Shown here one piece after another: positions 1 to 64,000 of a stretch of 64,000 bases of DNA. Each line of letters starts with the position of its first letter. Position 1 is the first letter of the stretch. Where the stretch lies: positions 2,976,001 to 3,040,000 of the forward strand of contig NC_086097.1 of NCBI RefSeq assembly GCF_963921235.1. The letters are read 5' to 3'. The DNA comes from Mobula hypostoma. Taxonomy: Eukaryota. A program made the position numbers and the translations under genes. Below the pieces are notes generated by a model, which was given only the letters and a program-made list of their open reading frames with translations, searched no databases and had not been told where the DNA came from.

Positions 1-69
1 GCATAACAGCTTAATATAGAAATACCAATACCCTTGAATGGAATAGCTACACTGTGTACATACATCTAC

Positions 70-529
70 TGATGCTTCTGGACACATCTTCAGTGATGTT
101 CCTGGAATCATCGTGTGTTTCGGGTCTTTCAACATCATACAGCCTCCTCCAGGTGACCCAGCCGGGGCTGATCAGACCCCAGTTTGTGTCCAGATGGCTA
201 GCTACTTATGACTCCATGGCTCCCCTCTTTTGAGCCACAGCCATCTTGAGGCCCTCTCTGCCGCATCAGTGGTACTGCGGATGGCTCTCCTTTTCCTCTC
301 TCCCTCGATGCCCAAAATGCTGAAGGCTCTAACTAAAGAATGGGCTACGAATCCCCTACAACCAACCTCCACTGGGAGACACCTCGCTCTCCATCCAGAC
401 TGCTGACAGTTGCTGACCAGTCCTGTGTACTTGGAGAGCTTCCTTTCAAAGGCCTCTTCCAAGCTATCTTCCCATGGGACTGTCAGCTCCAGCAGCACCA
501 CTTGCTTAGTAGACTCAGACACTAGGACA
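70..529 (-). mobile_element. 3' fragment of an R2-group (HERO-like) non-LTR retrotransposon: restriction-like endonuclease C-terminus plus 3' UTR
   Basis: Open frame VLVSESTKQVVLLELTVPWED...RKLSKY...PVEVGCRGF...AERASRWLWLKR shows RLE motifs typical of HERO/NeSL-type elements; boundaries approximate. Confidence 0.75.
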
Positions 530-1060
530 AAAAGTAATGGATATAGCCCAGTCCATCATGGGTAAAACTCTCCCTCCCATTTAGGAGTGGTGTTGCAGGA
601 AAGCAGCATCTATCATCAGGGATCCCCAGCATCCAGGCCATGTCCTCTTCTCAGTGCTACCATCAGGACGAAGGTAGAGGAGCCTCAGGACTCACACCAC
701 CAGGTTCAGGAACAGTTACTACCTCTTAATCATTAGGCTGTTGAGCTGGGGGATAACTTTACTCAACTTCACTTACCCCATAACTGAACTGTTCCCACAG
801 CCTATGGATTCACTTTCAAGGGCCCTTCATCTCATGTTCTGAATATTAATTGCTTAGTTATTTTTGTTATTGTTCTTTTCTGTTTGTATTTGCACAGTTT
901 ATTGTCTTTTGCACATTGGTTGTTTGTCCATCTTGTGTGTGTTTTTTCATTGATTTGATGGTGTTTCTTTGCATCTACTGTGAATGCCTGCAAGAAAAGG
1001 AATGCCAGGGTAGTGTATGGTGACATATATGTACTTTGATATTAAGTTCACTTTGTACTT
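530..1060 (+). mobile_element. Rex/Babar-like LINE 3' end remnant
   Basis: Decayed 'AASIIRDPxHPGHxLFSxLPSGRRYRSLRTHTTRFRNS'-type sequence and 3' UTR, shared with copies at about 18085-18690 and 45500-46300. Confidence 0.6.
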
Positions 1061-1197
1061 TGAATAATTTAATAAAAATGGTAAGTTCTGTATATGCTGG
1101 GCAATCCAATCATTAGGTTCTGAATGGTGCAGCAAAGATGACAATTTGCTCAAATAATTTACTCAAAATTTCTGTGCTTACTTCCTTTATTGTGCAG

Positions 1198-1428
1198 GTC
1201 AGTCTTTGCACTCCAAGTGAAAATACACCCACAGAAAGTTTAGCCCGATTGGTAAGCATGATGTTCCAGTGGTTTCATTGCACTGCCTACATGCTGGATG
1301 ACGAAGTGGGAAGCCTCGTGGAAAAGCTGAAGCCTCAGTTTGTCACTAAATGGTTGAAGACTGTTTGCGATGTTCGATTTGATGTGATGGTCATGTGTCT
1401 TCTTCCCAAACCGATGGAGTGTGCAAGA
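1198..1428 (+). CDS. UNC79: UNC79 internal coding exon A (231 nt, phase 0-0)
   Basis: tgtgcag|GTC ... AGA|gtgagc; encodes VSLCTPSENTPTESLARLVSMMFQWFHCTAYMLDDEVGSLVEKLKPQFVTKWLKTVCDVRFDVMVMCLLPKPMECAR, recognised as vertebrate UNC79. Confidence 0.95.
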
Positions 1429-1584
1429 GTGAGCTTTTTTTAATATGACAGTTTGTAAGAATGCTTATTTGTGTCCCCAAGTTTCAGTATACTGTAGTCA
1501 TAAAATCTCCTTCCACACTGGATCAGAAATAATCTATTTCATTTGTGATTCATCACGTAAATGAGCAGCAAACTCTGGAATTGG

Positions 1585-3750
1585 CATGATTTATTATTGC
1601 TTCATGTAGCGAGATACAGTGAAAAGCTTGTTTTGCTTTGTGTTCAAACAGATCAGATGATTACACCATGCATTGAGCTGATACAAGATAAAACAGTGAT
1701 AGAATGCAGGATAAAGTGTAGCAGTTACAAAGAATGTGTAGTGCAAGTAGGCAATAAAGGGTTAGATCATACCGAGGTAGATTGTGAGGTCAAGAGTACA
1801 TCTTACCATACTAGCAAAGTATTCAATAGTCTTATAATAGTGGGTAGAAACTGTGCTTGAAATTGTTAGTATGTGCTTTCAGGGTGTTTGTATCTTCTGC
1901 CCAGTGGGGAAGGGGAGAAGGGAGAATATCTGGGGTTTTCAATTATGCTGGCTACTTTACTGATGTAGCAAGAAGTACAGACAGAGTCTATGGAGGGGAA
2001 GTTGGATTCCATGATGTGTTGAGCTGTGTCCACAACACTTTATAGTTATTTGTAGTCACTGGCAGAACAGTTTCTATATTAGGCAGCCGTGTATCCAGAT
2101 AAGATGCTTTCTACGCACAACACGCTGGAGGAACTCAGCAGGTCGGGCAGCATCCGTGGAAAGGAACAATGAACAGTGAAACTAGGATGGGGGAAAGGAG
2201 GGGGAGGGAATTACTGGAAGCTGGAGAATTCAATGTTTGCCAGGTGAAAAACCAGTAAGGGTGCCAGGTGAAAAACCCTAACATTGAATTCTCCAGCTTC
2301 CGGTAATTCCCTTCCCCTATCCCAGTTTCACTCTGCCTCCTCCTCCAGCTGCCTATCACCTCCCTCACGGTTCCGCCTCCTTCTACCCATTGTGCTTCCC
2401 CCGTTCCCTCTTCACCTTTCCTGCCTATCCCCTCCCTGCTTCCCCTCCCCCACCCCTTGACCATTCCCCTTACTGGTTTTTCACCTGACACCTACCAGCC
2501 TTCTCCTTCCCACCCTCCCCCCACCTTCTTTATAGGGCCCCTGCCCCCTCTCTCTTCAGTCCTGACGAAGGGTCTCGGCCCAGAACGTTGACTGTTCGTT
2601 TCAACGGATGCTGCCCGACCTGCTGAGTTCCTCCAACGTGTTGTGCGTGTTGCTTTGACCCCAGCATCTGCAGAGTATTTTGTGTTCAAGATGCTTTCTA
2701 TGGTGCATCGATAAAAATTGGTAAGGGTTGATGGGGACATGCCAAATTTATTCAGTCTCCTGGGGAAGTAGAGGCATTGGTGAACTTTCTTGGCGATGGC
2801 GTCAATGAGATTGGTGATGTTCATTCCTTGGAACTTGAAGCTCTCAACCAGCATCACTGATATGGAGTGCAGCCTATACTCTGCCTCCCTTCCTGAAGTC
2901 AGTAACCAGTGCTTTAATCAATTAAGACTCAAGATTGTCTGATGTCATTTCAAGTACACGTGTGAAAGAGAATAAAATAATTGTTTCTCCAGATCCGTAC
3001 AGCATAAAAAAACACAGTAAGATAAAGAAGATAATAATAAATACAATAAGTATAGATACATAAAATAACTCATATACATAGATTTATTGTGTGTCCGTAA
3101 AGTGACGCTAGGCACAGGAGTGTCTGTACATAAGGTGACTTTGATAGGAAATGATAAAGTAGTGGTGGTTGGAGGTGTGGAGGGGTGGGTTAGTGAGTGG
3201 AAGTGTTAATCAGCCTTGCTGCTCGGGGAAAGAAACTGTCTTTGAGTCTGGTAGTCCTGTCGTGGATGGGATCTTTCCTGATATGACTAGCCTTTTCTGG
3301 CACTTTTCTGTACACGTGTCCTTGACTGTGGGTAGGCTGGTGCTGGAGATGTACAGTATTGGGCAGCTGTTGGGCAGATGTGTTTCGCTGCTGTGTGGTT
3401 ACTGTTGGGATGCTCCACTGCACATTTGTAGAAGGTTGTTTGTATAGCTGTGCATAGTCCAGCTCTCTAGCCTTCTCAGCAAGTAGAAGTGTTACTGAAG
3501 TTTCCTGATCTGTGTAGGATCTGTTCTGGGATCAGGAGAGGTTGTGTGTGATGTGCACTCCCAGGAGTTTGAAACTGCTCGCAGTTCCACTGCTGTGCTG
3601 CCGGTATAAAGAGGGGTGTGAGGGGTGTGAGTTCTCCTGAAGGCGATAACCATCTCCCTTGTCTTGTTGACATCGAGGAAGGGGCTATTTGCTTTGGTAC
3701 CAGGCCTCAAGCTCTTGTACCTCCTCTCTGCTGGCAGAAGGGAATAGGCA
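1585..3750 (-). mobile_element. Decayed Rex/Babar-like LINE fragments, interrupted by a Penelope-like insertion
   Basis: Minus-strand peptides such as 'ESFKFQGMNI...LYFPRRLNKFGMSPSTLTNFYRCTIESIL', 'LDVNKTREMVIAFRR' and 'RTTRLKDSFFPRAARLIN'. Confidence 0.6.
2114..2687 (+). mobile_element. Penelope-like element remnant with inverted terminal segments and 13-bp TSD
   Basis: TSD aagatgctttcta at 2101-2113 and 2688-2700; PLE 3' motif 'gatgctgcccgacctgctgagttcctcca' present in both orientations; degenerate hammerhead core at 2557-2594. Confidence 0.8.
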
Positions 3751-5138
3751 ATTAACATTTGGCTTGGCCCTGATGAACAGTCTCAGCCTGAAATATTGAC
3801 AGTTTATTTCCCTTCATAGAGGCTGCCTGATTTGCTGAGTAACTCCAGCATGTTATGCGGAAAGAGATCTGAGGAAAAGAGAAGCAAGGTTGTTTAGGCA
3901 GTGGTGAACAAAGGGAATTTCTCAAATTGAGTGAAATCATGTGGCAAACGATGATGGTTATTTGTTGCTGATGTACTTCTGGCCTACTGGGAGGAAATGG
4001 CAAAAATGGTTTTTACATGGACAGGAAGAAAGAGTGTGTTGGTTCTCTTTTCTATTGAGTGTTACTTTGGTATTGTCACTCTGTAATACTGTAAACAGGA
4101 CAATTGATTTATTAATATATGAATCATCAGAATTGACGTGATGGTCAGGTGAGAGGAATCATTGTTATGACTAATTGTTCAGAGATTAAAAACAGTTTTT
4201 CATAGTACATGTGTATTGAGAGCTGGGCTGACTTGAGTTACTCGAGTGTGAAACTAAACCTCAGATGCTCATCAAAGAATGTAAGTTAGTAGCAATTGAT
4301 ATGTTTGAACTCGTGTCTGAAGTCAGAGAACAGAACAGTAAAGCACAGGAACAGGTCCTTCGGCCCACAATGTTGTTCCAAAGTAAGTAAATTAATAATA
4401 AAATGATCAACTAATCTAATGCCCTCTGCCGAAAGAATGTCCAGATCCTTCCATTCTCCTCACATTCATTCAAAAATCCCTTACGAAGTCTCTAAAGTAT
4501 CTGCCAGTGCTACCACACCAGGCAGCCATTCCAGGCACCCATCACTCTGTGCTTTAAAAAAAATTACTCCTCACCTCTCTTTAAGATGACTCCTCCTCAC
4601 CATAGATGCATGCGTTCTGGTATTAGACATTTCAACCCTGAGAAAAAGATACTGTCTGGCTACTCTATCTGTGCCTCTCATAATCCTATGAACCTCCGTC
4701 AGATCTCCCTCAGCCTCCACCATTCCAGAGAGTCAGAATCAGAATCAGGTTTTTTATCATGGGCATGTTTCGTGAAAAATAATATAATTTTGTAAAGTTG
4801 TTATAAAAATTAATTTAGATTTGGTAAAACATGTACTTGTTCAGTTTGAAGGTTTATGGGAAAGTCAGCTTACTGTACCTTTTACATTGTCTCCGTGCAG
4901 TAGCCGTGACTCCACTTGGCCCAGAATCTGTATGTGATCCAATTATTCAGTTCCTTCCCTTTCTCCGTTGGTAGAGAGCTCATGGTTAAGTCCCAGTCTT
5001 TCTAACCAACCAGTTGTTCTACTTCTCTGCGCTATAACTGAGAAGTGTTTTTAATGTTGTCATTGACTCTACTCAGTTTCTTAATCCATGAGCAAAACAG
5101 TGCAAATTCTCCAAGGAATTGAGAAGCAGTTCAGAATA

Positions 5139-7105
5139 TAGAAACATAGAAACATAGAAAATAGGTGCAGGAGTAGGCCTTTCGGCCCTTCGAGCCTGCA
5201 CCGCCATTTATTATGATCATGGCTGATCATCCAACTCAGAACCCAGCCCCAGCCTTCCCTCCATACCCCCTGACCCCTGTAGCCACAAGGGCCATATCTA
5301 ACTCCCTCTTAAACATAGCCAATGAACTGGCCTCAACAGTTTCCTGTGGCAGAGAATTCCACAGATTCACCACTCTCTGTGTGAAGAAGTTTTTCCTAAT
5401 CTCGGTCCTAAACGGCTTCCCCTCTATCCTCAAACTGTGACCCCTCGTTCTGGACTTCCCCAACATCGGGAACAATCTTCCTGCATCTAGCCTGTCCAAT
5501 CCCTTTAGGATCTTATACGTTTCAATCAGATCCCCCCTCAATCTTCTAAATTCCAACGAGTACAAGCCCAGTTCATCCAGTCTTTCTTCATATGAAAGTC
5601 CTGCCATCCCAGGAATCAATCTGGTGAACCTTCTTTGTACTCCCTCTATGGCAAAGATGTCTTTCCTCAGATTAGGGGACCAAAACTGCACACCATACTC
5701 CAGGTGTGGTCTCACCAAGGCCTTGTACAACTGCAGTAGTACCTCCCTGCTCCTGTACTCGAATCCTCTCGCTATAAATGCCAGCATACCATTCGCCTTT
5801 TTCACCGCCTGCTGTACCTGCATGCCCACTTTCAATGACTGGTGTATAATGACACCCAGGTCTCGTTGCACCTCCCCTTTTCCTAATCGGCCACCATTCA
5901 GATAATAATCTGTTTTCCTATTTTTGCCACCAAAGTGGATAACTTCACATTTATCCACATTAAATTGCATCTGCCATGAGTTTGCCCACTCACCCAACTT
6001 ATCCAAGTCACCCTGCATCCTCTTAGCATCCTCCTCACTGCTAACACTGCCACCCAGCTTTGTGTCATTCGCAAACTTGGAGATGCTGCCTTTAATTCCC
6101 TCATCCAAGTCATTAATATATATTGTAAACAACTGGGGTCCCAGCACTGAGCCTTGCGGTACCCCACTAGTCACCGCCTGCATTCTGAAAAGGTCCCGTT
6201 TATTCCCACTCTTTGCTTCCTGTCTGCTAACCAATTCTCCACCCACACCAATACCTTACCCCCAATACCGTGTGCTTTGAGTTTGCACACTAATCTCCTG
6301 TGTGGGACCTTGTCAAAAGCCTTTTGAAAATCCAAATATACCACATCCACTGGTTCTCCCCTATCCACTCTACTAGTTACATCCTCAAAAAATTCTATGA
6401 GATTCGTCAGACATGATTTTCCTTTCACAAATCCATGCTGACTTTGTCCGATCATTTCACCGCTTTCCAAATGTGCTGTTATCACATCCTTGATAACTGA
6501 CTCCAGCAGTTTCCCCACCACCGACGTTAGGCTAACCGGTCTATAATTCCCTGGTTTCTCTCTCCCTCCTTTTTTAAAAACTGGGGTTACATTAGCCACC
6601 CTCCAATCCTCAGGAACTAGTCCAGAATCTAACGAGTTTTGAAAAATTATCACTAATGCATCCACTATTTCTTGGGCTACTTCCTTAAGCACTCTAGGAT
6701 GCAGACCATCTGGCCCTGGGGATTTATCTGCCTTCAATCCCTTCAATTTACCTAACACCACTTCCCTACTAACATGTATTTCACTCAGTTCCTCCATCTC
6801 ACTGGACCCTCTGTCCCTTACTATTTCTGGAAGATTATTTATGTCCTCCTTAGTGAAGACAGAACCAAAGTAATTATTCAATTGGTCTGCCATGTCCTTG
6901 CTCCCCATAATCAATTCACCTGTTTCTGTCTGCAGGGGACCTACTTTTGTCTTTACCAGTCTTTTCCTTTTTTACATATCTATAAAAGCTTTTACAGTCC
7001 GTTTTTATGTTCCCCACCAGTTTTCTCTCATAATCTTTTTTCCCCTTCCTAATTAAGCCCTTTGTCCTCCTCTGCTGAACTCTGAATTTCTCCCAGTCCT
7101 CAGGT
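5139..7105 (-). mobile_element. CR1 LINE, 5'-truncated ORF2 (RT) and 3' UTR, relatively young
   Basis: ORFs 6171-6914 and 5236-6246 (one frameshift): PGPDGLHPRVLKE, NYRPVSLTS, DFQKAFDKV, GVPQGSVLGP, FANDT (FADD mutated), LVRPHLEY; (tttctatg)n-type tail at 5139-5160. Confidence 0.93.
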
Positions 7106-8331
7106 GATTAATCAATCTGTCTGATTAATTGATCCATCACATGTACATCGAATCATGCAGTGAAATGTGTTGTCAACCTAAGGTTCAAAGTACGTATATT
7201 TATTATTAAAGTATGCATACTACGTTCCAGCTTGAGACTCATCTCCTTGCAGGCAACCACAAAGCAAAGAAACATAATAGAACCCATTAAAAAACCTCCA
7301 TACCACCAAGACTGTCAAATGCCCAATGTGCTAAAAAAAAAAGAACAAATTGTGCAAACAGTACAAAAATAAACAAATAAATCACAGAATATGAACTGCA
7401 GAGTCCCTGAAATTGAGTCCACAGCCACAGAGTCAGTTCAGTGCTGAGGTGAGTGCTGACGATTGCAGGCTACAATTCTAGAGCTGGATGTAGTGGGAGC
7501 AGCCCTAAGTGTTGCCACACATTTTGGCGCCAACATAGTATGCCTACAATGCTGGCAGAACAACACAGAACACAACAAGCAACAGAACAACAAGAGTAAA
7601 TTAAACCCCTTTCCTCCCTCTCAACCACACATCAGCACAGGCAGTCCTCCAACTCTAAGCCTCTGGGCCTTCAACAGACTAATGGACAATAGGCCTCTGA
7701 CTTCCTTAGTGGACTTCATACCTTTGGCCATTGGGCTTCCACTTCAAGCCTTCTGATTAAACATCGGGGTTCAATCTTCGGTATGAATCCCAGAATAATA
7801 ATTATCTTATTAATTATCCAGACTTAAAGATTAAAATTTTGCTGGTTACTTTCTACAGATTACATTTTCATAATCCTCCTAGTGTAGCGAAAGTCTTAAT
7901 CAAATCATTGATGTTTCAAGGAAAGTGTGCAAAGTAACCAACAATTATTTTATTCAAATTAACCTTTACTAACAAATTTATGAATTGGTGATATAAGGTT
8001 TGAAGCACACCTCCATCTTCTCCTCCAATCTGCCACCCCCTACTTTATCTTCAAAATGGAGAGTGTTAATGCAGTTCTCTTTACTTCTGTCCCCTTTGTC
8101 TCACCCACAGTGACCATATCTTCATCTGTGCAGGCTATATGCTTTTGAAATTCCTTCCTAAACAGTCTGTCCGCCTCTGGATTTTCCCTTCATCATTCCT
8201 AAAACTCAGCTTGCCAACACAGCTCCGAATTATGTCACCAGTGATTCTTTCCATGATTCATTGCTAATTTTGTTTGGTTTGGCTTCATAAAAGGTGCGAC
8301 GTGAATGTAAGCTTTTGTACTTTATTTTCAG

Positions 8332-8522
8332 GTTGGTGGTTATTGGGATAAGTGTTGCAGTACTGTGACACAACTGAAAGAAGGCTTGAATCGAATCCTG
8401 TGCCTCATTCCATACAATGTCATTAATCAGGCTGTGTGGGAAAGCATTATGCCAGAATGGTTGGAATCCATCCGAACTGAGGTGCCAGAAAGCCAGTTGA
8501 AAGAGTTTAAAGAAGTCTTAAG
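8332..8522 (+). CDS. UNC79: UNC79 exon B (191 nt, phase 0-2)
   Basis: tttattttcag|GTT ... TTA AG|gtatgt; VGGYWDKCCSTVTQLKEGLNRILCLIPYNVINQAVWESIMPEWLESIRTEVPESQLKEFKEVL(S). Confidence 0.95.
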
Positions 8523-8696
8523 GTATGTACTGGTTGTGTGTATCTAACTGCTTCAATTGTATAATTTTTTCTTAGTAATGTTACTTACTACCACTCCTCC
8601 ACACTCCACTACTTTATCATTTCCTGTCAGTCACCCTAGTGGCAGTTTATAAAGGCTACCGATGTATTTATACTTATTGTGTTTTTTTTATTATGG

Positions 8697-9030
8697 TAAC
8701 ACATCAAAAATGCTGGAGGAACTCAACAGGTCTGGCAGGATTCATGGAAATGGACAGCCAGTGTTTCAGGCTGAGACCTTTTCTTCACGACTGGAAAGGA
8801 AAGGGAAGATGCCACAGTAAAAAACTGGGGCAAAGGGAAGGAAGACAGCCTGAAGGTGATAGGTGAAGCCAGGTGGGCGGGAAAGATAAAGGGCTGGAGA
8901 GGAAGGAATCTGATGGGAGAGGAGAGTGGACCATAAGAGAATGGGAAGAAGGAGAGGCACCACGAGAGGTGATAGGCAGGTGAAGATAGGTACGAGGCCA
9001 GAGTGGAGAATAGAAGAAGAGAGGTGAGAG
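8697..9030 (-). mobile_element. Penelope-like element 3' remnant
   Basis: 'aaatgctggaggaactcaacaggtctggcagg' plus purine-rich tail homologous to the other PLE copies. Confidence 0.7.
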
Positions 9031-9049
9031 TATTTCTTTTACCATTAAC

Positions 9050-9210
9050 TGTGGAATTCAATGCTTAAAACTATAAGGGATGCCAGCTCAGGTGACACCT
9101 TTAAACACCAGTTCAAAACCTATTTATTTAACCTTGTTTTGAACTAACATCTTTACATCTTATTTTCATGTTTGCACTTTATCCCATTGTAAAGCACTTT
9201 GAACTGCATA
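9050..9210 (+). mobile_element. L2-like LINE 3' end (second copy at about 54890-55080)
   Basis: Two dispersed copies share 'tttaaacacca..tcaaaacctatttatttaacctt...ttgtaaagcac', an FKxxLKTYLF-type L2 terminus. Confidence 0.6.
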
Positions 9211-9214
9211 CAAG

Positions 9215-12200
9215 GACAAGTACAGCACAGAAACAGGCCCTTTGGCCCATCTAGTCCATGGTGAAACAATTTAAACTGCCTCCTCCCATTGACCTGTACA
9301 GGGAACATAGCCCTCCACATCCCAACTATCCACGTATCTAGCCAAAATTCTCTTAAACGTTGTAATCGAGCTCGTATCCATCATTTGAGCTGGCAGCTCA
9401 TTCCACACTCTCACCACACTCTGAGTAAAGAGGTTTCCCCTCATGTTCCTCTCAAACGTCTCACCTTTCACCCTTAACTCAGGACGTTTAGCTGTATTCC
9501 CACCCAATCTCGGTGGAAAAAGCTTGCTTGCATTTACCCTAACTATAACCCTCGTAATTTTGTAAACATCTATCAAATCTTCTCTCAGTCTTCTTTGTTC
9601 TAAGGAATACGGTCCTAACCTTCTCAATCTTTCCTTGTAACTCAGGTCCTCCAGACCTGGCAACATCCTTGTAAATTTTCTCTGAATGCTTTCAACCTTG
9701 CTTACATCTTTCCTGTAGGTAGGTGAACAAAACTGCACACGTAACTCCAAATTAGGCCTCACCAATGTCTTAAATAACTTCAACATAACATCTCATCTCC
9801 TGTACTCAATACATTGATTTATGAAGGCCATTGTGCCAGTAGCTTTCTTCATGACCCTAACTACCTGTGACACCACTTTCAGTGAATTTTGGACCTGTAT
9901 TCCTAGATCCCCTTGTTCTACCACAAGCCTCACTGCCCTATAGTTCTCTGTGTAAGATCTACCCTGGTTGGTTCTACCAAAGTGCAAAACCTTGTACTTC
10001 TCTGCATTAAGTTCCATCTGCCATTTTCCATACCATTTTTGTAGCTGATGCAAATCCTTCTGCAAACCATGATAGCCTTCCTTACTGTCCACTACACCCC
10101 ATTTTTGGTGTCATCTGCAAATTTGCTGATCCAGTTAACCACGTTATCATCCAGATCATTGATATAGATGACAAACAACAAAGGACCCAGCACCGACCCC
10201 TGTAACAAACCACTAATAAGCCTCCAGTCAGAGAGGCAACCCTCTACTACCACTCTCTAACTTCTCCCACAAAGCCAATGCTTAATCCAACATACTACCT
10301 CATCCTGAATTTTGAGCGACTGAACTTTCCTGACCAGCCTCACATGCGGAACCTTGTCAGATGCCTTACTGAAGTCCATGTAGACAACATCCACTGTTTT
10401 GTTTTCATCCACTTCCTGGTACCTTCCCCAAACTCTATAAGAATGATTGGACATGACCTACCATACATGAAGCCATGCTGACTATCCTTAATCAGTCCAC
10501 ATCAATCCAAATACTTATATATCCTGTCCCTTAGAATATCTTCCAATAACTTTCCCAAAACTGATGTCAGGCGCACTGGCCTATAATTTCCAGGTTTCCA
10601 TTTAGGGCTTTTTTAAAACAGTGGAACAACATTGGCTATCCTGCCATCCTCTGGTACCTTCCCTGTTACTAAGGATGATTTAAATATCTCTGCTAGGGCC
10701 CCGGCAATTTCACCTCCCGTAGGATCTGAGGGGACACCTTGTCAGGCCCTGGGGATTTATCCATTCTGATTAGCCTCAGGATAGCAAATTCCTCCTCCTC
10801 TGTGTTCTGTACTGGGTCCAAGAAGTTGATGCTGCTTTGCCTCACTGGATCTTTCCAGATGCATCGCTATTTCTTCTTTAATGGTAGTTTAAAGCATTTT
10901 CCCAACTACAGATGTTAAACTAACTGGCCAATAGTTATCTGCCTTTTGCCGACATCCTTTTTTGAACAATGGTGTGACATTTGCCAACTTCCAATCCACT
11001 GGGACCTGCCCAGAGTCCAGAGAATTTTGGTAAAGCCTTTACTGTAAGTTCTGCCATTCGTTCAATACTCTGGGATGCATTCCATCAGGATCAGGGGACT
11101 TGTCTATCTTTAGGCTCACACATTTGCTCAGGATTACCTCTTTAGTGATAGCTATTGCATCGAGGCCTTCACCTCCCATCACATCCATAACATCTTTCTT
11201 TGGCATATTAGACGTGCCTTCCACCGTGAAGACTGACACAAAATAGTTATTCAAAGCCTTTGCCACTTCCTCATTACCCAATGTTAATTCCCTTTCTCAT
11301 TCTCTAAGGGACCTACATTCACTTTAGCCACCTTTTTCTGCTTTATATAATTATAAAAACTTCTATCCGTTTTTATATGTTGTGCTAGTTCATTTCCATA
11401 ATCTAGCTTTCCTTTCTTTATTGCTCGCTTAGTGATACTTTGTTGCTTTTTAAAGATTTTCCAATCTTTCAGCTTCCCACTATTCTTGGCGACTTTGTAT
11501 GCATGAGCTTATAGTTTGATGCCTTCTTTTATTTCTTTAGTTAACCAAGGCTGGCTCTCCCTACCTTTACTGTCCTTGCTTTTAACTGGAATATACTTTT
11601 GTTGAGCACTGTGAAAAATCTTCTTGAAAGTCTTCCACTGTTCCTCAACCATCCCATCATATAGCCTGTGTTCCCAGTCTACATTAGACAAATCCTCCCT
11701 CATCTTATTGTGGTCTCCATTGTTTAGGCACAGTAGTAGGCAGCTGTCAATCCCATGGGATCATAGGTTTGTGCTTCTGGTGGACTGTGTCCTCTCCAGG
11801 GCGCAAGCCTGGCAGGAAGATTTGAAGAACCGGCTGTTGCCCATGCAGTGGGTTTCCCTTCTCCAGGTCACTGATGTAGTCCAAGGGAAGGGCAAGCACT
11901 GATACAGCTTGGCACCGGTGTCGTTGCAGAGGTCACCAGAGTGAAGTTGTAAACAACATCAAACTTCCCTAGGGACCCTGCCTCTGGATTTCTTCCTCAG
12001 GGTTTACTCTGGAAACCTTTCCCATGAGTGGGTATGGCCGCAAGGCAGTGGAGGTTTAAAATCAGAGTTTTCCTTCTCCATTGTTTAGGCATAATACACT
12101 GGTTTTCGATCGAACTATTGCACCCTCTGTTTGTATGAGAATTCAGTCATACTGTGATCTTTCTTTCCAAGATGATCTCTAGCTATAGGATCACTAATTT

Positions 12201-14750
12201 TACCTGTCTTATTGCACAGGACCAGATCTATGATAAAGCGTTCCCTTGTAGGTTCAGTAACATGCTGTTCAGGAAAGCCATCAGAAGGCTACCTTGACCA
12301 ACTTGATTCACCCAATCTATGTGCAAGTTAAAGTCCCCCACGATAACTGCTGTTCCATTCTTACATGCCTCAGATATTGCTCTGCTTATTGCCTGTGCCA
12401 CTGTAATGTTATTATTTGGTGGCCAATAGCAACTTCCATCAGTGATTATTTTTCCCTTTACTATTCCTAATCTCTACCCAGATGGATTCAACATTCTGCT
12501 CCTTAGGACTTGTATTGTCTCTATTGCCCTGATCTCGTCCTTAATTAAGAGCGCTATCCCACCTCCCTTACTTTCCTGCTTATCCTTCCGTATTACTGAT
12601 ACCCTTGGATATTTAATTTAATTCCCAATCCTCTCCACACTGCAACCACGTAAAGTGCTCTTACACTCATTGTGCTTTTAAAGTCTTGTAGTCTTTCACT
12701 CTTTTGCACTTGACTTTTCTTCACCCCACTCTTACTTCTCTTTTTTAGCTTTTGCTTTTTCTTTATCCATGTTTCTCTTTATTAACTTATCCATACTTCT
12801 CCAATCTGTTGAATCTCCCCCCCCCAAACTATTTATTTTAAAGCCCTCTTCACAGCCTTAGTTATGCGATTCACTAGGATCCAGGTCCCATGACGGTTCA
12901 GGTGGAGCCCATCCCATTGGTACAGCTCCCTTCTTCCCCAATACTGTCGCCAGTTTCCCATGAATTCAAACCTATCTCTCCCACACCAATCCTTGAGCCA
13001 CACATTTAACTCTCTAATCTTCTTGACCCTATGCCAATTTGCATGTGGCTCAGGTAGTAATCCAGAGATTACTATTTTTTTGGTTTTGCTTTTTAATTTA
13101 GTCCCTAGCTGCTCAAATTCTCTCAGCAGAACCTCTTACTTTGTTCTGCCTACGTTTGGATATTGTTGGTACCCACATGGATCACAACAACTGGATCTTT
13201 CCCCTCCCACTGCAAATTGCTTTGCAGGTCGGATAAGATGTCCTGAACCTGGGCACCAGGCAGGCAGCACAGCCTTCTTTGAAACTCATGGCATTGTGGT
13301 CACTGGATGCAAGGTGTTCCCCTGCACAAACTTCTGACACCTGCACTGTCTTATTCCCTGACAGCAGATCTAGTATCACACACTCTCTCATTGGGACTTC
13401 TACATACTTATGACGGAAACTCTTCTGAACACATTAGACAACAATCCATGCAACATACATCAAAGTTGCTGGTGAACACAGCAGGCCAAGCAGCATCTAT
13501 AGGAAGAGGCGCAGTCGATGTTTCAGGCCGATCTCTTAACAAATTTGTTCCTCTAAATCCCTCGGACTGCTTGGTGGTCTGTAATATAGTCCCATTAATT
13601 TGGTCATACCTTTTTCATTTCTCAGTTCCACCCACAGCACCTCACTAGTTGAGTTCTCCAGTCTGTTCCGATAGAGCATTGCAGTGACATTTCCCCTGAC
13701 TGGTAATGCCATCTGTCTTCCTTTAATTTCCTCCCACTCTGTCATGTCTAAACAACAGAGCCCCAGAATATTGAGCTGCCAGTCCTACCCCTCCTGCAAC
13801 CAAGTCTCACTAATGACTACAACATCATAAATTCCAGGTGTTAATCCATGCCATGAGCTCATCTGCCTTTCCTACGGTACTTGCATTGAAATATACGCAG
13901 CTCAGGAAATTAGTCGTACCATGCTCAACCTTTTGGTTCTGACTTTGAGGTCTTACCAACATCTGTCTCCACAACCCCTCCACTAACTGTTCTGGAACTC
14001 TTGTACCCATCCCTCTGCAACTCTAGTTCAAACCCCACATGCAGCATTAACAAACCTTCCCCTTAGGTTGTTAGTCCCCCTCTAGTTCAGGTGCAAACTG
14101 TCCCTTCTGTATGAATCCCACTTTCCCTGGAAGAGAGCCTAATGATCCAAAAATCTTAAGCCCTCCCTCCTGCACCAACTCCTTAGCCATGTATTAAACT
14201 GTATACTCTTTCTAGTTCTGATCTCACTGGCATGTGGTACGGGTAGCAATCCTGAGATCACAACCCTGGAGGTCCTGCCCTTTAACTTAGCACCTAACTC
14301 CCTGAACTCCCTGTGCTGAACCTCGTCATTCGTCCTACCCACGTCATTGGTACCTGCATGAACCACGACCTCTGGTTGTTCACCCTCTCACTTTAGAATG
14401 CTGAAGACTCAATCCGAGGTGTTCTGGACCTTGGAGCCTGGGAGGCAACCTACCATCTGGGTATCTCTTACTTGCCCACTGAACCTCCTGTCCATTACCT
14501 GAAGTAATGAATCCCCTATCACCACGGCATGGCTCTTCTCCCCCATTCCGTTCTGAATCACAGAGGGAGGCTCAGTGCCAGAGACCTGACTGCTATGACT
14601 TTCCTCTTTGTGGTCATCCCCCCCATTACAGTATCCAAAGTGGGGGATGGCCACAGGGGTACTCTGCACTGGCTCCTTAAACTCTTTCCTCTCTCCCAGT
14701 TTCCCGTGACCTGCACCTTGGGTGTAACTACCCCTCTGTATGTCATCTCA
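9215..14750 (-). mobile_element. Cluster of decayed antisense CR1 LINEs (RT, APE endonuclease and ORF1 SGNH-esterase parts)
   Basis: Peptides LVRPNLE, VDVVYMDFSKA, KSPDPDGMHPRVL, YYRPP, VIGDS, VHAGTNDVG; many stops and frameshifts. Confidence 0.85.
11731..12074. mobile_element. 344-bp insertion of a dispersed repeat (RTE-associated UTR-like) into CR1, with a 17-bp flanking duplication
   Basis: tctccattgtttaggca at 11714-11730 and 12075-12091; a related longer copy lies at about 39150-39690; family assignment tentative. Confidence 0.6.
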
Positions 14751-15106
14751 TATGTAGTCTGTATGAAAAATGCTCTTAATAAGCTATTATTATATATGGA
14801 AAAGAAATTAAAATGTATGTGTATTTAAGTACTTGATGTGCCTATATTATTATTCTGACTGGAAAATATTAAGTTAAATTAAATTCAAGTTTATTGTCAT
14901 CTGACTGTACATATACCCAACAAATGAAATAACATTCCTCCGATCCATGATGTACACCCACAATACATTTATCACACAGAGTAAATAAAACTAAATATTA
15001 CCACAAATAAGTTAATAAAATATAATTCAAAATTCATGTGGTGTGTATAGTGTGCAGCACAGGTAATTGATAATAATTAACTATTGATAATATTGATCTA
15101 TTTCAG

Positions 15107-15230
15107 CAAAATGTTTGATGTTGAACTTTGCCCATTGCCATTTTCCTTGGAAGAAATGTTTGGTTTTATTAGCTGTCGATTCACTGGCTACCCCGCTTCA
15201 GTCCAGGAACAAGCGTTACTTTGGCTTCAT
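15107..15230 (+). CDS. UNC79: UNC79 exon C (124 nt, phase 2-0)
   Basis: tttcag|C AAA ATG ... CTT CAT|gtaagt; KMFDVELCPLPFSLEEMFGFISCRFTGYPASVQEQALLWLH; absent from the ORF track (short) but phase-compatible with both neighbours. Confidence 0.95.
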
Positions 15231-15370
15231 GTAAGTTTTTAAAAAATCTTTAATCTGAAGGTTTAGTTTGAAAGTCAGTTGAGATGTCAGTGATGTTCTG
15301 CGGGGCTGGGTGCTGGGACCACTTCTTTTTATGCTCTATATAAATTATTTAGATGATTGAATAAATGTTA

Positions 15371-16470
15371 GTCCCCCTTGGATTCAAATGCAAGTCATCC
15401 TTTTTGTACAGGTCACGTCTGCCCCAAAAGAGGTCCCAATGATCCAGAAATCTGAATCCCTGCCCCGTGCTCTAACCCCTCAGCCACGCATTTATCCTTC
15501 ACCTCACTCTATTCCTATACTCACTGTCGCGTGGCACAGGTAGTGATTACTACCTTTTGAGGTCCTGCTTTTCAACTTCTTTCCTAACTCTCTGTAGTCT
15601 GTTTTCAGGACCTCCTCCCTTTTCCTACCTATGTCATTGGTACCAATATGTACCACGACCTCTGGCTGTTCACCTTCCCACTTCAGGATATTGTGAACAC
15701 AATCAGAAACATCCCGGACCCTGGAACCAGGGAGGCAAACTACCATCCGTGTTTCTTTCCTGTGTCCACAGAATTGCCTGTCTGACCCCCTAACTATAGA
15801 GTCCCCTATCACTGCTGCCATCCTCTTCCTTTCCCTGCCCTTCTATGCCACATGGCCGGACTCTGTGCCAGAGGTGCGGCCACTTTTGCTCCCCCAGGTA
15901 GGCTGTCCCCCTGAACAGTACTCAGACAGGAGTACTTATTGTTAAGGGGGACAGCCACAGGGGTACTCTCCAGTATCTGACTCTTGCCCTTCCCTCTCCT
16001 GACTGTTACCCATTTATCTGTCTCCCGAGGCCCCAGTGCGACTACTTGCCTATAGCTCCTCTCTATCGTCTCCTCACTTTCCCTGACCAGACGAAGGTCA
16101 TCGAGCTGCATCTCCAGTTCACTAACATGGTCCCTAAGGAGCTGCAGCTCGACACACCTGGCCCGTAGCTGACATCCAGTACAGAATACTGGCCTCGCAG
16201 ACATTCTTCCTATTCCTATTCTTCACAATTAACTTACCTCGCCTCGACCCGTTGAGCCAAAGCTCTCTGACTCCCTCTTCTCTGGTGCCTGCTCTATAAA
16301 ACTGTCTTCTTTTAAGATTCTTCCCGCTGGTCTAACTTGCTGAAGTCCACGTGCCTGAGCAGTCGTGCCTTGATCAAACCACTGAAGAAAAAATGCACTC
16401 CTTTTAAATTCTTCCTGCTGGTCTAACTCACTGAAGTTCACGTGCCTACTCAGTTGTGACTTGATCTGTC
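15371..16470 (-). mobile_element. CR1 5' portion (tandem-repeated 5' UTR and ORF1) nested in a sense CR1
   Basis: ORF1 motifs (CTGC, leucine zipper, VIGDSIVR, VHIGTNDIG); ~60-bp duplicated unit at about 16318-16376 and 16409-16467; flanked by sense CR1 RT pieces at 15285-15365 and 16471-17340. Confidence 0.8.
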
Positions 16471-17340
16471 AACTTGGACAGATTAGGGGAATGGGCAAGA
16501 AAGTGGCAAATGAAATACAATGTTGGAAAATGCATGATCATGCACTTTGGTAGTAGAAATAAACCTGTGGGCTATTTTCTAAATGGAGAGAAAATCCAGG
16601 AATCTGAGCTGCCGAGGGACTTGGGAGTCCTTGTGCAGAACACCCTGAAGGTTAACTTGCAGGTTAACTTGCAGGTTCAGTTGATGGTGAGGAAAGCAAG
16701 TACGATGTTAGCATTTATTTCAAGGGGTCTAGAATACAAGAGCAAGGATGTGATGCTGAGGCTTTATAAGGCACTGGTGAGGCTTCACCTTGAGTATTGT
16801 GAACAGGTTTGGGCTCCTCATCTTAGAAAAGATACGCTGGCATTGGAGAGGATCCAGAGGAGGTTCACAAGAATGATTCCAGGAATGAAAGGGTTATCAT
16901 ATGAGGAACGTTTGATGGCTCTGGGTCTGTACTCGCTGGAATTCTGAAGGATGAGGGGGATCTCATTGAAACCTTTTGAACGTTGAAAGGCCTAGACAGA
17001 ATAGATGTGGAAAGGATGTTTCCCATGGTGAGAGAGTCTAGAACAAGAAGGCATAGCCTCAGGATAGAGGGGCACCCTTTCAAAACAGAGAAACTTCTTA
17101 GCCAAAGGGTGGTGAATTTGTGGAATTTGTTGCCACCTGCAACTGTGGAGGCCAGGTTGGTGGGTGTACTTAAGCCAGAGATTGATAGATTCTTGATCGG
17201 ACATGGCATCAAAGGTTATGGGGAGAAGATTGGGAACTGGGATTGAGGAGAAGATAGAAAAATAAGGATCAGCCATGATTGAATGGCGGAGCAGACTCGA
17301 TGGGCCAGATGGCCTAATTCTGATCTGATGTCTTATGGAA
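16471..17340 (+). mobile_element. CR1 LINE 3' part (sense to host gene)
   Basis: DRLGEWARKWQMKYNVGKC...LVRLHLEYC...QRVVNLWN; CR1 3' UTR hairpin region and tail. Confidence 0.9.
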
Positions 17341-17734
17341 ATTTTAGTGATGTTGACTATTCCTGGAGATGTAAATTGTCATAACTGCATGCTATTGTGT
17401 AACAAGAAAAGGAACTTTTCTGAAGACGAGATTCTGCAGGGCAGGCGGTGTCTAGGAAAGGGCGTAAATACTGAATGATCCTGTTCTAGGACTGCACTAT
17501 GCTTCTGTGTGCTGATGTGCTGCATACTGCAGCAGATTTTACATTCGATGGAAACTCCCAATATTTAGGGTACAGTATATGGACTCACTTTAAAATGAGT
17601 TTGATGCCACCTGTTACGTAGACATTAGGTTTTCATACATTTGCCAAAGTAAATGTATACATATGCTCAGTTAGTTTCTTGTCCTCTTGTTCTATTGTCC
17701 TCGTGCTGGTGGTCTGAGTGTCCTCGGGTGAAAA

Positions 17735-18015
17735 TAATAACAGTATTGTGCTAACTACTGTTAGAGCGCGAGGCTGTTCTGGAGTTCTGATTTCAATTTC
17801 GGTCCTGTATGTAAGGAGTTTGTATGTTCTCTCTGTAAATCGTGGGTTTTCTCTGGGTGCTCTGGTTCCATCCCACAGCCCAAAGATATTAGTTAGTGAA
17901 TTGGTCACTTTAAGTTGTCTTGTGATTAGGCGAGAGTTAAATAGGTCAGTTGCTGGGTGGTGCACTGCATTGGACTGGAAGGATCTGTTCTATGCTGTAT
18001 CTCAAAATGAAATAA
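17735..18015 (+). mobile_element. V-SINE (HE1-like) SINE; another copy at about 45270-45430
   Basis: V-domain-like core 'ggagtttgtatgttctctctgt...gtgggttttctctgggtgctctggttccatcccacagcccaaaga'. Confidence 0.7.
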
Positions 18016-18084
18016 GTAATTTCATCTGTCTTCAAATCTAGTGTGTAAAAACGCAGGTACGGTACACCTATTGTGTAAACTCTA

Positions 18085-19056
18085 GAATAATAACGCAGTA
18101 CCTCCATCCTGATCAAAAAGGCACAACAGCGCCTTTATTTCCTGCGGAGCATCAAGAAAGCTCACCTCTGTCCCAGGACACTGATGGACTTTTACCGCTG
18201 TACCATTGAGAGCATACTCACCAACTGCATCTCAGTGTGGTATGGCAATTGTCCCGTATCGGACCGCAAAGCACTCCAGTGTGTGGTGAAAACTGCCCAG
18301 TGGATTATTGGCACCCAATTGCCCACCATTGAGAACATCTACCGTAAACGCTGTCTGGGCAGGGCGAAAAGCATCATCAAGTATGCATCTCACCCTAACC
18401 ATGGACTTTTTACTCTCCTCCCATCCAGTAGGCGCTACAGGAGACTCCGCTCCCGCACCAGCAGGCACAGGAAGAGCTTCTTCCCTGAGGCTGTGACCCT
18501 GCTGAACCTCACATCACAGCGCTAAGCAGTATTGCATCCATATTGTACTGTCTCAGTACTTTTATATTTGTGTGCTGTAGCACTTACTTTTTATTCACAG
18601 TTATTTTGTAAATAACACTATTCTTTGCATTTCTGGTTAACTGCATTTCATTGGCTTTGTATCGGTACTCGGTACAATGACAATAAAATTATGATGGGTA
18701 TAGATAGAGTGAACTTTTTCCACTGAGGCAAGGGGAGAAAAAAACCAGAGGACATGGGTTTAGGGTGAAGGGGGAAAAGTTTAAAGGGAACATTAGGGGG
18801 GGCTTCTTCACACAGAGAGTGGTGGGAGTATGGAATGAGCTGCCAGACGAGGTGGTAAATGCGGGTTCTTTTTTAACATTTAATAATAAATTGGACAGAT
18901 ACATGGATGGGAGGTGTATGGAAGGATATGGTCCGTGTGCAGGTCGGTGGGACTAGGCAGAAAATGGTTCGGCACAGCCAAGAAGGGCCAAAAGGCCTGT
19001 TTCTGTGCTGTAGTTTCTATGGTTTAAAGTTGAATCTAATCTAATCTAATCTAATA
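18085..19056 (+). mobile_element. Rex/Babar LINE 3' end with a CR1 3' fragment (about 18690-19024) inserted in its tail
   Basis: ORF 18184-18525 FYRCTIESILTNCISVWYGNC...LLPSSRRYRRLRSRTSRHRKSFFPEAV; (ctaat)n tail; CR1 peptide FFTQRVVGVWNELP. Confidence 0.8.
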
Positions 19057-19322
19057 TTGAGGAAGTTTGTCTGGAACTTTGATTTTGTACTGCAGTTTTT
19101 AGCATCTAGTCACGCAAAAGCCGGAAGTTCAATACGACGTCTATTAAAGAAATTACAGCACATCTAAACATTTGTAATGATTCTTTAGTTAGAGGAGCTT
19201 TAAATTACTTGAAGGTCAAAAAACTACAGATTTTGAAATCCCCAAGTTAAAAGAGAAAGCATTGCAAATGTTTAGCAGGGTCAGGCAGCGTCTAGAGAGA
19301 AAAGAAGAGTTAATTGTTCAAG

Positions 19323-20230
19323 CAACATACATCAAAGTTGCTGGTGAACGCAGCAGGCCAAGCAGCATCTATAGGAAGAGGCGCAGTCGACGTTTCAGGC
19401 CGAGACCCTTCGTCAGGACTAACTGAAGGAAGAGTGAGTAAGGGATTTGAAAGCTGGAGGGGGAGGGGGAGATGCAAAATGATAGGAGAAGACAGGAGGG
19501 GGAGGGATAGAGCCGAGAGCTGGACAGGTGATAGGCAAAAGGGGATACGAGAGGATCATGGGACAGGAGGTCCGGGAAGAAAGACGGGGGGGGTGGTGAC
19601 CCAGAGGATGGGCAAGAGGTATATTCAGAGGGACAGAGGGAGAAAAAGGAGAGTGAGAGAAAGAATGTGTGCATAAAAATGAGTAACAGCTGGAGTACGA
19701 GGGGGAGGTGGGGCCTAGCGGAAGTTAGAGAAGTCAATGTTCATGCCATCAGGTTGGAGGCTACCCAGACGGAATATAAGGTGTTGTTCCTCCAACCTGA
19801 GTGTGGCTTCATCTTTACAGTAGAGGAGGCCGTGGATAGACATGTCAGAATGGGAATGGGATGTGGAATTAAAATGTGTGGCCACTGGGAGATCCTGCTT
19901 TCTCTGGCGGACAGAGCGTAGATGTTCAGCAAAGCGGTCTCCCAGTCTGCGTCGGGTCTCACCAATATATAAAAGGCCACATCGGGAGCACCGGACGCAG
20001 TATATCACCCCAGTCGACTCACAGGTGAAGTGATGCCTCACCTGGAAGGACTGTTTGGGGCCCTGAATGGTGGTAAGGGAGGAAGTGTAAGGGCATGTGT
20101 AGCACTTGTTCCGCTTACACGGATAAATGCCAGGAGGGAGATCAGTGGGGAGGGATGGGGGGGACGAATGGACAAGGGAGTTGTGTATGTTGCTTGAATT
20201 TCCAGCATCTGCAGAATTCCTGTTGTTTGC
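19323..20230 (-). mobile_element. Penelope-like element: GIY-YIG endonuclease C-terminus, 3' UTR and inverted terminal piece, with 15-bp TSD
   Basis: ORF 19715-20041 FTCESTGVIYCVRCSRCGLLYIGETRRRLGDRFAEH...VATHFN...LEEQHLIFRLGSLQPDGMN; TSD agttaattgttcaag at 19308-19322 and 20231-20245. Confidence 0.92.
19385..19420 (-). ncRNA. Minimal type-I hammerhead ribozyme motif in the Penelope-like element
   Basis: Minus strand reads AGUC-CUGACGA-AGGGUCUCGGCCU-GAAA-CGUC-GACU: helix I AGUC/GACU, CUGANGA and GAAA cores, GUC triplet, palindromic ACGU in place of helix III. Confidence 0.75.
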
Positions 20231-20399
20231 AGTTAATTGTTCAAGTTGCTTTGCCTAGTGTGTCCATAATTTTCTAGTTATTTACCAATTTTAATTTGAA
20301 AATTCTGAAGTGGAAAATAAACAGAAATGAAAAATGCCAATCTAATATAAAATATAGCTTCAGAATGAATTTTAAGTATTGAGTCAGAGTTTTTGAGTG

Positions 20400-21290
20400 A
20401 TAGAATCAGGTTTAATATCACTGGCATATGTCGAGAAATTTATTAACTTTGTAGCAGCAGGACAATGCAATACATAATAGAAAACTGTGAATTACATTAA
20501 GTATAGATATATTAAATAGTTAAATAAGTAGTGCAAAAATAGAAACAAAACAGTAGTGAGGTAGTGTTCATGGGTTCAATGTCCATTTATAAATTGGATG
20601 GCAGAGGGGAAGAAGCCGTTCCTGAATCATTGAGTGTGTGCCTTCAGACTTGTGTATCTCCTTCCTGATGGTAGCAATGAGAACAAGGCTTAACCTGGAT
20701 GATGGGGTCTTTAATGACGAATGTCATATTGAATACTCTTTGAAGATGCCCGAGATGCTGGGGAGGCTAGTGCCTATGATGGAGCTGACTAAGTCTACAA
20801 CTCTCTGTAGCTTACTTCAATCCTGTGCAGTTGCACCCACCCACCCTCCCCCCCCCCCGCCGCCATAACAGGCCCTGATGCAGCCAGTTTAAATGCTAGG
20901 CACAGTACACCTGTAGAAATTTGCCAGTATTTTTGGTGACATATCAGCTCTCCTCAGACTCCTCGTTAAATATAGCAGCAGGCATGTCTCCTTTGTAGCT
21001 GCATAGATATTTTGGGTCCAGGTTAGATCCTCAGAGACATTGACACCCAGAAACTTAAAATTACTCACTTCTCCTACTTCTGTTCCCTCTATGAGGACTG
21101 TTGTGTGTTCTGTCATTTTACGCTTTCTGATGTCCACAGTCAGTTCTTTGGTCTTACTGACGTTGAGCGCAAGGTTGGTGCTGCGACACCACTCCACTAT
21201 ATATCCTACTCCTGTACGCCTTTTTGTCACCATCTGAGATTCTGCCAACAATGGTTGTATCATCAGCAAATTTATAGATGGAAACAAGCC
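20400..21290 (-). mobile_element. Rex/Babar-like LINE RT fragment
   Basis: IYKFADDTTIVGRISDG, WCRSTNLALNVSKTKELTVDIRK, FKFLGVNVSEDLTW. Confidence 0.8.
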
Positions 21291-21560
21291 CTTCAGTCCA
21301 GCTCATCTCTTGCCCAGCAAGTTGATCCTGCCTGCCTGCATTTGGTCTGTACCCTCCTAAACCTCTTCTGTCCATGTACTGTACTTTATGTGCCTGTCTC
21401 CAGCACTACTTCTAATAAAGGAACCATTTAATGCTGCCATTATTTGTTGTTTGTAATATATATATAGATTCTAACAGATATAAAGTAATTTTCATTATAA
21501 ATTAACATCTACATTAATACATATTATTAACATTAACAGCATTACATATTTATTATTTAT

Positions 21561-21930
21561 GGGGGTGGTGGAATGGAGATGCATCTCTACCAAAGAGGGT
21601 GTAAGACACTCCTTCCCTGCACTAGCCTGCAGGCCTTTCTTGAGCAAAGTGTAGCACTTGCTTAGCCCCGATCAGGGTCATGTGAAGTCATGGATAGTCA
21701 CATGAGCAGCTGGTGCCTATCACAAGCCCCTGTTATGTGACCACCGACGCCAGGCAGACAATCTCTGAAGAGTATTGATAATGGCTGGGGTCACCCGTCT
21801 TGTAAAGACACTGCCCATAAGAGGCAATGGCAAACTTCTTGTTGAAAAATTTGCGAAGAACAATCATGGTTATGGGAAGACCATGATCACTAACATCATA
21901 CGACATGGCACATATCAAATGAATGAGGAT
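21561..21930 (+). mobile_element. RTE-related SINE-like repeat
   Basis: Contains 'gaggcaatggcaaac' and ends 'catggcac...atgaatga', resembling the 3' end of the RTE at 49684 (catggcacctgatgatga). Confidence 0.5.
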
Positions 21931-22097
21931 TATTATATAATGTATTATAAAAATATAATATTTTATATCATAACTATAACTAACATAATTAATTCTCATT
22001 GTCTGTAATCTTGAAATGTGATTACTTTTTGCATGAAGAATGATCAAATGATGTTTTGAAGGCTATTTCTGTTTTGAACTTGATTTTTTTTGTCTAG

Positions 22098-22238
22098 GTA
22101 TTATCAGAATTGGATATAACAGTTCCTCTACAGCTGTTGATAAGTATGTTTTCTGATGGGGTGAACTCAGTCAAAGAACTATCAAATCAAAGAAATGTAC
22201 GAACCAGTGAGCAGCCAGGCAACCCAACTGCTCGAAGG
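22098..22238 (+). CDS. UNC79: UNC79 exon D (141 nt, phase 0-0)
   Basis: ttttgtctag|GTA ... AGG|gtaatt; VLSELDITVPLQLLISMFSDGVNSVKELSNQRNVRTSEQPGNPTARR. Confidence 0.95.
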
Positions 22239-22768
22239 GTAATTGTTTCCAACTATTTCTCTTTCTGTTTAACTGTACAGATTTTATATTCGTTTCTGCT
22301 AATTTCATGTCTGTAAGGAATTGAAGAGATGCACTGACATGAGTTAGCTCTGCAAATTCTCCCTTCCTCCTCCAAGAATAATTCTTGCAAATATCTGGCT
22401 TTGATTATAAACTTGCTACTGAATTCTGACCTAACTTAGCTAAATTATTGTATTGAAATGTTACATCAGATCAATATTAAAATTTGAATACACAGCAACT
22501 ATGGTGTGTTGAAATACTAACTGTAGTTCAGTCAGAAAGTTAGTCTGTGCTTTCCTGAAGATTCGGCTCTATGTCTCTTTTGTCAAAGTCAAGTTTGTCA
22601 TATGCAGAAATACATCCAGGGACAGCAGCAATGAAAAATTAAATTGCTGCACCATCACAAACACACAGCATCAGATATACAACATTCACAAGAAAATCAA
22701 AAATTAAACATGAATTAAACAAGAAAGAACACAATTAGAACAAAAATAGAAGTCCATTGTAGTCCATT

Positions 22769-23381
22769 TACAAACAAGAGAAAATCTGCAGGTGCTGGAA
22801 ATCCAAGCAACACACAAAATACTGGAGGAACTCTGCAGGCCAGGCAGCATCCATGGAAAAGATTATTGTCAAAGTTTTGGGCTGAGACCGTTCATCAGAA
22901 CGGGAGAAAAAAGACGAGTCAGAGTTAGAAGGTGGGGGGAGGGAAGGAAGAAACACAGGTGATAGATGAAACCGGGGGGTGAGTGGGGTGGAGGGCTGAA
23001 GTAAAGAGGTGAGAAGTTTATTGGTGACAGAGATATAGGGCTGGAGAAGGGGGAATCTGGAGGGGGAAGGCAGAAGGCCATGGAAGAAAGAAAAGGGGGA
23101 GGAGCACCAGAGGGAAGTGATGGGCAGGTAAGGAGAGAGAGAAAAGGGAATAGGGAATGGTGAAGGAGGGGTGCATTACCAGAAATTTGAGAAATTGATG
23201 TTTATGTCATCAGGTTGCAGGCAACCCAGACGGAATATAAGATGTTGCTCCTCCAAACTGAGGGTGGCTTCATCACGACTGAAGGGGAGGCCATGGACTG
23301 ACATGTTGGAATGGGAATGGGAAGTGGAATTAAAATGCTGGCCACTGGGAGGTAATTAAAATGGGTGGCCACTGGGAGATT
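22769..23381 (-). mobile_element. Penelope-like element remnant (end of GIY-YIG and 3' UTR)
   Basis: Homologous to 19323-19900; degenerate hammerhead region at about 22867-22901. Confidence 0.8.
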
Positions 23382-24192
23382 CTATTGTAGTGTAGGTTAA
23401 AAAATGTGTTTTTACTGTGGTAACAATTTGTATATTGAAAACTTGATAACCAAAGCATCTTATTTATGGCAGAATTACCACTATCAGATTGCTGTGAGAT
23501 CTTGGTCCTCACAATAGCAAAATGAAGCTATCATCCATGATATTTCATGATTATCACTGTTGCTTGGAGTGGCGATTGAAATCCAGTGACTTTCCAGTTG
23601 ACTTGAATATTAAAGTCAGACTTGTTCTGCAGTTATTCGTGCATGACTTTCAGCAGCTAACGAAAAGCAGCATTTCCAGAATCATGAAATGTTTGACCAT
23701 CTCTTAGGAATTAAGTTCATTTGCGACTGTAAATAAATACAACCAAACAAAACAAAGTTCCTCTGGACCATGATGCACCCACAAAGCATATATCACATAC
23801 AACAAACTATCACCATAAATAAGTTAATAAAATATAATTTAAAGTGCATATAGTGCACAATACTGGTAAACTGTAAAGAGCTCACTGACCTAGTGATGAG
23901 ACCTCATTGGTGGGCAGGGTATTCATTAGTCTTACAGCCTGAGGGAAGAAGCTGTTACCCAGACTGGCAGTCCTTGTCCTGATGCTCCTGTGCCTCCTTC
24001 CTGATGGTAGTGGATCGAAGAGATTGTGGGATTTGTGGTAGGGATTCTCAACAATAATTTGGGCCCTTCATATGCGAAATGGGATAAGATGTAGCTGGGG
24101 AACAAGGGCACAATTGAAGTGTAAATGAAGGAAATCAATTTAACTCTTTCTTTCTTTATATCATTGTATAATGAATATATTTTTCCCTTTAG

Positions 24193-24414
24193 GTCAGTGT
24201 TGTATCAGATCCTGGACGCCGAGGCCAGCATATTACTCTTAGTCCATTTCCTAGCCCTTTTCGGAGCCCATTCCGTAGCCCAGTGCGTAGTCCATACCGT
24301 GGCTGCTTCAAGAACTTTGGTACTGTTGGAGGAAGAAACATCGATTTTGACACTGATGATGATGAAATGAACCTGCCTTGCTTCATCCTGATGTTTGATT
24401 TAATACTGAAACAG
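24193..24414 (+). CDS. UNC79: UNC79 exon E (222 nt, phase 0-0)
   Basis: ttccctttag|GTC ... CAG|gtaatg; VSVVSDPGRRGQHITLSPFPSPFRSPFRSPVRSPYRGCFKNFGTVGGRNIDFDTDDDEMNLPCFILMFDLILKQ. Confidence 0.95.
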
Positions 24415-24569
24415 GTAATGATGTTCTTACCCCATTTCCAGCAATGAAGGCCTTTGATGGAGTATCACAGAATCACAGGAAAATTGTAGCACAAATGTGT
24501 GTGAGTTTGTGATGGGACAGCGCAGAGGGAGCACTGTCCCTGTCCTGTAAGTGTGTGATGGGCCACTAC

Positions 24570-25215
24570 AAGACCATGAGATATAGGAGCAGAACGAGGC
24601 CGTCTGTTCTGCCATTTCATCATGGCTGATCCAATTTACCTCTTGGTCCCAATCTCTTGCCTTCTCCCCATAACCTTCAAGCCCTGACCAATCACGAATC
24701 TATCAACCTGTGCCTTACATTTATATAAAGACCTGGCCTCCACAGCTGCCTGTGGCAACAAATTCCATAGATTCACCACTCTCTGGCTAAAGAAATTCCT
24801 CCTCGCCTCCACTCTAAAAGGACGCTCCTCTATTCTGAGGCCGTGTCCTCTGGTCTTAGACTCTCCCACCATAGGAAACATCCTCTCCACATCCACTCTA
24901 TCAAGGCCTTTCACTATTCGATAGGTATCAATGAAGTCGCCCCTGATTCCTCTGAATTCTGGCAAATACAGGCCGAGAGCCATTAAACGCTCTTCATATG
25001 ACAAGCCATTCAGTCCTGGAATCATTTTCGTGAACCTCCTTTGAAACCTCTCCAGTTTTAGCACATCCTTTTGAAAATGAGGGGTGCAAAATTTCTCACA
25101 ATGCTCCAAGTGAGGCCTCACCAGTTCTTTTATAAAGTCTGATCATTACGTCCTTACTTTAATATTTGAGTCTTCTTCAAAAGTGAATCCTACATTGCAT
25201 TTACCTTCTTTCCTG
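24570..25215 (-). mobile_element. CR1 LINE 3' part
   Basis: ORF 24636-25121 RPHLEHC...QRRFTKMIPG...QRVVNLWNLLP. Confidence 0.88.
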
Positions 25216-25239
25216 AAAGAAATCTCTGTAGCTGCTCTC

Positions 25240-25881
25240 TTAACTCAAAAACCCTGGCCAGGGCTCTCCCCCTTGATAGCCACCTGACTTCAGAGTGTAA
25301 GAGAAGTGTTTGTGCTCTGCATCCATTTCCTCGCAAAGCTGCTCAAAGAGACGTTTCTTAGCCTTAGTAATACGGCTAGCCACTAAGTACGATGCTCTCA
25401 GAGCAGCAGCATTTGTGGAGCTGGTGGCTGTCAGCACTTGCTTCTGTCCCGCTTGCTCACGTTTTTTCCGCTCAGAAAACTCAACGGGCTTGTCTTTAAG
25501 TGCAGGGTGCTTGGACTCAAGGGACCGAAGCAGTTTTGAGGGCTTCATTGTCTCATTAGACAGCTTGTCTCCACATATCACAACACAGGGGGCTTGGAGC
25601 GTGCGAGTCACCGGTCGCAATAAAGCCGTATTTTATGTACGACTCATCGTATTTTCTGTTGAATGAAGCTTTCTTTTTCTTTATAGTCTCGGCCTCAGCT
25701 GTCTCTGCATTATCATCATCGTTAGGCCTTTTATGTCCCCTACCATCTCTTCTAAAGAAACTCTCAAGTGATGTTTGTTTTTTACTCATCATACCGCCAA
25801 ATCATATCGTTTCCTCACGGCCAGATAGCACATGCTTTGCGGCCCGGTACTGGTCTGCGGCCCGGTGGTTGGGGACCACTG
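25240..25881 (-). mobile_element. hAT-Charlie/Buster DNA transposon remnant, internally deleted, one TIR visible
   Basis: TIR CAGTGGTCCCCAACC (25867-25881, minus); transposase N-terminus MSKKQTSLESFF...RKYDESYIKYGF...C..CGDKLSNETMKPSKLLR.L..KH (BED finger) joined to RLFEQLCEEMDAEH. Confidence 0.85.
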
Positions 25882-28800
25882 ACATATACTGCATGAATTC
25901 AAATACAGCACCTTCAGACCTATATTCACCCTTTTCAATTTTATCTACTTTTTATGTTGCAATTCATGCTGTTAACTGCAAGTTTGTCCTATCAATAGTC
26001 ACTCCTCTCTACACATTGCCTCTGTTTGTCTACCAGCTACATTGTCCTCAGCTCTTTTATCCAGCTTTTCTATGATGATACCTGGATTGATATGTATGCA
26101 CGGGGGACTTCCGGTAGCGCTCATGGAGTGAAGTCGCGTTCTTGACTTGCTCCATTACCTCTGAGTTTTTCTTCTTATGATCAGCTATATTTTAATTAAC
26201 CATTAAGGCATCAACTTTTACAATACTTTGAAACAAATTGGGCTCTTCGATAATTGGATGCGTTTAAGGTCTGCTATGTCTAAGAATGGAAAAAACGGGA
26301 AGGACGGCAAACCTCCGGTTAGACCGAAAGGTACCGATTTCCCTCCGACTGAACCACCGGTGACTTTGAAAGCTATATCGGAGCTAATTCGTGAGGAAAT
26401 TTCAACTAGTTTCCAGAAAATTGCCGATTCAATCGAGAAGATACAAATATCTATTACGGAACATCGGTCGGCTATATCTGATCTTCAAAAATCCACGCAA
26501 CAAAGTGAGCTCAAGATGGAGAAAATCGAAGAAACAATTAATGTAATGAAGAAGAAACTCGACTTTCTGACCTTTAAAAACTCTGACTTAGAATCCAGAA
26601 TGTGACGGCAGAATCTTCGAATGATTGGGGTGCGTGAAGCTGTTGAATCCGATTACCCTATGAAGTATTTTTCTCAACTTTTAAAAGATGCATTTCCTAC
26701 TGTATTTCCTGACCAACCACCGTTATTGGATCGTGTTCACAGAGTTCCATCATACTTGCCTAGGTCAGATAAACCTAGACATGTCATTTTACGTTTTCAT
26801 TACTTTCAAGACAAGGAGAAAGTGTTTCGTTTCGTTCGATCTAAAGGTTACATTGATTTTCTGGATCTTAAGTTCCGATTCGTGGAGGATTTCAGTAAAC
26901 CAATCCGGGATCAACGGGTTCGTTACAGATCTGTGATGTCGGAACTCTGCAAGATGGATTTAAAACCAGCGCTGCTTTACCCTGCACCTTTAAGGATTCT
27001 TACGCTGGATGGAGCCCTCCGTTTTTTGAATCTCCATCGGATGCCCAGAGTTATCTGGATCAATTTTCACCTTCAACATCTTAATCGTAATTTTTTAACT
27101 ATCTCCGTTGATCGGAGGTTGTGAATTTGTCGGTCTTAATTTTTTTTTGCCCTATATGGGCAGAAAAGTTTATTTTTGATTATTTAATATGGTTGCTAAA
27201 CTTTCTTTTTAACTGCGTCATTTCTTTCTTTTTCCCAGGGGATTCTGGGTGGTTATTTCCTCACCGTCATTTTACGTATTTCCTTTGTGGCCTTAAATTT
27301 TGTAGTTTTTTTAAATCTATTTTGTTTTGTAGGTTTTTATAACTAGTTTATGTTAATAATCTCATTTTTTTTGTTTTGTCTACTCATGGGTCTGGGGTTT
27401 ATTGCGTTTTTTAAAATATTTTCTGGCTTTTATTCTGTTATATTATGTGTTTATTTTAATTGAGTTATCTTTTTTTTATTCTTTTACTGTTTTATAATCA
27501 GCTGATCTTTTTTATATTTACACTTTTTTTAGGGAGCGTATACCGGAAGTCATGGGGGTAGTTTTAGTACTTGCTTCTTTCGGGCTGGTCTGCGTTAGAT
27601 TTAGCTTTGAGGCCATGGGGTGGGGGGTGGTGGGAGGGGCTTCACATTTTAGTTTTTTTCTTCTTGGGCTATGTACACTATTGAAGTATTGGTTGTGTTC
27701 TCCTTCCCGGTATCTCTTGTATGTTCTGTTCCCTTTCCGGGTTCGTGGGTCGAGCCTATCATCAATCCTCCTTGTTGCGGGTTGACTTTAGGGTTTATGG
27801 AGTCTATTATTAATTTTGTCTCCTAGAATACTAATGGTCTTAATCATTCTATTAAAATGAAAAAAATTTTTAAAGTGTTCCGGAGACCTAAAGCACAAAT
27901 TTTATTTTTACAAGAGACCCATGTGCGGAGGGGGGACAGACTACGTTTTTTTAAATTCTGGAAGGTAAAACAGTTTCATTCGAACTCCAATGCTAAGATT
28001 CGAGGCGTCTCTATTTTTATAGACTCCTCAATTACTTTTATACAACATGATATTATTTCTGATCCAAATGGTAGATTTCTATTGGTTAGTGGTCTACTAT
28101 TTAATAAAAAGGTAGTTTTGGTTAATGTCTATGCTCCTAATATGGACTGTCCGGAATTTTATAAATCATTATTTAATCAGTTCCCGAATTTGAATGAGTT
28201 TTCATTGATCTGGGGCGGAGATCTTAATACCTGTTTGTCTCCAGCTTTGGACCGTTCGGCTCCTCTACGGACCTGACCTAATAAATCTGCAACTTTGATT
28301 AATTCATTCCTCTCTGATTCTGGGTCGATGGACATTTGGCGTTTTTTGCATCCTCAGGAAAAAGATTTTTCTTTTTTTTCACATGTTCACCATTCCTATT
28401 CAAGAATTGATTATTTCTTTATTGATTCTCGTCTTATTTCTTCAGTGATTAAATGTGATTATGACTCTGTAACCATTTTGGATCATGCTTCACTTAAGCT
28501 TTCTATTAAAATTCTGGCCAATACACAAAATAATAGACAATGGCGTTTTAATTCGCTGTTGCTTCAGGACTCGGATTTTGTTAACTTTATGAATGAACGG
28601 ATTGATCTTTTTTGTACAATTAACTATACAGAGGATATTTCTGTGAACATTCTTTGGGATACTTTTAAAGCTTATATTCGTGGTCAGATTATCTCGTATT
28701 CTGCTGCTTTGAGGAAGAAGCTGAAGCAGGAGGAGTTGGTAATTGTGGACAAGATTAGGGAAATTGATAAGAAATATGTTATAGCTCCTTCTGAGGAGTT

Positions 28801-29797
28801 ATATAAACAAAGAACTGAACTTCAAATGGAACACAGTTTATTACTTTCGTCCTCGATTGTAAACCAATTAAAGAAAACAAGAAGTGAATTTTATGTACAC
28901 AGTGACAAAATTGGCAAACTGTTGGCTAATCAACTGAAGTCTACTTATGCTAAATCTCAAATTAATCAGATTTATAACCAAAATGACCGACTGATGCTTG
29001 ATCATGTGGGGATTAATCAAACCTTCTGTGATTTTTATTCTTCCTTATATCAATCAGAGTCTCCTTGAGATTCTAAATATATGAATGATTTTTTAGATAA
29101 TCTAGACTTCCCTGAGATTTCACAGGATATGTCTTCTATGTTAGATACTCCCATTACCACAGATGAGATTAAGAATGTTATTTTCTCTATGAATTTGGGG
29201 AAAGCTCCTGGCCCTGATGGGTTTACTGTAGAATTTTATAAATGTTTTGCTCCTTCATTAATCCCTTGGTTCTGTAGGGTTTTCGAGGCTTCATTAAAAC
29301 TTGGTAAACTTCCTGAATCTTTCAATAGAGCGTCAATTTCTCTAATATTAAAGAAGGATAAAGATCCTGCTCAATGTGCATCTTATAGACCAGTATCTTT
29401 ATTAAATGTTGATTCTAAAGTTTTTTCTAAGTTACTAACAAATAGATTAGAAAAAGTACTTCCTTCTATTATTTCGGAAGACCAAACAGGTTTTATTAAA
29501 GGTCGTTATGTGGCGACCCACTTTCTGGCATCCACGAACCGGCTCACGAAACAGCGCGCGCAGGCAGAGGGCCGGCAGCAAAAAGGGCGCCAGGCCATCT
29601 TCACCAGCAGGGGGAAAATCCCGCACGCAGAAAGGGTCTGGGAATATGCATTCCCCACAGTAGTCCCGCCCAGGGAGGGCGGGAACGGGAGGGCTTTAAA
29701 GCGGGCCGCGAAGTTTGAATAAATCTCTTTCATCGCAACTCTAACTCACCGACTCCGTGTGGTTATTCTAGCGCTGTGTGTAGCACATCGCTACAAT

Positions 29798-29811
29798 TGG
29801 TGACCCCGACG
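29798..29811 (+). promoter_or_regulatory. Primer-binding site complementary to the tRNA-Trp 3' end (also 44792-44805 on the minus strand)
   Basis: TGGTGACCCCGACG lies 2 nt after the 5' LTR and is complementary to ...CGUCGGGGUCACCA of vertebrate tRNA-Trp. Confidence 0.85.
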
Positions 29812-30447
29812 GCCCAAACGATATTTGGACCAGAGATGACCGACGCTGCATCTGTTCACGCAGTTTCGTTAAAACTGCCAAGCTTCTGGATGCTGCGACC
29901 CCATTTATGGTTCGAACAAGCAGAAGCACAATTCCACATTCAGCAGATAACCTCGGAGTCCACTCGCTACTACTACGTGCTGAGCTCCCTCGACCAGGAG
30001 ACTGCTACACAAGTTGAGGAGTTTATACAGTCACCCCCGGAGGACGGCAAATACACAGCATTCAAAGCCCTGCTCATAAGGACTTTCGGACTCGCACGGC
30101 GCGAATGAGCACGCCGCTTAATGCACCTGGATGGTTTGGGAGACAGGCCGCCGTCAGCATTAATGAACGAGATGCTGGCCCTGGCTGAAGGACACAAACC
30201 CTGCCTCATGTTTGAGCAGGCGTTCCTAGAGCAACTGCCCGAGGACATATGCCTGCTGCTGTCCGATGCAGATTTCAGCAACCCCCGGGAGGTGGCGGCC
30301 CGAGCAGATGTGCTGTGGAATGCCAGGAAAGAGAGAGGGGCATCCGTCGCACAGATCATCAAGCCGTGAGCCCAACAAACAATGGTGTTTCTACCACCAG
30401 CGGTGGGGCACGGAGGCCCGCCGCTGCAGACCGCCCTGCAAATTCCC

Positions 30448-30498
30448 GGGAAACGCCAGGGCCAGCCGTTGCTGATGGCTATGGCGGCTGGCCATCAG
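30448..30498 (+). promoter_or_regulatory. -1 programmed ribosomal frameshift signal (gag/pol)
   Basis: G GGA AAC in the gag frame, 7-nt spacer, stem 1 ccagccg/cggctgg, stem 2 ctgatgg/ccatcag; pol is in the -1 frame. Confidence 0.8.
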
Positions 30499-33400
30499 GA
30501 CAGCCTCCTGTACGTCTGGGACAAGCAGTCGGGACGCCGCTTTTTGGTCGACACCGAAGCGGAGATCAGCATCTGACCTCCAACGAGTTACGACACCCGC
30601 AACAGAGAACCGGGACCCACCCTGAGGGCCACTAATGGCAGCACAATACGAACCTACGGCACCTGCACGGTGCGGCTACAGTTCAGCTCCAGCCGGTTCA
30701 CGTGGGACTTCACACTGGCCGCCGTGGCCCAACCACTGCTGGGGGCAGATTTTCTATGAGCCCACAGCCTGCTGGTCGACTTGCAAGGGAAGCGATTAGT
30801 CCACGCCAAGACTTTTCAAACGTTCTCCCTGGGTGAAGCACAGTTGCCAGCCCCACACCTGGATTCCATCACGCTGTCCGACGACGAATTCACCAGGGTC
30901 CTGGCAGATTTCCCATCAGTACTGACACCGCAGTTCACGGCAGCCATGCCCAGACACGGAGTACAGCACCACATCCCGACCCAGGGACCACCCCTCCACG
31001 CCCGTGCTTGAAGGCTTCCCCCGGACAAGCTCCGACTGGCGAAGGAGGAGTTCAAGAAGATGGAGGAATTGGGGATCATATGACGGTCCGACAGCCCATG
31101 GGCCTCCCCCCTTCACATGGTGCCCAAGGCAACGGGGGGCTGGAGACCATGCGGTGACTACCGCAGACTGAACGAGGCTACAACGCCAGACCGCTACCCT
31201 GTGCCGCACATTCAAGACTTCGCAGCAAACCTACACGGTGCAAGGATCTTTTCCAAGGTAGACCTCGTCCGGGGATACCATCAAATCCCTGTACATCCGG
31301 ACGACATCCCCAAAACAGCACTTATCACCCCGTTCGGACTTTTCGAATTCCTCCGAATGCTGTTTGGTCTAAAGAATGCCGCACAGACTTTCCAGCGGCT
31401 AATGGACGCGGTGGGACACGACCTGGACTTTGCATTCATCTATTTGGACGACATCCTCATAGCCAGCAGTAGTCGGTAGGAGCATCTGTCCCACCTCCGC
31501 CAGCTCTACTCCCGCCTGAGTGAATTCGGCCTTACAATCAATCCAGCCAAATGCCAGTTCGGACTCGACACCATCGACTTCCTGGGCCACAGGATTACTA
31601 AAGACGGGGCAACCCCGCTGCCCGCCAAGGTAGACGTGGTCCGCCACTTCCCCCGACCCAACACAATCAAAGGCTTGCAGGAATTCGTGGATATGGTGAA
31701 TTTCTACCACCGTTTCCTCCCCTCAGCAGCCCGAACCATGTGCCCCTTGTTCACTCTAATGTCGGGTAAGGGCAAGGATACTACCTGGAACGAAGAGGCC
31801 GCAACCGCTTTCGTTAAAACCAAAGAAGCCTTGGCAAACGCCGCGATGCTAGTGCACCCCAGAACGGACGTTCCTACTGCCCTCACGGTGGACGCATCCA
31901 ACACAGCAGTCGGTGGAGTGCTGGAACAACTCATCGAGGGTCGCTGGCAACCCCTGGCGTTCTTCAGCAAACACCTACAACCACCAGAACTCAAATACAG
32001 TGCTTTTGACCGGGAGCTATTGGCACTATACCTGGCAATCCGGCATTTCAGGTACTTCTTAGAAGGTAGGCCCTTCACCGCGTTCACAGACCACAAACCG
32101 CTTACCTTTGCGTTCACTAAGGTGTCCGACCCCTGGTCGTCCTGCCAGCAGCGACATCTGTCCTACATCTCCGAGTACACGACGGACACCCGGCATGTCT
32201 CTGGAAAGAACAATGTCGTGGCGGACGCACTTTCCAGACCTACCATACAGGCCCTGTCCCAGGGGGTGGACTATGCAGCGCTGGCAGAGGCACAGCAGGC
32301 AGACGCTGAGATCTCCAGTTACAGGACTGCAGTCTCCGGTTTGCAGCTCCAAGACCTCCCCGTAGGCCCAGGTGAGAGGACCCTACTATGTGACGTAGCT
32401 ACTGGCCAACCCCGCCCCGTCGTCCCAGCAGCCTGGCGCCGGCGGGTGTTCGAATCCATTCACAACTTAGCGCACCCCTCCATCAGGACAACTGTCCGGC
32501 TGGTCTCCCAACAGGTTCGTGTGGCATGGACTGCGTAAACAGGTCAGTGAATGGGCCAAAACGTGCATGCAGTGCCAAACGGCCAAGGTGCAGCGGCACA
32601 CCAAGGCTCCACCGCAGCAGTTCGAACCCACCCGCCGGAGGTTCGACCACATCCATGTGGATATTGTGGGGCCCCTGCCAGTGTCACGAGGAGCGCGGTA
32701 CCTCCTAACTGTGATAGACCGGTTCACCAGATGGCCAGAGGCAGTCCCGCTCAGCGACACCACCTCCGAATCCTGCGCCCGAGCACTGATCGCAACCTGG
32801 GTAGCACGCTTTGGGGTACCGGCCCACATTACCTCCGACAGGGGCGCCCAGTTCACCTCCAGCCTGTGGTCGGCTATGACCAGCCTTTTAGGAACACAGC
32901 TACACCACACAACTGCCTACCACCCACAGTCGAACGGACTAGTGGAGCGTTTCCACCGTCACCTGAAATCGGCTCTCATAGCCCACCTGGAGGGGCCTAA
33001 CTGGGTGGACGAACTTCCCTGGGTCCTGCTCGGAATCCGCACGGCGCCCAAAGAGGATCTACACACCTCGTCGGCCGAGTTGGTGTATGGCGCGCCCCTG
33101 GTCGTCCCAGGAGAGTTCATACCAGCCCCAAGGGGGCAAGAGGAAGAACCCACAGCAGTCCTGGACAGACTACGGGAGAGGCTCGGTAACCTGGCCCCCA
33201 TCCCCACTTCACAGCATGGACAGAGCCCGACCTGCGTACCCAAAGACCTGCAGAACTGTAAGTTTCTTTTTGTACGACGGGGCGGACACCGGGCACGCTA
33301 CAGCGGCCCTACGAGGGGCCGTTTAAGGTGATCAGGAACAACGGGTCCACATTCGTGCTGGACATTGGGGGGAGAGAGGAGGTTTTCACGGTGGACCGAC

Positions 33401-36287
33401 TCAAACCGGCCCATGTGGACTTGGCGCAACCAGTCCAGGCTCAGGCACCGCGGCGCAGGGGCAGACCTCCCAAACAGAGGCCGATCCAGACTGTGGACAT
33501 TGGGGGAGGTATCGCCGGTTCTGGGGGGGGGGGTTATGTGGCGACCCACTTTCTGGCACCCACGAACCGGCTCACGAAACAGCGCACGCAGGCAGAGGGC
33601 CGGCAGCAAAAAGGGCGCCAGGCCATCTTCACCAGCAGGGGGAAAATCCCGTGCGCAGAAAGGGTCTGGGAATATGCATTCCCCACAGTAGTCCCGCCCG
33701 GGGAGGGCGGGAACGGGAAGGCTTTAAAGCGGGCCGCGAAGTTTGAATAAATCTCTTTCTTCGCAACTCTAACTCACCGACTCCGTGTGGTTATTCTAGC
33801 GCTGTGTGTAGCACATCGCTACAGTTACTCTTTTTATAATATTCGCACACTGTTAAATATTGTTTATACTCCCTCACAAAATATTCCTGAGTGTGTTATC
33901 TCTTTAGATGCTGAGAAAGCTTTTGATAGAGTAGAATGGCCTTATTTATTTAAGGTGCTTGAAATGTTTAATTTTAGCTCGAAAGTTATATCCTGGATTA
34001 AACTGTTATATCATTCTGTGGCCTCGGTCCGTACTAACTCTTTAAGTTCACCTTTTTTCCCTCTTTTTCGAGGTACTCGACAAGGTTGTCCTCTTAGTCC
34101 TTTATTATTTGATATTGCATTAGAACCTCTTGCAATTGCCATTTGAGAATCTCCAAATATTACTGGGATAACTCGGGGCTTAAAGTCCCATAAAATATCA
34201 CTCTATGCTGATGACTTACTTTTATATATTTCTAATCCCCAAAAATCCATCCCGGCTGTTTTAGAGCTATTAGCACAATTTGGTCTTTTGTCAGGTTATA
34301 AATTAAATCTTAGTAAGAGTGAACTTTTCCCGATTAATAAACAACTTCCCTTATATCATAACTTTCCATTTAAATTGATTAATAATTATTTTTCATATCT
34401 TGGGATTAAAATTACTTGTAAATACAAAGATTTATTTAAGATTAACTTTTTACCATTAATAGACCATATTATTCAACTTTCATCTAAATGGTTTCCTTTA
34501 TATTTAACTTTGATTGGTCGTATTAATGCAGTTAAGATGTTTTTTTTGCCAAAATTTTTATATATATTTGAGGCATTACCAATCTTTGTTCCAAAATCTT
34601 TTTTTGACAAAGTCGACTCTAAAATTTCTTCATTTATTTGGCAAAATAAAAACCCGAGACTGGGTAAAATACATTTACAGAAAGCTAAGAGAGATGGAGG
34701 CTTAGCATTACCTAACTTTAGATTTTATTATTGGGCAATTAATATTCGACATATGAAATTCTGTTTACTTGACCAGGATATACTATCCATTCCTAAATGG
34801 GTAGCATTGGAATTACAATCTGTTCAGGGTTATACACTTGGCTCTATTTTAGGTTCCTCTCTTCCTTTTGATTTGAAACGCCTTAAACAGGTGTCTAACC
34901 CGATAGTTAAATATACCTTACGTATTTGGTTTCAATTCAGAAAATTTTTTGATCTTAATCAATTTGGGTTAGCGATTCCTATTTTAGGTAACATTTTTTC
35001 CTCCCTCTTTTACGGATCGTGCTTTTCAAATTTGGAAGACTAAGGGTATTTCACGGTTTTTGGATTTATTTTTAGATGGTTCCCTTATGTCTTTCGAACA
35101 ATTATCTAATAAATATAACTTATCAAGAATACATTTTTTTAGATATCTACAAGTTAGAAATTTTCTAAGTACTATACTTTCTTCCCTTCCAATGCTTCCT
35201 CCTACATACATTTTAGATACTATAATTAACCTTAATCCATGTCAGAAAGGTGCATCGGCTATGATTTATAATATTATTATGAAACTTAGGAAAGCTCCAT
35301 TTGATAAGGTTAGGGTAGACTGGGAACAGGAATTGGGATTTATCATTTCCGTGGATGACTGGGGGCAGATTTTACGATTAGTCAATACTTCCTCTATCTG
35401 TGCTAAACATTCCCTAATTCAATTTAAAGTTGTTCATAGAGCACATATGTCCAAAGATAAATTAGCGCGCTTTTATTCTCATATTAACCCTTTTTGTGAT
35501 AGATGTCCGGGGCAGATAGCCTCTTTAACTCATATGTTTCGGTCTTGCCCTACTCTGGAAACTTTTTGGAGAGACATTTTTAATATTATCTCCAAGGTAC
35601 TGAATATAGATATCTCTCCTCACCCTATTACTGCTATCTTTGGACTACCTAAAATTTCCAGTAATCTTTCCCCTTCAGCCCGTAGAATGATTGCATTTCT
35701 TACTTTAATGGCGAAAAGATGTATCTTACAACATTGGAAAGAGCTCAATGCTCCAACTACCTTTTTTTGGTTTTCTCAGACGATATTATGCTTGAATTTG
35801 GAGAAAATTAGAAGCAATCTTTATGACTCCTCATTTAAATTTGAACAGACCTGGAGATCTTTTATTCAATATTTTCATTTAATGTAATATATACCCGTCT
35901 TGTTTTTTTTACTGTTTTTAATGGAGGTCGGGATTGAGGACGTGATTTTAAGTTTTTTAACTCTGTTTGGTTTCAAGTTAGCCCATTGCTTTGCTTTGCT
36001 TTTAGTTAGTTGCACGGTGGGTTTTTTTTTTGGGGTTTTTTTTTCCTTTTCTCTATTGATATATATATAAAAAATAGTATACTATTATGTTACCTTGGTA
36101 CGTTATGTTTAAATTACATTGTTTGTAGTATTTTTTTTGTATTAATATCTTCTGTAATTTTATTATATTCTAACAGTGTATTAGTGCCTATATGGCTTAC
36201 CTTTTTGTATACTTATTCAATAAAAAGATTTAAAAAGAAAGAAAGATATGTATGCACATGGTGTGTTCATCCTTTTGAATCTAAACA

Positions 36288-37740
36288 ACCCCACCGCCCC
36301 CTCCACCCCCTCACACACTCTACTCCCTCACACACACCACGCCTCACACCCACCACCCCCCTCTCACACCCTCCACCCCCTCTCACACCCTCCACCCCCC
36401 CACACCCTCCACCTCCCCTCTCACACCCTCCACCTCCCCTCTCACACCCTCCACCCCCCCTCGCACGCCCTCCACCCCTCGCACGCCCTCCACCCCTCGC
36501 ACGCCCTCCACCCCCTTGCACGCCCACCACCCCTCTCACGCCCACCACCCCTCTCACGCCCTCCACCCCTTCACACACTCTATCCTCTCACACCCTCCAC
36601 CCCTCACACACCCTCCACCCCTCACACCCTCCACCCCTCACACCCTCCACCCCTTCACACCCTCTACCCTCTCACACCCTCTACCCCTCACACACCCTCC
36701 ACCCCCTCACACCCTCCACCCCTTCACACCCCCTCCACCCCTCTCACACCCTCCACCCCATCACACACTCCACCTCTCACACACCCCACCCCCCCACGCA
36801 CTCTACCCCCCTCACAAAATTCACCCCCTCACCTCCACCTGCCTTTCAACACCCACATTCCCACCAATCTCCCCCCACCCCTCCACCCATCCGTCTCTCT
36901 ATCTGCTTCTGTTTTTCTCTCCCACCTCTGTCTCTCTCCCCGTTCGTCTCTCTCTCTCCCCTCCCTCCGTCTCTCTCTCTCCCCCTCTGCCTCTCTCTCT
37001 CCCCTCCATCCATCTCTCTCACTCTCTCTCTGTCTCCCCACCATCTCTCCCCCTCTCTCCCCCTCCCCCTGACTCCCTCCCTCTATACCCTCTTCCTCTC
37101 TAACCCCTCCATCTCGCCCTCTCTCTAACCTCTCCATCTTGTTCTCTCTCTCTGTAACCTCTCCATCTCGCTCTCTCTCTCTAACCCCTTCATCTCGCTC
37201 TCTCTAACCCCTCCATCTCACTCTCTCTAACCTCTCCATCTTGTTCTCTCTAACCTCTCCATCTTGTTCTCTCTCTGTCTAACCTCTCCATCTTGATCTC
37301 TCTCTCTAACCTGTCCATCTTGTTCTCTCTCTCTCTAACCTCTCCATCTCGCTCTCTCTCTCTAACCCCTCCATCTCGCTCTCTCTCTCTAACCCCTTCA
37401 TCTCGCTCTCTCTAACCCCTCCATCTCGCCCTCTCTCTAATCTCTCCATCTTGTTCTCTCTAACCTCTCCATCTTGTTCTCTCTCTGTCTAACCTCTCCA
37501 TCTTGATCTCTCTCTCTAACCTGTCCACCTTGTTCTCTCTCTAATCTCTCCATCTCGCTCTCTCTCTCTAACCCCTCCATCTCGTTCTCTCTCTCTAACC
37601 CCTCCATCTCGCTCTCTCTCTAACCTCTCCATCTTGTTCTCTCTAACCTGTCCATCTTGTTCTCTCTCTCTCTAACCTCTCCATCTCGTGCTCTCTCTAA
37701 CCTCTCCATCTATCTCTCTGTCTCTCTCTCTTTCTAACCA
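36288..37740 (+). repeat. Compound low-complexity/minisatellite tract: CACCCTC-like, then CT-rich, then about 25-30-bp 'ctctaacctctccatcttgttctct' units
   Basis: Visible periodicity; + strand strongly G-depleted. Confidence 0.92.
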
Positions 37741-38082
37741 AGTTGAAGTTCACTTATTACCATGGAGCCCTACACATGTATACCACCAAACGATACAATC
37801 TTCCTGCCAACCAAGGTATATAACACAGTACATATAACTCAAGCACAACACACGAAGTAATATTGCCACAAATAAATTAACAAATAATAAGATGTTTGCT
37901 TTGAAGTGGTTTTTCATTTCCCTTTGAGTGCTGTTTTGGTATCTGTATTATTTGAATATCACAATTGGTTTGGAATATATGTTACTGTTTCTAAGACAAG
38001 TACTTAAATGTTGTAATCAGTTTTGCTACTGTAGTGCATTGTGAACATATATATTAGTAAAGCTATGGACAACAGTACAGAC

Positions 38083-38165
38083 CAGGGTTCCCAACCCTTT
38101 GTATGCTATGGAACCTTAGCATTAATTGGGGGAGGGGTTCGTGGATTCTCAGTTGGGAACCCCTG
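38083..38165. mobile_element. hAT-type MITE (83 bp)
   Basis: Terminal inverted repeats cagggttcccaac ... gttgggaacccctg; degenerate 8-bp flanks gtacagac/atatagat. Confidence 0.65.
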
Positions 38166-38231
38166 ATATAGATACATTTTATCTGAGACCAAATCATAAA
38201 GTAATTAACTCTTTTATCTGATTATTAACAG

Positions 38232-38459
38232 ATGGAATTGCAAAATGATGGTGTGGTCCTGGGTCTTGACCATGGCTTGTCCAAGGACATCATCTCCATC
38301 ATAAACAATGTACTTCAGGCACCTTGGGGAGATTCTCATACTTGTCAGAAAGATGAAAAAGATGCTCACTGTAACCTTTGTCAGTCCAGTATTTTGTGCT
38401 ACCAACTGGCCTGTGAACTATTGGAGCAGCTGACACCAAAAGAGGAAATCAAATTGGTG
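38232..38459 (+). CDS. UNC79: UNC79 exon F (228 nt, phase 0-0)
   Basis: attaacag|ATG ... GTG|gtaagg; MELQNDGVVLGLDHGLSKDIISIINNVLQAPWGDSHTCQKDEKDAHCNLCQSSILCYQLACELLEQLTPKEEIKLV. Confidence 0.93.
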
Positions 38460-38586
38460 GTAAGGAAAGTGCAGGAGTAGACTAAAAGTTAAGGTGAAGT
38501 TATTTAACAATTTTTGCTGTTTTATAATATGTTGCAGTTATTCAAATTTCCTGATGACAATCCCTGGATTACTTTTGGATGCTCTC

Positions 38587-38815
38587 TGTGGTAAACCATG
38601 TATTATGTTGTAACTGGGTTAATTGTCTGGACACACCCCTCTGCTGACTGCCCCTGTGGCTCCTCCCACAGAATCCTGAATAAAGGTGTTTCGCCTTGCC
38701 CCTCCCCCTCAGTCTGGGGGCAGACACTCACCATGGAGGTCGTATTGTACATCGAATAAAAGCCTTTCGGTATTTTACCTAACCTCAGTCTTTTGGAGTT
38801 ATTGAAGGTGCTTCA
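38587..38815 (+). mobile_element. Solo LTR (229 bp)
   Basis: TG...CA termini, 5-bp TSD CTCTC (38582-38586 and 38816-38820), AATAAA at 38679 and 38755; unrelated to the two Gypsy LTR pairs. Confidence 0.75.
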
Positions 38816-40008
38816 CTCTCATCCTCAGATATTACTTCTACTATGCCCACCATGTTAGTTCTCCCAAGTCACAACCATACGATTGTAACTCATGTTTCAT
38901 TTCCTCCCAGACCTCTACCTGAACTTCTAGAACTGTCTTTCCACTCAGGCAAGCAGTAACAAATATAAAGAAACTATGGTCAACTTTGAGTAATCCAAAT
39001 TTGAAGCCTTCCGGCCCTGCTGCTGTGCTTTGCTCCCTGTCTGAGGCCTGAACCAATTTCTTGCCTTCTATCTTGCTTGTAAGCCCCTACCTTGCCTGCA
39101 TCACCCCACTTCTTTTCTTCTCATCCAGAAGCCAGTTCTGTTCTTCTGACCCTGAGGTCTTGGTCAACCACGGATGTTGTGTCCCAGCTGTCTACATGAT
39201 ACGTAAGCCTGGGCAGTTCAATATGTAGAGCAAGCTCTCTCCATACAACTGATAAGTCCAAAGGAATGGCAGAGACTGATACAGTTTAGCACCAGCAATA
39301 TTGCAAGAGTTGCCATTCAGCATTGAACTCAGTGTAGGACTGTCTTAGGGATTCCAGCTCTGGAGTTTACTCCTGAAACTTTCCTCATGAATGGGTACAG
39401 CTGCAAGGCAGCAGAGGTTTGAGTTCCAAGTTTTCTAGATAAGCTAGAACCTAGCTGGCGAGCTCTATCTACCCAAAGAAACTGGTTTTAAGGTGCCAGT
39501 AACCCACCATTGCCCCATCTTCTGTCAGTAGAAACATTTCCACTATGCTTAGTAGCTAAGCCACATGTGAAGGCCAGGAGCTGGACTTCATTGTCAGAGG
39601 CTATTTGAAATGCACTTTATTGGGAGCATTTAATAGGTCATGGGAGCTTGTCCCCATTATCACCCTCAACTATAATAACCTTAAGGCTGACCCTTCTGAC
39701 CCATTTCCTGCTAAATAGTCCTGTGCTCAAATATAGTTCCTTGACAGTAAGAACATTTCTTAATCTTCTTTCCACATCACTGTAACCCGTTTAGCTTAAC
39801 CTTATCATCTATGAAAATCTATATTTTTAACACTACCCTTATCCTTTTTCAGAATTCATACATATAGAATTTTCTCAAATGTGTATGTTTATCTTCCTGA
39901 TAATTGTTGGACTTCATTCAATTGTATGCTGTTTCTGCTGAATAATTGAAGCAGAATGTATCAGTTGTCATGCGACTTCCAAGTGAGCCCGGATTTGTTC
40001 TCCTTCAG

Positions 40009-40141
40009 GAGCCCACTGACAGCTTTGAGGAAAGCATGCTCTTTTCAAGGCCTGAATTCACTATTGGGTTCGAAGGAGAGGATGACAATTCAAAAGAGGA
40101 GGAAATTCTAACATCTAACAATGGATGTGAAGAAAATCTTG
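40009..40141 (+). CDS. UNC79: UNC79 exon G (133 nt, phase 0-1)
   Basis: ttctccttcag|GAG ... CTT G|gtattt; EPTDSFEESMLFSRPEFTIGFEGEDDNSKEEEILTSNNGCEENL; phase matches the next exon. Confidence 0.88.
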
Positions 40142-40823
40142 GTATTTGTTGCTTGTTATTATTTTTAACTAACAATGCCATTGTTTAAAAGTTTCTAAAG
40201 CTTCATCTGTTATATGAGTAGTGGTTGCAGTAATTAATTAGCACATAGAGACAACCAAGGAATAGACTAATTCTGTTCCTACGTCTTATAATCTTATGGT
40301 CTTATTGGTTAATAAGATCATAGAATTAAATATATGACTCAAAGACTGGTGTGAAAGAAGTGGGTTTGAATTCATGGGACATTGGCAGCAAGGAAGGAGG
40401 GAGCTGTTCTGGTATGATAAATGCCACCTGAACCATGTAGGCAGCAGGGTTCTAGTGAATCACATAACTACAGTATAATCTATATTCTATTATCCATTTA
40501 TTGAATATTCTCAGAATAAAATAAATCTCAGTGCTGTATATGGTGGCATATGTATACCTTGATGATAAATTTTCTTTGAACTTGAACTTTGAGCTAGGTC
40601 ACTGGAGGTCAAATCACTGGGTGTATTTAAAGCAGATGTTGATAAGTTATCCATTAGTCAGCAACTCAAAGGTTACGGGGAGACGGCAGGAGAATGGAGT
40701 TGAGAGGGACAGTAAATCAAATGGTGGAGCAGCCTCGATGGGTTGAATGGCCTAATTCTGCTACTTTGTCTTTTGGATACTATACAAATGTGAGCTTATT
40801 ACTGAAGTGTTTTTTAATGGTAT

Positions 40824-43800
40824 TGTAGCAATGTGCTACACACAGAACTAGAAATAACGACACGCAGTCTGTAAGTTGCACTCGAGACTAGTTTATTCAA
40901 ACTTCGTGGCACTGGCTTTTACGCAGTTCCGTTCCCGCCCTCTGTGGGCGGAAATGACGTCAGAGGTGCATTACAAAAGTCTTTTCCCGTGTGCAGGCTT
41001 TCTCCCCTTGCTGGTGAAGAAGGTGGCCCAGCGCCATTTTGGGGCTGGCCTCTCTGCCGACACGCATGCCATTTTGTGAGCTGGTTCGCCTGCGTAGAAA
41101 GTGAGTCGCCACATAACCCCCCCCCCCCAGAACTGGCGATACACCCCCAATGTCCACAGTCTGGATCAGTCTCTGTTTGGGCGGTCTGCCTCTGCGCTGT
41201 GGTGCCTGAACCTCGACCGGCTGGGCCAAGTCCACATGGGCCGGTTTGAGTCGGTCCACTGTGAAAACCTCCTCTTTCCCCCCAATGTCCAGAACGTATG
41301 TGGACCTGTTGTTCCTGATCACTTTGAACGGCCCCTCGTACAGCCGCTGTAGCGGTGCCCGGTGTGCGCCCCTTCGTACGAATACAAACTTACAGTTCTG
41401 CAGGTCTTTGGGTATGCAGGTCAGGATCTGTCCGTGCTGTGAAGTCAGTACGGGGGCCAGGTTGCCGAGTCTTTCGCGTAGTCTGAACTCTCCTGGGACG
41501 ACCAGGGGCGCGCCGTACACCAACTCGGCCGACGAGGTGTGCAGATCCTCTTTGGGTGCCGTGCGGATTCCGAGCAGGACCCAGGGAAGCTCATCCACCC
41601 AGTTAGGTCCTTTCAGGCGAGCCATGAGAGCCGACTTCAAGTGACGGTGGAAGCGTTCCACTAGTCCGTTCGACTGTGGGTGGTAGGCAGTTGTGTGGTG
41701 TAATTGTGCTCCCAACAGGCTGGCGGTGAACTGGGCTCCCCTGTCGGAGATAATGTGGGCCGGTATCCTGAAGCGTGCTACCCAGGTTGCGATCAGCGCT
41801 CGGGCGCAGGAATCGGCGGTGGTGTCGTTGAGTGGGACTGCCTCTGGCCATCTCGTGAACCAGTCTACCATAGTTAGGAGGTACCATGCTCCTCGCGACA
41901 CTGGCAGGGGCCCCACGATATCCACATGAATGTGGTCGAACCTCTGGCGGGTGGGTTTGAACCGCTGCGGCGGAGCCTTGGTGTGCCGCTGCACCTTGGC
42001 TGTTTGGCACTGCATGCACGTTTTGGCCCATTCACTGACCTGTTTGCGAAGTCCGTGCCACACAAACTTGCTGGAGACCATCCGGACGGTTGTCCTGATA
42101 GGTGGGTGCGCCAAGCCATGTATGGTGTTGAAAACTCGCCGCTGCCAGGCTGCCGGGACGATGGGGCGAGGTTGGCCGGTAGCCACGTCACACAGGAGGG
42201 TCCTCTCATCTGGGTCTACGAGGAAGTCTTGCAGCTGCAAACCCGAGACTGCGGTCCTGTAGCTGGGCACCTCATCGTCTGCCTGCTGTGCCTCTGCCAG
42301 TGCTGCATAGTCCACCCCTGGGACAGGGCCTGGATAGCTGGTCTGGAGAGTGCGTCCACCACAACGTTGTCCTTTCCCGAGACTTGCTGGATGTCCGTCG
42401 TGTACTCGAAGATGTAGGACGGATGTCACTGGTGGCGGGCCGACCAGGGATCGGACACCTTCGTGAATGTGGAGGTCAACGGTTTGTGGTCCGTGAACGC
42501 GGTGAGCGGCTTGCCTTCTAAGAAGTACCTGAAATGCCGGATTGCCAGATATAGTGCCAACAGCTCCCGGTCGATGGCACTGTACTTGAGTTTGGGTGGC
42601 CGTAGGTGCCTGCTGAAGAACGCCAAGGTTTGCCAGCGCCCCTCGATGAGTTGCTCCAGCACCCCACCGACTGCTGTGTTGGATGCGTCCACCGTGAGGG
42701 CAGTAGGAACATCCGTTCTGGGGTGCACCAGTATCGTGGCATCTGCCAAGGCTTCCTTGGCTTTAATGAAAGCGGCCGCGGCCTCTTCGTCCCAAGTAAT
42801 GCCCTTGCCTTTACCCGACATCAGGGTGAACAAAGGGCGCATGATACGGGCTGCTGAGGGGAGGAAGTGGTGGTAGAGGTTCACCATACCAACGAATTCC
42901 TGCAGGCCTTTGACTGTGTTGGGCCGGGCGAAGTGGCGGATCGCATCTACCTTGGCGGGCAGAAGTGTTGCCCCGTCTTTAGTAATCCTGTGGCCCAGGA
43001 AGTCGATGGTGTCGAGTCCGAACTGACATTTGGCCGGGTTGATCGTGAGGCCGAAATCGCTCAGGTGGGAGTAGAGCTGGTGGAGGTGGGACAGATGCTC
43101 CTGACGACTACTGTTGGATATGAGGATGTCGTCCAAGTAGATGAATGCAAAGTCCAGGTCGCGTCCCACTGCATCCATTAGTCGCTGGAACGTCTGTGTG
43201 GCATTCTTCAGGCCGATCAGCATTCAGAGGAATTCGAACAGGCGGAACGGGGTGATGAATGCTGTCTTGGGGATGTCTTCAGAGTGTACCGGAATTTGAT
43301 GGTATCCCCAGACGAGGTCTACTTTGGAAAAGATCCTTGCGCTGTGTAGGTTTGCTGCAAAGTCTTGAATGTGCGGCACGGGGTAGCGGTCTGGAGTTGT
43401 AGCCTCGTTCAGTCTGCGGTAGTTGCTGTATAGTCTCCAGCCCCCGGTTGCTTTGGGCACCATGTGCAGGGGGGAGGCCCATGGGCTGTCGGACCGCTTT
43501 ATGATCCCCAGTTCCTCCATCCTCTTGAACTCCTTCGCCAGTTGGAGCCTGTCCGGGGGAAGCCTTCGAGCACGGGCGTGGAGGGGTGGTCCCTGGGTCG
43601 GGATGTGGTGCTGTACTCCATGTCTGGGCATGGCTGCCGTGAACTGCGGTGCCAGAACCGATGGAAAGTCCGCCAGGATTCTGGTGAATTTGTTGTCAGA
43701 CAGAGTGATGGAGTCCAGGTGTGGGGTCGGCAACTTGGCTTCACCCAGGGAGAACATCTGGAAAGTCTTGGCATGGACCAGTCTTTCCCCTTGCAAGTCG

Positions 43801-45093
43801 ACCAGCAGGCTGTGAGCTCGCAAGAAGTCTGCCCCCAGGAGTGGTTAGGCCACAGCGGCCAGTGTGAGGTCCCACGTGAACCAGCTGGCGCCGAACTGTA
43901 GCTGCACTGTGCGGGTGCCTTAGGTCTGTATCGTGCTGCCGTTTGCGGCCCTCAGGGTGGGTCCCGGCTCCCTGTTGCGGGTGTCGTACCCCATCGGGGG
44001 TAAGATGCTGATTTCCGCTCCGGTGGCGACCAAGAAGCGCGTCCCGACTGTTTGTCCCAGACGTACAGGAGGCTGCCCTGGCGTTTTCCCGGGAACTCGC
44101 AGGGCGGGCGACAACGGCGGGTTTCTGTGCCCCACCACTGGTGGTAGAAATACCACTGTTCATTGGCCTCCTCACTCCTGCCTCTGGGTTGTGTGCGCTC
44201 CGTTGCCGGGCCTGGTCTGGCCTGCTGTTGGGCGCATGGCTTGGTAATCTGTCTGACGTAAGCCCCGCTCTCCTTCTTGGCTTTCCACAGCACGTCTGCC
44301 TGAGCCGCCACCTTCCGGGGCTGACTGAAATCTGCGTCGGCCAGCAGCAGGTGTGTGTCCTCGGGCAGTTGTTCTAGGAACGCCTGCTCAAACATGAGGC
44401 AGGGCTTGTGTCCTTCAGCCAGGGCCAGCATCTCGTTCATTAATGCTGACGGCGGCCTGTCTCCCAATCCGTCCGGGTGCAGCAAGCGGGCACCTCGCTC
44501 ACGCCGTGAGAGGCCAAAGGTCTCTATGAGCAGCGCTTTGAATGCTGCATATTTGCCTTCTTCCGGGGGTGACTGTATGAAATCCTCAACCTGGGCAGCT
44601 GTCTCCTGGTCAAGGGAGCTCACCATATAATAGTAACACATGGAATCCGAAGATATCTGCCAAATCTGGAACTGGGCTTCTGCTTGGTCAAACCACACGC
44701 CTGGTCGCAACGTCCAGAAAGTTGGCAGTTTTAGCGAAACTGCTTGAACAGATGAAGGGTCGATCATCTTTGGTCCAAATCCCGTTGGGCCCGTCGGGGT
44801 CACCAATGTAGCGATGTGCTACACACAGAGCTAGAAATAAAGACACGCAGTCTGTAAGTTGCACTCAAGACTAGTTTATTCAAACTTCGCGGCACTGGCT
44901 TTTATGCAGTTCCGTTCCCGCCCTCTCTGGGTGGAAATGATGTCAGAGGTGCATTACAGAAGTCTCTTCCTGCACGTGGGCTTTCTCCCCTTGCTGGTGA
45001 AGAAGACCCATTGCCATTTCGGGGCTGGCCTCTCTGCTGACGCGTACGCCATTTTGTGAGCCGGTTCGCCTGCGTAGGAAGTGGGTCGCCACA
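40824..45093 (-). mobile_element. Second complete Ty3/Gypsy element, same lineage as 29509-33823, older and defective
   Basis: LTRs 44807-45093 and 40824-41113 (roughly 28 differences by eye); TSD GTAT; tRNA-Trp PBS; G-run PPT near 41117-41128; gag VSLKLPTFW, RT YLDD, IN HVDIVGP. Confidence 0.96.
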
Positions 45094-45499
45094 GTATTTG
45101 GTTTTGAAAAACCATTAGTAATGTTATAAAGTTACTGTAACAAAGTATATGGTTTTACCTTGAAGAGTATTGATTATATGCCAAATGGAAAATGTAATGG
45201 ATTGATTTATGAATCATAATATGTTCTACCAGGCATTTTCACTTCAGTTGGGGATTGCTGCAATAGGTTGTGGTGGTGCAGCTATACAGTTATCTCATGG
45301 CTTTAACGACTTGGGTTTGATTCTGACCTGTGTGAAGTTTGCATCTTCTCCTGGTGTTCCCATAGGTTTGCTCCAAATGCTCTCATTTCCCTCCACAGCC
45401 CAATTGTCTACTGTAAATGCTCCTTTGTGTGAGGGGCAATTTTTTACACTTGGTGTGTGGAATGCACTGCCTGGAGTGGTGATGAGGGCAGATACATTA

Positions 45500-46300
45500 A
45501 TGTTCAAAGTTCAAAGTAACTTTATTATCAGTGTACATACATGTCACCATATACAACCCTGAGATTCATTTCCTGTGGGTATTCACAATAAATACAAGAA
45601 ACAGAATGTAATCAGTGAAAACTGCACATAACAGAATGGATAAAAAACCAATGTGTAAGAGACAACAAACTGTGCAAATCCAAAAAGAAGATAATAATAT
45701 TAAGTAAGAAATATATATTGAAAACACAAGAAGAGTCCTTGAAAGTGAGTCCATAGGCTGTGGGAATAGCTCAATGATTGGGCGAGTGAATTTAACCCCT
45801 CTGGTTTAGGAGCCTGATTGATAGTTGAGGTGCAATAACTATTCCTGAACGTGGTGGTGTGGCTTCTGAGACTCTGTACCTTCTTCCTGATGACAACAGG
45901 GAGAAGGAAGCATGAGCTAGTTGGTGGGGGTTCTGGATGAGGAGTGCTGCTTTCCTGTGACAGTGCACTGTAGATGTGCTCATTGGTGAGGAGGGCTTTA
46001 CCTGTGATGGACTGGGCCATATCTACCATGTTTTCTAGGCTTTTTTGTTCAAGGGTCTTAGTGTTTTTATACTGTGCCATGATGCAACCAGTCAATATAC
46101 TCTCCATCACACATTTATAGAAGTTTATCAAAGTTTTTGATGATGTACTGAATCTTTGCAAACTTCTAAGAAAGTAGAGGCACTGCTGTAATTTCTTCAT
46201 AATGTTACCTATGTGCTGGACCCAAGACAGATTTTTTGAAATGATAACACCGAAGAAAATAAAGTTGCCAACCTTTTACATCCCTGATCTCCTGAAGAAT
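45500..46300 (-). mobile_element. Rex/Babar-like LINE 3' remnant
   Basis: QCLYFLRSLQRF...FYKCVMESILTGCI...SLRSHTTTFRNSY. Confidence 0.7.
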
Positions 46301-46319
46301 TAAGAACTTTCCAGAGACA

Positions 46320-46975
46320 TCTAGATAAGATTTGCATCATCATGGGGGACAGGAGAGGTTCTGGAGGATTGGAGGGTTGCGGATGTTGTTCCCTTATTCA
46401 AGAAAGGGCGTTGGGGTAGCCCAGGAAATTATAGAGCAGTGAGTCTTACTTCAGTGGTTGGTAAGTTGATGGACAAGATCCTGAGAGGCAAGATTTATGA
46501 ACATTTGGAGAGGCATAATATGATTAGGAATAGTCAGCATGGCTACGAACCTGATTGAATTTTTTGAGGATGTGACTAAACACATTGATGAAGGTAGAGC
46601 AGTAGATGTAGTGTATATGGATTTCAGCAAGGCATTTGATAAGGTACCCCATGCAAGGCTTATTGAGAAAGTAAGGAGGATGGGATCCAAGGTGAACCGC
46701 CCCCATTGCCCACAGGGTATAGTTCTTCTTTATGTACACGTATAATAACACATAGTGAATCTGTGGAATTCGATGCCACAGAGACTTGTGGATGTCATGT
46801 CATTAGGTATATTTAAAATGGAAGTTGATGGGTCCTTGATTAGTCAGGCTGTCAAAGGTTATGGGGAGAATGCAGAAGAATGGGGTTGAGAGAGATAGTA
46901 AATCAACTATGATGGAATGACAGAGCAGACTCGATGGGCCAAACAGCTAAATTCTGCTCCTTGGCTTATGTTCTA
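46320..46975 (+). mobile_element. Sense CR1 fragments
   Basis: EDWRVADVVPLFKKG, TNLIEFFEDVTKHIDEGRAVDVVYMDFSKAFDKV; CR1 3' UTR. Confidence 0.8.
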
Positions 46976-47330
46976 TCTTTGATCAAAACAACTTTTACCT
47001 TTTACATATAGATGAAGTCCCTCATTCCTATACTTATCCTTAAATTGGGGCAGAGCATAATAGGAAATTAATGTATTTCCCAAAGTGAGATGACCAGAAT
47101 TGTGATCTATGTGGTGTTTTACACGAGACAAAGCAGTTTTGACTTTGTACAACATTTGCCTTGGGTGATATCTCTGCAACAATTATTGAGACACTAACTC
47201 AAGCTTATACTTTTACATTTTCTTCTAAACTCATATAAATACATTTTTAATTTAATTACTAAATATCTTGTGGCTTCATACAATCATTGATTTGATTTAA
47301 GTGATGTTTCAATTTTTTTTATTTTAATAG

Positions 47331-47410
47331 AAGAGAAGGATGATGTAGACCAAAGATTTAGTTATCAGCAACTACCTGTTACATTGAAGCTAATTTATAC
47401 AATATTGCAG
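47331..47410 (+). CDS. UNC79: UNC79 exon H (80 nt, phase 1-0)
   Basis: attttaatag|AA GAG ... CAG|gtaatc; (E)EKDDVDQRFSYQQLPVTLKLIYTILQ. Confidence 0.92.
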
Positions 47411-47503
47411 GTAATCTTCTTTTGACCTAATCAGATTTTCTAAATTCATATCTCAATTCTTTCTTTTATTTCCTGACTCTGCTTCGTTTGTTCATATCAA
47501 CAG

Positions 47504-47652
47504 GAGATGCCAAAATGCGAGGAGCCAGACATTCTTTTCAACATGCTCAATTGCTTAAAGATGCTTTGCCTTCATGGGGAATGTTTATATGTTGCAAGAA
47601 AAGATTACCAAAGCTTTCTTGCTTATATTCAAGACAATATGTTGATTTCAAG
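47504..47652 (+). CDS. UNC79: UNC79 exon I (149 nt, phase 0-2)
   Basis: atcaacag|GAG ... TCA AG|gtaaaa; EMPKCEEPDILFNMLNCLKMLCLHGECLYVARKDYQSFLAYIQDNMLIS(S); follows a 93-nt intron. Confidence 0.95.
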
Positions 47653-49683
47653 GTAAAATGAATAAAATTGAATTGATACATTATCATTAACTGTCAGAAA
47701 TGTAACATTAATATCAACAATATTTCTCCTTGTGGAATGTTGTTTATCTATATTTATAGTTTTTAGCAAAGTAGAATCAAACAGCTGTGTGAGCAAAATT
47801 GCATTTATTTCAGTAAAAGTTGTTGCAAGTGGACTGTTGAGACTCTTTGTGAAGTGATAGTCTATAAATCAGGCTGTGTAGAAATAATTTCAGATTCTCA
47901 TTTTCTGTGTTACTTTGATCTGATGCTACCTTGCACTGGCTTGTGGTCACGTAGACAACTAACACGCAATATCGACCCCGAACAACGGGGGACCTCAGGT
48001 TGTTCTTGCAGTTATGTAACACTCTTCAAAATAGAGATTGAGTAGAATGGCACTAAAGGCACTAAAGCAGGGGTTTCCAACCTGGGGTCCACAGAGTCAG
48101 AATGGACAGCACATACGGTACTCAAGGTGTTGTATCTAAATGCGCGTAGTATAAGAAATAAGGTGGATGTTCTTGTTGCAATATTACAGATTGCCAGGTA
48201 TGATGCTGTGGCCATCACTGAATCGTGGCTGAAGGATGGTTGTAGTTGGGAGCTGGATGTCCAAGGTTACACGTTATATTGGAGAAACAGGAAGATAGGC
48301 GGAGGGGATGGTGTGGCTCGACTGATAAAGAATGGCGTCAAATCAGTAGAAAGATATGACAATAGGATCAAAGGATGTTGAATCCTTGTGGGTAGAGTTA
48401 CATAGAAACAGAAAACCTACAGCACAATACAATGCTGTGCTGAACATGTACTTACTTTAGAAATTACCGAGGGTTATTCTTCGCCCTTTATTTTTCTAAG
48501 CTCCATGTACATAGAACATAGAATAGTACAGCACAGTACAGGCCCTTCGGCCCACAATGTTGTGCTGACCCTTAAACCCTGCCTCCTATATAAACCCCCA
48601 CTTTAAATTCCTCCATATACCTGTCTAGTAGTCTCTTAAATTTCAGTAATGTATTTGCCTCCACCACTGACTCAGGCAGTGCATTCTACGCACCAACCAC
48701 TCTCTGAGTAAAAAACCTTCCTCTAATATCCCCCTTGAACTTCCCACCCCTTGCCTTAAAGCCATGTCCTCTTGTATTGAGCATAGGTGCCCTGGGGAAG
48801 AGGCACTGGCTATCCACTCTATCTATTCCTCTTAATATCTTGTACACCTCTATCATGTCTCCTCTCATCCTCCTTCTCTCCAAAGAGTAAAGCCCTAGCT
48901 CCCTCAATCTCTGATCATAATGCATACTCTCTAAACCAGGCAGCATCCTGGTAAATCTCCTCTATACCCTTTCCAATGCTTCCACATCCTTCCTATAGTG
49001 AGGTGACCGGAACTGGACACAGTACTCCAAGTGTGGCCTAACCAGAGTTTTATAGAGCTGCATCATTACCTTGCAACTCTTGAACTCTATCCCTCGACTT
49101 ATGAAAGCTAACACTCCATAAACTTTCTTAACTACCCTATCTACCTGTGAGGCAACTTTCAGTGATCTGTGGACATGTACCTCCAGATCCCTCCGCTCCT
49201 CCACACTGCCAAGTATCCTGCCATTACTTTGTACTCTGCCTTGGAGTTTGTCCTTCCAAAGTGTACCACCTCACACTTCTCCGGGTTGAACTCCATCTGC
49301 CACTTCTCAGCCCACTTCTGCATCCTATCAATGTCTCTGTGCAATCTTCGTCAATCCTCTGCACTATCCACAACACCACCGACCTTTGTATCATCTGCAA
49401 ACTTGCCAACCCACCCTTCTACCCCCACATTCATGTTGTTAATAAAAATTACGAAAAATAGAGGTCCCAGAACCGATCCTTGTGGGACATCACTAGTCAC
49501 AACCCTCCAATCTGAATGTACTCCCTCCACCATGACCCTCTGCTTTCTGCAGGCAAGCCAATTCTGAATCCACCTGACCAAACTTCCCTGGATCCCATGC
49601 CTTCTGACTTTCTGAATAAGTCTACTGTGTGGAACCTTGTCAAATGCCTTACTAAAATCCATGTAGACCACATCCACTGCACT

Positions 49684-51243
49684 CATCATAATCATCATCA
49701 TCATCAGGTGCCATGCCCAGTTTGAGCTTTGACTGCCATGGCCCACATACTCATTTTTCGGGTCAAGTGGATCAATTCATTGGTATTCATTTCCAGTTCT
49801 CTGGCTGCTGTCTCCATCATCATTTGTCTTTGTCTTCCTCTTGCTTTCTTCCTTTCGATCTTTCCCATAATTACCGTGCATTCTAACTCCTCTTTCCTAA
49901 TCACATGTCCACTGAAGTTACGTTGCCTTTTCATGATCTCATACATTATTTCTCTTTTTGTGTTTGCTCTGTTCATGACATCCTTGTTAGATATTCGTTT
50001 CATCCATGATATTCTTCGCATCCTCCTCAAAAGCAACATCTCTGCTGCTTCAATTTGTTTCCTCATGTTACTAGATATTGCCCAATATTCTGAGCCATAT
50101 AACATAACTGGATAAACGTAACATTTCAGTACTCTGAGGCGGGTTGTCATGCCTAGTTTAGTATTGGTCAGTATACTCTTCATTCTCGTAAAGGTGTCTT
50201 TTGCCATCCCTATTCTTCTTTTGATGTCCAAGTCGCACCTGCCATCTGATGTCACCCAGCTTCCTAAGTAGCAGAAGGTCTTTACTTGTTTTATGTCTTC
50301 CCTGTTTATTCTCAGCCTGTAGATAGGATTCTCCTTCTTTTTGGATATCACCATATATTCCGTCTTTTTGCAGTTGATAGATAGACCCATCTTTGACTTT
50401 CTTCAACAATTACATCAATTAAGTTTTGTAGTTCTTCCTCCGTACTTGCAATTAACACAGTGTCATCTGCATATCTGAAATTATTGACGTTTTCACTGCC
50501 GACTTTGATTCCCAAGATCTCTTATTTTTTGTAATATTGTTTCACTGTACACATTAAATAAATCAGGGGAGAAAACACACCCTTGTCTAACCGCTCTCTT
50601 GATTTTGGTAAACTGACTCACTTCTCCATCTATTCTTACAGTGGCAGTTTGTTCCCAGTACAGATTTCTGATTAGGCAGAGGTCTTACGAATCTAGATCT
50701 AGCATTTTCTGTAATATTTCAAATAACTTCTTGTACTTCACTTTATCAAATGCTTTTGTGTAGTCAATAGAACAAACAAACAAATCTTTTTGCACTTGAA
50801 TATCGTTCTGATAGTATCCTTAACATCAATATTGCATTGCTTTGTCTTTCACAAAACCACATTGTTCTTTGCCTCTTTCAGCTTGTATCTTACTTTTAGC
50901 TCTTGTCATCAAAATTCTTAGAAGTATCTTGGTGATATGACGCAGTAAACTTATGGTCCAATGTAATTCACATTCTATTGCTCCAGCTTTCTTAGGAAGA
51001 GTGATAAATACTGATTTTTTTCATCCCTTCTGGTACTATTCCAGTCTCATAAATGTCATTGATTAAATCAGTAAGTTTTTGAATTCCATAATCTTCAAGG
51101 GCAATAATTTGTTTTATCACTAATTCATCAGGACCTGCTGCCTTTCCTTTCTTCATCTTATTTATTGCATTACGAACTTCAGATTTTAAAATACTTGGAC
51201 CTTGAATGTTTTTCTTAATTTCTGGTTTTTTGCCTCGATCGTC
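49684..51243 (-). mobile_element. RTE-clade LINE, 5'-truncated, with 11-bp TSD
   Basis: TSD tccactgcact at 49673-49683 and 51244-51254; NFRYADDTVL, GLSINCKKTEYM, FCYLGS, MLYGSEYW, GKIERKKARGRQR; (TGA)n tail. Confidence 0.92.
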
Positions 51244-52532
51244 TCCACTGCACTACCCTCATCTCTATGTCTGGTCACCTCCTCAAAGAACTCTATCAGG
51301 CTTGTTAGACACAATCTGCCCTTCACAAAGCCATGCTGACTGTCCCTGATCAGACCATGTTACTCTAAATGCCCATAGATCCTATCTCTAAGAATCTTTT
51401 CCAACAGCTTTCCCACCACAGACGTAAGGCTCACTGGTCTATAATTACCCGGACTATCCTTACAACCTTTTTTGAACAAGGGGAAACATTCGCCTCCCTC
51501 CAATCCTCCAGTACCATTCCCGTGGATAACGAGGACATAAAGATCTTAGCCAGAGGCTCAGCAATCTCTTCTCTCGCCTCGTGGAGCAGCCTGGGGAATA
51601 TTTCGTCAGGCCCCGGGGACTTATCCGTCCCAATGTATTTTAACAACTCCAACACCTCCTCTCCCTTAATATCAACATGCTCCAGAACATCAACCTCACT
51701 CATATTGTCCTCACCGTCATCAAGTTCCCTCTCATTGGTGAATACCGAAGAGAAGTATTCATTGAGGACCTTGCTCACTTCCACAGCCTCCAGGCACATT
51801 TTCCCACCTTTATCTCTAATCGGTCCTACCTTCACTCCTGTCATCCTTTTGTTCTTCACATAATTGAAGAATGCCTTGGGGTTTTCCTTTACCTTACTCA
51901 CCAAGGCCTTCTCATGCCCCCTTCTTGCTCTCCTCAGCCCCTTCTTAAGCTCCTTTCTTGCTACCCTATATTCCCCAATAGACCCATCTGATCCTTGCTT
52001 CCTAAACCTCATGTATGCTGCCTTCTTCCACCTGACTCGATTTTCTACCTCACTTGTGACCCATGGTTCCTTCACCCTACCATTCTTTATCCTCGTCATT
52101 GGGACAAATTTATCCCTTACATCCCGCAAGAGATCTCTAAACATCGACCACATGTCCATAGTACATTTCCCTGCAAAAACATCATCCCAATTCACACCCG
52201 CAAGTTCTAGCCTTATAGCCTCATAATTTGCCCTTCCCCAATTAAAAATTTTCCTGTCCTCTCGGATTCTATCCTTTTCCATGATAATGCTAAACACCAG
52301 GGAGTGGTGGTCACTGTCCCCCAGATGCTCACCCACTGAGAGATCTGTGACCTGACCCAGTTCGTTACCTAATACTAGATCTAGTATGGCATTCCCCATA
52401 GTTGGCCTGTCAACATACTGTGACAGGAATCCATCCTGGACACACTTAACAAACTCTGCCCCGTCAAACCATTGGAACTAACCAGGTGCCAATCAATATT
52501 AGGGAAGTTAAAGTCACCCATGATAACAACCC

Positions 52533-52639
52533 AAACACGAGGAAATCTGCAGATGCTGGAATTTCAAGCAACACACATAAAAGTTGCTGGTGAACGCTGC
52601 CTGGCCTGCTGCGTTCACCAGCAACTTTTATGTGTGTTG
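52533..52639. mobile_element. 107-bp Penelope-derived fold-back insertion with 14-bp TSD
   Basis: TSD catgataacaaccc at 52519-52532 and 52640-52653; sequence matches the PLE terminus at 19323 and 20180-20230. Confidence 0.85.
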
Positions 52640-53144
52640 CATGATAACAACCCTGTTATTTTTGCACCTTTCCAAAATCTGCCTCCCAATCTGCTCCTTG
52701 GTATCTCTGCTGCTACCAGGGGGCCTATAGAATACTCCCAATGGAGTAATTGCTCCCTTCCTGTTCCTGACTTCCACCCATACTGACTCAGAAGAGGATC
52801 CTGCTACATTACCCACCCTTTCTGTAGCTGTAAAAGTATCCCTGACCAGTAATGCCACCCCTCCTCCCCTTTCCCCCTCTTCTCTCTCTCTTTTAAAGCA
52901 CTGAAATCCAGGAATATTGAGAATCCATTCCTGCCGTGGTGCCAGCCAAGTCTCTGTAATGGCCACTACATCATAATTCCATGTATGTATCCGAGCTCTC
53001 AGTTCATCACCTTTGTTCCTGATGCTTCTTGCATTGAGGTGCACACACTTCAGCCCTTCTGCCTTACTGTCTTTACACCGTTTATTCTGCTTCTCTTTCC
53101 TCAAAGCCTCTCTGTATGTTAGATCTGGCTTTACTCCATGCACT

Positions 53145-54510
53145 ATACTTGAATGTACCTATCCAAGAGTCTCTTAAAAGTCCCCATTGTATCTTCCTCC
53201 ACCATAGTTGCTGGCAGCCCATTCCATGCACTTACCACTCTCTGGTTAAAAAACTTACCCCTGACATGCCCTCTGAATCTCGTTCCAAGCACCTTAAAAT
53301 GGTGCCCTCTTGTGTTAGGTAGTTCAGCACTGGGAAAAAGCCTCTGACTATCCACACGATCAATGACTCTCATCATCTTATATACCTCTATCAGGTCACC
53401 TCTCATCCTCCGTCGCTCCAAGGAGAAAAGGCCAAGTTCACTCAACCTATTCTCATAAGGCATGCTCCCCAATCCAGGCAACATCCTTGTAAATCTCCTC
53501 TGCACCCTTTCTATAGTTACCACATCTTTCCTCTAGTGAGGTGACCACAGTACTCCCAAGTGGCGTCTGACCAGGGTCCTGTATAAGCTGTAACATTACC
53601 TCTCAGCTCTTGAACTCAATCCCACATTGATGAAGGTAGAGCAGTAGATGTAGTGTATATGGATTTCAGCAAGGCATTTGATAAGATACTCCATGCAAGG
53701 TTTGTTGAGAAAGTAAGGAGACATGGATCCAAGGGGACATTGCTTTGTGGGTCCAGAATTGGCTTGCTCACTGAAGGTAAAGAGTGGTTGCAGACAGGTC
53801 ATATTCTGCATGGAGGTCAGTGACCAGTGGTGTGCCTCAGGGATCTGTTCTGGGACCCTTACTCTTCTGATTTTTATAAGTGACCTGGATGAGGAAGTGG
53901 AGGGATGGGTTAGTAAATTTGCTGATGGCACATAGGTTGGGGTTGTTGTGGATAGTGTGGGGGGCTGTCAGTGGTTGCAGCAGGACATCGATAGGATGCA
54001 AAACTGGGCTGAGAAGTGGCAGATGGAGTTCAACCCAGATAAGTGTGAGGTGGTTCATTTTGGTAGGTCAAATATGATGGCAGAATATAGTATTAATGGT
54101 AAGACTCTTGGCAGTGTGGAGGATCAGAAGGGGCTTGCGTTCTGAGTCTATAGGACACTCAAAGCTGCTGTGCAGATTGACTGTGGTTAAGAAAGCATAC
54201 GGTGCATTGGTCTTCAGCAATCGTGGATAGGTACATGGAGTTTAGAAAAATTGCAGGCTATGGTTAACCCTATGTAATTTCTAAAGTAAGTACATGTTTA
54301 GCACAGCATTTTGGGCTGAAGGGCCTGTATTGTGCTGTAGGGTTTCTATGTTTCCCATTATAGCACATGCCCTCTAATCCAGGCAACATCCTGGTAAACC
54401 TGTCCTGCGCCCTCTCCAAAGCCTTATCAGGGGCAACCAGACTATATGCAATACTACAGATGTGGCCTAACTAGAGCTTTATAAAGCTGCAGTATAGCTT
54501 CCTGTAGTTT
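53145..54510. mobile_element. Patchwork of CR1 fragments in both orientations
   Basis: Minus: VQRRFTRMLPG...QRVVSAWN (53143-53523); plus: VDVVYMDFSKAFD...WVSKFADGT...WAEKWQMEFNPDKC (about 53625-54350). Confidence 0.8.
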
Positions 54511-56046
54511 CATCAGATGTCATTCTGATAACTTTTCATTAGAATTGAATTAAACAATAATCATATAAGAATCATAATCTGCTGGTGCTCAAAATCTGCA
54601 GTTAAGAATGCTGCAAATCCTCAGGAGGTCTCATAACATCAGTGGAATAACTAATCTACACTTGGATTTGTACCTGGTGAGCCAAACTTGCCGGCCTGTG
54701 GCCTAGGGTGCTGGAATGTGATACTGGGATGGGAAGTTTTTCTCTATAGCACAAACGTGATGGTTCAAAAGACATCTTTTTTGTAAATGTTATTTGTTCC
54801 ACCGATCTTCTTCCACTGGTCTCTTAAATTTAAACAACTTCTCTCAAAAGTTAATTGGAAGCTCATCATTTTTGACCTATGCTCCTAAACAGTAGAACTC
54901 GATACCTAAAACTATAAAGGATGCAGACGCTGTTGACACTTTTAAACACCAACTCAAAACCTATTTATTTAACCTTGCTTTTAACTAACATCTTTTTGTC
55001 TTTGACTTGCATGTTTGCACTTTATCCCATTGTAAAGCACTCTGTATGAAAAGTGCTTTGTAAAGAAGTTATTATTAATGTTATTATTTTTAAAACATAT
55101 GAAACAGAGTCACCTTGGCAATAGTGGTAGTTACAATGTGACCATTGAATGTAGGCTATTTACATTATAATTCCACATGGAAATTTATAATATTTATCAT
55201 GACAGTATGATGTAAGAGGTTTTTAGTAAGTTATTGATTATTTACTACAGTGTCTGACTCAGACAACTCCAAGTGTAGATAGATAAATGCTGAGTAATTA
55301 GACTGGTTATGTTTATGTTTTACACACCCATTGTATCATCATTGGAGACTACCAACATGAATTCATTACGATTAATTTGGCACTATTTCCTCTTTGGGGT
55401 AAGTCCCATTGTACATTGTCTTACGTAAATTAAAACTTAAAAAAACTGTGGCCAGAAAACACATGAAAATTTGAAATCTTTATTATTTTCATTCAGAACA
55501 ATTGTGCAAGTGTCATGGCTTTCACTCTGTTAGCTATTAATGTAATCTAAAACTTTCCATAAAAATACTTATTGGTAATTAAACCCTGAAATCCATGTAT
55601 TTAGTTAACCAGATATGCAGGTCACAGAGACTAAAGAAATGAAATTCCAAAGTAACTAAATTACTCGAGCCAATCGACAAGGAGCTCAAAATGAATCCAT
55701 GATTTTGTGTCTTCATTTTTTGCTTCTCTTTAAACCTATTGCCTCAAAAGGGGCATTGGCAGCCAATAGCAGCTGACCAGAGGCCTCCAACCTGAGCTTA
55801 TAGAAGGTTGATCAGTACTGTGGTTTGCACTCTCACCCTTGACTTCATATGTATTCTAAATGAAGAGCCTTCCTCCCTGGAATGAGGTCTTTGGAGCTTC
55901 TGTTGGCATTTTTATAGCACTGGGTTTTTACAGTTTGGGTCTTCTTTCACAGCTGGGCTTGGGACCATCCGTGTGGAGTTCCATGATCTTGTGTGAAAAA
56001 AATTGAACATTGCATCCTGAATTCATTTCTGTTTTAATTGTTGCAG

Positions 56047-56204
56047 CTTGTGGAAAGTACTTAAGTCTGAATTCTCACAGCTTGCCTCTGTGGCGGTGCC
56101 ATTGTTTCTCCATGCACTTTCTCTTCCTCGTGGCGCTGACGTATTCTGGGGCATCGTTGACAGCAGCTTTAATAGCAAGGACTGGAAGATGAGATTTGAA
56201 GCTG
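56047..56204 (+). CDS. UNC79: UNC79 exon J (158 nt, phase 2-1)
   Basis: gttgcag|C TTG ... GCT G|gtaagt; LWKVLKSEFSQLASVAVPLFLHALSLPRGADVFWGIVDSSFNSKDWKMRFEA. Confidence 0.95.
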
Positions 56205-56949
56205 GTAAGTTAAAAACATTAAACATACAATGGAAATGATGTTATCTTTCCAGAATTTACTGGAACACTATAAACTTTTCAAGTTCATTCAGAACAAAAT
56301 GGCAAGGGTCTTTTTTTTAAATCCAATACTTTTATTTTAAAGCTATATTACAGAAATTATTGTTTGCCATCAAAATCAATGCTGCCATGATGTTTGTAAA
56401 TCATGTGATCTTGACTTTCTTTAAAATAACTGGTAAGTCAAAGCGATCTGAAACAGGAGAACTACTTTGCTTTCTAATGGTCTATATTGAAATAATTCAA
56501 TGTGCGGTCATCAATTAAACATTGACTTTGCAGTGAATTGACTGACGAGAGGATTACTGGCACCATCTCAAGGTGCAATTTACAAAGTTCCAGCACAACC
56601 TGATATAACTGTTGTCCATAGCAAGGATCCAAACTAGCTTCAGGCAATTTGAGATGAATGAATATATACAGAGAGGTGCCGGAGAAGACCCAGTAACATC
56701 ATAAAGGATCCCACCCATGCTGCTGGTGCATTGTTTGTTCTAATCTCATCAGGGAGGAGGCTACATAGCATCCACACCAGGACCACCAAACTCTAATACA
56801 GTTACTTTTCCCAAGCAGTAAGGCTGATCAACACCTCCACCCATGAACCACCCCACCACACACTCAACCACTCCTACTTTATGATGTTATGTCAGAGTCA
56901 CCTTATGTACAGACGCAGACACTCCTGTGCCTAGCCTCACTTATGGACA

Positions 56950-59535
56950 TAAGACCATAAGACCATAAGACATAGGAGCTGAATTAGGCCATCTGGCCCA
57001 TCGAGTCTGCTCCATCATTCAATCCTGGCTGATCCTTTTTTTTTTCTCCTCCTTTACCCCAGTTCCCGGCCTTCTCCCCGTAACCTTTGATGCCGTGTCT
57101 AATCAAGAACCTATCAATCTCTGCCTTAAATACACCCAACAACCTGTCCTCCACAGCTGCATGTGGCAACAAATTCCACAAATTCACCACCCTTTGGTGA
57201 AAGAAATTTCTCTGCATCCCTGTTTTGAAAGGGAGCCCCTCTATCCTGAGGCTGTGCCCTCTTGTCCTAGACTGTCCCACCATGGGAAACAATCTTTCCA
57301 CATCTACTTTGTCCAGGCCTTTCAAAATTCAAAAGGTTTCAATGAGATCCCCCCTCATCCTTCTGAATTCCAGCGAGTACAGACCCAGAACCATCAAACG
57401 TTCCTCGTATGATAACCCTTTCATTCCTGGAATCATCCTTGTGAACCTCCTCTGGACCCCCTCCAATGCCAGCACATCTTTTCTAAGATGAGAGGCCCAG
57501 AACTGTTCACAATACTCAAGGTGAGACCTCACCAGTGCCTTATAAATCCTCAGCATCACATCCCTGCTCTTGTATTCCAGACCTCTTGAAATGAATGCTA
57601 ACATGGCATTTGCCTTCCTCACTACCGACTCAACCTGCAAGTTAATTTTAAGGGTGTTCTGCACAAGGACTCCCAAGTCCCTCTGCATCTCAGATTTCTG
57701 AATTTTCTCTCTGTTTAGAAAATAGTCCGCACATTTATTTCCACTACCAAAGTGCAAAGAGACTCATTCCACCAAGATGCAACACAGAGCGTCATAGGAA
57801 GTCATTCGTGCCTGTGGCCATCAAATTTTACTACTCTTCCCTTGGAGGGTCAGACACCCTGAGCCAATAGGCTGGTCCTGGACTTATTTCCTGGCATAAT
57901 TTACATATTACTATGTAATTATTTATAGTTTTATTACTATTTAATTATTTACGGTGCAACTATAACGAAAACCAATTTTTCCCGGGGTCAATAAAGTATG
58001 ACTATGACTATGCATGACCATGCGTTTTCCAACATTGTATTTCATTTGCCACTTTCTTGCCCATTACTCTAATCAGTCTAAGTCCTTCTGCATCCTACCT
58101 GTTTCCTCAACAATACCTGCCCCTCCATCAATCCCCATATCATCTGCAAACTTGGCAACAATTCCATCGTCTAAATCATTTATATACAGCATAAAAAGAA
58201 GTGGTCCCAACATCAATCCCTTTAGAACACCACTAGTCAAGGGCAGCCAACCAGAAAAGGATCCTTTTATTCCCGCTTGCTGCCTCCTACCAATCAGACA
58301 GTGCTCTAACCATGTTAGTAACTTTCCTTGGGGTCTTAACTTGGTAAGCAGCCTTATGTGTGGCACCTTGTCAAAGGCCTTCTGAAAGTCCAAATGTAAA
58401 ACATCCACTGCATCCCCTTTATCTATCCTACTTGTAATCTCCTCAAAGAGTTCCAACAGATTCATCAGGCAGTATTTTCCCTGAAGGAAACCATGCTGAC
58501 TTTGTCCTATCTTGTCCTGTGTCACCAAGTACTCCATCACCTCATCCTTAACAATTGACTCTAACACCTTTCCAACCACTGAGGTCAGGCTAACTGGTCA
58601 ATAATTTCCTTTCTCCTGCCTTTCGCCTTTCTTAAAGAGTGGAGTGACATTTGCAATTTCCCAGTCCTCTGGCACCATGCCAGAGTCCAGTGATTTTTGA
58701 AAGATGATTACTAATGCCACCACAATCTTTAACGCTACCTCTTTCAGAACCCTAGGGTGCAGTTCATCTGGTCTGGCTGACTTATGTACTTATAGGTCTT
58801 TCAGCTTTTTGAGCACCTTCTCTCTTGTAAAAGTAACTGCACCCACTTCTCTCCCTTCACACACTACAACATCAGGCATACTGCTAGTATCTTCCACAGT
58901 GAAGACTGATGCAAAATACTCATTTAGTTCATCAGCCATCTCGTTGTCCCCTGCTATTATTTTTCCTGCCCCATTTTTTAGCGGTCCTATATCCACTCTC
59001 ATTTCTCTTTTATTTTTAACATACTGAAAAAACTTTTACTATCCACTTTGATAGTATTTGCTAGCTTGCTTTCATATTTCATCTTTTCTCTTCTAATCTT
59101 GCCTTACAGGATTTGCCTGATGCTGGCCCCCTAGGCCTGAGTTGATGTAGTAGTAATAGTCCCTTCTAATGATTTTCTTAGTTGCTCTCTGTAAGTTTTT
59201 AAAAACTTCCAAATCCTCTATCTTCCCGCTAATTTTTGCTTTGTTGTATGCCCTTTCTTTTGCTTTTACAATAGGTTTGACTTCCCTTGTCAGCCATGGT
59301 TGTGTTATTTTACTATTTGAGTATTTCTTCATTTTTGGAATACGTATGTCCTGCACCACCTTCATTTTCCCCAGAAATGCACACCATTGCTGCTTTGCTG
59401 ACATCCCTGCCAGCAGCTCCTTCCAATTTACTTTGGCCAACTCTTCTCTCATACCACTGTAATTTCCCTTACTCCACTTACATCAGACTTTACTTCCTCC
59501 CTATCAAATTTCAAGTTGAACTCAATCATATTGTA
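56950..59535 (-). mobile_element. CR1 LINE ORF2 and 3' UTR with nested small insertions (Rex/Babar 3' end at about 57758-58012; 62-bp insert at 59098-59159)
   Basis: LDFQKAFDKV, KFADD, LVRSHLEYC, QRVVNLWN; (cttatggt)n-type tail. Confidence 0.9.
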
Positions 59536-60774
59536 TACATATACATATCGTATTATATACATACAATCAGTCTATGTATACAAACTATCTTATGTATTTA
59601 TATATATGGTTTTTTTATTATTGTGTTTTTTTGTGTGGCATTGGATCCAAAGTAACAATTATTTCATTCCCCTTTACATTTGTGTTCTGGACTTCAGATT
59701 ATACAATATTGAATCTTGAATGCTGCTGAGAATTTTATTTCTCAGTGGAGATTGTGTGTAGTGCATTTCTCCTCTTTTATTTATGAACATTTATATCTGT
59801 CTGGAACACCTTTTTTACATTTTATAAATATATTCACAGCTCAGAATTGCATTTTCAGAGGGCTTACTGTACATCGATTATGAATGTTTGGAAATGCAAT
59901 ACAACCTGCGTTTAAATGCTGAAGCTATTCTCAATTTTGCACACACTAAACACAAACATAAGGTGATTATATATGCTGCATTTTTATGGTAGGTTTTTGC
60001 AAAAAAAAGTATAATGAATAAGTGGAATGGTATTGTTAAGTATAATGATATATAATAATGGTAACTATAATGAGAATGAATAAGTATAATGATACATTTT
60101 TACAATAAGTATAACACCTAATAATGATTGATAAAATTCTTTTTTCAAAATTACAGCCAAAAAATAGAAGTTTCAAACATTATAACATTAAATTAAAATC
60201 AAATTGGTAACTAAAATGTGGCTGGGTATTTATATATAAGCAACACTTCTTCTAAAATTAATTTTTTTGTGAATCCAGAAGCATTAAATGTATGTCTTAG
60301 CAATGATTATACAGGTTACACTTCTATTGTACAATATAGTACTTTATAACTTAAACCTTTAGGGTTCAAACTTCATGCAGAGGCTTCGTTCTGCTGTCAA
60401 TGATGGTGACAGAATTGAGACAGTGCTGCCATGTTGTAGAGATACTAGTTACTTTTTAAATAATTCACTTTGCATCTAAACTCCCCCCATGGCAGGCAGG
60501 AGTGTAAAATACAGTTAACTAACTTGCACAAAATGTATATAAATGCAAATATAATGACAAATAAAAGACTGAATTGTTAATTTTGAAGGAAAGTCTGCCT
60601 TCCTTATCATGTGTGATCTCATTGCAATTGACACTTATCACCTTGGTGGATCATTCAACATGGTTACAAATGTGGATGAAACAAGTTCACATTGATTTTC
60701 ATACTCTATCCAGACTTTGTAATGTTACCTTGCTGGAAACATTAGATCTTGCAAAGCTTTCTTGGTGAACGTAA

Positions 60775-62260
60775 GATCATAGCCCATAAGACATAGGAAC
60801 AGAATTATGCCATTCGAGCTATTAAGTCTGCTACACAATTCCATAATGGCTGTTTTATTATCCCTCTCTACCCTTCTGTTATGCCTTCTCCCTATAAGCT
60901 TTGACATGCTGACTAATCATAAGACCATAAGAAATAGAAGCATAATGAGACCATTCAGCCCATTGAGTCTGCCCCACCATCCCATCATGGCTGATCCCTC
61001 ATCCCACTCAACCCCCTACACCTGCCTTCTCCACCATATACCTTGATGCCCTGACCAATCAGGAAATGATCAACTTCTGCCTTAAATATACCCACGGACT
61101 TGGCCTCCACCACAGTGCATTCCACAGATTCAATACTCTCTGGCTAAAAAAAAAATTCCTCCTTACCTCTGTTCTAAAAGGTCACCCCTCCATTTTGAGG
61201 CTGTGCTCTCTAGTTCTGTATACCCCCACCACAGGAAGCATTCTTTCCACATCCACCCTATCTCGTCCTTTCTACATTCGGTAGGTTCCAATGAGATACC
61301 ACCAAATTCTTCTAAATTCCAGTGAGTACAGACCCAAAGCTGCCAGACACTCCATATATGTTAACCCTTCATTCCTGGAATCATCCTTGTCAGCCTCCTC
61401 TGGACTCTTTCCAATGACAACACATCCTTTCTGAGATATGGCGCCCAAATTTGTTGACAATACTCCAAGTACAGCCTGACTAGTGTCTTTTAGGGCTCAG
61501 CAGTGTCTTCTTGCTTTCAGATTCTATTCCCCTTGAAATAAATGCCAACATTGCATTAGCCTTCTTTACACAGACTCAACCTGGAAGTCAACCTTGGAGT
61601 CTTGCACGAGGACTCCTAACTCCCTCTGCACCTCTGATGTTTGAACCTTTTTCCCATTAGATAGTCGTCCACACTACTGTTCCTTTTATACATTTCCCAA
61701 CACTGTATTCCATCTGCCACCTTTTTGCCCATTCTTCCAAATTGTCTAAGTTCTGCTGCAATCGCATTGCTTCCTCAGCACTACCTACCCTCCACCTATC
61801 TTTGTATCATCCGCAAATTTTGCCACAAAGCCATCAATTCCATTATCCAAATCATTGACAAACAATGTGAAAAGTAGCGGTCCCAGTAATGATCCCTGAG
61901 GAACACCACTAGTCACTGGCAGTCAAGGCCCTTTTCATTCCCACTTGCTGTCTCCTGCCTGAAAGCCATTCCTCTATCCATGCCAGTATCTTTCCTGTAA
62001 TGCTATAGGATTTTACCTTGTTAAGCAGCCTCATGTGTGGCACCTTACCAAACGCCTTCTGGATGTCCAAGTAAATGTCATCCATTGCTTCTCCTTCCTC
62101 CACCCTGCTTGTTACTTCCTTGAAAAACTCTAACGGATTTGTCAGGCAAGATTTCCCATTACAGAAACCTTGCTGACTTTGACTTACTTTATCATTAGTC
62201 TGTAAATACCCCAAAACCTCACACGTAATAATAGACTCCAACACCTTCCCAACCACTAAT
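60775..62260 (-). mobile_element. Decayed CR1 3' parts
   Basis: VVGKVLESII...GKSCLTNPLEFF...IYLDIQKAF; two CR1 3' UTRs. Confidence 0.8.
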
Positions 62261-62274
62261 AACAAATAAGGATT

Positions 62275-64000
62275 GTTGTCTGAATTAGGAGGACTGTCTC
62301 CTACTAATTAGGACATATTCTGATGTAATGTATTAATGCGTGGCTGAGAGACTGGTGTAGGGGGCAGGGATTCAGATTCCTGGATCATTGGGCCTCTTCT
62401 AGGGGAGGTACGACCTGTACAAAAAGGACGGGTTATACCTGAAACCAAAGGAGTCCAATATCCTAGCGGGCACATTTAATAGGGCTGTTAGGGAGGGTTT
62501 AAACATCTGGCAGAGGGATGGGAACTGGAGTGATAGGGCTGAGGAAGGGGAAAACAGAAATAAATCAAAGATAGCGTGCAGCCGAGATTATAGAAAGAAC
62601 AGGCAGGAGATGAAGCTTAATCAAAGCCAGTGGCATGAGTTACAGGGCAATAGGGGTGTGGTGCAGTTAAAACAGAAAGCAACAAATATTGGATTGAGAG
62701 TTGTATTTGAATGCACGCAGCATAAGGAATAAAATGGACGATATTGAAATTGGGAAATATGACGTTGTGGCCATCTCTGAAACTTGGCTAAAGGATGGCT
62801 GCCATTGGGAGCTGAACATCCAAGGATATACGATATCTCGGAAAAATAGGTTAGTAGGCCGGGGGGTGGTGTGGAAAGAGTTGACATAGGATCGGAAGGT
62901 GTAGGGTCTCTATGGGTTAAGTTAAGAAATGACAAGGGTAAAAGGACCCTAATGGCAGTTGTATACAGGCCTCCAAACAGCAGGCGGGATGTGGATTACA
63001 AATTACAGCAGGAGATAGAAAAGGCGTATCAGAAAGTGGATTGGGAAAACCAGGCCAGTACTGGACCTCAAGAGAGAGAATTTGTAGCATATCTAAGGGA
63101 TAGCTTTTTAGAACAGCTTGCTGTTGATCCCATTAGGGGATTGGCTGCACTGGATTGGGTGTTGTGCTATGACCCGGAGGTGATAAGAAGCTTAAGGTTA
63201 AGGAACCCTGAGAAAATAGTGATCACAATATGATTGAGTTCACATTGAAATTTGCGAGGGAAAAAATAAAATCCAATGTGTCAGTATTTCAGTGGAATAA
63301 AGGAAATTACAATGGCGTGAGAGGGAAACTGGCTGAAGTTGACTGGAAAGGGACATTTGCAGGAAAGACAGCAGAACAGCACTGGCTGGAGTTTCTGTGA
63401 AAAATGAGGGAAGTACAAGACAGATATATTCCAAATAAGAAGAAATTTTCAAAGAGAAGAAGGACACTACCATGGCTGACAAGTGAAGTCAGAGCCAAAG
63501 TAAAAGCAAAAGAGAGGGTATACAAGGAAGCCAGAGCTAGTGAGAAGATAGAGGATTGGGAAGCTTTTAAAAACTTGCAGAAGGAAACTAAGAAGGTCAT
63601 TAGGAAGGAAAAGATGAATTATGAAAGGAAGCTGGTGACTAATATCAAGGAAGATACTAAAAGCTTTTTTAAGTATCTAAAGGGTAAAAGAGAGTCGAAG
63701 GTAGATATAGGACCAATACAATATGATGCTGGAGATATTGTAATAAGAAATGCAGAGATGACAGAGGAACTGAATGCGTATTTTGCATCAGTCTTCACAG
63801 TGGAAGACATCTGCAGTATACTGGACATTCAAGAGTGTCAGGGAAGTGAAGTTTGTACAGTGAAAATTACAACTGAGAAGGTGCTCAGGAAGCTTAATGG
63901 TCTGAGGGTGGATAAATCTCCTGGACCTGATGGAATGCACCCTTGGGTTCTGAAGGAAGTAGCTGGAGAGATTGCGGAGGCATTAATGGTGATCTTTCAA
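62275..64000 (+). mobile_element. Sense CR1 (end of ORF1, APE endonuclease, start of RT), runs off the window
   Basis: YLNARSIRNK, ISETWL, VYRPPNS, PWLTSEV, DKSPGPDGMHP. Confidence 0.88.

Follow-up and report, generated by a model that had tools for sequence, protein, structure and literature searches.

A complete minimal hammerhead motif in a young Penelope-like element within a UNC79 intron of Mobula hypostoma, probably carried as an inert passenger

A genuine and complete minimal hammerhead of a Penelope-like element was identified in a 64,000-nucleotide stretch of the Mobula hypostoma genome (contig NC_086097.1, positions 2,976,001 to 3,040,000), which is referred to here as the window and whose numbering is used throughout. 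The motif is that of an abundant ray Penelope family. With a probability of roughly 85%, we consider the copy that carries it to be a passenger, most likely without cleavage in vivo. At the UNC79 locus, where the element lies in an intron, the motif is probably inert.

On the minus strand, positions 19420-19385 read AGUC CUGACGA A GGGU CUCG GCCU GAAA CGU C GACU, and the parts of the motif, together with the sequence immediately upstream, are as follows.

19385..19420, minus strand: complete minimal type-I hammerhead, from sequence reading, descriptor and folding; it matches the consensus of PMC4209133 Fig. S3 except at 11.1
19420-19417 with 19388-19385, minus strand: helix I, four Watson-Crick pairs plus a U.G (five counting the wobble)
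19416-19410, minus strand: CUGACGA catalytic box
19409, minus strand: extra A, an unpaired base before helix II
19408-19405 with 19400-19397, minus strand: helix II, with loop CUCG and G10.1.U11.1 as closing pair
19396-19393, minus strand: GAAA catalytic box
19393-19390, minus strand: palindrome ACGU (A15.1-C15.2-G16.2-U16.1), in place of helix III
19421..19439, minus strand: pyrimidine-rich stretch that can pair with the CUGACGAAGGGU core (predicted inhibitory hairpin, from folding)

The initial annotation had described helix I, both cores, a short helix II and a GUC site, with a self-complementary ACGU instead of helix III and a cut between 19389 and 19388. Our rereading of the minus strand agrees on each of these points, and the predicted cut follows the GUC triplet, with C17 at 19389 and G1.1 at 19388. 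The UH cleavage site, CUGANGA and GAAA are thus all present in the ray motif, whereas neither an Rfam covariance match nor a stable helix III, by which canonical hammerheads are recognized, was found.

A sequence-only pattern (CTGANGAN{8,25}GAAACGT) had a single match in the window and was also matched by 2 of 100 shuffles. A structural descriptor that required both cores, at least three pairs in helix I and in helix II, and a paired 15.2/16.2 returned a single locus, on the minus strand, with none on the plus strand and none in 400 dinucleotide shuffles. The Rfam search gave 18 matches up to E=10, which were sub-threshold and unrelated and included no hammerhead family, so that curated covariance models give the motif no backing. 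A check by covariance models or by descriptor had been proposed for the motif, and only the descriptor speaks for it. An accidental lookalike could draw on this Rfam result and on the folding energy of the 36-mer, which is ordinary relative to its own shuffles (z -0.37). However, the descriptor's absence from all 400 shuffles and the placement of the motif in an element just where PMC4209133 puts such motifs leave chance resemblance with a negligible share of the probability.

The motif is an instance of the kind described in 2014 as minimal Penelope hammerheads (Cervera and De la Pena, PMC4209133). It shares with them the type-I topology, CUGANGA followed by one extra base, GAAA, a palindromic 15.1-16.1 without helix III, the UH triplet, a short helix I and U-rich upstream sequence, as well as the single 3' motif in 5'-truncated copies recorded in Table S1 of that work. 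In the Neptune row of Acropora digitifera the core letters are identical, and helix II likewise has four pairs with a four-nucleotide loop, accompanied by CGUC. The ray motif departs from the published consensus in having U rather than C at 11.1 and a helix II at the short end of the range. Cartilaginous fish do not appear among the 56 rows of Fig. S3.

Helix II allows two registers. In the preferred one, the extra A is followed by four pairs (G.U, G-C, G-C and U.G around the loop CUCG), giving -6.0 kcal/mol for the whole motif against -4.6 for three pairs starting with A-U, an advantage of 1.4. This register leaves one extra base after CUGANGA, as in the published minimal consensus (PMC4209133), and makes G10.1.U11.1 the closing pair. 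According to computed folding, U11.1 weakens helix II by 2.6 kcal/mol relative to C11.1. Although the G10.1-C11.1 pair is highly conserved in published minimal hammerheads, by our own count 8 of the 56 rows of PMC4209133 Fig. S3 have G.U at 10.1/11.1, and the pair is therefore a consensus feature and not an absolute one. Within the family contigs described below, U accounts for about 70-80% of depth at 11.1 and C for 20-31%. Reference bias does not explain this majority, because the alternative letter reaches up to 98% at other positions. We also rejected the idea that U11.1 is private CpG-decay damage of the studied copy, given that neighbouring CpG decay amounts to 6-11%.

The element carrying the motif, its borders and the flanking exons of the host gene are as follows.

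19308..19322, plus strand: left target-site duplication, 15 bp
19323..20183, minus strand: body of a 5'-truncated Penelope-like element, comprising the end of an open reading frame, a pyrimidine-rich 3' region and a pLTR with the hammerhead
19332..19359, minus strand: second conserved terminal-repeat block, downstream of the cut site (a depth peak, common to window copies)
19718..20182, minus strand: open C-terminal frame with a CKRNKCYTC linker (C-x4-C-x2-C) and GIY-YIG (VIY...YIG) with CxxC..H..H
19720-19718, minus strand: stop codon of the GIY-YIG frame, which runs from 20182 to 19718
20184..20230, plus strand: inverted terminal-repeat piece, 15 nt inverted to 19317-19331 plus a 32-nt tail
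20231..20245, plus strand: right target-site duplication, 15/15 identical to the left
15107..15230, plus strand: UNC79 exon upstream of the host intron, residues 650-690 of PDB 7wji_B
22098..22238, plus strand: UNC79 exon downstream of the host intron, from residue 691

On the minus strand, the stop codon is followed by about 300 nt of pyrimidine-rich sequence, the hammerhead and about 60 nt of terminal repeat; this places the hammerhead within the terminal repeat, on the 3' side of the endonuclease. The junction between body and tail, near 20183/20184, was inferred and is uncertain by a few bases. The endonuclease frame matches Pfam GIY-YIG with 23.8 bits (cut-off 22.6). Among its 21 matches in 167 candidate proteins, the best is P0002, 95% identical and bearing the source name Mobula hypostoma, and the remaining named matches are mostly from rays and sharks; against PDB sequences, the endonuclease fragment had no match. 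The reverse transcriptase (RT) part is missing from the studied copy. The homologues P0002 and P0012 are longer N-terminally and contain RT-type motifs by eye, with no Pfam RT match listed. A CX2-5CxxC zinc-finger-like linker between RT and endonuclease is described for Neptune and is shared with Nematis (PMC8557442). The element is endonuclease-positive and Neptune-like, with Neptune membership indicated by the linker motif alone. Pieces of the element frame also occur in annotated ray proteins, including mucin-2, divergent protein kinase domain 1C, chitinase domain-containing protein 1, ABHD14A and neuromedin-U receptor 1 isoforms, pointing to either exonisation or misannotation.

The anatomy of the insertion is that of a Penelope-like element. 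A 30-40 bp tail and an inverted 5' piece have been described for such elements (PMC8557442), and two internal reverse-transcription start sites have been found to bound the tail (PMC11167929). The studied copy combines 5' truncation, an inverted 5' piece and a tail of this length, the 32 nt being the sequence that comes after 19317 in other copies, according to the window copies at 52532 and 22771 and to the consensus of the loose ends that precede 19317 in contig runs X1 and X5. The last 6 bases of the left duplication (19317-19322) equal the element's terminal-repeat sequence at the insertion end, a microhomology that suggests, from this one case, annealing of a primer at the start point. 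As the copy spans the scissile bond, its template would have been uncut or religated there. A course of events consistent with this anatomy, although its order is inferred, would begin with two nicks by the endonuclease at an AT-rich site, one in each strand and 15 bp apart. After annealing through 6 bases to RNA that lies downstream of the motif, one end would be extended by about 860 nt, across the motif in its uncut state, and the other end would copy the 32-nt tail in the opposite direction.

Much of this resembles Poseidon of Anolis carolinensis (Frangieh et al. 2024, PMC11167929), which likewise has a terminal-repeat hammerhead, an AT-rich target, extension of both strands, two internal RT starts bounding the tail and an uncut RNA template. 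The ray element differs in its linker, which is the C-x4-C-x2-C form of the Neptune/Nematis type. In the one case at hand, its target has 6 bases in common with the start site, whereas the anole start was reported to lack homology to the DNA that is cut. The perfect target duplication and the open frame are signs of youth, and four letters of the copy (19382, 19454, 19474 and 19515) are found at 22-44% of X1 depth compared with 2-6% in X5. The GIY-YIG frame, the target duplication and the inverted tail thus bear out the assignment to Penelope-like elements made in the initial annotation, and the 15/15 duplication, the open frame and the run-biased letters support its description of a young, duplication-flanked copy. 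We attribute the intact state of the motif to the youth of the copy and not to retention by the host.

Plus-strand exons at 8333-8523, 15107-15230 and 22098-22238, and others starting from 24194 and from 38232, match consecutive UNC79 stretches in solved structures. Given that residues 650-690 and 691 onward are contiguous and that the flanking exons have splice sites, the host intron spans 15231-22097, and the element sits within it, antisense to UNC79. These exon matches confirm the intronic, antisense position that had been proposed, and the motif is consequently absent from the UNC79 pre-mRNA. Its position in an intron of a conserved gene invites comparison with the type-I hammerheads in amniote introns (RECK and others, PMC6155905). 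However, those are conserved across amniotes and probably domesticated, whereas the ray motif is minimal, antisense and recent. That it has been domesticated as a regulator of UNC79 is very improbable, since it lies on the strand opposite to the pre-mRNA, in a recent insertion and without helix III, and since two sense-strand relatives in the window (2558 and 3766) have damaged cores or helices. The UNC79 introns also contain two related LTR retrotransposons, at 29505-33826 (plus strand) and about 40824-45005 (minus strand), both with stops or frameshifts and with LTR pairs that are 97% and 91% identical. The first has RT, RNase H and integrase by Pfam and is nested in an L1-type LINE (about 26200-35900). 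Long pyrimidine-rich (C/T and C/A) degenerate tandem arrays occupy 36265-37750, just upstream of a UNC79 exon.

Several relatives of the element were observed elsewhere in the window. An 85-bp copy at 13447-13531 (minus strand) is 96% identical to the studied subfamily, is truncated in hammerhead loop 2 and has a mutated palindrome. At 52519-52653, a 107-bp Penelope insertion holds only sequence downstream of the hammerhead (tail plus an inverted piece) and has a perfect target duplication of 14 bp, the first bases of which overlap with the end of the element. In an older insertion of the Penelope family at 2101-2700 (plus strand, the sense strand of UNC79), both the GAAA box and the palindrome of the hammerhead are damaged. 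This insertion has a target duplication of 13 bp and an inverted 5' piece, and its long internal inverted repeat at 2190-2326 is the source of spurious Rfam miRNA matches. Decayed terminal-repeat copies of older subfamilies lie at 22771-23351 (minus), 8701-8792 (minus) and about 3762-3850 (plus), and the 22.8-kb copy retains part of the endonuclease and a tail in inverted orientation.

To describe the family beyond the window, contig runs X1 (98,227 records) and X5 (74,022) were aligned to 19220-19620 at 80% likeness. Raw-read runs X21 and X22, compared in the same way, contributed 0 reads. Summed depth reached millions on the element against 18-39 on the unique flank, where short-contig depth is not copy number, and the Penelope family is very abundant in Mobula hypostoma. 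Pattern scans for family copies in metagenome, prokaryote genome and viral contigs yielded nothing. Among 40 of 43 rows listed, with some X1 differences uncounted, nine differences fall inside the motif: seven CpG transitions at 6-11%, a C to U change at N7 at 15-16%, and the U to C change at 11.1. The threshold for a lineage variant was set at 13% of depth, a value chosen after seeing the table in order to exclude CpG decay. With this threshold, 2 of 36 positions of the whole motif and 23 of 242 flank positions were variable (Fisher P=0.75). Of the 30 positions under structural constraint, none was variable, which at the flank rate corresponds to P about 0.05 under a post hoc threshold. Catalytic positions were all kept across the family contigs, CpG decay apart, and helix changes in these contigs were one-sided only, with no two-sided compensatory change seen. 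The proposal that the core is better conserved than its flanks was therefore not refuted, and its backing is modest.

Depth in both runs peaks on the motif, at 12.9-14.2 million for 19388-19415 in X1 (8.1-8.2 below and 4.5 at 19430-19443) and at 23-27 million in X5 (10-11 below and 7.6 at 19430-19443). Among the best 12 of 720 rows of loose ends, 8 fall at the motif borders (19384/19385 or 19418-19420) and none at the cut site 19388/19389. We interpret the peak and the border ends mainly as divergent subfamilies that share only the 36-nt motif. The upstream break is explained in part by a 4-nt duplication peculiar to the studied subfamily, and in part may come from copies beginning there. The 19332-19359 block is nearly as deep as the hammerhead in both runs, which makes it a candidate signal at which the element's protein would bind or start. 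In X1, three contigs (summed depth 37) step back 35 bases across the motif, joining 19420 to 19386. This joint would represent a head-to-tail tandem hammerhead duplication at some locus of the genome, amounting to a natural cis dimer.

Regarding activity, published work shows that a single minimal motif has no detectable cleavage and that dimers and trimers cut weakly (PMC4209133). Cleavage by the anole motif required the element's protein, and the same report gives no RNA-seq reads starting or ending at the anole cut site (PMC11167929). In a tandem full-length parent RNA of the ray family, two motifs would be expected to pair through their ACGU palindromes and to swap helix I strands; judging from this published work, the resulting double hammerhead would cut after GUC, weakly and probably with the element protein.

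For the studied copy, folding disfavours the active state. For the core alone, where GACG pairs with CGUC, the active secondary structure is less favourable than the ensemble by 4.4 kcal/mol in a calculation that ignores tertiary contacts and has no active-ribozyme control. With 20-100 nt upstream and 15 nt downstream, the difference is 6.6-8.8 kcal/mol, again with no active-ribozyme control. The effect of the upstream hairpin depends on the 4-nt duplication, which adjoins helix I and is absent from older window copies; without it, 6.6 falls to 4.4 kcal/mol. Shuffled upstream flanks were as inhibitory in 25/300 and 45/300 cases, which is not significant and lends no support to reading the hairpin as a designed off-switch.

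Neither the descriptor nor inspection of relatives revealed an intact partner motif on either strand of the 64-kb window. The relatives at 2558, 3766, 8792, 13531 and 22902 all lack an intact motif, so there is no cis partner within the window. Copies with a 5' end at the cut site were likewise not found in the window: the 13447-13531 copy starts in loop 2, and the 52.5-kb copy starts about 35 nt downstream of the cut. The arrangement also differs from that of non-LTR retrozymes (Li, Clavereau and Pollet 2026, bioRxiv 10.64898/2026.07.22.740005), which similarly have type-I hammerheads from Penelope terminal repeats and are reported in the single chondrichthyan genome sampled. Those are tandem and non-coding, with at least 2 units and a complete motif in each, whereas the ray locus, with its single descriptor match in the window, is one motif in a truncated coding copy.

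The initial annotation had suggested that this copy may still be catalytic in antisense transcripts. With published monomers inactive, no partner in the window and the active fold disfavoured, that suggestion was not sustained. In its strongest form, it would have the copy cut in vivo at 19389/19388, with antisense UNC79-intron RNA dimerising in trans or receiving help from the element protein. In favour of such cutting, no core position is mutated, the family's abundance would supply partners, and five putative RNA runs hold 52-72% of the stretch's words, with locus and strand indistinguishable. The copy may form dimers in trans with abundant family transcripts. Nevertheless, the inactivity of monomers and the weakness of dimers (PMC4209133), the need for protein and the absence of RNA ends at the anole cut site (PMC11167929), and a double-hammerhead pairing that lies about 19 kcal/mol above the best dimer fold (no control) make cleavage at this locus quite unlikely. 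We therefore favour the reading of the copy as an uncleaved passenger.

A separate possibility concerns the family and is compatible with the passenger reading as regards the UNC79 locus. The ray-family motif could be kept for a non-catalytic role, such as protein binding or a promoter or template signal, or could simply hitchhike, with cleavage dispensable. We regard this as doubtful but deserving of more weight than any other alternative considered here. Dispensable cleavage would allow an allele with a weaker helix II to reach the majority, and U11.1 does hold most of the depth at its position despite its cost to helix II. The studied copy spans the cut site, and loose ends there are missing among the best 12 of 720 rows. 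Furthermore, catalytic hammerhead mutants left insertion in vitro unchanged (PMC11167929), and Naiad elements spread without canonical motifs (PMC8557442). On the other side, the G.U at 10.1/11.1 is shared by 8 of the 56 published representatives, and catalytic positions are kept across the family contigs, CpG decay apart.

A more speculative and unlikely proposal is that the dominant young ray lineage spread widely with a doubly damped hammerhead, combining the G.U that closes helix II with the 4-nt duplication, and that this would be a protein-gated ribozyme, silent as naked RNA and active only in the element ribonucleoprotein. If this were true, ray copies and subfamilies would constitute a ready-made variant library for what Penelope hammerheads do.

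Among the papers listed for Penelope-like elements or hammerheads in Mobula, sharks and other cartilaginous fish, and for dimeric Neptune hammerheads, no account of the ray family was found. The studied copy itself is of little importance. Its insertion, however, cleanly illustrates in vivo the model of two start sites, with one end starting at each tail border, and in this reading the long strand runs through an uncut ribozyme. Rays bear on the role of hammerheads in Penelope transposition (PMC8557442, PMC11167929), and their very abundant, recently active family carries two alleles of helix II that lend themselves to direct comparison.
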